Assembly (NCBI GenBank): GCA_964019425.1
Contig: OZ025786.1
Location: forward strand, 1-64,000
Reading direction: 5' to 3'
Source of the DNA: Flectonema sp. DT1601
Lineage: Eukaryota
Length of the DNA stretch: 64,000 nucleotides
Shown in pieces: positions 1 to 64,000 of this stretch. How positions within the stretch are numbered: position 1 is the stretch's first letter; the number at the start of each line of letters is the position of its first letter. The notes beneath the pieces are model-generated. The model had not been told where the DNA came from. It saw only the letters and a list, made by a program, of their open reading frames with translations, and made no database searches. The translations under genes were made by a program, and so were the position numbers.

Positions 1-3000
1 GTTTGCGGGTTTGCGGGTTTGCGGGTTTGCGGGTTTGCGGGTTTGCGGGTTTGCGGGTTTGCGGGTTTGCGGGTTTGCGGGTTTGCGGGTTTGCGGGTTT
101 GCGGGTTTGCGGGTTTGCGGGTTTGCGGGTTTGCGGGTTTGCGGGTTTGCGGGTTTGCGGGTTTGCGGGTTTGCGGGTTTGCGGGTTTGCGGGTTTGCGG
201 GTTTGCGGGTTTGCGGGTTTGCGGGTTTGCGGGTTTGCGGGTTTGCGGGTTTGCGGGTTTGCGGGTTTGCGGGTTTGCGGGTTTGCGGGTTTGCGGGTTT
301 GCGGGTTTGCGGGTTTGCGGGTTTGCGGGTTTGCGGGTTTGCGGGTTTGCGGGTTTGCGGGTTTGCGGGTTTGCGGGTTTGCGGGTTTGCGGGTTTGCGG
401 GTTTGCGGGTTTGCGGGTTTGCGGGTTTGCGGGTTTGCGGGTTTGCGGGTTTGCGGGTTTGCGGGTTTGCGGGTTTGCGGGTTTGCGGGTTTGCGGGTTT
501 GCGGGTTTGCGGGTTTGCGGGTTTGCGGGTTTGCGGGTTTGCGGGTTTGCGGGTTTGCGGGTTTGCGGGTTTGCGGGTTTGCGGGTTTGCGGGTTTGCGG
601 GTTTGCGGGTTTGCGGGTTTGCGGGTTTGCGGGTTTGCGGGTTTGCGGGTTTGCGGGTTTGCGGGTTTGCGGGTTTGCGGGTTTGCGGGTTTGCGGGTTT
701 GCGGGTTTGCGGGTTTGCGGGTTTGCGGGTTTGCGGGTTTGCGGGTTTGCGGGTTTGCGGGTTTGCGGGTTTGCGGGTTTGCGGGTTTGCGGGTTTGCGG
801 GTTTGCGGGTTTGCGGGTTTGCGGGTTTGCGGGTTTGCGGGTTTGCGGGTTTGCGGGTTTGCGGGTTTGCGGGTTTGCGGGTTTGCGGGTTTGCGGGTTT
901 GCGGGTTTGCGGGTTTGCGGGTTTGCGGGTTTGCGGGTTTGCGGGTTTGCGGGTTTGCGGGTTTGCGGGTTTGCGGGTTTGCGGGTTTGCGGGTTTGCGG
1001 GTTTGCGGGTTTGCGGGTTTGCGGGTTTGCGGGTTTGCGGGTTTGCGGGTTTGCGGGTTTGCGGGTTTGCGGGTTTGCGGGTTTGCGGGTTTGCGGGTTT
1101 GCGGGTTTGCGGGTTTGCGGGTTTGCGGGTTTGCGGGTTTGCGGGTTTGCGGGTTTGCGGGTTTGCGGGTTTGCGGGTTTGCGGGTTTGCGGGTTTGCGG
1201 GTTTGCGGGTTTGCGGGTTTGCGGGTTTGCGGGTTTGCGGGTTTGCGGGTTTGCGGGTTTGCGGGTTTGCGGGTTTGCGGGTTTGCGGGTTTGCGGGTTT
1301 GCGGGTTTGCGGGTTTGCGGGTTTGCGGGTTTGCGGGTTTGCGGGTTTGCGGGTTTGCGGGTTTGCGGGTTTGCGGGTTTGCGGGTTTGCGGGTTTGCGG
1401 GTTTGCGGGTTTGCGGGTTTGCGGGTTTGCGGGTTTGCGGGTTTGCGGGTTTGCGGGTTTGCGGGTTTGCGGGTTTGCGGGTTTGCGGGTTTGCGGGTTT
1501 GCGGGTTTGCGGGTTTGCGGGTTTGCGGGTTTGCGGGTTTGCGGGTTTGCGGGTTTGCGGGTTTGCGGGTTTGCGGGTTTGCGGGTTTGCGGGTTTGCGG
1601 GTTTGCGGGTTTGCGGGTTTGCGGGTTTGCGGGTTTGCGGGTTTGCGGGTTTGCGGGTTTGCGGGTTTGCGGGTTTGCGGGTTTGCGGGTTTGCGGGTTT
1701 GCGGGTTTGCGGGTTTGCGGGTTTGCGGGTTTGCGGGTTTGCGGGTTTGCGGGTTTGCGGGTTTGCGGGTTTGCGGGTTTGCGGGTTTGCGGGTTTGCGG
1801 GTTTGCGGGTTTGCGGGTTTGCGGGTTTCGGGTTTGCGGGTTTGCGGGTTTGCGGGTTTGCGGGTTTGCGGGTTTGCGGGTTTGCGGGTTTGCGGGTTTG
1901 CGGGTTTGCGGGTTTGCGGGTTTGCGGGTTTGCGGGTTTGCGGGTTTGCGGGTTTGCGGGTTTGCGGGTTTGCGGGTTTGCGGGTTTGCGGGTTTGCGGG
2001 TTTGCGGGTTTGCGGGTTTGCGGGTTTGCGGGTTTGCGGGTTTGCGGGTTTGCGGGTTTGCGGGTTTGCGGGTTTGCGGGTTTGCGGGTTTGCGGGTTTG
2101 CGGGTTTGCGGGTTTGCGGGTTTGCGGGTTTGCGGGTTTGCGGGTTTGCGGGTTTGCGGGTTTGCGGGTTTGCGGGTTTGCGGGTTTGCGGGTTTGCGGG
2201 TTTGCGGGTTTGCGGGTTTGCGGGTTTGCGGGTTTGCGGGTTTGCGGGTTTGCGGGTTTGCGGGTTTGCGGGTTTGCGGGTTTGCGGGTTTGCGGGTTTG
2301 CGGGTTTGCGGGTTTGCGGGTTTGCGGGTTTGCGGGTTTGCGGGTTTGCGGGTTTGCGGGTTTGCGGGTTTGCGGGTTTGCGGGTTTGCGGGTTTGCGGG
2401 TTTGCGGGTTTGCGGGTTTGCGGGTTTGCGGGTTTGCGGGTTTGCGGGTTTGCGGGTTTGCGGGTTTGCGGGTTTGCGGGTTTGCGGGTTTGCGGGTTTG
2501 CGGGTTTGCGGGTTTGCGGGTTTGCGGGTTTGCGGGTTTGCGGGTTTGCGGGTTTGCGGGTTTGCGGGTTTGCGGGTTTGCGGGTTTGCGGGTTTGCGGG
2601 TTTGCGGGTTTGCGGGTTTGCGGGTTTGCGGGTTTGCGGGTTTGCGGGTTTGCGGGTTTGCGGGTTTGCGGGTTTGCGGGTTTGCGGGTTTGCGGGTTTG
2701 CGGGTTTGCGGGTTTGCGGGTTTGCGGGTTTGCGGGTTTGCGGGTTTGCGGGTTTGCGGGTTTGCGGGTTTGCGGGTTTGCGGGTTTGCGGGTTTGCGGG
2801 TTTGCGGGTTTGCGGGTTTGCGGGTTTGCGGGTTTGCGGGTTTGCGGGTTTGCGGGTTTGCGGGTTTGCGGGTTTGCGGGTTTGCGGGTTTGCGGGTTTG
2901 CGGGTTTGCGGGTTTGCGGGTTTGCGGGTTTGCGGGTTTGCGGGTTTGCGGGTTTGCGGGTTTGCGGGTTTGCGGGTTTGCGGGTTTGCGGGTTTGCGGG

Positions 3001-6000
3001 TTTGCGGGTTTGCGGGTTTGCGGGTTTGCGGGTTTGCGGGTTTGCGGGTTTGCGGGTTTGCGGGTTTGCGGGTTTGCGGGTTTGCGGGTTTGCGGGTTTG
3101 CGGGTTTGCGGGTTTGCGGGTTTGCGGGTTTGCGGGTTTGCGGGTTTGCGGGTTTGCGGGTTTGCGGGTTTGCGGGTTTGCGGGTTTGCGGGTTTGCGGG
3201 TTTGCGGGTTTGCGGGTTTGCGGGTTTGCGGGTTTGCGGGTTTGCGGGTTTGCGGGTTTGCGGGTTTGCGGGTTTGCGGGTTTGCGGGTTTGCGGGTTTG
3301 CGGGTTTGCGGGTTTGCGGGTTTGCGGGTTTGCGGGTTTGCGGGTTTGCGGGTTTGCGGGTTTGCGGGTTTGCGGGTTTGCGGGTTTGCGGGTTTGCGGG
3401 TTTGCGGGTTTGCGGGTTTGCGGGTTTGCGGGTTTGCGGGTTTGCGGGTTTGCGGGTTTGCGGGTTTGCGGGTTTGCGGGTTTGCGGGTTTGCGGGTTTG
3501 CGGGTTTGCGGGTTTGCGGGTTTGCGGGTTTGCGGGTTTGCGGGTTTGCGGGTTTGCGGGTTTGCGGGTTTGCGGGTTTGCGGGTTTGCGGGTTTGCGGG
3601 TTTGCGGGTTTGCGGGTTTGCGGGTTTGCGGGTTTGCGGGTTTGCGGGTTTGCGGGTTTGCGGGTTTGCGGGTTTGCGGGTTTGCGGGTTTGCGGGTTTG
3701 CGGGTTTGCGGGTTTGCGGGTTTGCGGGTTTGCGGGTTTGCGGGTTTGCGGGTTTGCGGGTTTGCGGGTTTGCGGGTTTGCGGGTTTGCGGGTTTGCGGG
3801 TTTGCGGGTTTGCGGGTTTGCGGGTTTGCGGGTTTGCGGGTTTGCGGGTTTGCGGGTTTGCGGGTTTGCGGGTTTGCGGGTTTGCGGGTTTGCGGGTTTG
3901 CGGGTTTGCGGGTTTGCGGGTTTGCGGGTTTGCGGGTTTGCGGGTTTGCGGGTTTGCGGGTTTGCGGGTTTGCGGGTTTGCGGGTTTGCGGGTTTGCGGG
4001 TTTGCGGGTTTGCGGGTTTGCGGGTTTGCGGGTTTGCGGGTTTGCGGGTTTGCGGGTTTGCGGGTTTGCGGGTTTGCGGGTTTGCGGGTTTGCGGGTTTG
4101 CGGGTTTGCGGGTTTGCGGGTTTGCGGGTTTGCGGGTTTGCGGGTTTGCGGGTTTGCGGGTTTGCGGGTTTGCGGGTTTGCGGGTTTGCGGGTTTGCGGG
4201 TTTGCGGGTTTGCGGGTTTGCGGGTTTGCGGGTTTGCGGGTTTGCGGGTTTGCGGGTTTGCGGGTTTGCGGGTTTGCGGGTTTGCGGGTTTGCGGGTTTG
4301 CGGGTTTGCGGGTTTGCGGGTTTGCGGGTTTGCGGGTTTGCGGGTTTGCGGGTTTGCGGGTTTGCGGGTTTGCGGGTTTGCGGGTTTGCGGGTTTGCGGG
4401 TTTGCGGGTTTGCGGGTTTGCGGGTTTGCGGGTTTGCGGGTTTGCGGGTTTGCGGGTTTGCGGGTTTGCGGGTTTGCGGGTTTGCGGGTTTGCGGGTTTG
4501 CGGGTTTGCGGGTTTGCGGGTTTGCGGGTTTGCGGGTTTGCGGGTTTGCGGGTTTGCGGGTTTGCGGGTTTGCGGGTTTGCGGGTTTGCGGGTTTGCGGG
4601 TTTGCGGGTTTGCGGGTTTGCGGGTTTGCGGGTTTGCGGGTTTGCGGGTTTGCGGGTTTGCGGGTTTGCGGGTTTGCGGGTTTGCGGGTTTGCGGGTTTG
4701 CGGGTTTGCGGGTTTGCGGGTTTGCGGGTTTGCGGGTTTGCGGGTTTGCGGGTTTGCGGGTTTGCGGGTTTGCGGGTTTGCGGGTTTGCGGGTTTGCGGG
4801 TTTGCGGGTTTGCGGGTTTGCGGGTTTGCGGGTTTGCGGGTTTGCGGGTTTGCGGGTTTGCGGGTTTGCGGGTTTGCGGGTTTGCGGGTTTGCGGGTTTG
4901 CGGGTTTGCGGGTTTGCGGGTTTGCGGGTTTGCGGGTTTGCGGGTTTGCGGGTTTGCGGGTTTGCGGGTTTGCGGGTTTGCGGGTTTGCGGGTTTGCGGG
5001 TTTGCGGGTTTGCGGGTTTGCGGGTTTGCGGGTTTGCGGGTTTGCGGGTTTGCGGGTTTGCGGGTTTGCGGGTTTGCGGGTTTGCGGGTTTGCGGGTTTG
5101 CGGGTTTGCGGGTTTGCGGGTTTGCGGGTTTGCGGGTTTGCGGGTTTGCGGGTTTGCGGGTTTGCGGGTTTGCGGGTTTGCGGGTTTGCGGGTTTGCGGG
5201 TTTGCGGGTTTGCGGGTTTGCGGGTTTGCGGGTTTGCGGGTTTGCGGGTTTGCGGGTTTGCGGGTTTGCGGGTTTGCGGGTTTGCGGGTTTGCGGGTTTG
5301 CGGGTTTGCGGGTTTGCGGGTTTGCGGGTTTGCGGGTTTGCGGGTTTGCGGGTTTGCGGGTTTGCGGGTTTGCGGGTTTGCGGGTTTGCGGGTTTGCGGG
5401 TTTGCGGGTTTGCGGGTTTGCGGGTTTGCGGGTTTGCGGGTTTGCGGGTTTGCGGGTTTGCGGGTTTGCGGGTTTGCGGGTTTGCGGGTTTGCGGGTTTG
5501 CGGGTTTGCGGGTTTGCGGGTTTGCGGGTTTGCGGGTTTGCGGGTTTGCGGGTTTGCGGGTTTGCGGGTTTGCGGGTTTGCGGGTTTGCGGGTTTGCGGG
5601 TTTGCGGGTTTGCGGGTTTGCGGGTTTGCGGGTTTGCGGGTTTGCGGGTTTGCGGGTTTGCGGGTTTGCGGGTTTGCGGGTTTGCGGGTTTGCGGGTTTG
5701 CGGGTTTGCGGGTTTGCGGGTTTGCGGGTTTGCGGGTTTGCGGGTTTGCGGGTTTGCGGGTTTGCGGGTTTGCGGGTTTGCGGGTTTGCGGGTTTGCGGG
5801 TTTGCGGGTTTGCGGGTTTGCGGGTTTGCGGGTTTGCGGGTTTGCGGGTTTGCGGGTTTGCGGGTTTGCGGGTTTGCGGGTTTGCGGGTTTGCGGGTTTG
5901 CGGGTTTGCGGGTTTGCGGGTTTGCGGGTTTGCGGGTTTGCGGGTTTGCGGGTTTGCGGGTTTGCGGGTTTGCGGGTTTGCGGGTTTGCGGGTTTGCGGG

Positions 6001-9000
6001 TTTGCGGGTTTGCGGGTTTGCGGGTTTGCGGGTTTGCGGGTTTGCGGGTTTGCGGGTTTGCGGGTTTGCGGGTTTGCGGGTTTGCGGGTTTGCGGGTTTG
6101 CGGGTTTGCGGGTTTGCGGGTTTGCGGGTTTGCGGGTTTGCGGGTTTGCGGGTTTGCGGGTTTGCGGGTTTGCGGGTTTGCGGGTTTGCGGGTTTGCGGG
6201 TTTGCGGGTTTGCGGGTTTGCGGGTTTGCGGGTTTGCGGGTTTGCGGGTTTGCGGGTTTGCGGGTTTGCGGGTTTGCGGGTTTGCGGGTTTGCGGGTTTG
6301 CGGGTTTGCGGGTTTGCGGGTTTGCGGGTTTGCGGGTTTGCGGGTTTGCGGGTTTGCGGGTTTGCGGGTTTGCGGGTTTGCGGGTTTGCGGGTTTGCGGG
6401 TTTGCGGGTTTGCGGGTTTGCGGGTTTGCGGGTTTGCGGGTTTGCGGGTTTGCGGGTTTGCGGGTTTGCGGGTTTGCGGGTTTGCGGGTTTGCGGGTTTG
6501 CGGGTTTGCGGGTTTGCGGGTTTGCGGGTTTGCGGGTTTGCGGGTTTGCGGGTTTGCGGGTTTGCGGGTTTGCGGGTTTGCGGGTTTGCGGGTTTGCGGG
6601 TTTGCGGGTTTGCGGGTTTGCGGGTTTGCGGGTTTGCGGGTTTGCGGGTTTGCGGGTTTGCGGGTTTGCGGGTTTGCGGGTTTGCGGGTTTGCGGGTTTG
6701 CGGGTTTGCGGGTTTGCGGGTTTGCGGGTTTGCGGGTTTGCGGGTTTGCGGGTTTGCGGGTTTGCGGGTTTGCGGGTTTGCGGGTTTGCGGGTTTGCGGG
6801 TTTGCGGGTTTGCGGGTTTGCGGGTTTGCGGGTTTGCGGGTTTGCGGGTTTGCGGGTTTGCGGGTTTGCGGGTTTGCGGGTTTGCGGGTTTGCGGGTTTG
6901 CGGGTTTGCGGGTTTGCGGGTTTGCGGGTTTGCGGGTTTGCGGGTTTGCGGGTTTGCGGGTTTGCGGGTTTGCGGGTTTGCGGGTTTGCGGGTTTGCGGG
7001 TTTGCGGGTTTGCGGGTTTGCGGGTTTGCGGGTTTGCGGGTTTGCGGGTTTGCGGGTTTGCGGGTTTGCGGGTTTGCGGGTTTGCGGGTTTGCGGGTTTG
7101 CGGGTTTGCGGGTTTGCGGGTTTGCGGGTTTGCGGGTTTGCGGGTTTGCGGGTTTGCGGGTTTGCGGGTTTGCGGGTTTGCGGGTTTGCGGGTTTGCGGG
7201 TTTGCGGGTTTGCGGGTTTGCGGGTTTGCGGGTTTGCGGGTTTGCGGGTTTGCGGGTTTGCGGGTTTGCGGGTTTGCGGGTTTGCGGGTTTGCGGGTTTG
7301 CGGGTTTGCGGGTTTGCGGGTTTGCGGGTTTGCGGGTTTGCGGGTTTGCGGGTTTGCGGGTTTGCGGGTTTGCGGGTTTGCGGGTTTGCGGGTTTGCGGG
7401 TTTGCGGGTTTGCGGGTTTGCGGGTTTGCGGGTTTGCGGGTTTGCGGGTTTGCGGGTTTGCGGGTTTGCGGGTTTGCGGGTTTGCGGGTTTGCGGGTTTG
7501 CGGGTTTGCGGGTTTGCGGGTTTGCGGGTTTGCGGGTTTGCGGGTTTGCGGGTTTGCGGGTTTGCGGGTTTGCGGGTTTGCGGGTTTGCGGGTTTGCGGG
7601 TTTGCGGGTTTGCGGGTTTGCGGGTTTGCGGGTTTGCGGGTTTGCGGGTTTGCGGGTTTGCGGGTTTGCGGGTTTGCGGGTTTGCGGGTTTGCGGGTTTG
7701 CGGGTTTGCGGGTTTGCGGGTTTGCGGGTTTGCGGGTTTGCGGGTTTGCGGGTTTGCGGGTTTGCGGGTTTGCGGGTTTGCGGGTTTGCGGGTTTGCGGG
7801 TTTGCGGGTTTGCGGGTTTGCGGGTTTGCGGGTTTGCGGGTTTGCGGGTTTGCGGGTTTGCGGGTTTGCGGGTTTGCGGGTTTGCGGGTTTGCGGGTTTG
7901 CGGGTTTGCGGGTTTGCGGGTTTGCGGGTTTGCGGGTTTGCGGGTTTGCGGGTTTGCGGGTTTGCGGGTTTGCGGGTTTGCGGGTTTGCGGGTTTGCGGG
8001 TTTGCGGGTTTGCGGGTTTGCGGGTTTGCGGGTTTGCGGGTTTGCGGGTTTGCGGGTTTGCGGGTTTGCGGGTTTGCGGGTTTGCGGGTTTGCGGGTTTG
8101 CGGGTTTGCGGGTTTGCGGGTTTGCGGGTTTGCGGGTTTGCGGGTTTGCGGGTTTGCGGGTTTGCGGGTTTGCGGGTTTGCGGGTTTGCGGGTTTGCGGG
8201 TTTGCGGGTTTGCGGGTTTGCGGGTTTGCGGGTTTGCGGGTTTGCGGGTTTGCGGGTTTGCGGGTTTGCGGGTTTGCGGGTTTGCGGGTTTGCGGGTTTG
8301 CGGGTTTGCGGGTTTGCGGGTTTGCGGGTTTGCGGGTTTGCGGGTTTGCGGGTTTGCGGGTTTGCGGGTTTGCGGGTTTGCGGGTTTGCGGGTTTGCGGG
8401 TTTGCGGGTTTGCGGGTTTGCGGGTTTGCGGGTTTGCGGGTTTGCGGGTTTGCGGGTTTGCGGGTTTGCGGGTTTGCGGGTTTGCGGGTTTGCGGGTTTG
8501 CGGGTTTGCGGGTTTGCGGGTTTGCGGGTTTGCGGGTTTGCGGGTTTGCGGGTTTGCGGGTTTGCGGGTTTGCGGGTTTGCGGGTTTGCGGGTTTGCGGG
8601 TTTGCGGGTTTGCGGGTTTGCGGGTTTGCGGGTTTGCGGGTTTGCGGGTTTGCGGGTTTGCGGGTTTGCGGGTTTGCGGGTTTGCGGGTTTGCGGGTTTG
8701 CGGGTTTGCGGGTTTGCGGGTTTGCGGGTTTGCGGGTTTGCGGGTTTGCGGGTTTGCGGGTTTGCGGGTTTGCGGGTTTGCGGGTTTGCGGGTTTGCGGG
8801 TTTGCGGGTTTGCGGGTTTGCGGGTTTGCGGGTTTGCGGGTTTGCGGGTTTGCGGGTTTGCGGGTTTGCGGGTTTGCGGGTTTGCGGGTTTGCGGGTTTG
8901 CGGGTTTGCGGGTTTGCGGGTTTGCGGGTTTGCGGGTTTGCGGGTTTGCGGGTTTGCGGGTTTGCGGGTTTGCGGGTTTGCGGGTTTGCGGGTTTGCGGG

Positions 9001-12000
9001 TTTGCGGGTTTGCGGGTTTGCGGGTTTGCGGGTTTGCGGGTTTGCGGGTTTGCGGGTTTGCGGGTTTGCGGGTTTGCGGGTTTGCGGGTTTGCGGGTTTG
9101 CGGGTTTGCGGGTTTGCGGGTTTGCGGGTTTGCGGGTTTGCGGGTTTGCGGGTTTGCGGGTTTGCGGGTTTGCGGGTTTGCGGGTTTGCGGGTTTGCGGG
9201 TTTGCGGGTTTGCGGGTTTGCGGGTTTGCGGGTTTGCGGGTTTGCGGGTTTGCGGGTTTGCGGGTTTGCGGGTTTGCGGGTTTGCGGGTTTGCGGGTTTG
9301 CGGGTTTGCGGGTTTGCGGGTTTGCGGGTTTGCGGGTTTGCGGGTTTGCGGGTTTGCGGGTTTGCGGGTTTGCGGGTTTGCGGGTTTGCGGGTTTGCGGG
9401 TTTGCGGGTTTGCGGGTTTGCGGGTTTGCGGGTTTGCGGGTTTGCGGGTTTGCGGGTTTGCGGGTTTGCGGGTTTGCGGGTTTGCGGGTTTGCGGGTTTG
9501 CGGGTTTGCGGGTTTGCGGGTTTGCGGGTTTGCGGGTTTGCGGGTTTGCGGGTTTGCGGGTTTGCGGGTTTGCGGGTTTGCGGGTTTGCGGGTTTGCGGG
9601 TTTGCGGGTTTGCGGGTTTGCGGGTTTGCGGGTTTGCGGGTTTGCGGGTTTGCGGGTTTGCGGGTTTGCGGGTTTGCGGGTTTGCGGGTTTGCGGGTTTG
9701 CGGGTTTGCGGGTTTGCGGGTTTGCGGGTTTGCGGGTTTGCGGGTTTGCGGGTTTGCGGGTTTGCGGGTTTGCGGGTTTGCGGGTTTGCGGGTTTGCGGG
9801 TTTGCGGGTTTGCGGGTTTGCGGGTTTGCGGGTTTGCGGGTTTGCGGGTTTGCGGGTTTGCGGGTTTGCGGGTTTGCGGGTTTGCGGGTTTGCGGGTTTG
9901 CGGGTTTGCGGGTTTGCGGGTTTGCGGGTTTGCGGGTTTGCGGGTTTGCGGGTTTGCGGGTTTGCGGGTTTGCGGGTTTGCGGGTTTGCGGGTTTGCGGG
10001 TTTGCGGGTTTGCGGGTTTGCGGGTTTGCGGGTTTGCGGGTTTGCGGGTTTGCGGGTTTGCGGGTTTGCGGGTTTGCGGGTTTGCGGGTTTGCGGGTTTG
10101 CGGGTTTGCGGGTTTGCGGGTTTGCGGGTTTGCGGGTTTGCGGGTTTGCGGGTTTGCGGGTTTGCGGGTTTGCGGGTTTGCGGGTTTGCGGGTTTGCGGG
10201 TTTGCGGGTTTGCGGGTTTGCGGGTTTGCGGGTTTGCGGGTTTGCGGGTTTGCGGGTTTGCGGGTTTGCGGGTTTGCGGGTTTGCGGGTTTGCGGGTTTG
10301 CGGGTTTGCGGGTTTGCGGGTTTGCGGGTTTGCGGGTTTGCGGGTTTGCGGGTTTGCGGGTTTGCGGGTTTGCGGGTTTGCGGGTTTGCGGGTTTGCGGG
10401 TTTGCGGGTTTGCGGGTTTGCGGGTTTGCGGGTTTGCGGGTTTGCGGGTTTGCGGGTTTGCGGGTTTGCGGGTTTGCGGGTTTGCGGGTTTGCGGGTTTG
10501 CGGGTTTGCGGGTTTGCGGGTTTGCGGGTTTGCGGGTTTGCGGGTTTGCGGGTTTGCGGGTTTGCGGGTTTGCGGGTTTGCGGGTTTGCGGGTTTGCGGG
10601 TTTGCGGGTTTGCGGGTTTGCGGGTTTGCGGGTTTGCGGGTTTGCGGGTTTGCGGGTTTGCGGGTTTGCGGGTTTGCGGGTTTGCGGGTTTGCGGGTTTG
10701 CGGGTTTGCGGGTTTGCGGGTTTGCGGGTTTGCGGGTTTGCGGGTTTGCGGGTTTGCGGGTTTGCGGGTTTGCGGGTTTGCGGGTTTGCGGGTTTGCGGG
10801 TTTGCGGGTTTGCGGGTTTGCGGGTTTGCGGGTTTGCGGGTTTGCGGGTTTGCGGGTTTGCGGGTTTGCGGGTTTGCGGGTTTGCGGGTTTGCGGGTTTG
10901 CGGGTTTGCGGGTTTGCGGGTTTGCGGGTTTGCGGGTTTGCGGGTTTGCGGGTTTGCGGGTTTGCGGGTTTGCGGGTTTGCGGGTTTGCGGGTTTGCGGG
11001 TTTGCGGGTTTGCGGGTTTGCGGGTTTGCGGGTTTGCGGGTTTGCGGGTTTGCGGGTTTGCGGGTTTGCGGGTTTGCGGGTTTGCGGGTTTGCGGGTTTG
11101 CGGGTTTGCGGGTTTGCGGGTTTGCGGGTTTGCGGGTTTGCGGGTTTGCGGGTTTGCGGGTTTGCGGGTTTGCGGGTTTGCGGGTTTGCGGGTTTGCGGG
11201 TTTGCGGGTTTGCGGGTTTGCGGGTTTGCGGGTTTGCGGGTTTGCGGGTTTGCGGGTTTGCGGGTTTGCGGGTTTGCGGGTTTGCGGGTTTGCGGGTTTG
11301 CGGGTTTGCGGGTTTGCGGGTTTGCGGGTTTGCGGGTTTGCGGGTTTGCGGGTTTGCGGGTTTGCGGGTTTGCGGGTTTGCGGGTTTGCGGGTTTGCGGG
11401 TTTGCGGGTTTGCGGGTTTGCGGGTTTGCGGGTTTGCGGGTTTGCGGGTTTGCGGGTTTGCGGGTTTGCGGGTTTGCGGGTTTGCGGGTTTGCGGGTTTG
11501 CGGGTTTGCGGGTTTGCGGGTTTGCGGGTTTGCGGGTTTGCGGGTTTGCGGGTTTGCGGGTTTGCGGGTTTGCGGGTTTGCGGGTTTGCGGGTTTGCGGG
11601 TTTGCGGGTTTGCGGGTTTGCGGGTTTGCGGGTTTGCGGGTTTGCGGGTTTGCGGGTTTGCGGGTTTGCGGGTTTGCGGGTTTGCGGGTTTGCGGGTTTG
11701 CGGGTTTGCGGGTTTGCGGGTTTGCGGGTTTGCGGGTTTGCGGGTTTGCGGGTTTGCGGGTTTGCGGGTTTGCGGGTTTGCGGGTTTGCGGGTTTGCGGG
11801 TTTGCGGGTTTGCGGGTTTGCGGGTTTGCGGGTTTGCGGGTTTGCGGGTTTGCGGGTTTGCGGGTTTGCGGGTTTGCGGGTTTGCGGGTTTGCGGGTTTG
11901 CGGGTTTGCGGGTTTGCGGGTTTGCGGGTTTGCGGGTTTGCGGGTTTGCGGGTTTGCGGGTTTGCGGGTTTGCGGGTTTGCGGGTTTGCGGGTTTGCGGG

Positions 12001-14586
12001 TTTGCGGGTTTGCGGGTTTGCGGGTTTGCGGGTTTGCGGGTTTGCGGGTTTGCGGGTTTGCGGGTTTGCGGGTTTGCGGGTTTGCGGGTTTGCGGGTTTG
12101 CGGGTTTGCGGGTTTGCGGGTTTGCGGGTTTGCGGGTTTGCGGGTTTGCGGGTTTGCGGGTTTGCGGGTTTGCGGGTTTGCGGGTTTGCGGGTTTGCGGG
12201 TTTGCGGGTTTGCGGGTTTGCGGGTTTGCGGGTTTGCGGGTTTGCGGGTTTGCGGGTTTGCGGGTTTGCGGGTTTGCGGGTTTGCGGGTTTGCGGGTTTG
12301 CGGGTTTGCGGGTTTGCGGGTTTGCGGGTTTGCGGGTTTGCGGGTTTGCGGGTTTGCGGGTTTGCGGGTTTGCGGGTTTGCGGGTTTGCGGGTTTGCGGG
12401 TTTGCGGGTTTGCGGGTTTGCGGGTTTGCGGGTTTGCGGGTTTGCGGGTTTGCGGGTTTGCGGGTTTGCGGGTTTGCGGGTTTGCGGGTTTGCGGGTTTG
12501 CGGGTTTGCGGGTTTGCGGGTTTGCGGGTTTGCGGGTTTGCGGGTTTGCGGGTTTGCGGGTTTGCGGGTTTGCGGGTTTGCGGGTTTGCGGGTTTGCGGG
12601 TTTGCGGGTTTGCGGGTTTGCGGGTTTGCGGGTTTGCGGGTTTGCGGGTTTGCGGGTTTGCGGGTTTGCGGGTTTGCGGGTTTGCGGGTTTGCGGGTTTG
12701 CGGGTTTGCGGGTTTGCGGGTTTGCGGGTTTGCGGGTTTGCGGGTTTGCGGGTTTGCGGGTTTGCGGGTTTGCGGGTTTGCGGGTTTGCGGGTTTGCGGG
12801 TTTGCGGGTTTGCGGGTTTGCGGGTTTGCGGGTTTGCGGGTTTGCGGGTTTGCGGGTTTGCGGGTTTGCGGGTTTGCGGGTTTGCGGGTTTGCGGGTTTG
12901 CGGGTTTGCGGGTTTGCGGGTTTGCGGGTTTGCGGGTTTGCGGGTTTGCGGGTTTGCGGGTTTGCGGGTTTGCGGGTTTGCGGGTTTGCGGGTTTGCGGG
13001 TTTGCGGGTTTGCGGGTTTGCGGGTTTGCGGGTTTGCGGGTTTGCGGGTTTGCGGGTTTGCGGGTTTGCGGGTTTGCGGGTTTGCGGGTTTGCGGGTTTG
13101 CGGGTTTGCGGGTTTGCGGGTTTGCGGGTTTGCGGGTTTGCGGGTTTGCGGGTTTGCGGGTTTGCGGGTTTGCGGGTTTGCGGGTTTGCGGGTTTGCGGG
13201 TTTGCGGGTTTGCGGGTTTGCGGGTTTGCGGGTTTGCGGGTTTGCGGGTTTGCGGGTTTGCGGGTTTGCGGGTTTGCGGGTTTGCGGGTTTGCGGGTTTG
13301 CGGGTTTGCGGGTTTGCGGGTTTGCGGGTTTGCGGGTTTGCGGGTTTGCGGGTTTGCGGGTTTGCGGGTTTGCGGGTTTGCGGGTTTGCGGGTTTGCGGG
13401 TTTGCGGGTTTGCGGGTTTGCGGGTTTGCGGGTTTGCGGGTTTGCGGGTTTGCGGGTTTGCGGGTTTGCGGGTTTGCGGGTTTGCGGGTTTGCGGGTTTG
13501 CGGGTTTGCGGGTTTGCGGGTTTGCGGGTTTGCGGGTTTGCGGGTTTGCGGGTTTGCGGGTTTGCGGGTTTGCGGGTTTGCGGGTTTGCGGGTTTGCGGG
13601 TTTGCGGGTTTGCGGGTTTGCGGGTTTGCGGGTTTGCGGGTTTGCGGGTTTGCGGGTTTGCGGGTTTGCGGGTTTGCGGGTTTGCGGGTTTGCGGGTTTG
13701 CGGGTTTGCGGGTTTGCGGGTTTGCGGGTTTGCGGGTTTGCGGGTTTGCGGGTTTGCGGGTTTGCGGGTTTGCGGGTTTGCGGGTTTGCGGGTTTGCGGG
13801 TTTGCGGGTTTGCGGGTTTGCGGGTTTGCGGGTTTGCGGGTTTGCGGGTTTGCGGGTTTGCGGGTTTGCGGGTTTGCGGGTTTGCGGGTTTGCGGGTTTG
13901 CGGGTTTGCGGGTTTGCGGGTTTGCGGGTTTGCGGGTTTGCGGGTTTGCGGGTTTGCGGGTTTGCGGGTTTGCGGGTTTGCGGGTTTGCGGGTTTGCGGG
14001 TTTGCGGGTTTGCGGGTTTGCGGGTTTGCGGGTTTGCGGGTTTGCGGGTTTGCGGGTTTGCGGGTTTGCGGGTTTGCGGGTTTGCGGGTTTGCGGGTTTG
14101 CGGGTTTGCGGGTTTGCGGGTTTGCGGGTTTGCGGGTTTGCGGGTTTGCGGGTTTGCGGGTTTGCGGGTTTGCGGGTTTGCGGGTTTGCGGGTTTGCGGG
14201 TTTGCGGGTTTGCGGGTTTGCGGGTTTGCGGGTTTGCGGGTTTGCGGGTTTGCGGGTTTGCGGGTTTGCGGGTTTGCGGGTTTGCGGGTTTGCGGGTTTG
14301 CGGGTTTGCGGGTTTGCGGGTTTGCGGGTTTGCGGGTTTGCGGGTTTGCGGGTTTGCGGGTTTGCGGGTTTGCGGGTTTGCGGGTTTGCGGGTTTGCGGG
14401 TTTGCGGGTTTGCGGGTTTGCGGGTTTGCGGGTTTGCGGGTTTGCGGGTTTGCGGGTTTGCGGGTTTGCGGGTTTGCGGGTTTGCGGGTTTGCGGGTTTG
14501 CGGGTTTGCGGGTTTGCGGGTTTGCGGGTTTGCGGGTTTGCGGGTTTGCGGGTTTGCGGGTTTGCGGGTTTGCGGGTTTGCGGGTT
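1..14586 (+). repeat. Tandem array (GGGTTTGC)n, ~1820 units; telomere-like satellite
   Basis: Read directly. One variant unit (1-bp G deletion at ~1828/1829). Ends at ...CGGGTT|CACG and runs off the left edge of the window. Confidence 0.99.
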
Positions 14587-15068
14587 CACGAAGAGAACAG
14601 CTGTGCCCCCACTGACTTGTAGGTTCTGGCTGCCTGCCCAATTTATTAGTCTCTTCCAGAGCTGCTTCCAGCTGGAAGTGGTCTCCTTTGCCCACATCTT
14701 CTCCATTGTCTCTCCAAGTCTTTCTGTTGCCTGGAGCACTCCCACAGAGTCTTCCTTCTGATTTCTGCTCAGGGCAGAGGGCCCAACTATGTCTAGAAGG
14801 ACATTTTGGATTTGAAGGACTCCCTTCTGGGTTCTTCCTCCACTTTTTCTACTAAGTCTGTTTTTGAGATTTTTGAGATTCTTTGAATTTTCCCTGACTG
14901 GACTTAGAGATGAGATACTTTTTGAAATTGCCATCCCAGGCTTTCCCGGGGTATACCGCACATTAGACCAATTACTTTGAGATTTCTCTGAATTTTCAGT
15001 GTTCTTTCTATTTCTACCTGCTTCCTTACCTTCAATATTTGTAGCAAGTTTCCCGAGGCTCTTGCTCT
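14587..15068 (-). pseudogene. Truncated N-terminal part of a tyrosine-recombinase-like ORF of a DIRS/TATE-like retroelement
   Basis: Hand translation ...NVLLDIV...KEDSVGVLQATERLGETMEKMWAKETTSSWKQLWKRLINWAGSQNLQVSGGTAVLFV aligns with the 23561 ORF (KILLDMM...AEDPVIYMEATEKLQETLEKMWASKTTASRRNLWRRFRAW...SAVLFV). The homology is visible; the YR identity is inferred. Confidence 0.7.
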
Positions 15069-15348
15069 CCTCACTGGCAGTGTAGGAGCAGATGTTCTCG
15101 GTGTTCATCGACGCTTCGAAGAAAGGATGGGGAGGAGTCATTGTCAACGACACGACGGCTGAAGTTGTGGTGATGGGAGACTCCTGGGACACACAAGAAA
15201 GCGAGCTGCATATCAACATCTTGGAGGGACTTGGTTTCCACAACACTGTGAAACAGATGTCGGAGCTGGACGGTTGTACTGTGGCAGTATGGATTGACAA
15301 CACTTCTGTGGTGGGTGTTTCGAGGAAGGGAATGTCGATCCGCTCTCA
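15069..15348 (+). pseudogene. DIRS-type RNase H fragment (YR retrotransposon pol)
   Basis: FIDASKKGWGG...HINILE...VWIDNTSVV matches DIRS/Ngaro/TATE RNase H motifs (TDAS-GWG, HINxLE, DNT). Confidence 0.85.
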
Positions 15349-15374
15349 AAATTCCATTTAGGTAATTTGCCACC
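15349..15374 (+). repeat. AATTCCATTTAGGTAATTTGC motif, putative YR-element terminal sequence
   Basis: Reverse complement recurs at ~29585-29610 and ~43370-43397. Confidence 0.65.
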
Positions 15375-15397
15375 GAAACTGAGCACCAAACAAAAAC

Positions 15398-15470
15398 CGC
15401 CGTCAGCGGGTTTTGAACCCTCGACCACCATTCTTTCAGACCGGCGTTCTATCAATTGAGCTATGTAGCC
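15398..15470 (-). pseudogene. Degenerate tRNA-like element (Phe-GAA-like)
   Basis: GGCTACA TA GCTC AATTGATA GAAC G CCGGT CTGAAAG AATGG TGGTC GAGGG TTCAAAA CCCGC TGACGGC, then TTTTT. A/B boxes present; 3 acceptor-stem mismatches. Confidence 0.75.
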
Positions 15471-15490
15471 ACATAATCGCCGTTCCTTTT
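15443..15490 (+). repeat. Left copy of 48-bp target-site duplication of LINE-A
   Basis: 47/48 identical to 22077-22124 and abuts the element's poly(T). Confidence 0.9.
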
Positions 15491-15696
15491 CTTTTTTTTT
15501 TTTTTCTTTTTTTTTTGGGAACCTTCCTAGCCGTACTTTCAGCCCCTGCTAAGTGAGTCGCCTTTCTCTACCCTTTCTGTTGGTAGGTGAGTGAAGGTGT
15601 GTACTTGGAAGGCGAGCAAGCTCTCAAAGTCCGGGGCCCGACCGTTTGCCTTAGTGTCATTAGACTGGACTTTTTGCAAGGATCCTACCCTGAAAG

Positions 15697-15768
15697 TTGT
15701 CTATGGCCGGACTCGAACCTGGGTCGACACATTACCCAGGGAGCGTCCTACCATTAGACTACTTTCAC
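15697..15768 (-). pseudogene. Degenerate tRNA-like element within the LINE-A 3' segment
   Basis: A box TAGTCTAATGG and B box GGTTCGAGTCC at tRNA spacing; stems poorly paired. Confidence 0.6.
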
Positions 15769-15877
15769 CCCAATAAAATTTCTGACCTGGGGTCAGAGGT
15801 TGGGGCCCAACCCTTGGATTGCTCTCCTGCAGCTCACTGGTGTTTTCGCCTCCACCTTGGCATGCTGCTCCAAATTT

Positions 15878-15948
15878 CACCAGAGCAGGGATCGAACCCA
15901 GGCCTGCAGACCTTGAATCCAAACGCACTACCCCTCGACTAGAGCGCC
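15878..15948 (-). pseudogene. Degenerate tRNA-like element within the LINE-A 3' segment
   Basis: TAGTCGAGGGGT A-box-like and GGTTCGATCCC B box; acceptor stem degenerate. Confidence 0.6.
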
Positions 15949-16443
15949 CCCAAGTTCCTTTTTTTTTTTTTGGTTACACTCGTCTGTGCTTCCAGACTCT
16001 TTGTTTTTGTTCTTTTCACTTCTTTGTTTTGTCTTTCTTTTATACTTTCTTTTGATTTAAGTCTGACAAATTGGAAAACACGGGAAACATAGGTAGGCTC
16101 CGCCTGAGGACGTAAGAAGAGCGGCAACGGGAAAAAACAAATGGTCACGCGCCCTTGAAATTGGACACACGAAGCTAATTCGGTTACCATTCCTACCATC
16201 GATAAGGAAAAACAAAGAATCGAGCATATAACTAGAGCGGTGGTCAAAGACCACTTGAACAGCCCGAAGGCCTGCCCTCAAGAGAAATTTATAAGGAGAA
16301 TAGGAGAAAAAGGAGACAGGAGTGTTGGAAGAGACACTGCGACAACACCGAAGGTGATGTGCAGTTACCCAACCAGGAGATGATTGATAATGATGAAAAT
16401 ACTAAAATAACAAATTGATATTGGCGACTACATGTCACCTACT

Positions 16444-18918
16444 TTACTTCCAAAGTCTAAGGTTAGATGTTTGTTCCATCCACCCTATGATCAACACGAG
16501 TGATGGAAGCCACGCCAAAGTGAAGAGAGCTTCAAGGTTAGGAATTTCGTTGGCAATAATAAGTTCTCGATCGCGATCCCACTTGCCGGTCAGTGTTGAG
16601 AAGCCCAGGATTTTGAACCTGGCCGAGTCGAGTTTGGGAGATTGACATCCCTGTAGCAGGTGAACCTGTGAGGACGGTTCGCCACAAAATGGGCAGTCGA
16701 TCGTCTTGCGCCAGTTCTGAATTAGCGGGTGACATCCTGTCCGGAAGTTCGCTATCCGTATCTCGTCGGCTCTTTCCATCCCAGGAGGGTATTTAACTGA
16801 ACGGCCTCTGATGAGGTGTTTGTAGCAGGTGTAACCACTCACGTTAAGCAGATCCTTCTTGATGCAGCGCTTAACATGTGATGATCGCGAGAAGTAAGTG
16901 CCTTTGACTAGCACAGGTCGGATGTTCTTATTGTGCGCTGCTTCCTTTGCAAGCGCGTCAACTTCATCGTGAAACTCGATTCCAATGTGTGAGGGGATGA
17001 ATTGCAAATGCACTTTCATCTCACACATGCGCAGGTATTCCAGTATCTTGAGGGACTCGGAATTCTTCTGTCTGCATCTTCCACCCAGCAGTTCATCCAG
17101 AAGGGATTTTGAGTCCGTGAATATCCTCACGGATCTCATTGAGGGATCTTTGCTAAACACTGTTCTCAGATGTCTAGCCGCGTTCTTCAGAGCATGTTGT
17201 TCAGCCCTGTAGCTGCAGTCAGCTTGATAAAGCCTAGACGCGTAAGCAGATCGAAGGCCGCTACGTGACTTGGCAATATGAGCCGCACCGGCCGCGCCGG
17301 AAGCAGGGTAGGAGCCATCGCAGTTGATTACCATGTCGACAGGAGGTAACGTTCCAATGTACGACATGAATTTTTCTTTGTCCACCGCAGGGTTCGCGGA
17401 CTTCGGAAATCCGCAGCCGTTGCTAATCCTAAGGTTTGTCGGAGATACCCAGGGTTCCATCAAGTCAGGCTGTACAAGGCACTGGCTTTCACGCTGGCTG
17501 TCAATGCCAGGAAGGAGGCCAGCCCAGTAGCTTTGGGTTGAGGCGAGTCTGTTGGTACTAGGTATCCAAGTCATGGCTTTATACCTGTAGTACGCTATCT
17601 TGGTTTGCTTTTCAATCTGACGTTTAAAAGGAAGCATGTCCGCTTCCCACAGTAGAAGTTCTCTCGGTGTGCACCTGCTGCATCCAGTAACCAGCCTGGC
17701 AACCTTCCTCAGTTCGAAATCAATACTATCAACGCTGTTGCTTATCAACCAACCAAAGCTATCGAGTGCATAAGAGATTCTCGCAGTTATGTAAAGGTTC
17801 TTGACCATATTTAGCGTTTTGTAGTCAAGATCATACGGTTGAAGGCATTGAAGCAGAGATATTCCCTTTTTCAGTTCTTCATGAATCTTAGCCACCTGTT
17901 TGTGGAAAGTGAGTCTGTCGTCGATGTGAACTCCAAGGTATTTCACTGAGTCCACGATTGGCAACAGAAATGCGGTTTTAAACCTGGCTTTCACCACCAT
18001 CACGTTGTCTTCGAGAACAATATTCCGCAACATCACGTTGTCAAGTTCATCTTGCGTTTTGATCGGAGTTCCATCAACCTCGAGAATAGTTTCGCCGCTT
18101 TGAAGCATGGGTCTAGAAGAGTTTAAGTTGATACTCTTTTCAATGTCACTATAGTCCATTTTGATAACGTTTTCCACAACAGATCTGGAAAGTAGTAATT
18201 CGCGATTGCAGGTGTCGTTGAGAATCGTATCCCTCGTACGGACTATCATCTTAAGAGCACAGGTCTTTGAGACCGACAGGGCCATGTCGTTGTCAGAACA
18301 CCATTGATCCACTTTATCAAGTATTATTTGAGCATTTGAAAGAGCTTCTTCCATGTTATGTCCAGATACTACACATGCTGTATCATCCGCATACAGAGCA
18401 GACGTCGTTGTTTCTTTCTCCAGTTCCAAAATCTTGCAGAGGTCATCAACGTAGATAAGATAGAGAAGAGGACCCAGGATCGATCCCTGTGGAACCCCCT
18501 TAGCCAGAGTACGGAATTCGCTAAAATAACCATTCGCTTCAACTCTAACCTTCCTGTTTGTAAGAAAGTCTGTGATCCATCTGATAATAACATTCGGAAC
18601 ACCCATCTTTACCAATTTTAATAAAAGTATCTTATGGTTGATCCTGTCAAACGCAGCAGTAAAATCAAACGATAAGAACACCGATCTCTTTCTCTTCATG
18701 TGCATCCTTACGACGGCATCTACCAAAACGGTGATCTGTTCGCAGGTATTTCTCCCCCTTCTGAATCCAGCCTGTAGTGGGCTGAGTGACGAATGTTTAG
18801 TGAGCCAGTGCATGAGTCGGTCATACACGAGCCTCTCCGCAAGTTTCCCAACAACCGATGTGAGCGTAATGGGTCTGAAACTCTTCAGCTCATTTCGAGG
18901 TTTTCCAGCCTTGAACAT
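16444..18918 (-). pseudogene. LINE-A ORF2 C-terminal part: RT, RNase H, CCHC knuckle
   Basis: FRPITLTS, QAGFR, DFTAAFD, GVPQGSILGP, LYADD, KYLGV; RNase H DGS/RAE/TDS/PSHIG; CPFC-H-C. Frameshifted from the upstream piece near 18940. Confidence 0.93.
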
Positions 18919-20349
18919 AGGCTTGATTAAACCTATGATAACCTTGTTTCCACTGGTACGGTACTTTTGAAGTCTTCCAGGAAGTGTTAATAATTCTCAA
19001 GAGGTATTCCACTGTTGCCGGAGTGAAGTTTCTGATCATCTCATTGTGAACTCCATCAGGTCCTGCAGCCTTGCGGGTCTTCAGGTTCTTAATCGCTGCT
19101 TCAATTTCAGCCATTGTGAAATCACAGCAAATATCCATTTCATTATCACCTTCTGAGAGTGCGGGGGCCTCTAGCGATAATATTTCCGATTTCGAGACAA
19201 ACAGGTCCAAGAATGCTGATGGGAGATCGCAGTCGGAGATGTTGTCAACACTGATATCTTTACCAGCATCTTGTTGCAGTTCTTTGGTCTTCTTAAACGC
19301 AAAGGCAAAGTTGTTACCCTTGTCAAGTTGATCACGTAGGTGGACACCCTTCGATTTGGTAGAATCAGGTGTTGACGTCTTCCACTTTCGTCCCCGTTTC
19401 CCTTTGAAAAGGAGACGTCGACGAATGAATTTAGCCGCCACTTCATGCAGTATGTTGTTAAAGAGCTTGGCATTCGCAGTTGCATCGTTGGAGAGTTTCG
19501 ATTTTCTAATTCTCTTATCGAGCATATTTCCAAAGCAGTTCCAGTCCGTAGACTTGAAGTCCCACACTACGCGTTTCTTAGAACCTATCGTGGCCCGTGT
19601 AAGTTGACACATGGGACCCAGTACGGTGTAGAGAGGTCGGTGATCAGATCCATGTTTATTATCTTCTCTAATTACAGAGAATTCTTCCAGAATCATCGAG
19701 TTTTGAAAAAATACTACGTCCGGCGAGGTACCGCCCCCCGGGATATTAGGAAAAGGCCTTGTGATTGACCCCATTTTGTTGGCTACCAGTAGATCATTGT
19801 GTGCTGCCCATTCATGTAGAGTAGAACCTGCTGGCGTCGATTTTGATGACCACACCGGATGATGGGCATTAAAGTCACCCGCGACGATTGCTTTCGTTGA
19901 GACAGGAAGATTTGACTTTCTGATCTTGCATCCCGGGGGAGCATAAATATTTAAAATGTCAATCTTTCCACCTATGTTGACCTTTACAACTTCAACATCA
20001 TTTAAGTGAGGCGGAAGTACAATATCAGAACGCTGCTGAGTGTGGCATTTTTTCACCATAGAAATAACCCCTCCACCTCGTGTTGCCCTATCATTCCGAT
20101 AGGTGAAATTACATCATTCGTCCAAGTCTCCTGTAGGCACAGTACGTCAGGCGCATAGGCATTTAGCAGCTTGTGAATATAGGCGCCTTTGTTCCCCATC
20201 GATCGACAGTTCCAGCTCAGTAGAGATATGAGAGAGTTGTCAGGGCCAAGGTTGCGTTCGACGTCGCCTGCCTTTAGCAGCAGTTCACGAGCCGTATCCT
20301 TTTCCACAAGTGAGTTGGTCGGACTGAGTTCATCCTCATCGTCATCTAG
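18890..20349 (-). pseudogene. LINE-A ORF2 N-terminal part: 2A-like peptide and APE endonuclease, with a frameshift/deletion near 20060-20100
   Basis: LLLKAGDVERNLGP, SWNCRS, LQETW, NIYAPP, GDFNAHH, SPDV, SDHRP, KAAGPDGV. Confidence 0.9.
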
Positions 20350-22039
20350 TCAGTTGAGATCAAAGTCCGAATCGTTACTTTCCATTTCTACGTCACGGTT
20401 CTTATCACTATCCTGCTTAGCAGCAGATTCGGTGGGCGGTGTTGTTGTTTGTGCTGTTGCTGGTGCTGGCGTTGGTGTTGGTGCTGATGGTGCTGGCGCT
20501 GGTGTTGGTGCTGATGTCGGCTGCTGAGTTGGCTGTTGTGGTTGAGGAGTTGTTTTTTGTCTCTTCAGGGTTCCCGTTAGTTTTTGAGCCGCGTCGCCTG
20601 GGTTGTAGGTTGGGCCTAGCGGTTTTCTGTCAGTTCGTTTAACTTCTTTGTTTATCACAAGGTATTCATTAGTACCTATGCTTACGAAGTTGGGCGGTTG
20701 AGATTTCGCAATTGCAACAATTGTAGTACTCCCTCCTTTATGGAAAGAAGCAACAACTGTGTGTTCCCAGTTGTGTGAAGACTTCAAGAAGTCGCTGATC
20801 TGCGCTGTCGAGTACTTACGAATCGCCATCGAATTTATAACAAACCTGTCGCCCGAGGGCAGTGCAGGCTTGATTGCCGCGTTGAGCTTAATGCTGACCC
20901 TGATATTACAGTCAGGGTGGACTCGGAGTCCAAAACAGCTTTTAAACCTGCACATGTAGAATTTTCCTTTGAATTCATCAAGTGCAGAAGTCTTGGACTT
21001 CGCTGCCAGGAAGCCAAGGTCGTTTTTGAATTGCAACGTTGGCCAAACGTCACTTCTGTTTGACTAATTTGGGTTTTTGAAAAAGACATTCTTGGGTTTG
21101 TCAGTTTCGGGTTCGCTGTTGTTGTATTCCAGAACCTCGTGTACTTGGTTTCTGGGGACTCTGAAAGCCATCGAGGTGTGGGACTTGTTTTTTTTGTAGC
21201 TAAAGGGGTCCGCCTTTAGCTAGAATATCGGTCGTTTTGACGGTCAATTCTTTCTCAGCTGATTTTCCCCAGTCTTGGATGAATAGAACTGGGTTGGGAG
21301 TTGGAATCTGGTGGCTAGTTGCTGCTTTAGAAAAGTCGTCACCAAATACGTGCGTGTAAAATACGCGCCTGATCTCGCAGACGCCACCCTCTTTTATCAC
21401 CGGTAATGCTACTGGAACGGTGCTCTTTGTGAGCGGGATTTTGCTGATAGCAGCCCAACGGCCGCTCTTCTTTGTTTGGCGGAGTGCTTCTAAGTCTAGC
21501 TTCGAACAAACTAAAACAAGACCAGAGGTAAGGTTGTTTGTAGCATTAGCTGCTACGTCGTAACTGATGGTGGCCACAGTGCCTGCCCACGCACCGTGAA
21601 TGTGCCACTCCGGGTAGCTTGCTTTTGCTTTTCCCTTCGTGGCTTGATTGTCCTTCATTGCTGTCGGTATCGGCAATGAGAACGGCTTCGTACTCGTCTG
21701 TTGATTAGAAGCTGTAGATGCTCCTGTAGTTGGTTGGTTGACACCTGTGGTTGAGGGTGTCGTCGCTTCTGCTGCCGTCGTCGCGGTCGCTTCCGTCCCA
21801 CCACTCCCATCGAGTGTGTCCGGTGTCCTCCTCTTCATCTCCGGGTTCCCACCTTCTGACCCAGCTACGAATTGGACGATCTCCATTAGGAGATTTGCCA
21901 CCCTTCTTTCCTTCTCTTGCTCCGGGATCCCGCCTTCCCCCACTATCTTCAGGAGGTTTATTGCCTCCGATACCAACCTCCTCAGGTTGTCTCTCATAAT
22001 TGCTTTTTCCTGTGAAACGTACCCACTGATTCTTACCAA
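20350..22039 (-). pseudogene. LINE-A ORF1, split by a frameshift near 21200
   Basis: ORFs 21200-22039 and 20350-21036 share blocks with the intact LINE-B ORF1 (LPVIKEGGVCEIRRVFYTHVFG vs VPLLLDGKTVVRKAYATTISG). Confidence 0.75.
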
Positions 22040-22055
22040 TATTAGGTTGCGAAAT

Positions 22056-22071
22056 CAGTAAAGTACAGAAA
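22056..22071 (-). other. SL exon 3' remnant (TTTCTGTACTTTACTG) at the LINE-A 5' end
   Basis: 15/16 match to the 3' end of the SL at 40220-40257, preceded by a short CTGTAC duplication. Confidence 0.8.
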
Positions 22072-22076
22072 GTACA

Positions 22077-22124
22077 GGCGTTCTATCAATTGAGCTATGT
22101 AGCCACATGATCGCCGTTCCTTTT
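22077..22124 (+). repeat. Right copy of the LINE-A 48-bp TSD
   Basis: Matches 15443-15490 with one A/G mismatch. Confidence 0.9.
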
Positions 22125-22245
22125 TACCTATATAGGTCAACGTCTCTATTAGTTTTCTGACGATATCAAATATTTCTATCCCTTTATCAGTTCTCACACC
22201 CCTGTCTTCATCACAAGAAAACTTATATTTAAATTAAGTTAAATA

Positions 22246-24082
22246 ATGACTCGTGTAAATTTTGAGTTCCCTGAGTTCTTAATTGAGACTTGGAAGGCGC
22301 AGATGGGTGAGGAACCACCAAAGAAGCTCGATAATATCAATCTGGACGAGCTGGTTGCAAGCATCCCCTTTAGTATCGACTTAAGTACATTGAGATCCGA
22401 CAAGGAGACAAGAAGGTTGATCCAAGGCACACTGGCCATGTGTCTCGGGATCCCCAATGATGCGGCCAAGACACTTTCGATGAATAAGTGTCTAGTAATA
22501 CTTGGTGTGTTATCAAGGAGCCGCCTGCAGTTGGTCAACCAGAGCGCCGCCCGGATGAGCGAGCGGATATCTAAGGGGGGGTCGGATAGGCTGGTGACGC
22601 ACGACGAGGCGGAGGATGCGATGGGATCGCTGCAGCAGAGCACAGACACACTGAGAAGTGATACCAAGCAGGGGTTCGACTCGCTGAGAAGCGAAACGCA
22701 GACGGCGTTTAGCCAGTATCAGAGGGAGAGCCAATCAGTGAGGAGAAGGGTTGGGGAGGCCACTGAAAAAGCCGAGAACATCGGAGGCATGTGGGAGGCC
22801 TTCAGAGAGCAACAGACCCAACAACAACAACAACAACAAGCTAGCGTTATCCAGCAAATCACACAACAGCAGAGAGATCAGCAAAAGCAGAATGCGGAAG
22901 TGATCCAGAAAATCTTACAAGAAATCAGCAGATCTGAAGAACGGGTTGACTACGGCTCAACAAGTTCCAGTAGTCGGGGGAGCAGCACAGCAACAACCAG
23001 CACCGGGGTCGAACGAAGCGATGACACGGGAGGTGACTGATCCGTCTGCAGGCAGGGATGTAACAAAGTGGGCATCCGTTATGAAGTCAGGAAAGACCGA
23101 GGTACTGATCCATGGGATCAGGGAGCGGTATGTGAACGGTCTGGAGTACAAGGTTGGTAGGGGCCAGCTACCTGGCTTCTTCAGGCAGTTGAAGAACTTC
23201 GTTCTCGGTTTGGAGTACGTTGAAGGGTGGGAGGAGAACCCGCACTTTGTGGAGTTGGGGAACGAGCTGCTGGAGCAACTGCGGATGCAGTATTACTTTT
23301 GCAAGGATGGTATGAAGAGATCAGAGTTGGAGATGATCTTAGAAGTTGCATCGGAAGACCCTCTGGAGAAGGCAAACGCAATGGCGAAGAGAAATAGAAA
23401 TGCGAAGATGCAACAACCGAAACGGAAAGGGGGGAGATCGTTTGTCTCTACGTATCCATCGTCGGGAAACGGGAGAGGGTTCGCGAAGTGACCAGCCGAC
23501 CGGACCCTGCAAGTAACAACAAAACCAACGTTCCTAAAACGAAGGTTAGACACGCAAGTATTGGAAACATCCCCATTGCCAAAGTTAAAGTTGAGAAAGC
23601 CCGCAAGACTTATGCAGAAGCACCCAAGACAGGTGTTGAGGAGCAGCCGACTAAAGACAAGGTTAGGAGGATCTGTAAGTTTAATCGTTCAAGACCCGGA
23701 CAACCTTGTAAAATCCGCAGTCCGAGGATTCCCCAGCGGAAGGGAGATGAAAATAAGCTCAGTTGGAACAGAAGAGATCGCAGATTCAACGGAAACAATG
23801 CCCTCAGAAGGATTAGAAGGAAATGTGGTTGGGAAGATCCTGTTGGACATGATGGAGGGATGCCCAGAGGGGGCGAAGAGGCGGCATGCCGAGGACCCCG
23901 TCATATACATGGAGGCGACAGAAAAGCTTCAAGAAACACTGGAGAAGATGTGGGCCTCAAAGACAACAGCAAGCAGGCGGAACCTGTGGAGAAGATTTCG
24001 GGCCTGGGCAAGGGAAAAGGAGAAACCAGCAAACGCAAGCTCGGCTGTTCTGTTCGTGATGGCGACAGGTGTGGCAGTGCAA
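22246..24082 (+). mobile_element. 5' portion of a DIRS/TATE-like YR retroelement: gag-like ORFs 22246-23040 and 22946-23491, then the start of a YR-like ORF; truncated at ~24082
   Basis: Overlapping ORFs with coiled-coil and poly-Q. LWRRFRAW...AVLFVMATGV resembles the N-terminal helical domain of TATE-like recombinases. Paralogous fragments at 14587-15068 and 29176-29382. Confidence 0.65.
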
Positions 24083-24705
24083 GGTACTGCTGATCGTTGC
24101 CATGAGAGGTTGAATAGTCTTAGTAGTTGCTCGAGGAAAGCTTTTGGAAGTTGTTTTAACATCGAGTTCCAGATGTGGTCAGGTCCAGGTGCCTTCTTCT
24201 CCTTTGTTTTTGAAATTTGTCGTTCCAGTTCAGGCATTCCAAATTCCACTGAGTTGTCATCAGGTATTCCTTGTAAGGTTGGTTCACCGTCTTCGAATTT
24301 GAATTGGTCTGCGTATGTTTTGGTGAAGACATCTGCCATTTCCCGCGGGTCGGTTAATTCCTTCTCACCATCGACAATCTTAGTAATTGAATGGTCCATC
24401 ATTCTACCTTCCAGTTGTTTAACTTTTCTAAAGGCCCATCGGTAGTCCATTCCAGTCATGTCGCACTCAATGATCTTCTGTTTGATCATATTGATACCTC
24501 TTTCAATTGCTTCTGAGCCTGTCTTATCAGGGTCAGTCCCTGCCATTAAATCTTCCAATTCTGAATCCCTCACAGCGAAGGTACTACTTGACTTTTTGTT
24601 GTAGCCTGGGATGGCCCTTCTCGCTGCTCTCAGAATCTCGTTGTTGATCCTATTAGCTAGTTTCTGCACATTCTTAATTCTTTCTAATTTGGGCGCTGCC
24701 CTTTA

Positions 24706-25431
24706 TCAGAACAATATTTTATAATAATTCCAATCGGCACAATGCCACTTCCATTTCCATGTTCCAGAACTCTCTTTTGAATATTCATCTGTTTTGATAT
24801 CTTCGATTGTCAGTTTGAGCGGCAGGTGATCGCTGCCCCATCCCTTCATGAGTTCGATTTGTGCATCCAAAGAAATATCTAATGCAATTACATCCGGAGA
24901 GGCTGGGCTCTGTGGTCTTGTGTGTTGTTGAGATTTGTTTAGAATTTGAATTGCTGCTTCTAGTGACCAATCGTAGAAGCTGTTACCAGTAATGTTCGTA
25001 TTTCCATTTGACCAAGTTGAATGGTGTCCATTAATGTCACCCGCAATCAATGTGCCGGGCCCTGTTTTAAACTTCCATGTTGTTGCCTTGATTTCAGGCG
25101 GGTGGTAAACATTGTGAATTGCCAATGGCGGATTAGATTGAAGTACTACTGTTAATATCTCAGTTTGGTCATGTGAGATGTCGGGGTGTTTTAATATTAT
25201 CTTATTTAAATCATTTCTGACCAGAGTGACGAGTCCTCGATGACCTGACTTGATGGTGCTGCCTCGCCTGTGGATTGCATACCCTTCAATAGCGAAGTGT
25301 TTTTCTTTAGATAACCACGTTTCCTGCAGTAGTACTACATCAGGCTTTTCTTCTTTCAGTGCCCAGTTCAATCGAAAGTAATTTTCTGGTTTCAGAACTG
25401 AGCGTATGTTATTTGACCAGATCACAATCAT
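24706..25431 (-). pseudogene. LINE-C ORF2 APE endonuclease; continues frameshifted to ~24082
   Basis: APE motifs; its ATG overlaps the ORF1 stop (ATGA, 25431-25428). Confidence 0.9.
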
Positions 25432-27289
25432 GATTGGCCAGTGTTGTTCCTATTGGTCGCACTTGTAGTAATCTTGTTCATACCAAGATTGTTCTCAATC
25501 CTCTTGACAGCTTCTATCAACGAAGTGATGGCTGTCGCCATGTTGTTGTTGGCTGCTTCGTTCTTTTTCGTAGTTTGCACTAGGGTTTCTACAATCCCGG
25601 TTATCTGTGCCATGCCTTCATCAAGTCGAACTTGCATGTCCTTCACTTCTTTCTGGAGACGTTCGATAGTCTCGTTCGTTTTCTCTCTCAGGCTGTTGAC
25701 GTTGTTTTCTACAACCTGAACTTCGGCCGTTGGTTTCTTCGTTGTCGGGAGTGACCTCTTGACCGCTGCTGCATACGATGTTCTAGCCCCACGGTACTTA
25801 ACTACAACAGGTTTCGCTGTTTCCTTCGCCTTCACTTCTGTTTCTAACTTTTCAATGAGGATGACAATATCACCACACTGTACAAACCTTGATTCTGGTT
25901 TCTTGTCCAGTGCGATGATAAAGTCACCTCTATCCATCCTTATGAACTTTGACTTCAGTCCTATCTCCAATAGGATATTCCGAAGTCTGTTTCCCCAGCT
26001 GTAAGGTGCTCCACTGAGACGGTGGAGCCCTTCGCCAAACACTGTGGATGCATATTTACCAGCACCCTTTCTGACTTTATCAACATCCTTTTGATAAACC
26101 ACCCTCAATCCAATCTTGCCATGAATGATGGTGAGTCCATGGCAGAGGTCATGTTGGGCTTTAAGTATGCCAACTGCCTCTTCGTTCGTTGTCTTGCGGT
26201 CCAGCCACACTGTAGTGTACTGAGTGGGTGTCTGTCCCGCCACTGATTTGATCCGGAAATAAACATTTCCTATTCCGGAGTTTCTTAATAATGCAACAGC
26301 TGCATCCACGTCGTTTGGGAGAACAGTGAGTTCTACGTAGTCTTTGCCAACGTATCTGTAGGAGCGTTGATCGACTCTTCCGTGTTGTGCCACAACAGCT
26401 TTGACAATTGCTGTTACAGCTGCCGGGTTTTGGACTTGTGACTTGGTCAACTCTTTAGTTGTTATCCACGCAATTAATTTGTGGGTCACCGTGCGTTGAT
26501 CTTCTTAGCTATTGTTAGAGTTGGGCGGTGGATCGTGCCAGACAAAGCAACGAACCACCAGCTTCTTATTCTTAATTGCCCATCAAACTGGACCGGCGTT
26601 TGTATCTGACTGCAGCCAGTTGCGTGTTGTAGGGCACGTTTTGGAGGTGGTCGTGTGAACACCATCGTCAGTTGCTTCGTTTTGCTGGCCTTTTCGAAGT
26701 AGTCTTCGTCCAGGCTTCTTGCCTGTTGAGATAATGCAAGTATAATGCCGTTGGTCTTGCTGTTGAGGGTCTCAGTTGGCTGGAGTATTTTGCATTTAAA
26801 ATGCTCCTTGTTGAGTTTCGGTGGTGGCCCATCCATAATCACCGTTGATCTTCTTTGTGCCTCTTTGATTTGAGGGCTTGATTGGGGTGCCTCATTTGAC
26901 GGAGGGCTTTGTTTCGTTTTTAATACACTTCCTTGTGCCTCTATGTTTTGAGGGCTTATTTGAATTGCCTCTTTGTTTTGAGGGCTTGTCTTAGTTTGAG
27001 TTGCCTCCTTGTTTTGAGGGCTTGCTTGAAATGCTGCGGGAGGTCCTACTACGGTCACTTCTACTGCTATTCCTTCCGGTACTTCTGGAGAGTCCATCTC
27101 CATTTCTTCCTCTGATACTTCTGGTGATTCTCCCATCACCACGTCCTCGTCTTCTTGCTGTTTTTGGGTCTCTTCTTCCCGGATCTCATTTCTGGCTTGT
27201 TCCCTCATCTTCTTCGCCTCTTTCCTTTCTCTTTCTCTCCTTTCTGCAGCCCTTCTATCTTGCGGACGCATTGCTTTCTTTCCAGCCAT
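25428..27289 (-). pseudogene. LINE-C ORF1 in two frames (27289-26486 and 26489-25428)
   Basis: TPVQFDGQLRIRSWWFVALSG block and C-terminal coiled coil resemble the ORF1 of LINE-A and LINE-B. Confidence 0.75.
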
Positions 27290-27316
27290 TTTAATTTTTT
27301 TTTTTTTACGTTAAGA

Positions 27317-27598
27317 CAATAAAGTACAGTAATTATCTTGCATCCTTTGGGCACCTGTTTGGAAGAAAGGAAACATGAGAAACAATTTAAAATTCGTGAA
27401 AAAGGTATGCGCGAAACGGGGTTCGAAATCTGATAAATGGGTGTGAATTAAGAATTGGTATTAAGAAACTAATAATCATAATGTTGGATTTACATTATGG
27501 GAACGCATCGAAAAATTCGATGCTTGGTGAAACGGTGCTTTGGGATGCTGCAAATTACTGAAATATATTTAACAGAAACTGTAGCTTTAGAATCGTTG
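27317..27598 (-). other. Split SL exon copy at the LINE-C 5' end
   Basis: 27572-27598 = CAACGATTCTAAAGCTACAGTTTCTGT and 27317-27329 = CTGTACTTTATTG; both match 40220-40257 exactly. Confidence 0.9.
27327..27560. mobile_element. MITE with imperfect ~33-bp TIRs (CAGTAATT...GCATCC...GCACC..GTTT), Tc1/mariner-like
   Basis: CAGT...ACTG ends, preceded by TA, inserted inside the SL copy. Right TA not cleanly preserved. Confidence 0.6.
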
Positions 27599-27673
27599 CT
27601 ATACAAAAAAAAAATTTGTCACGGGAGAAACAACCCCCCAATGAAAGAATTATAAAATTTATTTTTTGTTGCT

Positions 27674-27746
27674 GACACGGTGGCCCAGTGGGTGTTACCG
27701 CGGTCTTCTGAGGTGCAACTCGCGGGTTCGAACCCGGCTGCAAACC
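27674..27746 (+). pseudogene. Degenerate tRNA-like element
   Basis: A box TGGCCCAGTGG, B box GGTTCGAACCC, followed by a T-run; stems degenerate. Confidence 0.65.
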
Positions 27747-29175
27747 TTTTTTTTGTTTGCCTCAAAATGCCAACACAATGTTGAGTGACTAACTGTACTG
27801 ACTAACTGTACTTGATAACTTGAGGAACTTGTTGATAACTTGAATACGAGGTTTTGTGCCGTCAGGTACAGACTGTTGCTGTGGCGAAGGTTATCCTGGC
27901 AAAGGTGGAGTTACAATCCTGCGCCCCGATGGCTCTTTGGCACACGAAGATTGATTTTCCGATCATAAACAACAAGCCCTCCTTTGAATCACACACCACA
28001 TTCGTTCGGTCAGGGTACGTCTTTGGGCCAATTAAGCGTCTGACCAACGTTCCAGAGTGTCTGCCCCATATATCCATCCCCTCTGTGTCTTCCGTCCGGC
28101 TTCATCCCTGGAAGTCATTTTTGCATACAATGATTGATGCATCTTCGTTTGGGCCTTGTCAACAAGGTGCTTACATCCCTTCAGTGGGTGCTTGTACAGC
28201 TCTTGCCAATGTAAGGGCAGTTGGTGCCACTGTAACACCCACCTCCATAGAGACCACCTTAAACGATGTGCTGGTGGTTTCAGGCGGACGTCGTGCAAGA
28301 ACGTCCAAAATAATCTGAGAAAAACTCTTTGTGAACTTGTCACGCGTCCCAAAAGTGTCTCCCATCAGAAGCAGGCATGTTTGTTTAGAAAAAATTGTGA
28401 GGAGATTTAAAATTACTCAACGCATTTTTCAGGGAAAAAAAAAAGTCTGCCTTAAATTCGGCAAGTTCGATTCCGGGTGGCGGATTTTTTAACCACAGGC
28501 CACAAGGCACTTTTTTTGTATAGAGTTGGCGGTTTTGGAAACTTTTGTGTCTGGATTAGAGGTTTTCCCATTTATCTAATATCATTTTCTCTTGTTTTCA
28601 TTTCATTATTTATTGCTAGTGTCAAAAGAAGTTTGAGTTCTCAACTTCAATTGTTTTTTCTGTTTTCCGAAGGGTCCGCTCATTGACAATAAGTTTGCTG
28701 CACCGACTTGGTTGCAGAAGCTGATCATTAGACAAGCAGTCTTTCTTCAAAAGGGACTTCCCCTAGACTATTTTTGTGATTCCGAGTGCATTCAAGCTGT
28801 TCCTGTTAAAACGGCTTTCTTAGGCTTTTCAAGTCCAGAAAAGAAATCAGATTACTTTTAAGATTTATTTTTCCTACAATATCATTCTTTTAGCTTTATC
28901 ACAGGGTTTTTCAGACTTTTACGTTAAAGTTTTGAAAGCCCACCCACCCACCCCCTGTGACGGCGCATGTCCCGCGACCGGGCCTCTCCACGAGGTCCCG
29001 ACCGGCGGCGCCCCGCTACCCCGTTGTGAATGTATGGAATTCTTTGTCTGTTAGTACTTGCGGCGTAACTCCTTTTTCTCTCTCAGTTCGGATACAATTA
29101 TGATGGTGCATTATTTATTCTTGCCTTATAAATTCTTAACTTCGTTTCTCTTTATTTCCCTTTCCAAAAGTACAA

Positions 29176-29612
29176 TTAACAACTTAAATGCCGCACGGTT
29201 CCCTGAATCATTGCCCTTTGAGTTGAGTCAGATCTTAAATTCTCCAATGAAACACTAAAAGGCAGCTCACTTGCCATCAACACTAGATCCACCCGTTGCC
29301 TGGTTGGAACTTCGCAGTCAAATTTTTTCTTCCAGATAACTTCTAACACTTCAGGGAAATCAAAATCAATTAACATTGACATTTTGAATTGAAGAGTGGA
29401 AGTGGGTGAGTGGCTGTGAACTGCAGAAGAAGTTCGATAATAACGATAATAACAATAAAACTAATAACAGTACCACTCACGCCGAGTATATAATATGCAC
29501 GAGGTAAGAGAAGTGGAATAAAATACACACAAAGTAATTTCGGTAGTTTATGTTTTCTTTATCATCGGCGCTGCTTTAGGACATGGTAGCAAATTACCTA
29601 AATGGAATTTCA
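29176..29612 (-). mobile_element. 5' end fragment of a second YR-element family member (leader plus gag N-terminus)
   Basis: IDFDFPEVLEVIWK...LPFSVSLENLRSD...IQGT aligns with the 22246 ORF (VNFEFPEFLIETWK...IPFSIDLSTLRSD...IQGT). The leader is repeated at 43280-43398. Confidence 0.75.
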
Positions 29613-29711
29613 AAATTCCTTGTGAACCAAACACCCTTCCGCTTTGCGGTTTGAAGCTTGGGTGTGTGTGTGGTGAAATAAAGACCATGTACATCAAGTG
29701 GTTTCTTCTGT

Positions 29712-30808
29712 TTATTCGCCCAAGCTTGGTTCCCGGACAGCTGGAATTTCCACAGCCTTCGTTTCTACTTCTTGGAGGTTATCGACTCTCTTTGCTAGTT
29801 TGCACTGGGCACAGAATAGGTAGAGCGTTGCCTTTTTCTTTCCTTCAGAGAGCATCAAAGGGATCAGAATGTCACCACCCTCTCCGACAACAGCTTGTCC
29901 AGATTGGAGCTTATTGTAAAGCTCTTCAGATCCCAAGCTGCTAAGGGATGAAGGTTCTTCCACTCTCAACACTTCCCTGGGGTGAACAATCAATTCTTTT
30001 ATGTTTTCCTGGATATGGTCAGCCCCATCAAAATATTCATTCAGCAATGGTGTTTTCTTCAGCTGTCTGTATGCATGGTTCAGAAGCCCTTCAAAGTAGA
30101 GTGTTGCCTCTTCAAATGTTTTGGGGTTCATGTTTGCATCACTGCCAAAATATTCAATCAACCACTTCCCAACAAGCTTTGTGTGGTTTTCATTTGCCCA
30201 TGCCCAAACCAAACTTGGAAATAAGCATTCAACACCATTGGAGAGTTTGTGGAGAGCACCTCTAGTTCTTAATGCATCCTCTGTGGCACTGTTGAGCGAC
30301 TTTGTGAGAACTGCAGCGAGGTGGTCCTCAACTAATGAAGCAAGACCAGCTGTAAGACCAGCTGCCTTGCGTGCATTTTCCCTATCAAGGAGTGGCTTAT
30401 TTGCAACAACAGTCTCCATCTTCATTTTTGAAGGGTCCAAAAGCTTCTCTACCTTCTCTACTGTGTATGGTACAACATCAGGCGTCTGTGTGGATGATTG
30501 TTTTTCTTTTGGTGAACAAGTAATTTCAATAATCAATCCGAAGGGCTGTACTATGACCAAAACAGAAAAAGTTCGCCTTCAACAACTCGTATAGTTTTTC
30601 CCTCTCTTTGTCCAGTTGAGTCTGATAGGCGTCGAGACCGCCTTTCTTATCCTCTCACCCAAGCTTTAAAAGCTGTTTGTTTTTTGTTGAGAGCTTCCCC
30701 CTCAATGTCTGCCAGCTGAATGGCTTCAATCGCTGACAATTTCGCATCGATGACAAGTAATCGTTTGTTGTCTCTCTCGCCACCCTGCACATCACTTGGT
30801 GTACTCAT
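29712..30808 (-). pseudogene. Decayed member of the coiled-coil-header gene family (Crinkler/RHS-like), unknown C-terminal domain
   Basis: Header MSTPSDVQ... resembles the 51770 MSGSPSDVQ. Shares a non-coding motif (30531-30570) with 46815 and 51385. Confidence 0.5.
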
Positions 30809-31034
30809 GGTTTTTGTTGTTGTTTTCTTCGGGAATTCAAATCTGGGTGGGTAAGAAAATTTTAGGCATCTGTTACCATATATGCGTAGCGATACAGAAA
30901 GCAAACCTTGTCTTAAGAGATACCACAATAAAATGAAACATAATAGAAAAAGTATTAGGAGGAGGGATGGAGTAGAAGAAATATTCAAACTCCTGTTAAG
31001 AAAGAGAGGAACAACAATTCACCTGTTGACACTA

Positions 31035-31187
31035 CATAATTCGCAACACATTCATAAAAAGAACCGGTACTGCCCTGCATCAACTCACAGACAGTTCCAG
31101 GAAGGCAATTAAGGCTTGCACAATCATAAGCTGGTGGCAACTTTGCAACACATTCATAAAAAGAACCAGTACTGCCCTGCATCAACT
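31035..31187 (-). repeat. Two-copy repeat encoding LMQGSTGSFYECVA around a CASLNCLPGTVC motif
   Basis: Direct ~45-bp duplication; fragment of a Cys-rich repeat protein. Confidence 0.55.
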
Positions 31188-31438
31188 GCTGATTCTACTT
31201 CTTTGAGGATCTCATCGCTGTTACCATGTAGGCGATAACGGCCACCTTTGAGAAGTCAGGTTCCTTACGTTTCTGTTTCAAAAATCCAACACGTTTGTGG
31301 CAGTTGTGTGCAAACCAAAATTGTTATTATTTTTCGTTACATGGCAACTGTAGAAAATGAAATCAATGCTTTCGTCAACTATATTGATCTGTAACTGAAA
31401 GTTACATATCCACTGTTGTTGGAATCACTACTAATTGA

Positions 31439-32321
31439 CTAATTGCCACTACAGCTAGAAACAGATGGGTATCCAGGAATATCTTTGGGTGTGTCGTCAT
31501 CCGGGGGTGACTGACTTGGATTACGATAGTCAGGCGTATGTGTTGCGTCTTCATAATCTTGTGGGATAACGAGGGTATCGATTCGGATAGAATGAGCTAG
31601 GTGGGCATGCAGCACCCTTCGATGGTATTTTGACTGTCCTTCCATGACGACTTCCTCCCTATCACTATCCAACTTGTTAGGTCAGAGTCAGTCACGTGAT
31701 GGAATGACATATGAAACTTGTCAAACTGGCCACGACTGCTAATTCCATAACCTTCAGCCCCACACAAGAGAATCCAGTTTGAATGGTCATGCGGACTATA
31801 GAAAACTGTTGACGCTTCTTCGCAGTCAGCTTTGTTCTTAAGAAGATGGGCAATCGAAACCGGGTTTGGATTCTTGTCTGCATCACCTGACATTCCACAA
31901 AAAACGCATTTGTCACCATAAAGGTCTGTGGATTCGTATCGGAGTCGTCATCTGACAGCAACACAGCAAAGGATCAACGGATATGTCCTCTCTCACACAA
32001 TAAACCATAAATTACACCTTTACAATCTTGAGGCTGTGTTTCAAAAGAGAGTCCACGTTGTTGGCGTGCTGTCCTTAACTTCTTTGAATAGTTCTGTTCA
32101 AACTTTCGTCTTGCTTCTTTTAATGAAACTTCGTACTGATCATCTCTACGTTGGTTCTTTTCTAAGATCTTCCGGTCTTTAAATGCAACAGTGTGAACAG
32201 AACTTTCATCTTTGGCTCTGCGAACTACTGATTTGGCAATTCCAAACGGTATATGGTCAAGAGCTAAAGATAATTGGGATTTGGGAGGTGAAGTATTTTG
32301 GGATAAATTATAATTTTGCAT
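31439..32321 (-). pseudogene. Frameshifted HNH-endonuclease gene (Crinkler-type HNH)
   Basis: IAHLL...NWILLCG...FDKF...HRRVLHAHLA; homologous to 50728-51027. Confidence 0.65.
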
Positions 32322-33779
32322 GAGTGTTATTAATAAAGGAAACTGTTAACTCTAAAATGGTTAACTATTTTTTTGGGAAGCTTGACCCTAAAACTGCTTT
32401 TTAAAAAATAAAAATGGTAAAATTAAATAAAAATAATGAAAAGAGATTAAAGCTTTCTCAAGAAGGCTAAGGAAACGAAAGGGAAAAAGGTTGTCGGGGG
32501 ATTATTGAAAGCAGGGGATGAAGGTCGGGTCAGGGCTACTTCCCAGCCACAAAACCTTCATCTTAAAACCCCTGCAGCACTTGATGACTGCTCCTCATCT
32601 AATATGGGATCTAACCTACTAGTCCGCAGACGACTACCCTACTGACGGTGTTCCTATTAGTCAGTCAATAGTGTCCATCTACGACAGCGGGTCATCAAAT
32701 ACACAAGATAATAGAAAGAGAAAAAAAAGAGAGAATTGACTAACCCTGTACTGAACAACCATCTCAGAACGGAAGACGGTTGTTGACAATAAATATTTAT
32801 TGAACATTTTAAAAAATCTTTTTCGTTCTTACAATACTTGTTAAATGCAAAATAAAAAAGTAAACTTAAACTTAATCTTCATTGAAGATCTCGAAATTAA
32901 TTCGTACTCATATCCCTGAATAAGGTACATAATATTATGTGTCCCAAATTCCAATTAAAATTCATAGTAATTCATCATGGCGGTACATTTGTACTCCGAA
33001 TCAGCCAAATTATTCAGCACCAATTGGTACTTAGGACTAAGTATACAGCTTTGAATTGTATATACTCTTCTTAGCTGCTACTGCCTCTAAATAAACATTT
33101 AAAATCAACCAAATTATTATTGAAAAACACAGTAGAAACGATTATAACTTTAAAACAAATTTCTTCCAAACAAACGAACGATAACCAACCGAAGATACGC
33201 CCTTAAAGAAACAGGTAACAAAAGCTACCGTTTAGTTCAAATCCTCACACTTTATGGAGGGATGAGGCGTATAATAAAATATGAAATACAAATCCATGCA
33301 ATTCATTTATTTTGATACATACTCCACACGAAGGCATGATTGTCCCCCGGGTATATTTATAACTTGATACTAATATTAAATGGAAAGCAACTTGAAACTG
33401 GCAAAAACGAGAATAGGGTTCAGCCAAACCTGGTTGCAATAAAAGAAATCAACAGTTGGTATCGATAAAAAACCTCCTGGTAGGGGGAGAATTAATGTGA
33501 GATTCCCGATTCCACACTTAGATACATATAAGCACTGTAAATAGTTAGTTAGTTAGTTAGCAAGTCCATCAGACCACCGAGTATCGGTTAGGTAGACACT
33601 CAAAGAGTACCGGGTGGCTCTTCTGAGGGTCCCCAATACTGCGGCAGTAGGAAGAACCTAATCCCGGGGGATTATTTTGTTAGTATCAGCACAGGGCATA
33701 CTAGATCAGGAGACCTAGAAACACTTTGCTTCCACCTTGTCCGGTATACTAGCAGGAAACCACGCAATTAAGTAAACAA

Positions 33780-33824
<45 letters not shown>

Positions 33825-33950
33825 AGTTCTAATCTGAAACACTAAATAAACTTGATATTATGATGAAAAAATAAAACAAAATAAAATAATATAAGATAAC
33901 ATAAAATAAAATAGATGAATTTAATAACTCAGTAAACACAGTTGATGATT

Positions 33951-36900
33951 TCAGGGATTAATTTTGAATAGTATATCTATGTAACTCCGAGTCGGAGGAC
34001 CTCGCACCTTGTAGTCGAACCACTTCCGTTCTATCCGCTCATAGTTGGCGTAGTGGATCTTATTGAGCAGATCAGTAAATTGAGTCTTTTCTATACCATT
34101 ATAGCAGAAAAGCTCAACTGTCCACAGAAAATTGTGTATTTCCTCGATCACCGTGTGATTGTAGGCATTATCGATGGCTTGTAAGACTTCGAGCTTATCT
34201 CGAGAAGTGAGTTTCGGAAGGTTAGAGAATTTAACAAGATGCCTCAATAACCACTGTCTCGGCAGGGCCGCACGCAGCGGAAAGCTCTGCAGGTAGCTCT
34301 CCAGGTCCTTCAGCATTGCAGCTAGTTTCGGCTGATTCTCTGTGGCAAAGAACGTATGGTGGTGTTGTCCGTCATTTGTCGGGTCATCGCATTGCGGGAT
34401 GTCCGGGAAGAATTGCTGCACTATGATCCTCGCGCCATTACATCTCGAGAGAAGGTGATGTGCGTCTGTGTCGGTGTGATTACAGAATCGACAGTCAGTA
34501 AGACCCAAGGCAGGGAGCTTTACCAGTTCGTGATGACCCGTTCTCACTCGGGCTATAATAATCTCGTCACTTCTTAAAAGGTCCTGATGGAACTTCTGTA
34601 CCCTACCAGACGATGTTGCCAAGTTGTGGACGTGTCGCGTATCTCGGGAGCGAAGCCATGCTTTTCTGACTTGGTTCACAATTGAACATTGAGCCATTCG
34701 GTAGTCAAAGGGAACCTCCGTGAGCGGTATCTCAGATGACGCAGCTTTGGAAGCCAGGCTATCAGCTAACTCATTTCCAATAACACCACAATGAGAAGGT
34801 ACAAACTGCATCGTAAACGGGCGATTCAGGGTGGAAATCTGGCTGAGAATCTCGTGGTTGGTGCGCGAATGCTGGCAGAGGTACCCCTTGGCCAAGCTAC
34901 TCAGCGATGACTGGCTGTCGGATATGATGTGTATCCTGCCGTTCGGTAGTTGTGGCGAATTATCGCGGACGATATCCAGAGCCGAGATCAAAGCCCTCTG
35001 TTCTGCGTTGTAAATCATCAGAGAGGGGTTATAGCGCTGTAGCTTCGTGTAACATTTATTTCGGAAAACCAAGACCGCAGCATTCCCACAGTGGTAACAC
35101 CCATCTTTGTCCTCAAAGTAAGAAGCATCTGTATAAACACGTGCAATCGCAGGTGGCAAGGATTCGATTGATGCAAGGGCATAATTTAGGTTGTGCTCTG
35201 TGTCTGGTGACTTACGAAAGTCCCTTGAAGGCAGAACCGTGACGTTTGGAGGAGGTTCCCAAGGAGCCTGATGGTGAGGCAGGTAGAATCTGGACTTGAC
35301 ACTGGGCGTCGGGAAGCATTTCGAGAAGTGGGTTGCTGAGGATTCCCAACGTCCTTCCTCCCCCTCTCCATTGAAAAGACTCCAGGTCGGAGCATTCTCT
35401 GCGTATCGTTGGTAACGTTCGTAGATGAGAGCCATGGATTTAGCCAGGTGTTGTTTGAATGGTAGGATGTCGGATTCTACTGAAACAGCTTGGACCGAAG
35501 CTGATGAAGAGCAACCAGTTAGCTTAAGCATGAGCTTCCTGTGTATGGTTTCTACGCGTTTCCATGAGTCTCGGCGGAGATAGGGTGCATATGCTGCAAG
35601 TCCGTGGTAAGCTCTCGCTAGTACAAGGCCGTTAACAAGTTGCCTTAGCACTTCAGTTTTAATTTCGAAAGATGAGATCATCTTCAAGAGACCAATTCCC
35701 CGTTTCATAGTGCTAGTCACCTTATTCAGCTGGGGTTCGAATGTCAGTCTATCGTCAATCAGCACACCCAGGTAGCGAGCATGTTCAACACGGCGAATAG
35801 GTATTGCTGTAAAAATGTCAAGCTTCTTCTTGCCAACCCTGCTGCGAAAATCGGTTCGAGTTGATACGTCTCTCCCATTCACTGTCAAGGGAAAGACGGG
35901 ACCACTTTCCAAATTTAACTGAGCGCCAGGACCTTCGTCTAATTTGTCCAACAAGAGCGACGGTTGGGAGAAGGATTCTAGTCTTTTCGTTGATGGTAGG
36001 TACAGCCTAGGGAATCTGCAGAGACCCTTGCCGGAGTCAAATCGAGTGCCGATCGCCAGGAATTCGGTCTTGGCCTGCGACAAACTCATGTTCGAGTCAG
36101 AGAGCCAGCTTTCTACCTGTCCAATCGCTTCATTGGCCTTGGTTTCAAGGTCTCCAATCTTATTGCTGCTCACAAATACTGAGAGGTCATCAGCGTAGAG
36201 CAGTTTAATGTCTGCTTTCGTGACAGACTGCGGGAGTGTGTCGACGTACAGCCTGAAAAGGAGAGGTCCCAGAATACTACCCTGCGGTACCCCCTTATTA
36301 CAACCAATATCCTTCGAGTATGTTTTTCCATAAAGAAGCCGCGCTGAACGGTTCGAAAGGAAGTCCACTAACCATCGTACATATGGTTTGGGCAACAGCG
36401 GGATAAGTCTTTCTACTAATATACGATGGCTTACGTTGTCGAAAGCTCCGGAGATATCAAAGAAGAGTAATACGCCACATTTTTCGAAGTCTTGTCTGGT
36501 TTCCGACGCAGCGTTAGCCAAGATCGCAATATTTTCATCCGTAGTTCTGCCAGGAACAAAGCCTGACTGATTGGGGTCTAAGCTCCCCTCCAATAGGTGT
36601 TCCAATCGGCGAAGGATAAGAGCTTCAATGAATTTTGCAACAATAGAAGTCATTGAAATAGGGCGGTACGAAGAAGGTTCTGAGGGGTCTTTTCCATTGC
36701 CTTTGAGAAAAGGAATGACGTTTGCCTTTTTGAAACACTCGGGGAGGATACCTCGTCTTAGAGACCAGTTGGCTATACGAAGGAGTACCAAAATCATTTG
36801 CGGTCCCAGATGTAGAAGCATGTTATTCGAGATGGAGTCCGGTCCTGCACTGTTTGTTCTCTTGAGGGAACTGAACACAGCCCGGGCTTCTTCCTGCGAG

Positions 36901-38105
36901 AAAGGACTACACTCCGGAGTTTCATAGTCACCAGGTTTTACCTTTGGAGCTTCTGGCCTAGTACTGTCAGAGCCGCTTGGGAAGAAACGGCTTATAAGCG
37001 ACGTCATTGGAGCTCGTGGTGTTGGAAGTGCCGTCTTATCACCCCTGAGTTCCCGTATTTTTCTGTAGGTCCACGAGAAGCCCTTATCACAACCTTGGGA
37101 GGCTACTTGGCTGGGGGATAGAGGAGCTAGGATACGTTCCCTTCCCTTGTGTCGAGGCTTGCACCACTTGTTGGGTAGCTTGGCGATTGCTACTTTTTCT
37201 ACCGTATGGACAAAGTTGTTTGAGAGTTTCTTCAAGGATTTTATCTTTAATAGTCGTGTTGTGTGTGATTCCAATGTATCAGAAAAGGCTGTCCAGTGTG
37301 CATCTTGGAACTGATTGAGGAGCCATTTGCGGTGTGGTGGTGAGTTGCTAAAGTTTGAGAAAGTCGTGATATCGAAGTCCGCTAAGATAGGTGTATGATC
37401 CGACATTAGTGCGTCAGGGTCATATTGGCAAACGCTCAGACATTTATGCTGAGGAGAGTGTAAGACCAGATCGGGGGTTGTACCGTGTTTCGGAATCGTC
37501 GGTTTGAGCTGAACTAACTCCAATCCATTGTCATTTATCCAGTCAAAGACCGTTGAGCCTGCTGATTTTGTAGGGACTTTCTGTGACCAGGATTCATGAT
37601 GGGCGTTAAAGTCACCAAAAGCCATGTCACCTAGATCGTATGATGATGGAAGGCGTGAAACACCGGGTGGAATATATATATTCTTAAAAGTTATGGAACC
37701 TATTGTTGAAGCGAGGCTGAATTCCAGCGCCTCAATGTCGGAGGATCCAGATGATACGTCGTTGTTGTGAGAGATCTTTAAACCATTTCTGAAATACGTC
37801 AGTAGGCCACCACCCCGGCTCTTGGAGACTGTCTTCCTGTCTCTCCTAATGTACGAGTACCCATCCATATGTAAAAGATCACTGTTGTTCTTATTCAGCC
37901 AGGTCTCCTGCAGGTTTATTATATCAGGGTTTGTTGCGTTAACGATGGACTCTAAGGCTGCTCTAGTGTTAGTAAGCGACCTTAGATTCCAGGATAAAAT
38001 TCTCAGAGGACCCGGGTTTTGTTCTATCCCCGATCGGATTAGGAGCTGCCTCGCGGTGACCGTCAGATGGAAATCCCTGCTGGGATGTGGTTGGGGATGT
38101 CGTTG
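33951..38105 (-). CDS. LINE-B ORF2: 2A-like, APE, RT, RNase H, CCHC. The open frame starts at 38105, upstream of the first ATG (37868).
   Basis: Hand translation QRHPQPHPSRDFHLTVTARQLLIRSGIEQNPGPLRILSWNLRS...LQETW precedes the listed Met. Also GDFNAHH, SDH, YRPISM, GVPQGS, YADD, YLGV, TDAS/NAE/SDS/PSHCG, CRFC-H-C. Confidence 0.93.
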   Translation of the reverse strand, partial: QRHPQPHPSRDFHLTVTARQLLIRSGIEQNPGPLRILSWNLRSLTNTRAALESIVNATNPDIINLQETWLNKNNSDLLHMDGYSYIRRDRKTVSKSRGGGLLTYFRNGLKISHNNDVSSGSSDIEALEFSLASTIGSITFKNIYIPPGVSRLPSSYDLGDMAFGDFNAHHESWSQKVPTKSAGSTVFDWINDNGLELVQLKPTIPKHGTTPDLVLHSPQHKCLSVCQYDPDALMSDHTPILADFDITTFSNFSNSPPHRKWLLNQFQDAHWTAFSDTLESHTTRLLKIKSLKKLSNNFVHTVEKVAIAKLPNKWCKPRHKGRERILAPLSPSQVASQGCDKGFSWTYRKIRELRGDKTALPTPRAPMTSLISRFFPSGSDSTRPEAPKVKPGDYETPECSPFSQEEARAVFSSLKRTNSAGPDSISNNMLLHLGPQMILVLLRIANWSLRRGILPECFKKANVIPFLKGNGKDPSEPSSYRPISMTSIVAKFIEALILRRLEHLLEGSLDPNQSGFVPGRTTDENIAILANAASETRQDFEKCGVLLFFDISGAFDNVSHRILVERLIPLLPKPYVRWLVDFLSNRSARLLYGKTYSKDIGCNKGVPQGSILGPLLFRLYVDTLPQSVTKADIKLLYADDLSVFVSSNKIGDLETKANEAIGQVESWLSDSNMSLSQAKTEFLAIGTRFDSGKGLCRFPRLYLPSTKRLESFSQPSLLLDKLDEGPGAQLNLESGPVFPLTVNGRDVSTRTDFRSRVGKKKLDIFTAIPIRRVEHARYLGVLIDDRLTFEPQLNKVTSTMKRGIGLLKMISSFEIKTEVLRQLVNGLVLARAYHGLAAYAPYLRRDSWKRVETIHRKLMLKLTGCSSSASVQAVSVESDILPFKQHLAKSMALIYERYQRYAENAPTWSLFNGEGEEGRWESSATHFSKCFPTPSVKSRFYLPHHQAPWEPPPNVTVLPSRDFRKSPDTEHNLNYALASIESLPPAIARVYTDASYFEDKDGCYHCGNAAVLVFRNKCYTKLQRYNPSLMIYNAEQRALISALDIVRDNSPQLPNGRIHIISDSQSSLSSLAKGYLCQHSRTNHEILSQISTLNRPFTMQFVPSHCGVIGNELADSLASKAASSEIPLTEVPFDYRMAQCSIVNQVRKAWLRSRDTRHVHNLATSSGRVQKFHQDLLRSDEIIIARVRTGHHELVKLPALGLTDCRFCNHTDTDAHHLLSRCNGARIIVQQFFPDIPQCDDPTNDGQHHHTFFATENQPKLAAMLKDLESYLQSFPLRAALPRQWLLRHLVKFSNLPKLTSRDKLEVLQAIDNAYNHTVIEEIHNFLWTVELFCYNGIEKTQFTDLLNKIHYANYERIERKWFDYKVRGPPTRSYIDILFKINP

Positions 38106-40148
38106 CTATTGCTTTGACATAGAACTCCGGTGAGGCGTCCTACCCCGTGATCTGCTGGGGGTATTCGTTCTGTCCCCGTAGGGAGAGAAGGAGTCTTGTA
38201 GCTGCTTTGCCACCTCTGATTCCTGTCCCAGGACTGATTTAGACCTGATTCTGTTCAGCATCGTCTTGTTGGATGCTTTCTTCGGAGGTGCCTTCGTGAC
38301 TGGTGCTGTTGTGACTTCAGCAGTTGGAGGCTGTGCCGGCTTACCGTGCACCGGAGGTTTCATGTTCTGAGGTGGCACTTCAGTTGTTTCCGCAAGAGGA
38401 GACCCTTCCGGCGATGAGGACTGTTGAAGAACAGTGTGTTCGATCGAGAGTTTCTGCTCGTGCATTTGGTTAAGCCGAGCTAACAACTCCGATATTCTTC
38501 GTGACAGGTTAGCCACTTCGTCGGTGAGTCGGGAGTTCTGTTCCTGCATTTTAACTTGCTGTTTCAGAAGATCTTGGATGCGAGCGTCTCTGTCTTCTAA
38601 TGACGCCTGTGTCCGTGCTGACTGGTCCTTCTGTTGTTGATCTTGACGAGCCATGAGATCCGAGGCCTGTTCTGTTAAGCCCGTCACTTTGTCGGTTAGG
38701 TGGCCGTTCTGGACCTGCATCTGTCGCTGTTGTTTGAGAAGTTCTCCGATTCGAGTGTCCTTAGCGGAGTCGGATGGGGACGTAGTGTCAGTTGGGGTGC
38801 TGTTGTCCGGTGAAGGAGCAGAGTCATCTGGTGAGCTATCATCTATTGTTGAAGTAGGGAGCGATGGATATTCCGCTTCGTTACGTGGTGGCGGTTCTCG
38901 TTTGGACTCTCGGTTTATAGTCAGGAGGCCATGTCCCTTGCAGTGAACGGTGGAGAAGGTCGGTTCTTCTAGTGATTTCACTACAAAGAAACCTCTGCTA
39001 CCCTTCTTCCTGTGGTGAGTCGCTGTGTCTACAATCCAACCCTGTCCACCTAGAATCTTGATGAGGTCTGTAGTGCTGATCCTATGGAGAGAGGGACCTG
39101 TTATGAAGTAGCGGGTACCCGGTGTTGGAGGAGGCATGGCTAGTTGTCCCAGAGTCTTACGTGTATCTAGTTCCCTTCCCGGGTAAGTAACTAAACCAAG
39201 CTTCTTCGTTCCACGAAGAAGGATGACTGCCGCGTCGCAATAATCTGCAGCCTTGCGGGCAGTATTTAAGTCTGCTGTGTCCAGTCTGATCACGACTGTT
39301 TTCGGTAGGTCTTCTTGTATGTGTCTCGAAGCAGAGATAAAGAAGCCCTTGTGTTCCGCTGGAACGTGCGCTTGCAGGCGGTGAACTGCATCAGTAGGTA
39401 TACGAAGGTTCACCGATGACACCTTCGGGGTGCGGACTTTAGATGCCCATATCTGGTGACGGTCTATGGGAGAGAAAGAGTGGTTCTTCGCAAAGTCGTT
39501 GTAGATCTTCAAGGCCGCTGCAGATAGATCCGAGGTTGAGAGTGCTTCGGTCTCACCGTGTCCAGAGTGGTAGTTCAGTTGAACCACTCCGTTCGATACA
39601 GGATCCCCGCCCGAACGGACTAAAAGTTTGGCTATGGAGCCTGAGATTGTCGTTGCGTAGGCCTTGCGGACTACCGTCTTACCATCTAAGAGCAAAGGTA
39701 CTTGAATAAGGGTACCTTTACCCGGGTCTTCAGTTGTAATTGCCGTTAAACGGCCTGTGTTGCTTCGTCGTTGGAGTTGTGGTATCTGGTCTGTCGGTAA
39801 CAGAAATACAGCCGAAGCCACTGCAGGGTTGTTGATGACTTCACAGCCATCTTTGACCTTAAGGTCCCAATCCTCGTCGCGGAGTTGAGCCTTCCCCCAC
39901 GGTTTTGCTGGTTTTAGTTGTCTGGACACTACTGTTGCCCATGACGAGTTCTTCTTCGTATCTTCAGAACCCGTCTGCCTCGGTGTTTTCGACTTTGGTC
40001 TCGGTGATGGAGCCGTTCTCGGTGGAGCTGCCTTCGGTCTCGACACTGATGGCGGCGGAGGTTGCTTGTTCCTGCCATCTTGCGTGTTAGCTACCATGCT
40101 TAGCAGGGCGCTTAACAAGGTCTTCAACTGGACCCTCTTCTTTTTCAT
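38106..40148 (-). CDS. LINE-B ORF1 (680 aa, coiled-coil, Pro/Ser-rich ends)
   Basis: Position upstream of ORF2 and homology to the ORF1 pieces of LINE-A, LINE-C and 42690-43280. Confidence 0.88.
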   Translation of the reverse strand: MKKKRVQLKTLLSALLSMVANTQDGRNKQPPPPSVSRPKAAPPRTAPSPRPKSKTPRQTGSEDTKKNSSWATVVSRQLKPAKPWGKAQLRDEDWDLKVKDGCEVINNPAVASAVFLLPTDQIPQLQRRSNTGRLTAITTEDPGKGTLIQVPLLLDGKTVVRKAYATTISGSIAKLLVRSGGDPVSNGVVQLNYHSGHGETEALSTSDLSAAALKIYNDFAKNHSFSPIDRHQIWASKVRTPKVSSVNLRIPTDAVHRLQAHVPAEHKGFFISASRHIQEDLPKTVVIRLDTADLNTARKAADYCDAAVILLRGTKKLGLVTYPGRELDTRKTLGQLAMPPPTPGTRYFITGPSLHRISTTDLIKILGGQGWIVDTATHHRKKGSRGFFVVKSLEEPTFSTVHCKGHGLLTINRESKREPPPRNEAEYPSLPTSTIDDSSPDDSAPSPDNSTPTDTTSPSDSAKDTRIGELLKQQRQMQVQNGHLTDKVTGLTEQASDLMARQDQQQKDQSARTQASLEDRDARIQDLLKQQVKMQEQNSRLTDEVANLSRRISELLARLNQMHEQKLSIEHTVLQQSSSPEGSPLAETTEVPPQNMKPPVHGKPAQPPTAEVTTAPVTKAPPKKASNKTMLNRIRSKSVLGQESEVAKQLQDSFSPYGDRTNTPSRSRGRTPHRSSMSKQ

Positions 40149-40219
40149 TGTTTTTTTGGAGATGTTACTGAGGGGAGACGCACCTTACTGCTCTTTCACC
40201 GTATTGTTTGGATCGAGAT

Positions 40220-40257
40220 CAATAAAGTACAGAAACTGTAGCTTTAGAATCGTTGGT
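40220..40257 (-). other. Retrocopied spliced-leader exon ACCAACGATTCTAAAGCTACAGTTTCTGTACTTTATTG (38 nt)
   Basis: Euglenozoan SL 3' end CAGTTTCTGTACTTTATTG with a diplonemid-type 5' half. Followed by ATC, not a GT donor. Confidence 0.95.
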
Positions 40258-40608
40258 ACACTGGGTTAACGGACGATGAACAATCGGAAATGAAAAATAA
40301 TCAAGTCAAGTTTGAGGGGATTCATCTTGAGTGTAGGTGCGTCTGTGTGAAAGAAGAATAAATCTGAGGATTCCACATAGTAGCAAAACATAACAGGTAG
40401 CACTAGGGAGTTGAGGAATGGGGGAATAAACAAACACCCTACGGTAGAAAGTCTAAAAGAGATGGTAGAAAGTCTAAAAGAGGAAGCGGGGGATGTACAG
40501 TGGTATAAAATTAGACAGGTGACGGTGATAAATATATACATCAATATAGATGTGTATGTAGGCAAGATTCGTATTTTCTACAACCTATTTGCTTTCATCG
40601 AAAAACTA

Positions 40609-42046
40609 TTAGAAGTACAGATTAAATGCGTTGTTTTCGGTGATAATCTCGTTACGTCGTGCATTCAGATATAGCTTCAGATTCTCAGGATCCGGGTGTT
40701 TAATTTTAACAGTGTAGTGATTCTCTGATATACGAGTTGGATTGCGAAGACGACGTGAGTGTACATCTGATCCAGGATAGGCATACAAAACATGCAGAGT
40801 TATACGTTCATTGGTGTTATTATCATCGTCAATCATGAAAAATGTGACACCAGTTACATTACCACCCCCACGACCATCATACATCTGATGGTGATTTGCA
40901 TCTAAGATCAAGCGATTGTTTGTCTCTTGATGGGTACAACTCCCCTCCCGTTCGTTCTTTAATATGAGCCCACTCCGCTTTACACTGACCTATTTTGAAC
41001 ATGTCCGGATTTATAGGTGACTCGTTCTCAATGTCCTCTGTTGTAAGTTTTGATGTACTCTCCGCAGTTGTTTCTGATTGAGCAGCATCTATTGCGTCCC
41101 AGTTTCTACGTTTGGGGAAACCACTACTATCGTAGCGGTCTTTGAATATTTGGCGCCCAAGGGATTCGTTGGACTCTAACACTTCGAATCTCAACGGCAG
41201 CTCTTCATTGTATCTTCTAACCAGATCCCTTATAGCAACCAACATCTTTGATGCTTTGTTACCGTTCCGGAAGTGCAACTTGACTCGTAAACCTGTGTCC
41301 GATTTGATTGCCTCACCTTCCGCAACATTGTAACTGATATCGCATGGTTCGTAGGCCAGATTGTTCTCTGCTAACATATACAGTGTTTTTCGCAATTCCC
41401 GCATGCGAGCTCCATTTGGTATCAAGCAGTCCACCTTGTAAATGCGTTCAGTCTGTTGTAACTTAATCGGTGATGTTTCGTCACTACCACCATCCCTGCT
41501 GCGCTTGTCCCGGTTTGGTGATCCAATGCTGAGTGCAGATATCTGTTTTGACAGGTAATCCCCACTAGTCAAATGTGCAAGTGCTTCCTTTGCTTCGGCG
41601 ATGTTTTGTGTAACCATATCCTTAAGGATCTCAGCTTTCATGGATTCATCTGAGTTTGGTTTGGTTTTCATTGTGAATATCAAATTCATTAGTTCCCCCT
41701 GCCATTTCTCTATCTTTGCATCCAATCTCAGCTTTTCCTCATTTGCTTTGGCCTCGGCAATGTTTGCTTCTAACAGCATAACTTCTTGTTCAAGAGCTGC
41801 AATCGTATTGTATACATCGAGAGCTCGCTTCTCATCTCTATTGAGGTTTCCTTCATCAAATGCTTCCTTCACTAACAAATTTTCCTCAACCTTAGGATTT
41901 AAGGCGAGGGTGATTAACTTCTTCTTATCCAACTCAGCTTTTTTCTTTCCAAGATTCGCCTGCCATTTCGCGATCTTCTCCTCCAATCTCAGCTTTTCCC
42001 CACTTGCTTCCCTTGCCAACTGTAACACGATACTTTGTTCTTCCAT
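40609..42046 (-). pseudogene. Coiled-coil protein with a C-terminal HNH-like nuclease (frameshift near 40920-40950), Crinkler-like
   Basis: Long coiled coil, then EWAHIK...NNRLILDANHHQMYDG across two frames. Confidence 0.55.
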
Positions 42047-42689
42047 ATTTTTTGTGGATCTCTGGGGGAGGATTATATGTAAGTAATTTACATTAACGGA
42101 AGAAATCATCTCTTGCGGTACGCCCTTGCGATACGAACCGACGATACAAATCGGCGCTATGTACTGAGACACCTATCAATCTGTTAAGTTGGGAAAAAAC
42201 AATATTTAAAACACATCACAAATACAGGACAATTCACAATACTCCCATTTCACAAGCACTTCACAGCACTCTACCATTCCTCCTACCACTCACAAACATA
42301 CCATCACCAAAGATAAGACTTCGCCGTCTCCGCAGCGACCTTGGCCGCAAACACTGGTGCACGCAACGCATTTGTTGTTTTGTCGACTGGATTTAAAAAA
42401 AAAGCTCCAGAAAAAAGCTCCAAAAAAAAAAGAAAAAACTCCAGAATAATAATAAATAAATAAAAATCTAGAATTTCTATCTAGATTTTTAACCGACCCA
42501 GAGCAAAATAATATTTATATGCACTTCCATCTATGATTAAGGTTGAAAATAAAAAAAACAATAAATGAAATAAAAATAACCTTAATAAAAGAATTAAGAA
42601 TAAAATGAGCAGATCAACTTTAAAGAAGACTGAATGTGAATGTGGCGTTGTTTACAACAAGTACACAAAGGACAACAAACAAACATAAG

Positions 42690-43280
42690 CTGGTTGTGCT
42701 TCAGTTGAGCCGCCATATCAGCGTAAGAGTTGGCCCGAGGGCGCTGGTCGGTGGAATCTCTACCGCTGCGGCGTTCGCGATCTTTGTTGGATTTACCCAG
42801 TTTATCTCTAAGTTTCTGATTTGCTTCTTTCTCCGCGGCCAGTTCCCTTCGTAATCCATCTATGGTAAGGTTGAGCGTCTGCAGTTGCTGCATGATCTCA
42901 GCATTGGAAGGCTCAGAGGGCTGACTAGGGAGTTGTAAAGGGGTTCCAATCGGCGTGTCAATAGGTGTTTTGTAACACTGGCTGTTATTATCCATTGCCA
43001 CATCCCCATCCGACTTTCCCAAGGCCGGGAAATCTTTCTGCGTTGGAAGTGTTGAAGACACAGCATTCACTGTGATGAAGAAGTCATCAGCCCACAGGAC
43101 CGAGCTGGGAGGCGACGTCCGTGCCACTACTATACGATGACTAGACCTCATGTTCGTCTTCGAATTTTTCCTGCTGAAGTGGGTGCAGGTCGAAATTTCC
43201 CAACCATGGCTTTGGAGCCAACTATGGCTTTTACAGATTTGCCATAGTTGGCTCCGAGAAAGGCGGCCCACATGATCACC
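42690..43280 (-). pseudogene. ORF1 fragment of a fourth LINE
   Basis: GWEISTCTHFSRK...IVVARTSPP...ITVN...KDFPAL plus a coiled coil, matching LINE-B GWIVDTATHHRKK...VVKSLEEP...LTIN...EYPSL. Confidence 0.7.
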
Positions 43281-43398
43281 ACGAAGTAAGAGAAGTGGAA
43301 TAAAATACACACAAAGTAATTTCAGTAGTTTATGTTTTCTTTATTATCACTCACACTGCTTTAGGACATGGTAGCAAATTACCTAAATGGAATTTCAA
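43280..43398. repeat. ~115-bp repeat shared with 29500-29612 (putative YR-element terminus)
   Basis: Near-identical GTAAGAGAAGTGGAATAAAATACACAC...AAATTACCTAAATGGAATTTCAA. Confidence 0.85.
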
Positions 43399-45103
43399 GG
43401 CCTGTGTAAGTGCATCATTAGCAATGACTTGCATCTTCTTTTGAAGTACAGTCGGCGGTGCCAATTGTGATAACACTGGTGATAGTAGTACTGGTAATGG
43501 CGGACGCGGTATCTTCACCATCAGCAATATGTACAGGGTCGGTATATTATCCTGGCATATCTTTGGTGGTGATACGGCCCTTATCTCTATCTTATTGACT
43601 TTTCCCGGTGTTAGTTTTTGTTGTGGAATTCTCCTTTGCTGGTGACTCTGTTATTGCCAGTGCAGACAAGTCTATTGGAGGAATATCTTTCGTTGTTTTC
43701 ATTACAACGTGGTATTCATATTCCTTCAACAGATACTTCGTCATGATATCTTCTATCCCATTACAATCTGGATTTGGATTGATTATATCAAATCCCTTGT
43801 ATTTAGAATTTAAAGACGATGTAATGTGTGTAGGATGCTCTACGTGACACTATGATGTATGGAATGACAATAATTTCTTGTTCTGTTGGACCTTCTGTGA
43901 TTGTTTTCAGCTGTTCATGGGTTGTCACATGTGTTACTTCTAGTCCCAGATATATTCTTATTGTTTCATAAATAACTATCTGATGAAACCAACCATCTGG
44001 GTTAAATAAGAACATCAAGTTCTCTCCAATTAACTTAAGCTCTTGCTCTGCGAGTCGGAATTGAATCTTAAACATCTTCGATATTCTGATACTTTCAGTT
44101 TTGAGGTGATCTGCTATGAAGTTAACAGTTGCCCAGCCACATTCCCCACTATGAAGTCCTTCTGCTGGTTGTGTGTGCATCGTAATAGGGAATTTATTAA
44201 GACTGTGGGGGGGAACAAGAAATGTGTGAGGGATCGAAAACATAAAGCTGATATCAAACTCATGAAGGGGAATATCAGGCATGCACTCGATCCTACAAAC
44301 CTGAATCCATTAGACTCGCCGGGCTACACACATGCTCTCTGTTCCAATATTTGGATTGAAAATCTAAGCTGAGAACATACATGGAAAGTAAGCAAATTTA
44401 TTTTCAACTAAATATATACAATGACTGGTAACAACAACAGAGTCCAAGCCTCAGGGAATGCAAGTGTCACAATGACGAATGGTATATCAACCGATGCTGA
44501 CATAGCTTGCCGATTCATATGCATTATTAGAAATCTCTTTGCAGCATGCAGTAGCTTGTAGCCTAATTGGTCTATATCCAGTATTCCCTTTTTCATCTTG
44601 TTATTCATCCTCCTTCTACTGCCTCGCAGATCCTTTAAAACTGGAACAACTAAAGCTAAAATTGTTTGCACCTGGTCCAAATGAATGTTAATTTAATAAA
44701 AAGCAAATTTTGATGTACCACAGCACAACTTGCGAGGGATAAAAAATGTTCTTCGGGTAGTGGGTAGAGTAAATAATTTTTTACTTTTTTTTTAGCTGGT
44801 AGTTCTGTTTTGAAAACAATCATCCAAACACACAAAGGGGATTGACTTAATAATCAATAACAGGGATGGCTGAACAAACATCAAACTTAAAACTTCACCC
44901 CAAGTAAACTGGCTGTACTCAGTGTACCTTCATAAAAATCTATTGGGACTTCCTTTCTCAGATGGGCTGGTGGGTTTAATCTCGTGTAAATTGGAGAATA
45001 GTTTTCTTCAAAAAAGGAACGTAGAGAAGGTATTCTATTAGTGTTGGGTCGTTGACATATAACGATGACTAAAACACATTGCGTTTCCACATACTCAAAT
45101 GGT

Positions 45104-47182
45104 TCAGCTACTACTGCTGTCACTAATTCTGGGGTGAGGGCGTTCAAATCCTTTAACACTTGGATCGGTCCATCCCTTGCGGACAGAGTCACCAGCCAAA
45201 CGAGCGTTCTTCAATTCAGGAACATTGAAACTGTCTTTCTTATAGGGAAGAACATAGATGACAACGTGTTTCATTGTGGTGTATGTTTCCTCGACATTTT
45301 TCAGAAGTTTTGTAATGTCCCCGTGATGGAAGTCTAGTGAGTCGTGACCACTATCAGAAACAGTTGTCTGCAGCATGAATAGATCTGCATTCTGTTTGCC
45401 AGATTTTGATTTTCCATTGACTTTCTTAATGCAGAAGAAGTCCAATCCATGGAAGTTCGCTTTTGTTGGTTTGTATAGGATGTCATTGGTGGGTTCATCA
45501 TCAAAGGTGTAGCTTGAACCTGGCAAGCTTTCGAGTACTTTTACCTGACTGCTAACTTCATACTTAACTACCATCTCAGATTCTTTTTTTATAAAATCAC
45601 GGTAAAACATTGCCTCAAAGAAGCGTCCCTTTGTCCCCTGATCAGTGAGACCCGTGACATAGGTTGCGATATTGTCTCGTTCATGCTGCACAGCATTGGC
45701 TACACACATTTTAAAGACCATGTCGCTGATAAACGTACAACCCTCAGACTCGTCGAGTGCAACAAGCCTATGAACAAACTTAGTGGTTGTTGATGGAAGT
45801 TTCCCAGTCAGAACATTTTCGATAAATCCGATTGTAGCATCTTTCATTGCTTCATTAATTTTGCAGAGTGCATCTTGCTTTTTAAATGAAAGAAGTCGAA
45901 GAACCCCACCAAAGTCCTCAAACTTCGTTCTTAGCTCTTCCTTCTTTTTTTCTTCAGTTGTTGCCTCCAGCTCAAAGGTATCAAGGGGAAGCTTTAATAT
46001 TTCATCATATTGCCACAGAGGTAAGCATGAACCTTGCTCACTATTCACCTTCATGACCTCACTTCCACCTTGGAATCGTGAGGGTGAACCAGCAAGAATG
46101 AGCAATTCCATTCCTTGGAGTTGCTTATCAGGTATGGGTAATCTCTCCGGCATTTCAAACACACCGAATCTTCCTTTTGATGGTCCACAAAATACATCCC
46201 CATCATAGTCTACACAACTGATAGTGAATTGATTTTCAATTCTTGTAATCTCGTAAACCTTCTGAACACCATCAGAAAAGAGAATGGTTTTGAATTCCGA
46301 GAATACTTTCTCCCGCACCCACTGTAACAGTATCCAGAACCGGAAGGCTGTTTTGCCAATGCCCGGGGTGCCAGTGATTTTGTACACTGGAACAGTGTTA
46401 GTTTTCTCCTCCAAATCCTCTTTTATCTTCGTCCAAGCCTTAACATAGCACTCGCGTTGCAGCAGAAATTTAGCCTCCTTCCACACAAGCTCGCCAACAT
46501 CATCTTTGACCTCTAGTGTTGTTAGTCCGTTAGCATCTGTAGATGAATTTGCCATTGCATCCAATAGTTTTTTCATGTTGCTTACACCATATTCAAGTTT
46601 CTGTCTTTTAGTGCCATCCTCGCGTTCGTTGTCGTTGTGTGTTTTCTGTGTTGGTTTGTGAAGACAAGTCTCTCTGAGTCTAACTGTAACAGTAACTTCA
46701 ACTGCAAAAAAACAATCATTCAGAAGCATATCGGTGGTTGAACAATAAGTGACAAAGGGGACAGATCGCCCCTTGTCCGGTAATCAGTAACGCTCGACTG
46801 CAAGAGAACAAATCAATCTGAAGGGCTGTCAGTGACCAATACAAAAAAAGGACGGGACCCGTTCAGACAGGTGACCCCGAAATGCGTTAAACAAAAGTAA
46901 AAGGTATACCTCAGAAGATTTCTTCAACAAGTCAATATAGCTTTTCTCATTCTCCTTCAGTTCCGCTAAGTTCGTGTTCAAGTTGTCGTAATCTTCCTTC
47001 TGGATTGTTTCTTTAGATGTTAGGTCGGTGTTCTCCAGTATTTTTATCCTAATGTTGCGAATGCCATCGAGTTCCCCTAATTCTTTTTCGATCGTTTTAA
47101 TCTTCGTTCTCGTCTCCCTCAAGTACGTTATGATTTCGTCATTCTGTGTAGCAACTGGGACTTCATTTGGTGTAGATGTCAT
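45104..47182 (-). CDS. Crinkler/RHS-like protein: coiled-coil header (47182-46910), probable intron, P-loop NTPase and PD-(D/E)xK-like nuclease
   Basis: Walker A ITGTPGIGKT, FGGVLR, GRFFE, YKPTKANFHGLDFF...LQTTVS..H. Exon joining is uncertain and it may be a pseudogene. Confidence 0.75.
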
Positions 47183-47285
47183 TGGATTTTTGGGGGGTGG
47201 GGTGTTGTCTGTGGGGAAATAAATTACTAAAACTGTATTAAAAATCGACTAATCGGTGGATACTATATTTGAGTTTGAAATGTGT

Positions 47286-47334
47286 GTCCCGCTCTCCAGG
47301 GTCCCGCTCTCCAGGGTCCCGCTCTCCAGGGTCC
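47286..47334 (+). repeat. 15-bp tandem repeat GTCCCGCTCTCCAGG x3
   Basis: Read directly. Confidence 0.9.
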
Positions 47335-47722
47335 TGTATCATATATTGTTGTGGTATAAAAACTGCAATCTTAAAAAACCTGGTGAATTCATAAATTCCT
47401 ATTCCTTCACTAAACAGAATTCCAAGGAGTGAACTATGTTTTCCGACATAAACCAGACTAAACTTCTTACCAAATGTGTCACCATCACTTTTGATGTCCC
47501 TTTTTCAGGGATGAAATAGAAAATTAGTGAAAAATAGAGTCGAGGCCAGAAGGTAAAAATAGAAAATAAAGTCGAGACCAAAGGACAAAACAGAACAATA
47601 GTGTCGAGGCTAAAGACACCTCATCGCCCCATCGATCAGATGTTTCCTGTCAATCATAAGTGTGGCCCGTGTAAAGTGAAATACATGTGAATTAATTGTC
47701 AGTATCTGAGATTCTAATTTAA

Positions 47723-49282
47723 CCCATTATGGACGGGGGTAAACCGGCTTTTTGACTTTTTTTGAAAAAAGAGCAAACGGGGAAAAGGGGTAGGGGGGGC
47801 TCGGAAAGGTGATGTGACAAAGTGAACCGCCATTGCCTGCCGGTTAAAAATACACACACATTCACCACCTAAAGGGTGAACAGAATAAAAGAAAACACCA
47901 CCAAAGACAAAAATAAGCTCAGTTCTTATGACTCCTTGCGCCTCTTCAATTTTGATGTTGTTGCGGGTGCAGAGGTCTTCCTCTCAATACAATCTTCCCA
48001 GATAGCACCTCCCGACACAGAGGTGGTGGTATGGGATGCAAATGCCCTCCCCTTTGTAAGGTTGAAGTGGCATTTGCCAAAACAGGGTATAGGACACATA
48101 AAAACCTTACACCCTGGGCATCCATAAATAGTCCTCACTCGAGTTTTGTGATACTTACATTGTCTAGCAGCACCAAGTGTGGCTGGATAGTGCCCAGTGG
48201 TGTTGAATATGCATGGGAAGTGCGAATCTGAGTCAATAGTAGATGTGGTATTGGTTGTCTTGTCTCTCGATGTCCCGTCACTGACGAGTTGCATAGCGAG
48301 CCCCTCTACAAACCATAGTATCCTTACCGCATTTCTTTTGAAACTTTCAGCAAGTAGTCGAAAACCTTTAGATGCCATCGTTTAGTTCGAAGGTTTCTGT
48401 TCGCCCTTGCCTTCACACTATCCATCAGGTCAACACCTCCCATCGTCTTGTTGTACCTGTCTACCTGCACCGGTAGTTTGATCGGCACTTTTACTTTTTT
48501 ATTTTTCTTCTTAACCCGCGAAGTACATCGACATACTGCTCACTTAAGGGAGAGTACTGAAAAGATGCACATCCTTTGAGCCCCTCCACTTTATATGGTG
48601 GATGCCGTGTTGTGACTGAAGGTAAGAAGCAGTAAAATTCTTCGGTCTTTCTTTCACGTCCTCTTTGCTCAGTCGCCCAGGGTCCAGGGTAGCCTTCGGT
48701 TTTGTAACATCAGGAACTCCCTTTCTGTTCCGTCGGACTGTTCCAACACAGTGGAACCCTTTCATCAACATCGAAACAAAGAGTGTGTATGACGAATAAA
48801 AATTGCCAAACGCCACCCAATGTCCTCTTGTTCTTATAAGGTTTAACAAGACTATGAACATAAGAAGCAGGACTGCGTTTGTTAGCAGTGTGGAAAATTA
48901 CATTCAATATGTAGCCTGCCGCTGACCCCGCAAGCACATACAGCTTCATTCTGTATCTGCTACGCTTTCTGGGTTCGTAGACTCTCAATGTTTTGCTTGT
49001 AACTGAAGAACCATTAAAATGTGCAATCTCAGAAAGCATTTCAGTTCACCAACTTCTAGTGACTTCAGAGACTTCTTTTTGTCAATCGAGTAGGCAAGGG
49101 TGTGTCGAATAATCATTTTTAGCAAGTGGTAAAAAATTGATTATTAGTTTTAAATTTCATGAATGAAAACACAGCAAACCACGCCATCCCACCCAAGATT
49201 CGTCGCGAAACGGCCTATTTTCCCCTTAGCGAAAATAAAATTTCAAAATAACCACTGTAGTGGACCCCCCATCCTTAATGGG
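47723..49282 (-). mobile_element. Internally deleted, non-autonomous piggyBac transposon
   Basis: TTAA at 47719-47722 and 49283-49286; TIRs CCCATTAWGGAYGGGGG. Transposase relics GYILN, NFYSS, GTVRRNR, YNKTMGGVDLMD and a Cys-rich tail. Confidence 0.93.
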
Positions 49283-49407
49283 TTAACTTCAAAAACCTAT
49301 CACAGCTTCTCAACTGAGTCAATGTAACCCAAGTCATCGTAAACTGTTTGCATTGTTGCGTTGGTCAATTAATTAAGTTTTCTTTTCACAAATGCATATA
49401 TATTGAA

Positions 49408-50290
49408 ATGGCGAAACTAACTGACAACCAGCTACACCGTGTAGCAACCACGCGAGGAGACCGCTTGACATTACAAGTTCTTGTTGACAGTGGTCCCCAT
49501 AAGGTTCCACAAAGAGAACTGGATGCACATAGGATCAGGAAGAGCAGGGGCAAGACTGTCCGCATCGATCTGGATGTCAACACAGCTAGGGGCGAGGGTT
49601 TCCTCGGAACTATCCTTGGGGGAATCAAGAAGGTTGCGAGATCAGTTGTGAAACCTGTAGTTAAGACATTGGCCAACAAAGTTATAGATAAAGTACTTGG
49701 GGAGGGCATTATTGTACCCGAGGGTCATCACTCTCGGTCTGGTTTAAAAAAAAGAACATAAAAGCTGAACCACTCTTCGGATATCAAATTGAGGACTACC
49801 TAAAAGAAGTTGACAAACACTCTCTGGGATATTCATGCGGGATGAGATACCCGCTCAGCTTGAAGAGGCTACCTCATCAACCTAGACTCATCTGATCAAA
49901 ACGGTACCCACTGAACTGGACTCATCGTAACACATCCCGATTCAATCTACTTTGACTCATTTGGTATGCCCCCACCTGAAGAACTAAGGATTAAACCACT
50001 GGTGTACAGTACAACTCAGATACAAGACCTCACATCATCGGATACTATGTGATAGACTTCTTCAAAACTGTCCACAATACCGACTCCTACTACAACTTCA
50101 TATTTAATAAATACGGGGGGTCACCTGACGATAATGAAAAAATGATAAGGGGAGCTAGCATACAAGAATGGCTCGTGTCAAAGCTAGGAAACAAGGAACT
50201 GCATCTTCCGGTACTAACGAAGAAGGGGATAGAGAAGGCTTCTTTTGCAGGACCAAACACAAATCTGGAAAAGAGAGTTAAGAACCTTGA
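49408..50290 (+). mobile_element. Polinton/Maverick-like virus fragment: GxGF core-like protein, adenain-type protease relic, PLA2-like start
   Basis: RGEGFLGTILGG (49408-49761); INLDSSDQNGTH*...YFDSFGMPPP...QIQD; ELHLP...FAGPNTNLEKR. Confidence 0.8.
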
Positions 50291-50489
50291 TGTAAACATA
50301 ACCCGCTCGCTCGAGGCACCACAGCTCACTTGTGGTAACGTTTAGGTAAGCAACTGTTTTCTTTCAATGCAGCAGTTTTATTTTGGCCTTGCATTTCATC
50401 ACATAAGCATCCAATCATACAAAGGGAAATTGACCTAAATAATCAATAACTGGGATGACTGAAATGACTTGAAATTTACTCGCATTGGA

Positions 50490-51770
50490 CATCGAACTTA
50501 AAACTTCACCCAGAAAAACTGGTTGGGGGAGATCAATCATGCATACCGACCAATCTATTGGACTTCTTTTTTTGTTTTTTGGGATGCCGAGTGGGTTAAT
50601 TCTGAGAAATTCAGCATAGAAATGGTTTTCATTAAGTAAAGAAACATGGAGACAGTATTTTGTTAAACATTGACACACATACCAATGACCAAAACAAATT
50701 GCGTTCTTCCCTGATCTGTTCTGGGTATCACAAGTCCTCAGCCATGTGACTATTGGGTGACTGAGAAAGGTCCGCCGCATCTCGGTAATTCCATGTATCA
50801 CGAGCATTTTCCATATCTATTGAGTTATTAGCAATGCCGCGAGCTAAATGTGAGTGCAGTATACGTTTATGTGGAGCTGTCGGGATCGTAATTCTTGAAC
50901 CATGCCACTTGGAACCGACAACAATCCATTGAGTGTTATCGGCATCCTTGACATGTTGAAATCCCATCCGAAAGTTGTCAAAATTGTGGTGACAGGTGTT
51001 TTTTTCACCATCAGTACCACACAGCACAAAGGCATTTGCAGCATCCCACTGAAACCCATTTTCCTCCGCGAGTTCCTTATTGAAAATTATGTGGGTGACA
51101 GTAGGTTTTGCAGTAGCTCGCTCCCCACAAACAACGCACTCATTGTTGCACTTATCTTGGATGTCCTTTTTGAAATTATCAGAGAGGTTTGTTGTTGACT
51201 GAGATCCTCCTCGGTTAAATAATTCGGCTTCCGGATATTTCTGTATGTAATAATATTTCGCATAAGCTGGTAGATCTCCAAGGGATACCTGTAGTAATAT
51301 TTAATTTAACTCTCGGCAGGTGTTTTCTGTGTATTGGATTTTAGATGACACCCTTTTGTTAGTTTAGATATTTAAAGAACAAATCAATCCAAAGGGCTGT
51401 CGGTGACCAATACAAAAAAAGGTTGGACCCGATCAGACAGGTTTACCAAAATGCGTTAAAAGAAAAAAGTAAAATGTATACCTCAGTAGCATTCTCTAAC
51501 AAGCCGATGTAACTGCTCTTGTCAGCCTTCAGGTTCTTTAAGTCGGTGTTGAGCTCTTGCAGATAGTTGTCGAGACCACCTCTTTTGGCATCTATCCAAT
51601 TTTTACATCCGTTTTGTTTATCAGTGAGAGCTTTTGCATTGAATTCTGCTTGTTGGATCACAACGATCTCCTTAGTGATCTTCGTTATCGTCTTCCCCAA
51701 GAATAATACTAATTCCGTCTTTCTCTGCATCTATCACAGCAGGCTGAACATCAGATGGTGAGCCGGACAT
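50490..51770 (-). pseudogene. Decayed coiled-coil-header plus HNH nuclease gene (Crinkler-like)
   Basis: Header homologous to 46829-47182 (KSYIDLLKKSSE|V vs SSYIGLLENATE|V). LCGTDG...TCHHNFDNF...HKRILHSHLA. Confidence 0.65.
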
Positions 51771-54700
51771 TGTTTTTGTGTTGTTGTTGTTTTCTTGGGG
51801 GTGAAACTTTGACAATGTAGAAACAGTAACAACTTTAGGTATTAAAGAAAACAAAATTAATATCAAGTACTCGACCGAAAAATATTTGTAGTTGTTAATC
51901 AAAGAAAATTACTCTCCTCCGAATCTCCTCCGAATCCTGACTGTCCAGACTACAATCCGAATCAACCTTTTTTGTTGTTTTTAGTTGCGATATGTTGCGA
52001 TAACATACAACAGTTATGACACGACGCTCACCAGCAATCCAAATCAGCGCCTTGTCAGAATCCCGCTGAAGGAGCTTGTCGCTACGAGTGCAATCCACTC
52101 CACTTGGCTATAATATAGGTTATTTACTTAAATAATCTATGACCGCACCAGACCCCCAGCAGGTTATAAAAAAGAATTATTTCGCTCAATTCGACAGGTG
52201 TTAATATTATATTCCAATGTGTTCCTCTCTCTCTCTCTTATTATCGAGTAGACGATTACCATCTAATGATTACTATTCCTGTAATAATAATTAGTAGATC
52301 AGCAGCATTGCAACAACCAGTCAAGGAAATGAAAGAATGAAATTGTGTGAAGGGAACTGGAAGAGAGGGACACGTGATGTGGCTGCTGGAGAGCACAGAC
52401 GGGGAGTGGGTAAGGAAAAAAAAAAGAAAAATTAAGGAAAAAAAACGGATGATTGGAACTGAGAAGGGCACAAGACGCCCCACATTCCTCAATTTAATTT
52501 TTTTTCATTTTTCTTCTTTGTTTGCTTTTATTTATTTTTATTCATTTTTTTGTTTTTTTGTTAAATTATTGTACGAGAATCAATCAGTGCAGACTGACCA
52601 CAACAGGCAACTAGGTAACTGCTCAAGTTGATTTCCTCACTCTTCGACTTGCACACAAAGAAATTAAAATAGTTTTCTTTGAGAGAGACCTTCACACAGT
52701 AGTTTGGGTGGTGCTGGAGGGGAGAAGAATAGAAAAAGGAAGTGAAGTGGAAATGTGATACGATAAGCAACAATGGAAGCTTGCAGCGGGAGGTGGGAGG
52801 AACAATGCAACAAAAAAAAATACCAAAAAAAAGAAAAAAAAGAGTGGGGGGGGGAAATAATATTGTTGTGGATATTTATATTCAGACCAGTTGGCCCGTT
52901 TCTCCGCGTGACGTGATTCCCAAAAGGTAGGCAATGCAACTAAACAACAGGACTTTCTTGCATGGCTTGAGTCTGCAAGGAACCGCACCCGAGAGTAAAA
53001 AAACACGCGTAATCCAAAAGCTCTTTTTTTTTTTTTTAATTTTTTTTTTTTTTAAAGCTGAATGCCACTACTCCGAAAAGAAATGGGGGATGGGGGAAAA
53101 ATTAAAAAAAATAAAAAGGTAGTGGAGCAACGAAGTTTTTTTTTTTTTTTTTTTTATAAGATTGCTTCTACAACCTCACTCAATTAAGACATGCGACAAC
53201 CTCCTCACCCGAGCAAGTCTTGGACGTGACAACGACGATAGTGTAAATAAGAACGTGTCACGACTCGGCTTCACCCTTCTAATATATAACAAACCAAAAG
53301 GCTGAAGACTTGGGGAACATGCAAATAAATAGAACAATAACGACTCAAAAAAAAGAGGCTAAGGAAAGCTGACAGTTTCCGCGGTGATTCACATAAGCAG
53401 CCCACAGGCATGCTTTGCATGAGTCTATGCGGTAGTTGATTTTATTTATTTTATTTTTTTTCTTCTTTCGTTCATTTCAGGAAAGTGTATCCGCAATTGT
53501 AAACACGAATACTCTCATCCCATGATGTTCTTCTGTTTCCTTTTTATTTTTTTTTTGTTATTTTCTTTTTTTTTTTTTTTGATACGAGTTGCCCATTTTT
53601 TGTGCAATGCAACTAAGGGAATAGGGAAAACAAAAACACGGAAGTAAAGGCTCCAGGGGGGGGTTTTTTTTTCTCTTTAACTGATGAGGGAAATCCCAGC
53701 GCACAAAAGGCGCTGGTTTTTTTTTTTTTTTTTAATTTGTTACTATGAAAGTTAGTTGTATAAATCTAACCAGAATACCATTATTGTTAAGTGCTGCCCA
53801 CCAGGGTCAACCGTTAAGAAAATAAAAACGAAGAAAGTAGCTCCAAGTTGATTATATTTTTTTTTTTTTAATTTTTTTTTTTTTTTTTTTTTTTTGATCA
53901 AACACACAGCAGAAAAAAGAAAAAGCAAAACTTTTTTCTGTATAAAGAGGGAGGGAGAGACTTTGGAAACGGAGGCTACTTTTGTTAACTCTTCTCAACA
54001 CTCAAAAACAACAGCTAATACGAAAGCCAGTTGCCATTTGTGTAACAGAAGATAGGTTAAATAAAGGTACGCTGGGTAGAGGGAGAAAGGGGTGACAACA
54101 TGTGTCGTCAACGGTTAATTATTTGTTTGTTAATAAAAAAAAGTAAAATAAAAATAAAAATAAAAACAACAAAACGTTTTTGACTGACGTTCCAGGACGA
54201 AAAAAGAGGGGAAAAGAAATCAACAACAAAAAAAACTTCTTCTTTTGTGCCAATCAATTCATTCTCAAAAGGAAAAAAAAAAAAAAGAAATGTAGGCATA
54301 GGAGAGGTCCACAGAACTCACAAGGACCTCTATGACATAGAAATCATAACTTGCTGTGCAGGGAAGTAAAGGGAAACAAAACGAGGGTGGGGCAATATTT
54401 CCGCAGCATTTATAAGAATTACAGCTGTCGGATTCACTCCCTCCCTCCATCCCTTCCCTGAATGACAATAAACAACAATCTGCTTTAAAAAAGAAAAAGA
54501 AAAAACAGAACTGGTAATGCAATAAGGAATCAACCTGATGCATCAGGTCTGTTTTAAGAAGACCAGTTTGTACAGATTCATTCTTTTTTATTATTTTTTT
54601 TTTTTTTTCGTTATTGTGGCTAAATTCAAAACACGAGTAAGATTTCTTTATAAATCTAATACAGCGTTCTTTTTATTTTTTTTTTTTTAAAAAATCTATT

Positions 54701-55448
54701 TATTTTTTTTATTTTTTTAAATTTGTTTTTTTTTTTAAAAACGATGCATTTCACCGACAACTGAAGCCGGTTGCAAAACAAGAAAAAAAATGAATTTCTC
54801 TCCGTTACACACAACAAGATTTTTACATGTGGTAGTTTTCTTTCTTTGTTGCTGCAGTTTTTCTTTCTTTTTTTTTTGTTTTTTTCTTGTGATATTGTTC
54901 TTTGATTGTTAAAATAATACCAAACACAGGCAGAAGAAAGCAATATATTCGTTTTTTTTTTGCTGCTGTCCCGCTCACAAAAAAAAAAAAAAAAAAGCAA
55001 AAGGCGTAACAGGTTTGCACTGTGCAAGTCCCAAAAAATGGGATTTCTTTTTTTTTTTTTTTTTATATATTCGGATTTCTTATTCGATTCTTGATTATAC
55101 TCTAACGTCACAGAGTGAGGGGACTTTTGAGAAGGGGAAGAGTCGGGGATAAGGGAACGGGAAAAGGTGAGTGCAAAAAAAAAAAAACCGGGTTGGTGAT
55201 AATGTGTGTGAAGTTTGTTGTTGTGTGCTTTTAGCTTTCAGCTAAGCCAAAAGATTTTAATTTTTTGTACTCCTTTAAGAAAGGGTTTTAGATTTCTTCC
55301 GCGAATAACGAGGTAAAACAGTTGATTACCACAAGGCATATTTCAAGTAGCACACCTGAAACCGCTTCAGTTTCGGAAAACATTCGTCCCATGACACAGG
55401 AGAAACAAAATAAAAAGATGACAATACAATCTCTCACTTGTTAATTAT

Positions 55449-56312
55449 TTAAGCAAACCAATGACAACCAGACCCATCAACATATTGATCCTGGTCACCA
55501 CCAAGTAAAGCTTGCTGCGCGGCCACGTTATTAATCGTGAGGTAATTGCTTAACACGCTACTGGCTGGGAGTCCTGCAAAGCCACCCTGCATTTGTGACA
55601 GAGCGCTCAACTCAATTCCACCAGCGCCAGTTCCGTTAGGAATCAGACTAACACCATTGAGGTTTGGGATCGTTCCGAGAATTGGTTTCGGAGGAGGTTG
55701 TGTTGCAGCACTCTGAGCAATCTTCTGACCCTTCTTCTTCTGTGTGTAAACTTCAAGGTAAGGGTTATGTTCTTCGTTGCGGCGAACTTGTTGATCGCCG
55801 TGGGCGAAGGCGCATCTCTCAGCGAACTGACAATGGATTCCCATCGACCAGTTGCGGCAGACTTTTGTCCGAAACTTTGCGAGATCTACTGCTGGTGCAC
55901 CTTTTGGTCTTTCTAAGACGTCACCAGTGAGTGGATCAAATGAAACAGGTGGGGGGGCTTTGTCTGTTGTGTTAGAACCTGAAGATGAAGATGTTGCTTG
56001 AGGAGGAGTGATATCAGTTATTCTCTGACCAGTTAATAATGGCATTGAACTAATTGATGATGCAGCCTGTCTGCTACCTGTCGATGGTGTTCCTAAAGGA
56101 GTACTACTTGCAGCCACACTTATCTGACCTCCACAAACGGCACTACCAGAACCTCCAATCCGAATCTCATCTCCCCACGACTTCCCACTCCCAACTACTG
56201 CAATGGCTGCTGATGCTGATGCTGGAGGCGCAGCAGGTGTTGGAGCGACAGTCGCAAAGTCCAATTTGAATGGATCACTTCCCGAACCTGCCAGTGGATC
56301 AGGAGCACCATT
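55449..56312 (-). CDS. CCCH zinc-finger RNA-binding protein (5' end uncertain, probably an upstream exon)
   Basis: KFRTKVCRNWSMGIHCQFAERCAFAHG (C-x8-C-x5-C-x3-H). The frame is open to ~56320 without an ATG; candidate acceptor AAACAG at ~56313. Confidence 0.85.
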   Translation of the reverse strand, partial: NGAPDPLAGSGSDPFKLDFATVAPTPAAPPASASAAIAVVGSGKSWGDEIRIGGSGSAVCGGQISVAASSTPLGTPSTGSRQAASSISSMPLLTGQRITDITPPQATSSSSGSNTTDKAPPPVSFDPLTGDVLERPKGAPAVDLAKFRTKVCRNWSMGIHCQFAERCAFAHGDQQVRRNEEHNPYLEVYTQKKKGQKIAQSAATQPPPKPILGTIPNLNGVSLIPNGTGAGGIELSALSQMQGGFAGLPASSVLSNYLTINNVAAQQALLGGDQDQYVDGSGCHWFA

Positions 56313-56878
56313 GCTGTTTGTTATTTATGAAAGTCAGCAATCGATGCGAAGATAACTTTGTATCGCGAAAACGATCAACGATAATAAATAATAAACACAT
56401 ACTCCATCTTCTCCAAGTCCTTTAGAAGTTCGTCCAAGTGTCCGAATGACAAATTGGAAGGTGGTGATGGTGGCGGAACAGCTGAAAAAGGTGACATCGA
56501 AATTTTCTTTCTCGTCTACACTGTTCGAAGAAATATAAATTAGAAAATAATAAAATGAAGAAATCACTCCTCTCAACAACAACAGGCTTTAGAATTAATT
56601 AACAAACACCTCTTCTGTGGTAAGTCTGTTACTTCGAATACGGTTAGGGGTTGGAACTTATTTAAATGGTTTTTTTTTCTCTCTTCCTTTTTATTATTAT
56701 TTGCGAAGGATCTCGATTCGGATATAAAGATGAGGGGGAAAAAAAGAAATAAAACAATAAAATGAATCTTTGGCATTGGCAATGGTGTAAAGAGTACGAG
56801 TTTGAAGGGGAAAAAAGAAAAAAAATTATTTTTGTGTCGAAGACATTTCCAACAAAAAAAAAAAACATCCGACTGATA

Positions 56879-58681
56879 TCACTTCAACAATAATGTGATT
56901 CCGCGAGGCATTGCGGGGATGGTCACAAAAACTGAACCATCACTTGAAAAGTATGATGGCTGAACACTACCCGCATTTGAGTGAACATCCCACAAAGAAG
57001 ACAACTGAAGAAATTCAAGACTGCGTGAGGAACCGAACTGAGACACTACATACGGAGGAGGTTGAGATACTTTTCTAATAGCCAGAAACAAGGCAGGATG
57101 AGGTGATATTTTTATTGCAATCTGAGTACCATCGTCCGTGTAATTTAATTGCAGACTCTCCTGAACAGACCCTCCAATAACAGTAGTTGAACTGACTGGA
57201 GTAGGAGAGTCCCAAACAATTGTAAGAACTCGAACATCAGTTGGTGAAGTCATTCCATACTGATTCCACAGACCTGGAGATCCACCACCTGGAAGTGTTA
57301 ATAAAGGAATCCCTGTTCCTAATCTCTTTAGAATTAAAGGTTTTCCTTCAGTAGTTAATTGTTTTATTTCATCATTCAACGTTGAGTCTTTCATCCAATC
57401 ATTTGAGTTGGTACCCGACGATAACGTCACTCCAGAGTTTGAAGTGAAGAAAGTCCATTCACCCACCCCAACAGGTATCCTGCAGTTAATTAGAAACTTT
57501 TTATCCCTCGAAATTAGTTTTGGAGGACACACAATAAGATCATCTCCCAGAAAGTAAGAATCTTCAGCAGTTGAATCCAATTCAGATTTCAACGGACTCA
57601 GAGGCCTCACAATTAAATTATCAGAAGACGATGCGCTGTGAAAATACAGCGACAGCTCAGAATGTAATTCCGAAGAAAGAATCACATCTGAGTCGAGTAC
57701 TGGTTTACTACGAAGTGTTGTACCTTCAGCAATAAATATCTGTGAGGGTAGTAGTGATGTTATGTAAGGATGTGTTAACTCTGGTGAGTGTTCTAGTGAC
57801 CAAGGGTAACCAATAGTGTCATATCCTCTAAAAGTTGATAAGAAAACAGAACTTAAAACAGAATTTTGATCAACAGCTGTACTTCTGTCTTCACTCATTG
57901 GATACGATAAGACTGCCAACACTCCAGGTTCTGCTGGAAGAGGAGAGATGTCTGTGTGAGTTCCAAAGGTCGTCACTCCGGCACCGATGGTTCCAAAATT
58001 ATAACTTCCCAAACCAGAGAGTTCCCTTCCAATATCTAAAACAGTTTGATAGTAATTGGTGCTGTACAACTCATGCGTTGTGTACCCACGAGATGACTTC
58101 TCCATCTGTTTACCCAACAGAATGTGATCAGCGGGTATACAAAGCAACCCACTCGAATCGAAAGCAGTTATCGCAGAACGGATTTTCTTACGAGCGTACT
58201 GCAGTCCTGGCTGAGATGTAAAATCAATTAAGAACCCAACGTCTCCTCTAATTGAGAACTTTCTACCTGCTGATATCAATGCTTCTGGCGGGAGGAGTGC
58301 CTCGTCGAGCTCTTCCTGTGATAGCAGCGGTGAGAATGTCAACACTACGTTGAAAGGAAAACTTTCAGAGTTTTTGAGCAACGATTCACAAGAAGGAAAA
58401 AACACCACACTAGTGACCCAAAGAGATTTCGTGATGTGAAGCAACTCTTCAATTGTTTCTTTCCCATTACAATCTTTAACCAGGAGAGTTGTTTCAGTCA
58501 TCCAACTGGTTGCTATTGTTGCTCGTCTTTCACTTTGAATTTTCGCTACTTCCCCTCTCGAGTCGCTACGTAGTAACCAAACATATTGAACGACAGATAG
58601 TAACCAGACAACACCAAAACATATTATTGGAAACTTTTTTATTAATTTCGAAGTCATTGAAGGGGGTCTCCTCACTCGCAT
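56879..58681 (-). CDS. Type II membrane protein, divergent glycoside hydrolase 31-like
   Basis: 600-aa ORF with an N-terminal TM helix. LSGLG..FG.IG, YFLGDDLIVCP and P.G..W resemble the GH31 C-terminal half. Confidence 0.6.
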   Translation of the reverse strand: MRVRRPPSMTSKLIKKFPIICFGVVWLLSVVQYVWLLRSDSRGEVAKIQSERRATIATSWMTETTLLVKDCNGKETIEELLHITKSLWVTSVVFFPSCESLLKNSESFPFNVVLTFSPLLSQEELDEALLPPEALISAGRKFSIRGDVGFLIDFTSQPGLQYARKKIRSAITAFDSSGLLCIPADHILLGKQMEKSSRGYTTHELYSTNYYQTVLDIGRELSGLGSYNFGTIGAGVTTFGTHTDISPLPAEPGVLAVLSYPMSEDRSTAVDQNSVLSSVFLSTFRGYDTIGYPWSLEHSPELTHPYITSLLPSQIFIAEGTTLRSKPVLDSDVILSSELHSELSLYFHSASSSDNLIVRPLSPLKSELDSTAEDSYFLGDDLIVCPPKLISRDKKFLINCRIPVGVGEWTFFTSNSGVTLSSGTNSNDWMKDSTLNDEIKQLTTEGKPLILKRLGTGIPLLTLPGGGSPGLWNQYGMTSPTDVRVLTIVWDSPTPVSSTTVIGGSVQESLQLNYTDDGTQIAIKISPHPALFLAIRKVSQPPPYVVSQFGSSRSLEFLQLSSLWDVHSNAGSVQPSYFSSDGSVFVTIPAMPRGITLLLK

Positions 58682-58920
58682 ATTATGTCCCCCTTTCTGT
58701 GATAATAATATTTGACTTCAGGGAATGGGTACTAACATTTTAAATAACATCAAAGACTGGAAAGTCATTTCAAATTCCATCAAAATAAACATAGCGAAGC
58801 GATACAATAATAAGTGTAAATAATAATTCATTCGATCTGTTGATCAGAAGTCACCCTCTTTAGTGACTCAGCAGGCTGTTCATTCGCCGTCATTGGAAGA
58901 AACTGCCGCGAATAAAGTAT

Positions 58921-61293
58921 TCAGTCCCAGTTCTCGTCTTCCTGTTGGCTGTTTTCTTCATTCGCTTTCATGTTCATAACGCGATCAAATAGTTCTGAGA
59001 AATCAACTCCAAAATCTGCTTTTGTTATTTTCGTTAAATAAGTTGCGCTGTTGACATGTTTCCACATCGAGTTGAGATGTTGCTGAACTGAAGGAGGTGG
59101 TCGGTAGACTGTTGAGACTACTTTTTGTAAAGTTTGAATTAAAGTGTTCACCGCTTTGTGTTCTTGAATTAGTAACCTGGAGTGATTTGATAAAAATACT
59201 TTTGGTAATTTATCCAACTCTTGCTGAAGGGTAATCAATGAAAGAACTTTAGTTGCGATCGCTTCATGAGACTCGTCAGTCTGAACTCTTTTAATCCAAT
59301 CTGCGAAGTCAGAGTCAGTCTCATCAGTGAATCCTGTGACAGCAGTCTTACCATCTCCTAAAGAACCTTTTACTGTTAGTGAGATGGTGTTTTGATCTTT
59401 ATTTATATCCGTCACTCGAAATACTGTGAAAGGTGGTAATAACATCTCCTGTTCCTCAGCGTACAGTGAGACGTGCCACATCTCAGCACCTTCTTGACAT
59501 TTATCAATAACAAACACTAATGAAGTTCCTTCTTTTGTAAATTCCGATTGAACCAAATCACCCGAAAGAGAAGCACTGGTAGCAGCAGGCCAGTAGACCC
59601 ATTCTCCTATTTCCTTCTCCATGAATTGTGAGTAGATATCTTCTGGTAAGTTCATCAGCCCTCTGTAAAGTTTCTTACCCCTCCAAACTGTTTTTGAATT
59701 GACTTTCGTAGTTGACAACACCGCAATAAATCCAATCCATCTTCTGAGCATCTGTTGCGCTAATTCGTTTGATGCTTTCGGACCTTCTCTGAGCGCCCAA
59801 TTAATATCTTTATAGATGGCTGGTGCTGTTCCAGGAGGAAGTTTTAAAAGTGTGTCGATATGCTGACCTTCACATGTATAAAGACACATTATAAGTAAGG
59901 CTGAGGGTGAGTTATTTGGAAACTTTTTGTGATGTCTTCGATACATTGTTGAAGCAAGCTGAACGATAGATCCGAGATTCGCACCAAGATTATCAGCGAC
60001 TTCAGTTAGAACATTTAATGTGGACGGGTACTTATCACAATAATATGATATCAGTCTGACTGCTAAAGCTTCGACTTCTCTCGGTCCTTGAAATGTGTGA
60101 ATTGTGTCTTGCCATTTATCAGATGAAAAATTACCTTCGTCAATCGTATCTAAAAATTGAATTATTTCATCACTGCGACCTTGATCAGCAGCCTCTCCAA
60201 TGTCAGAGACTAATTTACTTAAAGAACAGTTGAAACCAACTCCTTTGAATAAAGCTTCAGCTTCTTTTGAAATACTTCCGCCATCTCGAAGGGCAGATTG
60301 CATTGATTTTTGTATTACACCCAACGACTGTTCCATAATGTTCGTTTTTATCATTTCTGTTTTGTTATTAAAGTCGTTGATGAATCCTCTTCTATTCTCA
60401 AAGCTGTATCTGATAAATATTTTTACTAACGTACTAATGTATTGATATTTTATATACCGAGACCTGCTCTCTTCTTGTCTGTAAAACGCGATTTGTACCA
60501 ACAAAGAGTGAAAAGTTGATTCTATCAAGACTCTGTATGTGTACTCAGAGACACTCATGGTATCTATTTGGGATTGTAATTCTTTTACGTATTTTAATTT
60601 ATCTTTTCGCATCTTTCTTTCATGTCTTCGTGACACTCGAATATTTTCCCGTTCCTGTTCTTGCTGTTGAAGGAATTGCTCATCACAGAATCGAGGTCGA
60701 TATGTTTTTTTCATATTCCTCGCTAAGTCAGAATGCTTCAGATATAATGTTATCTCTACTAAGTCGAGAGAGTCACTCAGATCTCGATCATGTTTACGAA
60801 ACACTCCATCAACTTCTTCAGAGAGGAATTTATAATCTGGTAAAGGAGTATCAGTTGCTGTGTACAGGAGACCCATAAAACTAACCAACTCATCTCTCTC
60901 TAATGTCCAGCTGTGATTGTAATCACTCTTCTGAAATGACTCAGTCAATTTAAGTATCAGAGCTGGAGTGAAGTCGTAGCGTAACAGTTCTGTCATTATT
61001 TCTAAAGTAACTCCAATCTTACCTCCTCCAGTGATGAACATCTGGACTCCAGGTTTGCATTGAGGTAGGGGTGTTGGTAATATAAAACTAACTTGCTCTG
61101 ATCTCACTCCACTCGGTGATCGATGTCCTATTGAAACTTGTGATCCACTCAACTGCATCTGTGATGCGATTATTTTCGATCGCATTCGTTTCTTCTTCCT
61201 CTTCTTACTGTGAGATGGTGATCGTAGTAGTCTGCGACATTTCAAAGCATGTTTGTGTCGAAGTTCCAACAACGGTAATAAAGGATTTACCAT
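58921..61293 (-). CDS. EF-hand plus R-S-E-type ADP-ribosyltransferase domain protein
   Basis: EF loops DYNHSWTLERDE and DRDLSDSLDLVE; ART motifs LYRG, TSAS, EEQEMLLPPFTVFRV. Confidence 0.85.
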   Translation of the reverse strand: MVNPLLPLLELRHKHALKCRRLLRSPSHSKKRKKKRMRSKIIASQMQLSGSQVSIGHRSPSGVRSEQVSFILPTPLPQCKPGVQMFITGGGKIGVTLEIMTELLRYDFTPALILKLTESFQKSDYNHSWTLERDELVSFMGLLYTATDTPLPDYKFLSEEVDGVFRKHDRDLSDSLDLVEITLYLKHSDLARNMKKTYRPRFCDEQFLQQQEQERENIRVSRRHERKMRKDKLKYVKELQSQIDTMSVSEYTYRVLIESTFHSLLVQIAFYRQEESRSRYIKYQYISTLVKIFIRYSFENRRGFINDFNNKTEMIKTNIMEQSLGVIQKSMQSALRDGGSISKEAEALFKGVGFNCSLSKLVSDIGEAADQGRSDEIIQFLDTIDEGNFSSDKWQDTIHTFQGPREVEALAVRLISYYCDKYPSTLNVLTEVADNLGANLGSIVQLASTMYRRHHKKFPNNSPSALLIMCLYTCEGQHIDTLLKLPPGTAPAIYKDINWALREGPKASNELAQQMLRRWIGFIAVLSTTKVNSKTVWRGKKLYRGLMNLPEDIYSQFMEKEIGEWVYWPAATSASLSGDLVQSEFTKEGTSLVFVIDKCQEGAEMWHVSLYAEEQEMLLPPFTVFRVTDINKDQNTISLTVKGSLGDGKTAVTGFTDETDSDFADWIKRVQTDESHEAIATKVLSLITLQQELDKLPKVFLSNHSRLLIQEHKAVNTLIQTLQKVVSTVYRPPPSVQQHLNSMWKHVNSATYLTKITKADFGVDFSELFDRVMNMKANEENSQQEDENWD

Positions 61294-61659
61294 TCTGTTA
61301 ACTGAGTGAAGGGATGTTTATATCATCTTAGAAACTAACTACTAATAGCAGAACCCACAAATAGCTTCGATCATATTATTAAATTATTTCTGTATCAAAC
61401 CAATACATAAAGACACCACAACCAACTACCTATTAGTGTTCAGTTATTTTGTTGTGTACGAAAGACCAGCTTTCTTTTTTTTTTTTTTCTTTTTTTTCGG
61501 ACGAGACTCAGTTCCTACTTCGCCACGGAACCGGAAAAGTTACCTCTTCCTCCGTTAAATCCTCCCGTTCCGCTGGTGCCGAATTCCTGTTTTTTGTTTT
61601 TTTTTTAAATTTAAAGTAAGGAGACTAACGATAACAACATTAGTTGACATCTTTGAGTA

Positions 61660-62349
61660 GGTGAGTTCGATAGAAAATAACAAACCTGCTCCTGCGTAGT
61701 TCCGAATAACGCATTCTTGTAGATAGCAGTGAAACCGTTGCCTTGCGCTGGGTTTAGTTTAGCCTGTTTTTTGTTTAATTGAGCGACAGCATTCACACTA
61801 CAATGACGTTGGTCAGCTGCAGTGATCACATTTAGTTCAGGTTGTGGTCCACCTTTCTGTTGAGTTGAAGAAAATGAAGAGAATCAAGAGATTACAGCAA
61901 TGCTATATAACAGGATGTCCTATTCTGCGGTCCAACCAGATACGAAAACCAGTTCGACAACAAGGAAACGACATCTCACGAGGGGAGCTGATAATCAGAT
62001 TTGGCTAGTTGTCTATTCACTCAGATCGTATCAATTCGCTGATTGAATTCCACTCGTTGGTTGGGGGAAGAGAGAGAGGAGGAGGAGAGGAGAGGGCAGA
62101 ATTTAATTAGCAAAAAGACGATCTTCAGAAATCGATTACCTTAACGACAGTTTATTATACATCATACTAATTGAAAGACAAGAAGAACTCAATACATTCC
62201 ACAGAGAAATCAAGACAGGATTTGATTTTAAGAAAGTGTGAATCAGAACAACAACAACACACACCTGGTGCAAAGAAACAGTTGCCGGCTGCATCTGCGC
62301 TGGTTCGATATTCCCTGAGACAGACGTAACATGTGCGCAGCCTCCCCAC
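61660..62349 (-). CDS. Possible small spliced gene with a CxxC...C zinc-binding start
   Basis: MGRLRTCYVCLREY...GNCFFAPG ends at a CAG|GT donor. A second open segment (~61860-61667) ends at CAG|GT. Confidence 0.3.
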
Positions 62350-64000
62350 ATGTGGTGCAGAGTCAACTTCTGTGGCATAGTTTTTGTTTTGTGTAGATGT
62401 GTGTAAGGCTGTCAGATGAATAATAAAAAGACACTCGCGACTCTTTCAAATCAAAAACAGAAAACATTTCCACTGCTGCCGCTGTTCCTGACGCCTCTGT
62501 ATTCGTAATGATGAGCACTGTGACTGTAAGATGAAAAGATTAATAAATCGATTACCTACTCAGATTGTTGTAAAATATATTATTTTTTGTTAATCGGAAT
62601 TATAAACTTCATCAAACAAATAAAAACATGAAAAAGAAAAGAGAGAAGGGAATGAGAAAAGTACAAGTCGAGAATACGTACATTCCAAAAGATACAAAAT
62701 AATTAAAAGAATTAACTAAGCACACAGCTAGGTACCGTTAGCTTATTCAGGCCAGTGGATTCACTCGCAACGCCCAAACTCACTCGCCCCAACACGGACT
62801 ACGAAGTCTAGAAACGTGTGTAAGGTTTATTGAGCTCATATCGGTAATAAATTCATGGCGATGAGGTAGAATAAATGGCGGAATATTTGTTCTCGATACG
62901 GTACATAAGAAAACTTTATTAACTGACACTCGACTTTCTTTTTTTTTTTTTTTTTTTTTTCACCTGGGAGTGACTTGCCGAACTAACGACAAGCGTGGTA
63001 ACCAATGATATACATTGATTTCCTCAGTGTCCCTCACGCTCTCTCACCCTGCCAGAAATAGCAGAAGCAGAAAAATAGACGCAAAGTACTCAGATTGTTT
63101 TCACTTTCTTCTTTTCCGGGAGAAAGTAGAAGGCAAGGAATTTAATTTTCTACAAAACTGTTTTTTTTTTTTCCTGCAGTGAAACAGATAGAAACAAATT
63201 TAATGAACATTTTTTTTTTCTTTTTTAATTATTTTGAACAGAACTTGTCAAAAAAGAAGAGTCTTCTGACAAGGAAACCTTGGCTCGAATAAAAAGGCTA
63301 GCAAGAAAAAATTAAAAATTATTAAAAAAAACAGGTGGCGCTGTTACTATTGTGGAATAGTACAACATATGCTACTCATCACCACGTCAAACTTTCCTTC
63401 AACACGAAGAGAACAAATTCACCGAAAGCGGGGGGTCTCGATTCACTTGATATCGTGATAGTGAGTACCTCAAGGGGATTACCCGCTCACGGGAAGACTT
63501 TCTGGGAAAGTGGTAGTCAGGGAACGGGAACTTTCTCTGCCTCGCAAAGCACACTTTTTTTTTTTTTTTTTTTTTTTTGTTCTTTTTTCGTGCGCAAAGC
63601 GAGGGATTAAAAAAAATCGTTTTTTTTTTTTTTCGTATAAACAGAAGGAATAGTGAAAACTGAAGAAGAGAAAAAAGAAGGAATCCGAAATAAGTGTAGC
63701 ACAACGTCACCATCTCTACCGCAAGTGATGAAGTCAATTTCAGAAAGAAAGAACAGTGAATGGTGTAAAGGAAAGACAGTCTCAGATTTGTATACGAGAT
63801 TTACAGTTGACAACTGCAAACAGAGAAGTTGGAAGAAAAGAATAAGAAGTTCAGAACAAGGTTACTGGGAACCCTAGAAAAGACGATAAAAAGGTGTAAA
63901 GAAAAGAATAAACCCAACAATGGTCTATGTTAGTGTGGAATCACACCAAAAGAAGATTACTTCATATTATTAAACAGGAGAATAGTACAAATTGGTTGAG

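Follow-up and report, generated by a model that had tools for sequence, protein, structure and literature searches.

Three LINEs on the minus strand of the window

We analysed a 64-kb stretch of DNA (hereafter the window) from a diplonemid-like marine protist; its first 14.6 kb are an 8-mer repeated without error. After the repeat, the minus strand carries three LINEs, LINE-A, LINE-B and LINE-C (Table 1). ARAGORN found no tRNA, and Rfam gave no genuine match. For both LINE-A ORF1 and LINE-A ORF2, the nearest named relatives come from the transcriptome of the diplonemid Flectonema neradi (proteins with 43–60% identity), in accordance with the euglenozoan label attached to the elements in the original prediction.

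Table 1. Features of LINE-A, LINE-B and LINE-C, numbered from the first base of the window
Feature	Position	Strand	Remarks
Second A-rich run of LINE-A	15487–15516	−	Adjoins a 51-bp stretch duplicated at 22074–22124
A-run after LINE-A 3′ UTR	15959–15971	−	
LINE-A ORF2	16444–20244	−	APE, RT, RNase H-like region, C-terminal Cys/His motif
Pro codon after predicted skip site	20242–20244	−	Predicted ORF2p residue 1; skip deduced from the 2A motif
LINE-A leader, 35 in-frame codons	20245–20349	−	No in-frame AUG; 2A-like end, GDVERNLG in the window copy, GDVERNPG elsewhere in the family
CTAG readthrough context 3′ of TGA	20346–20349	−	Motif in PMC4132726
LINE-A ORF1 stop, TGA	20350–20352	−	Family ORF1 proteins end here; kept in X3 contig
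LINE-A ORF1	20350–21997	−	~552 aa when intact; RRM/ACT-like domains in a low-confidence model
LINE-A 5′ end	22056–22076	−	Fragment of motif common to LINE-B and LINE-C 5′ ends
LINE-C ORF1/ORF2 joint	25428–25431	−	ATGA stop/start overlap without 2A, in contrast to LINE-A and LINE-B
LINE-B ORF2	33951–38009	−	1352 aa from the Pro past the predicted skip; APE-RT-RNase H; intact
LINE-B leader, 32 codons	38010–38105	−	No AUG in any frame; ends 2A-like GIEQNPG
LINE-B ORF1	38106–40148	−	680 aa, intact; TAG at 38108–38106, CAA before, CAACGA after; 4/5 family proteins end here
LINE-B 5′ end	40220–40257	−	38-nt spliced-leader-like sequence

The ORF2s of LINE-A and LINE-B both contain APE and RT domains (Pfam PF03372/PF14529 and PF00078), the pair that defines an APE-type LINE, the LINE-A endonuclease region being PF03372. 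Both belong to multi-copy dispersed families, whose ORF2 clusters count 101 (LINE-A) and 18 (LINE-B) proteins encoded on long ENA contigs; the LINE-C proteins of the window itself are found on one such contig. Between the two elements, ORF2 is 30% identical and ORF1 22% (E 2e-6). A quick RT tree (86 rows), built without named reference elements, places the LINE-A and LINE-B groups as sisters (SH-aLRT 91), and several relatives that group with them bear a 2A. An RNase H domain after the RT is a feature of the Ingi clade; Pfam PF00075 is matched in LINE-B and listed for the Flectonema relatives, and is not matched in the LINE-A protein P0121. ORF1 gave no Pfam match, no Foldseek match at E ≤ 0.001 and no useful Atlas match; in the structural model for LINE-A (pLDDT 48), RRM and ACT folds tie (Z 6.3–7.5, rmsd ~3 over 70–80 residues).

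The window copy of LINE-A is damaged, as had been supposed. Compared with family proteins, it has three frame breaks, one near 21217 in ORF1 and two near 20107 and 18937 in ORF2, and a nonsense codon at 21066–21064 in ORF1. The 51-bp duplication that flanks it is possibly a target-site duplication. In LINE-B, the APE-RT-RNase H frame runs unbroken for 1384 codons, and no A-tail was seen on the sense strand. The 5′ ends of all three LINEs are parts of one common motif, which we take to be the diplonemid spliced leader; we found no confirmation of this identity in the literature. If it is right, trans-spliced RNAs bearing both genes and the stop codon between them were the templates of the elements.

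An in-frame stop, a leader without in-frame AUG and a 2A-like motif join ORF1 to ORF2

On the minus strand, LINE-A ORF1 ends with CTC AAC and TGA at 20352–20350, followed by CTA GAT, which is exactly the AAC-TGA-CTA-G end of the original prediction. The frame after the stop reads LDDDEDELSPTNSLVEKDTARELLLKAGDVERNLG (35 codons) and then P, so the 36-codon continuation towards the endonuclease corresponds to 35 codons with the proline as the 36th. The APE SWN motif follows this proline after 8 further residues (residue 10 after the predicted skip). The second, dissimilar element of the prediction is LINE-B, with CAA TAG CAA CGA at the end of ORF1, a leader of 32 codons and GIEQNPG/P (the slash marks the predicted skip), and with SWN at residue 6 after the skip.

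Neither leader contains an in-frame AUG. The first in-frame Met lies 16 (LINE-A) or 48 (LINE-B) residues past the skip site, which is beyond SWN in both elements and beyond the QET motif too in LINE-B. In-frame CTG/ACG codons are present in both leaders. The 2A core is the canonical GDVERNPGP in the three LINE-A copies that reach it and is broken in the window copy, while LINE-B has a non-canonical GxExNPGP without the canonical Asp. The leaders have the length of a 2A plus a short spacer, since LINE 2As are described as 18–30 residues long (PMC3894237); the motif alone is reported to be insufficient for skipping activity (PMC3708506). Judged from the DNA and the predicted proteins, this arrangement suggests that rare readthrough of the ORF1 stop sets the level of ORF2, and that the 2A releases ORF2p free of ORF1p, a reading to which we assign a probability of about two in three.

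The stop codon and NPGP are kept in other copies

The ORF1 stop is a family trait, not a lesion. Specifically, 21 of the 28 LINE-A ORF1 proteins listed (two subfamilies, clusters of 33 members) end in SDFDLN, seven break earlier and none runs past the stop. Four of the five LINE-B ORF1 proteins end in SSMSKQ, the remaining one being shorter, and again none continues. In Flectonema, two ORF1 proteins from the transcriptome terminate at the equivalent position, with Asn as their last residue as in LINE-A. A protein search over 416–2000 aa revealed no ORF1–ORF2 fusion among its 4 matches, a weak negative. Thus, the in-frame stop is retained across copies, and the frame beyond it is open and conserved.

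On the ORF2 side, 15 of the 101 members of the LINE-A cluster were listed. Three of them, called from the GTG of the leader, reach the 2A motif, and all three read DVERNPGP; the other 12 start downstream of it. The NPGP expected as the family consensus is therefore what these copies carry, and the NLGP of the window copy is a lesion derived from it, as had been proposed. NPGP is kept in LINE-A, LINE-B, the sister families P0103 and P0002, and Flectonema P0105.

Stop contexts were read as full DNA in LINE-A and LINE-B, with one 151-nt contig in addition. The sequencing-run search gave three weak matches, none of those listed being an RNA run. In two alignments of such runs to the window, one contig (run X3, depth 2) crosses the stop and none crosses the NPGP site. 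The X3 contig aligns to 20269–20408 with ~83% identity (24 differences in 140 nt) and has no difference within 20342–20358, so TGA-CTAG is kept. Together with the shared end of the ORF1 proteins, this agrees with the TGACTAG that had been forecast for the family. On both sides of the stop, differences fall at third codon positions (10 of the 16 listed); after the stop they comprise three D/E swaps, two silent changes, one S-to-N and one V-to-T, the last turning the leader's single in-frame GTG into a Thr codon. Given 16 differences in 74 nt, seven bases would stay unchanged by chance in about one case in five, and the contig thus indicates that the stop is not private to the window copy but says little about selection on CTAG. 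The shared ORF1 ends, the NPGP of all three copies that reach the motif and the unchanged stop of the X3 contig give good support to the claim that selection, rather than chance nonsense mutation, is probably at work.

These data also bear on RNA processing, in which trans- or cis-splicing would use the AG of TAG or CTAG as its acceptor, or the stop would be edited into Trp. The contexts of both elements contain YAG, their 5′ ends are leader-like, and diplonemid mRNAs are trans-spliced (PMC10161547). However, a spliced or edited template would leave stop-free copies, and none of the 33 ORF1 proteins listed for the two families runs on; the RNA-derived Flectonema ORF1 proteins end at the stop, and the AG of LINE-A leads to +1-frame AUGs that are soon closed by a stop. 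We regard RNA processing as improbable.

The stops lie in published readthrough contexts

UGA-CUAG belongs to a published set of readthrough motifs, as the prediction had it; in mammalian cells CUAG drives readthrough, and does so best when the stop is UGA (PMC4132726). In yeast, the TMV motif takes the form UAG-CARNBA (PMC4132726), and an upstream A together with UAG-CAA is typical of tobamoviruses and Providence virus (PMC3542737). The CAACGA of LINE-B matches CARNBA (yeast) but not CARYYA (plant). Downstream RNA structure is reported to be unnecessary for these motif types (PMC13517186), and none that is stable was found 3′ of the two stops, which fold no better than shuffles (z 0.64 and 0.65).

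To put these contexts against a background, we counted 3774 codon pairs in the frames of these LINEs, among which CTAG starts 14, CARNBA 27 and any of CTA, CGG or CARNBA 95 (2.5%). Both stops would fall in the CTA/CGG/CARNBA set by chance about 6 times in 10,000, a figure that is post hoc, uses motifs of our own choosing and counts two related elements as if they were independent. Outside the satellite, 6 of the 1948 TGAs of the window have CTAG directly 3′, and none of the ten other long-ORF stops checked has a leaky context.

A reassigned code, with TGA or TAG read as an amino acid throughout the organism, could be suspected from the LINE-B TAG, which stands between two Gln codons. It has next to no probability in our view: the 2064 codons of LINE-B, with 92 CAR and 24 TGG, contain no in-frame TAG, TAA or TGA (as the frames were delimited by stops, it is their length that counts as evidence), and of the 10 other long ORFs checked, 7 terminate at TGA.

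An ordinary terminator would require that the contexts are due to chance, that the 2A is left over from an Ingi-like ancestor and that ORF2p starts at an internal AUG. The number of elements is small, inactive or degenerate 2As are described as common in LINEs (PMC3708506), and P0002 has His in place of the key Glu of the 2A, all of which this explanation would accommodate. Yet an internal start would lose SWN (and QET in LINE-B), the leader stays open with changes mostly at third positions or between D and E, and NPGP persists across ~30% identity. We give this explanation marginally less credit than RNA processing.

Sister families and a survey of other loci

Several relatives have called starts at a short distance before the skip: 34 (P0103), 33 (P0147), 30 (P0002) and 29 (P0078) residues, and 31 (P0105) and 33 (P0150) residues in Flectonema. 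The ENA calls may be GTG or TTG, as the caller writes GTG as Met (P0121); a stop-CTA-GTG junction could then, at a guess, give the P0103 start at the 35-codon spacing. The starts of Flectonema P0105 and P0150, which are TransDecoder 'complete' ORFs, are probably true ATGs. P0104 and P0166, inside the LINE-A/LINE-B clade, have a Met start right at the endonuclease. The lineage may accordingly mix routes, the 2A serving whichever is used.

These starts raise re-initiation as an explanation: ribosomes would terminate at ORF1 and restart in the leader, at AUG in some families or at a non-AUG codon in LINE-A and LINE-B, and the 2A would trim the leader to give a uniform ORF2p N-terminus. The called starts 29–34 residues before the skip in three sister families suggest that it may serve some of them; LINE-C uses an ATGA overlap in the same window, the in-frame CTG/ACG codons could act in the LINE-A and LINE-B leaders, and SART1 and L1 have been described as using re-initiation (PMC5972666). 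For LINE-A and LINE-B themselves we consider it unlikely, though the most serious of the alternatives, as neither has an in-frame AUG and the GTG of LINE-A is not kept. In addition, re-initiation needs no shared frame, and it leaves the two different leaky contexts unexplained.

A wider survey covered 200 loci, 120 from metagenomes and 80 from contaminant contigs of MAGs. The metagenome loci, from 30 of 64 parts, were found with a looser 2A DNA pattern and are mostly chance matches; 4 of their 16 in-frame rows are APE LINEs, with 103–144 codons from stop to skip. The MAG contigs are 80 retained out of 259 LINE-like contaminant contigs from an alignment search of prokaryote MAGs; none of these 80 is diplonemid-like, and viral contigs gave no match at all. 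The LINE-B N-terminus had no match in a metagenome scan. A DNA pattern of 2A plus WN matched 26 viral loci, and behind the 2A motifs displayed there was no apparent start of an endonuclease.

In one case among the 46 endonuclease starts examined over the 200 loci, at the unrelated locus L079, a stop precedes NPG/P by 35 codons, in a non-leaky TGA-TTG context and with a Met in the leader, indicating that spacing alone is not diagnostic. At the other 2A-bearing loci, 52–172 codons separate the last visible stop from NPGP, and the upstream frames are short. A long in-frame ORF before a single stop was found at 11 loci, indicating that in-frame ORF1/ORF2 stops also occur in other LINEs; 10 of these 11 lack a 2A. 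Nine have TAG followed by G (eight) or CGG (one), and the three of these nine that were scanned carry an esterase ORF1. At L207, TGA-CTA lies two codons before the endonuclease, and the eleventh locus is L079.

Comparison with known systems

A 2A before the APE is known from Ingi/L1Tc and animal LINEs, where it is described as accompanying the loss of ORF1 (PMC3708506, PMC3894237). LINE-A and LINE-B resemble Ingi/L1Tc in the position of the 2A, directly upstream of the APE, and in the euglenozoan host; the L1Tc motif is DIEQNPGP (PMC3708506), compared with GIEQNPGP in LINE-B. In contrast, the Ingi clade is described as lacking ORF1, and most 2A LINEs as having one ORF (PMC3708506), while LINE-A and LINE-B have an in-frame ORF1 of 550–680 aa (552 and 680 aa) and thus depart from the single-ORF definition of the clade. 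CR1-26_BF, CR1-53_BF and CR1-1_LG are among the few 2A LINEs with an ORF1 and have been called intermediates, in an account whose accessible text contains no 'readthrough' (PMC3708506).

Readthrough at the ORF1 stop has been proposed for Paramecium non-LTR Group 3 (PMC5405496), in which respect this group is like LINE-A and LINE-B. It is, however, a ciliate clade, and as no 2A is mentioned in the accessible part of that report, the product would be a fusion protein. Elements of Cordylochernes scorpioides likewise have a 2A between ORF1p and ORF2p domains; unlike LINE-A and LINE-B, they are annotated as single proteins, and the text consulted reports no stop between the domains (bioRxiv 10.64898/2026.06.17.732966). 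The stops and 3′ contexts are those of OPRL1, AQP4 and alphaviruses (UGA-CUAG) and of TMV, Providence virus and yeast (UAG-CARYYA/CARNBA) (PMC4132726, PMC3542737, PMC13517186, PMC9841425), where the viral and cellular readthrough products are fusions or are cut by proteases, whereas release by the 2A is expected for LINE-A and LINE-B. SART1 (UAAUG) and mammalian L1 also have a bicistronic LINE RNA with low ORF2 output, and the LINE-C overlap is similar to theirs, but their start codon lies at or after the stop (PMC5972666, PMC10275272), and LINE-A and LINE-B have none in frame.

We found no serial stop-then-2A layout of a LINE in our literature searches. Hundreds of 2As from retroelements are catalogued in the supplements of two preprints of 2026, and such cases may be among them; the portions consulted of PMC5009743, PMC8310308, PMC12846837 and bioRxiv 10.64898/2026.09.24.754024 describe no LINE with a stop plus a 2A. 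What appears to be new at the sequence level is the in-frame, leaky-type stop and the 2A in series, each part alone being already known.

A proposed two-step switch for ORF2 expression

In the model that we favour, readthrough followed by 2A skipping, ribosomes would load at the 5′ end of a single RNA, produce ORF1p and mostly terminate. A few percent would decode the stop, in UGA-CUAG (LINE-A) or UAG-CAACGA (LINE-B), and continue through the leader, which is about one exit-tunnel length, until the 2A triggers StopGo. ORF1p would then be freed with a tail of 33–36 residues, and ORF2p would begin at the Pro, 6–10 residues before the first endonuclease motif. As with gag-pol readthrough, the ratio of ORF2p to ORF1p would be low and fixed, but ORF2p would be free without the action of a protease.

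More broadly, we lean, by a modest margin over even odds, towards the view that a diplonemid LINE lineage has kept this two-step switch despite 30% identity and a changed stop and motif: the leaky stop meters ORF2, and the 2A, one exit-tunnel length later, frees the enzyme, a protease-free counterpart of gag-pol. The switch may even represent the state from which Ingi/L1Tc arose by loss of ORF1.

How ORF2 is translated from a two-gene LINE RNA has been called an open question, and the 2A has been treated as a substitute for ORF1 (PMC3708506, PMC3894237). An ORF1 followed by a leaky stop and then a 2A would be a compact and concrete answer, in a cassette of ~120 nt whose steps are each separable. 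Transformation exists in Diplonema (PMC10161547). The genome that contains LINE-A and LINE-B also holds a LINE with an ATGA overlap and possible AUG-leader families, so that the routes can be compared within one host. If the model is true, it would provide evidence of UGA-CUAG and UAG-CAR readthrough in Euglenozoa, and would explain why a 2A can persist in LINEs that keep ORF1.

Stop codon junctions of animal-type and other LINEs

In nine animal-type LINEs, an ORF1 of 593–742 codons, with a zinc knuckle at its C-terminus, is separated from ORF2 in the same frame by a single TAG, which is followed by G in eight elements and by CGG in one. A GDSL esterase is found in ORF1 of all three elements scanned. 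The nine LINEs carry no 2A and have no Met at a common position, and their junction looks like amber readthrough. The LINE at locus L207, outside the window, holds a second UGA-CUA junction, here without a 2A; its upstream frame comprises 365 codons, and its first Met lies 340 codons downstream of the junction.

Asn is the last residue of each of the ORF1 proteins P0348, P0349, P0350 and P0351, which come from two species and have tails that are otherwise dissimilar. The codon preceding the ORF1 stop may be important.

Other elements of the window

LINE-C encodes an unrelated ORF1 of 621 aa, linked to ORF2 by an ATGA overlap. The G-rich strand of the perfect GTTTGCGG repeat is directed into the contig, and the repeat reads as a telomere-like satellite. 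Several tRNA-like units lie beside LINE-A; ARAGORN called no tRNA in the window. The 559-codon ORF has no Pfam match.

Coordinates of junctions and window features
Feature	Position	Strand	Remark
Animal-type LINEs, in-frame ORF1-TAG-ORF2	L150, L151, L158, L160, L162, L168, L186, L187, L190		contaminant contigs, symbiont MAGs
Example TAG junction	L168:2337-2339
TGA-CTA junction	L207:1438-1440		2 codons upstream of endonuclease
GTTTGCGG repeat	window 1-14586		14.6 kb
tRNA-like (SINE-like) units	window 15390-15960		several, with A-runs; adjoin LINE-A 3′ end
51-bp stretch	window 22074-22124		duplicated at opposite end of LINE-A
LINE-C	window 23929-27310	minus	truncated
Spliced-leader-like motif parts	window 22056-22076, 27572-27600, 40220-40257	minus	5′ starts of three LINE families
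559-codon ORF	window 45104-46783	minus	P-loop-like motif
CCCH zinc-finger ORF	window 55449-56324	minus
798-codon ORF	window 58921-61317	minus	ADP-ribosyltransferase domain (ART, PF01129)

Because the three LINE families of the window begin with parts of one spliced-leader-like motif, their 5′ sequences suggest that they were copied from trans-spliced RNA.

Follow-up and report, generated by a model that had tools for sequence, protein, structure and literature searches.

How ORF2 is translated from a bicistronic LINE RNA is a long-standing question, solved for few elements, by termination-reinitiation. Two other devices are separately in print for LINEs: readthrough, proposed from consensus sequences for the Group 3 elements of Paramecium tetraurelia (PMC5405496), and the 2A peptide of L1Tc/Ingi. 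StopGo is functional in a euglenozoan, as reported for T2A in T. cruzi (PMC10830525), and the L1Tc 2A is a further euglenozoan case (PMC3708506). What appears to be new at the locus described here is the putative combination of both.

Organization of LINE-B

The window analyzed, 64,000 nt of contig OZ025786.1 of Flectonema sp. DT1601, contains three LINEs (LINE-A, LINE-B, and LINE-C). LINE-B comprises the following features:

38106..40148, minus strand: ORF1, 680 aa plus TAG, identical to P0057 and related to P0055 and P0056
38100..38111, minus strand: ORF1 stop (38108-38106) in the leaky-type context CAA-TAG-CAA-CGA, read from the sequence and set against background counts
38007..38105, minus strand: linker of 33 codons, open and AUG-free, ending TVTARQLLIRSGIEQNPG followed by Pro; core GIEQNPGP at 38030-38007
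33951..38009, minus strand: predicted ORF2p from the post-skip Pro, 1352 aa, frame intact (Pfam matches and copies)
40220..40258, minus strand: spliced-leader (SL) exon copy at the 5' end, followed by AT (GT in the SL gene), from a 39-mer comparison

ORF1 starts at ATG 40148 and its 680 codons end with ...SSMSKQ. Past the TAG the frame stays open for 1384 codons, as far as TGA 33953-33951, and CAA-TAG-CAA-CGA is the sole separation between ORF1 and the APE-RT-RNase H frame. Re-reading of the sequence bore out the first-pass annotation of this junction: ORF1 and ORF2 share one frame with TAG 38108-38106 alone between them; no AUG precedes the APE motifs SWN and QETW, the first in-frame ATG downstream (37868, codon 80) lying past both; and the 2A-like peptide, LLIRSGIEQNPG followed by Pro, ends 33 codons after the stop (final Pro at 38009-38007), with the Pfam Exo_endo_phos domain close behind it at codon 37. 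Within 38300-37800 the minus strand has three further ATGs: 38261 and 38120 precede the stop in the ORF1 frame, and 37864 belongs to another frame.

The 1384-aa frame contains PF03372 (37-237), PF00078 (475-684), and PF00075 (990-1122), and this order of APE, RT, and RNase H matches an APE-type non-LTR retrotransposon with RNase H. We take elements of this type to belong to the I group. A knuckle-like Cys/His stretch was seen by eye at the C terminus of ORF2p; the APE stretch has no PDB match by sequence. ORF1 has no Pfam match. It is predicted to contain beta/alpha domains with a weak RRM-like resemblance and a low-complexity tail, and a Gln/Leu-rich segment appears by eye to be coiled-coil-like. 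A Foldseek search with its structure model (mean pLDDT 57) hit mainly tandem RRMs, with a best E of 1.8e-3 and no match at E<=0.001, and an ESM Atlas search gave sub-0.8 leads only.

As an APE-RT-RNase H retrotransposon, LINE-B is both intact and young. Three full-length ORF2 copies (P0017, P0018, and P0024) are 99-100% identical, and the ORF2 cluster, with 18 full and partial members spread over many contigs, indicates a multi-copy family. ORF2 is intact across 1305 aa in several copies; among the 15 listed of the 18 cluster members, five start at the codon-80 Met and none is longer than 1305 aa. Since the family copies are 96-100% identical, they amount to about a single data point. The best candidate target-site duplication is 8 nt, none is convincing, and there is no clear A tail.

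The SL copy stands 71 nt ahead of the ORF1 ATG and by eye is identical at 36 of 39 nt to the 39-mer "Euglenozoa 14" (PMC3795323); its region has no Rfam match. Its likely source is a trans-spliced mRNA that held ORF1 and ORF2 together. A host with a euglenozoan-type SL might also place ORF2 on its own mRNA by separate trans-splicing, but such an mRNA would still lack an AUG ahead of codon 80, a T-rich acceptor tract is absent, and no strong pyrimidine tract precedes ORF2 (best 15/20 nt). Reassignment of UAG or UGA in the host would have a trypanosomatid precedent (PMC12153298), but TAA, TAG, and TGA each terminate long ORFs, and none occurs inside 2064 LINE-B codons and 2691 codons of five long ORFs, stretches defined as stop-free, so that the weight of this count is their length. 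Both explanations were rejected on these grounds, and even taken together they are very improbable.

The ORF1 stop and its counterpart in LINE-C

Four of the five LINE-B-family ORF1 proteins, together from 6 contigs (probably including OZ025786.1), end at SSMSKQ, and the fifth terminates at 255 aa. In two ORF1s with about 49% identity to that of LINE-B, the terminus falls at this position or a single residue before it. These stop positions are known from called proteins, with DNA for one copy per family. On this protein evidence the stop is fixed across the family and its relatives, and the possibility, raised beforehand, of a private nonsense mutation was rejected.

A second family with the same layout is present in the window:

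16444..22090, minus strand: LINE-C, from a large family and frameshifted in this copy, with ORF1 homologous to LINE-B ORF1 and ORF2 about 30% identical
20346..20355, minus strand: LINE-C ORF1 stop (20352-20350), leaky-type AAC-TGA-CTAG
20242..20349, minus strand: LINE-C linker of 36 codons, open and AUG-free, ending ARELLLKAGDVERNLG followed by P

The decayed window copy has Leu at a position held by Pro in intact copies, two of which (P0070 and P0079) read ARELLLKAGDVERNPGP. The canonical GDVERNPGP is present in both listed LINE-C ORF2 calls that extend to the motif, and 12 of the 15 listed LINE-C-family ORF1 proteins share the terminus DFDLN. Alignment of the LINE-B and LINE-C ORF1s by hhalign gave a probability of 93%, with 22% identity over 317 columns. 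In a tree of relatives without clade labels, with no labelled Ingi/L1Tc sequence included, LINE-B groups with P0002 and P0003 with support of 100/100, and with LINE-C at 91/82. Judged by sequence, LINE-B and LINE-C share ancestry in both ORFs, and LINE-C is an independent second test of the layout with a different classic leaky context. This second family, with its UGA-CUAG, AUG-free linker, and, in intact copies, canonical GDVERNPGP, is new in the present analysis.

The LINE-B stop could also be an old nonsense change in a former single-ORF (ORF1-2A-ORF2) element, with copies mobilised in trans by another family. Single frames of this kind are known from other LINEs, Cordylochernes providing two (PMC13405545). 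A profile search of 50% representatives among proteins found further C-like families (P0122 and P0123) and many AUG-led 2A LINEs; decayed P0122 has one called frame running from an ORF1-tail-like start into 2A and APE, and looks frameshifted. Against this, the stop is placed alike in the 49% identical relatives and the 30% identical family, several copies keep ORF2 intact over 1305 aa, and, as weak evidence, there are no fused forms among 7985 scored candidates of 1191-3400 aa. An old nonsense change is thus largely refuted and most improbable.

Among 4576 stop triplets in the window (terminal repeat excluded), 41 are followed by CAR-NBA and two stand in the full CAA-TAG-CAR-NBA; 62 (1.4%) have CAR-NBA or UGA-CUA, and six the exact UGA-CUAG. 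Within the three LINE bodies 13 of 608 stop triplets (2.1%) have leaky contexts. Among 29 ORFs of at least 150 aa, such a context is found only at the ORF1 stops of LINE-B and LINE-C. The earlier description of the LINE-B context as that of TMV and yeast holds for yeast, whose CAR-NBA is fitted by CAA-CGA (PMC4446449), and fails for the CAR-YYA of TMV (PMC3542737); the type I signal UAG-CAR-YYA is not matched. Adenines upstream also agree with the yeast type, a yeast consensus in a euglenozoan-type host. LINE-C matches the type II signal UGA-CUA(G), a motif from other hosts' data; UGA-CUAG is reported to rank first among mammalian readthrough motifs (PMC4359377). In four stretches downstream of the two stops, no 3' structure rises above shuffles (z +0.07 to +0.97); this includes those within 120 and 80 nt of the LINE-C stop, where no stem-loop stands out (z +0.43 and +0.07). 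Rfam and ARAGORN searches gave no match.

Because the stop is fixed across copies, the linker peptide is conserved, and an independent family carries another leaky context, readthrough is well supported by comparison, and LINE-B ORF2 is probably expressed in this way.

Alternatively, ribosomes could terminate at the ORF1 stop and reinitiate without AUG at a near-cognate codon of the linker, the 2A trimming a leader as in L1Tc/Ingi. SART1 and L1 are described as using reinitiation, which in caliciviruses tolerates changed start codons (PMC5972666). In the same window, LINE-A provides a contrast case:

25428..25431, minus strand: LINE-A junction, an overlapping ATGA stop-start without a 2A-like motif

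Ten of the 15 listed LINE-A-family ORF1s end NTGQS, and five of eight ORF2 cluster members begin MIVIWSN. The close sister family of LINE-B (P0002/31/32/38) carries a Met 30-31 residues ahead of the motif end; the P0002 protein starts MM, and therefore at least one Met is a true AUG. In C-like P0123 the called start lies 32 residues ahead of the motif end. Reinitiation could operate in these families together with the same peptide. Near-cognate codons are present at linker codons 14-19 (CTG14 and ACG15 in LINE-B; GTG15 and ACG19 in LINE-C), far enough upstream for a minimal 2A. However, they lie at least 40 nt from the stop in weak contexts, and reinitiation drops with distance (PMC5972666). 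It also leaves unexplained the single frame shared by ORF1 and ORF2 in both LINE-B and LINE-C, and the leaky-type contexts of both stops, which have a background frequency of 1-2%. For LINE-B, reinitiation is therefore distinctly unlikely. In neighbouring families, ORF2 expression appears to have changed over, either to AUG plus 2A or to an AUGA overlap that lacks 2A.

The 2A-like peptide and proposed two-step recoding

The 2A core (D/G/C/N)(V/I)ExNPGP, as defined in PMC12846837, has a single occurrence in the six frames of the window (repeat excluded), where 0.0003 would be expected. It is matched by GIEQNPGP of LINE-B and by DVERNPGP of intact LINE-C copies. The canonical GD(V/I)ExNPGP is found only in family C, SG replacing GD in LINE-B. 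The first-pass annotation had flagged this missing D; it is indeed absent, but the caveat is weaker than feared, Gly being as frequent as Asp in viral StopGo cores (PMC12846837). Among upstream motif classes, one has (A/G/S)G at its end; less common core variants, with His for Glu and Asn for Asp among them, reached about 90% or more when tested (PMC12846837). Segment -13 to -10 reads QLLI in LINE-B and LLLK in LINE-C, with fewer leucines than most assayed peptides.

The linker is kept in the sister family P0002/P0031 (TVTAR..LLRSGVHPNPGP) and in LINE-C. Over TVTAR...NPGP, LINE-B and P0002 have 13 of 19 residues in common, their ORF2s being 53% identical overall; the T-A-R shared by LINE-B and LINE-C is encoded by different codons at all three sites. 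The core (V/I)(E/H)xNPGP and upstream leucines are kept in LINE-B, LINE-C, P0002, and P0123, whose overall identity is about 28-53%.

In published assays, three of six SGIEQNPGP peptides skipped (PMC13405545, supplement file 3). In the human-cell 20-mer assay of that report, 7 of 19 SGIExNPGP and one of three RSGIE peptides were assigned to the skipping class, as were six GDVERNPGP peptides among the first 30 of 63; in another screen just 7.4% of retroelement 2As showed high activity (10.64898/2026.09.24.754024). Because a minority of such 20-mers skips, the StopGo half of the proposed recoding stays plausible only, near an even balance, while the fixed stop, the conserved linker, and LINE-C strengthened the readthrough half. 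Given readthrough, a real skip at the LINE-B peptide is moderately favoured.

Readthrough may also be real and skipping poor, ORF2p being made mostly as an ORF1p-ORF2p fusion, or a stall lowering output. Similar 20-mers skip at low rates and the "reduced protein" class is frequent: 59% of ORF2p-linked 2A-like peptides lowered protein abundance (PMC13405545), and several LINE 2As are almost inactive (PMC3708506). The in-frame stop of Paramecium Group 3, without NPGP in the supplement sequences, implies that a fusion may be tolerated. On the other side, the core and upstream leucines are kept across families, with variants at positions reported as permissive, and 20-mer assays lack the tunnel context of about 30 residues (PMC3542737, PMC5972666). 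Readthrough with poor skipping is judged rather unlikely.

Under readthrough followed by StopGo, most ribosomes would halt at the LINE-B UAG and yield the 680-aa ORF1p. A minority, amounting to a few per cent in the viral and cellular examples on record, would insert an amino acid at UAG and read on, adding 32 more residues to give a 713-aa extended ORF1p with C-terminal NPG. The 2A-like peptide would then make the ribosome skip the Gly-Pro bond, releasing a 1352-aa endonuclease-RT with N-terminal Pro; a failed skip would give a 2065-aa fusion. Readthrough would thereby set a large excess of ORF1p over ORF2p, and StopGo would do the work of the protease on which gammaretroviruses rely once gag-pol readthrough has occurred. 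That LINE-B ORF2p arises by readthrough with effective StopGo has a chance just short of even. The same chance applies to the wider reading that this euglenozoan LINE lineage uses two tandem recodings within about 100 nt, readthrough for the ratio and then StopGo for ORF2p release. The tandem layout may, with about equal chances either way, have outlasted the divergence to about 30% identity while the stop and leaky signal were swapped (UAG-CAA-CGA versus UGA-CUAG).

Relation to known systems

Topical searches of the open full-text literature found no non-LTR element described as combining readthrough with a downstream 2A, subscription papers and Repbase reports lying outside this scope; the 581 retroelement 2As mapped in the supplements of 10.64898/2026.09.24.754024 could hold such a case. 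The earlier claim of novelty therefore stands for the combination and falls for readthrough alone, already proposed for Paramecium Group 3 (PMC5405496). No relative of the LINE-B linker-APE was found in viral contigs, where a 2A-plus-WN pattern occurs at 93 loci and the matches listed look viral or like chance 2A-like motifs. In metagenome contigs (8 of 64 parts covered) a pattern of this type gave 119 loci and 107 translated motifs, of which 18, several redundant, have APE similarity; the other 89 were dropped for want of it. None of the 18 shows the LINE-B layout, and all have an upstream Met. An upstream stop is in view for 14 motifs, 13 with at most 44 open codons before the stop; L171 has 122 and a non-leaky context, and L195 has UGA-CUA, yet only four open codons before the stop and an AUG immediately after.

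If true, tandem recoding would add a route of ORF2 expression in which two virus-type recodings in series provide dosage and separation without a protease or second start. It would be evidence of programmed readthrough on euglenozoan ribosomes, would account for gene callers cutting ORF2 proteins within the endonuclease, and would make the neighbouring families a natural series for the evolution of LINE ORF2 expression. The two compact natural cassettes (about 110-120 nt) suit standard reporters.

Like Paramecium tetraurelia Group 3, LINE-B has ORF1 and an APE-RT ORF2 in one frame with a single stop between; the stop-to-APE distance in Group 3 is about 35-37 codons in two Table S3 rows (PMC5405496). 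Unlike LINE-B, Group 3 has no NPGP in three supplements and no annotated RNase H in two rows, and the hosts differ (PMC5405496).

As in L1Tc/Ingi and other 2A-bearing APE LINEs (PMC3708506, PMC5814959, PMC3894237), a 2A-like peptide adjoins the APE, and L1Tc also shares the APE-RT-RNase H order and a euglenozoan host (PMC3708506). L1Tc/Ingi, however, have a single ORF without ORF1, whereas in LINE-B an ORF1 of 680 aa and its stop precede the 2A-like peptide; exceptions among 2A-bearing LINEs are three CR1 elements that combine ORF1 with a 2A. Of the features given for the Ingi clade (PMC3708506), LINE-B thus has the 2A before APE and departs from the single ORF. L1Tc transcripts are unspliced and Pr77-driven; LINE-B instead begins with an SL copy.

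In MuLV gag-UAG-pol, too, a leaky stop gives an excess of structural protein over polymerase, and viral type I/II readthrough shares the UAG-CAA and UGA-CUA contexts with LINE-B and LINE-C (PMC3542737, PMC8310308). Unlike LINE-B, MuLV depends on a 3' pseudoknot and has its fusion cleaved by a protease (PMC3542737, PMC8310308); LINE-B has no protease family match and carries a 2A-like peptide after the stop instead. With SART1 and L1 it shares a bicistronic LINE mRNA with a presumably low ORF2 output, and LINE-A resembles them in its ATGA junction; unlike in LINE-B and LINE-C, the ORF2 of SART1 and L1 opens with AUG (PMC5972666, PMC3708506).

Organization of the window and spliced-leader copies

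At the start of the window (1–14587) lies a telomere-like array of (GTTTGCGG)n, about 14.5 kb long. Its G-rich strand is the plus strand, which is not the usual arrangement at a left chromosome end. A 69-nt direct repeat (29498–29566 and 43280–43348) is 96% identical, with 13.8 kb between the copies.

Features of the window
15053–15360, plus strand: RNase H-like fragment (FIDASKKGWGG...) adjoining the terminal repeat
about 22090–16444, minus strand: LINE-C
about 22125–22075 and 15490–15443, minus strand: duplicated stretch of ~48 nt flanking LINE-C on both sides
about 27600–23929, minus strand: LINE-A
25431–25428, minus strand: ATGA stop-start overlap at the LINE-A ORF junction, without 2A
40258–33951, minus strand: LINE-B
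40258–40220, 27599–27571, about 27320–27308 and about 22075–22060, minus strand: spliced-leader sequence, whole or partial, at the 5' ends of all three LINEs
58921–61317, minus strand: 798-codon ORF with Pfam matches to EF-hand-like and ADP-ribosyltransferase domains (the latter with E 3.7e-9)

The RNase H-like fragment resembles DIRS/TATE-type retroelements. The leader at the 5' end of LINE-B, which we take to be of the diplonemid type, is a 39-mer. It is identical at 36 of 39 positions to a published euglenozoan spliced-leader exon (PMC3795323). The leader copies suggest that the LINE mRNAs, once trans-spliced, were copied back together with the leader. The downstream copy of the LINE-C flank duplication runs on into tRNA-like sequence, for which ARAGORN made no tRNA call; the duplication may be a long target-site duplication inside a tRNA-derived repeat. 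LINE-A is 3'-truncated, and plus-strand ORFs of another element (22243–24445) overlap or interrupt it.

The LINE-B junction and its 2A-like peptide

LINE-B is organized as one frame containing ORF1, a stop, a linker and a 2A-like peptide. The first-pass annotation had described ORF1 and ORF2 as split only by TAG, and this was borne out base by base: the 680 codons of ORF1 end at TAG (38108–38106) in the context CAA-TAG-CAA-CGA, and the Pro of the 2A-like end is, as had been counted, codon 33 past the stop. The frame remains open for 1384 codons, with Pfam matches to APE (37–237), RT (475–684) and RNase H (990–1122). The APE motifs indeed have no AUG ahead of them, the earliest in-frame ATG (codon 80) being located downstream of SWN and QETW. 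The leaky context had been attributed to both TMV and yeast; the yeast form CAR-NBA is present (PMC4446449), while the TMV form CAR-YYA is not (PMC3542737). Outside the terminal repeat the window has 4576 stop triplets, and 62 of them are followed by a leaky-type context (CAR-NBA after any stop, or UGA-CUA); inside LINE bodies the count is 13 of 608. Of the 29 ORFs that reach 150 aa, only the ORF1s of LINE-B and LINE-C have such a context at their stop. RNA structure 3' of these two stops was no better than in shuffles, a result that counts against readthrough.

Most likely, a capped and trans-spliced bicistronic mRNA would be translated from the ORF1 AUG, and the majority of ribosomes would terminate at the UAG. 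The few passing it would translate the linker and arrive at the 2A-like peptide, which probably frees a 713-aa extended ORF1p, translation resuming as a 1352-aa ORF2p with Pro first. Judged from the sequence, readthrough is likely; skipping, given readthrough, is somewhat favored.

The linker is kept at the protein level, with 13 of 19 residues matching P0002, a sister-family protein, and the LINE-B and LINE-C linkers share T-A-R-x-L-L...G...E-x-N-(P)-G-P in differing codons. Sister LINE families (P0002, P0031, P0032 and P0038; P0123) retain the 2A-like variants SGVHPNPGP and GNVEVNPGP. The canonical Asp, whose lack had been raised as a caveat, is indeed absent from the LINE-B motif, but its absence alone is no flaw: according to a survey from 2026, the core takes the wider form (D/G/C/N)(V/I)ExNPGP, in which Gly has the same frequency as Asp (PMC12846837). 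In the same survey one upstream motif class has (A/G/S)G at its end, the dataset includes SGIEQNPGP and RSGIESNPGP from viruses, and rare core variants, including His for Glu and Asn for Asp, were measured at about 90% or higher activity; His for Glu is found in the P0002 motif and Asn for Asp in that of P0123. Skipping was 97% for one class X peptide that carries Gly at the Asp site (10.64898/2026.09.24.754024). A library of 20-mers assayed in human cells points the other way (PMC13405545): 7 SGIExNPGP peptides were classed as skipping, 8 as non-skipping and 4 as fall-off (n = 19, after one of 20 rows was left out as lacking the motif); skipping was recorded for 3 of 6 SGIEQNPGP and 1 of 3 RSGIE peptides and, among the first 30 of the 63 GDVERNPGP peptides, for 6. 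Given these mixed outcomes, activity is set by the upstream context and is unreadable from the motif. Readthrough with little skipping is a possible, if rather unlikely, alternative.

Fixation of the stop and the start of ORF2

Conservation of the stop was judged from called proteins, the DNA providing one copy per family, in the window. On these proteins a private nonsense mutation does not account for the stop: the SSMSKQ end is found in four of the five members of the LINE-B ORF1 cluster, the remaining one stopping at 255 aa, and two relatives ~49% identical terminate at the equivalent residue or just one short of it. Among 15 listed members (of 18) of the ORF2 cluster, 5 begin at the codon-80 Met and 10 are internal fragments, the longest being at most 1305 aa. 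Scoring of 7985 candidates of 1191–3400 aa turned up no fused ORF1-ORF2 protein, though this carries little weight. An origin of ORF2 from a separate mRNA, or an altered code, appears very improbable. LINE-B copies share 96–100% identity, which marks the family as young and the stop as already present when it spread; that LINE-B is dead and mobilised in trans is hardly credible.

Several observations count against readthrough. P0002, P0031, P0032 and P0038 carry Met 30–31 residues ahead of the SGVHPNPGP end, P0002 begins with Met-Met, the called start of P0123 lies within the linker, and linker codons 14–19 of both LINE-B and LINE-C include near-cognate codons. AUG-independent reinitiation as the source of ORF2 is improbable. 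The Met-Met of P0002 would fit either an in-frame stop two codons before or an AUGA-type overlap, and P0122, a single called frame running from an ORF1-tail-like start to a decayed 2A, is ambiguous. Called proteins apparently show Met where the start is GTG (for P0070 the window has GTG), and called starts are therefore a weak guide to eukaryotic initiation. The sister families with called starts in the linker are candidates for a switch between readthrough, the preferred reading for LINE-B, and reinitiation.

LINE-C and comparison with known systems

LINE-B was chosen for its context, so LINE-C is the fair test of it. Its ORF1 stop lies in AAC-TGA-CTA-G. The chance of meeting a leaky context of any kind is about 1–2%, and that of meeting exactly UGA-CUAG is 0.13%. 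UGA-CUAG ranked first among the contexts surveyed in mammals, with LDHB and MDH1 readthrough of 1.6–2.9% (PMC4359377). The AUG-free linker of 36 codons terminates in ARELLLKAGDVERNLG followed by P, ahead of SWN and QETW. The ORF2 cluster has 101 members, of which 40 were read and 15 listed: 2 extend to the motif, 6 begin at Met directly past SWN and 7 are internal pieces. Since both members spanning the motif read GDVERNPGP, Leu in the window copy represents decay. The ORF1 end DFDLN is found in 12 of 15 listed proteins (20 members), the other 3 being short. LINE-C is ~30% identical to LINE-B in ORF2, and their ORF1s are homologous (hhalign 93%, 22% identity, 317 columns). In a midpoint-rooted APE-RT tree of 23 rows, comprising unnamed relatives without named references, LINE-B groups with P0002 and P0003 (100/100), LINE-C joins next (91/82), then LINE-A (87/83), on a long branch with 42% of columns filled. 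At the sequence level the layout is real and is present twice, in distant families.

In 8 of 64 parts of the metagenome contigs, 119 loci were scanned and 18 elements with 2A and APE emerged. Each of the 18 has a Met ahead of the motif, and a long in-frame ORF1 ending at a leaky stop was seen in none. Upstream Met, with no ORF1-leaky-stop layout, is also the usual arrangement of the 2A LINEs described in PMC3708506. For the Group 3 LINEs of Paramecium, readthrough from ORF1 into ORF2 had already been put forward; Table S3 marks 12 entries as 'in-frame stop' (PMC5405496), and NPGP is absent from the supplements of that paper. In a pseudoscorpion, 2A lies between ORF1p and ORF2p domains within one frame (PMC13405545). 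The claim that no LINE is known to combine readthrough with a following 2A held in the openly available full text searched by topic, a scope outside which lie subscription papers, Repbase and the supplements of one preprint. The tandem, a variant of recoding types already known, was not found there. A 2A ahead of APE, as cited for L1Tc, was already known there and in Ingi and others, mostly without ORF1. The Ingi clade has a single ORF, unlike LINE-B. In its predicted mechanism LINE-B resembles L1Tc where the 2A is concerned and MuLV gag-pol where dosage is concerned; L1Tc transcripts are unspliced, whereas the LINEs of the window carry leader sequence at their 5' ends.
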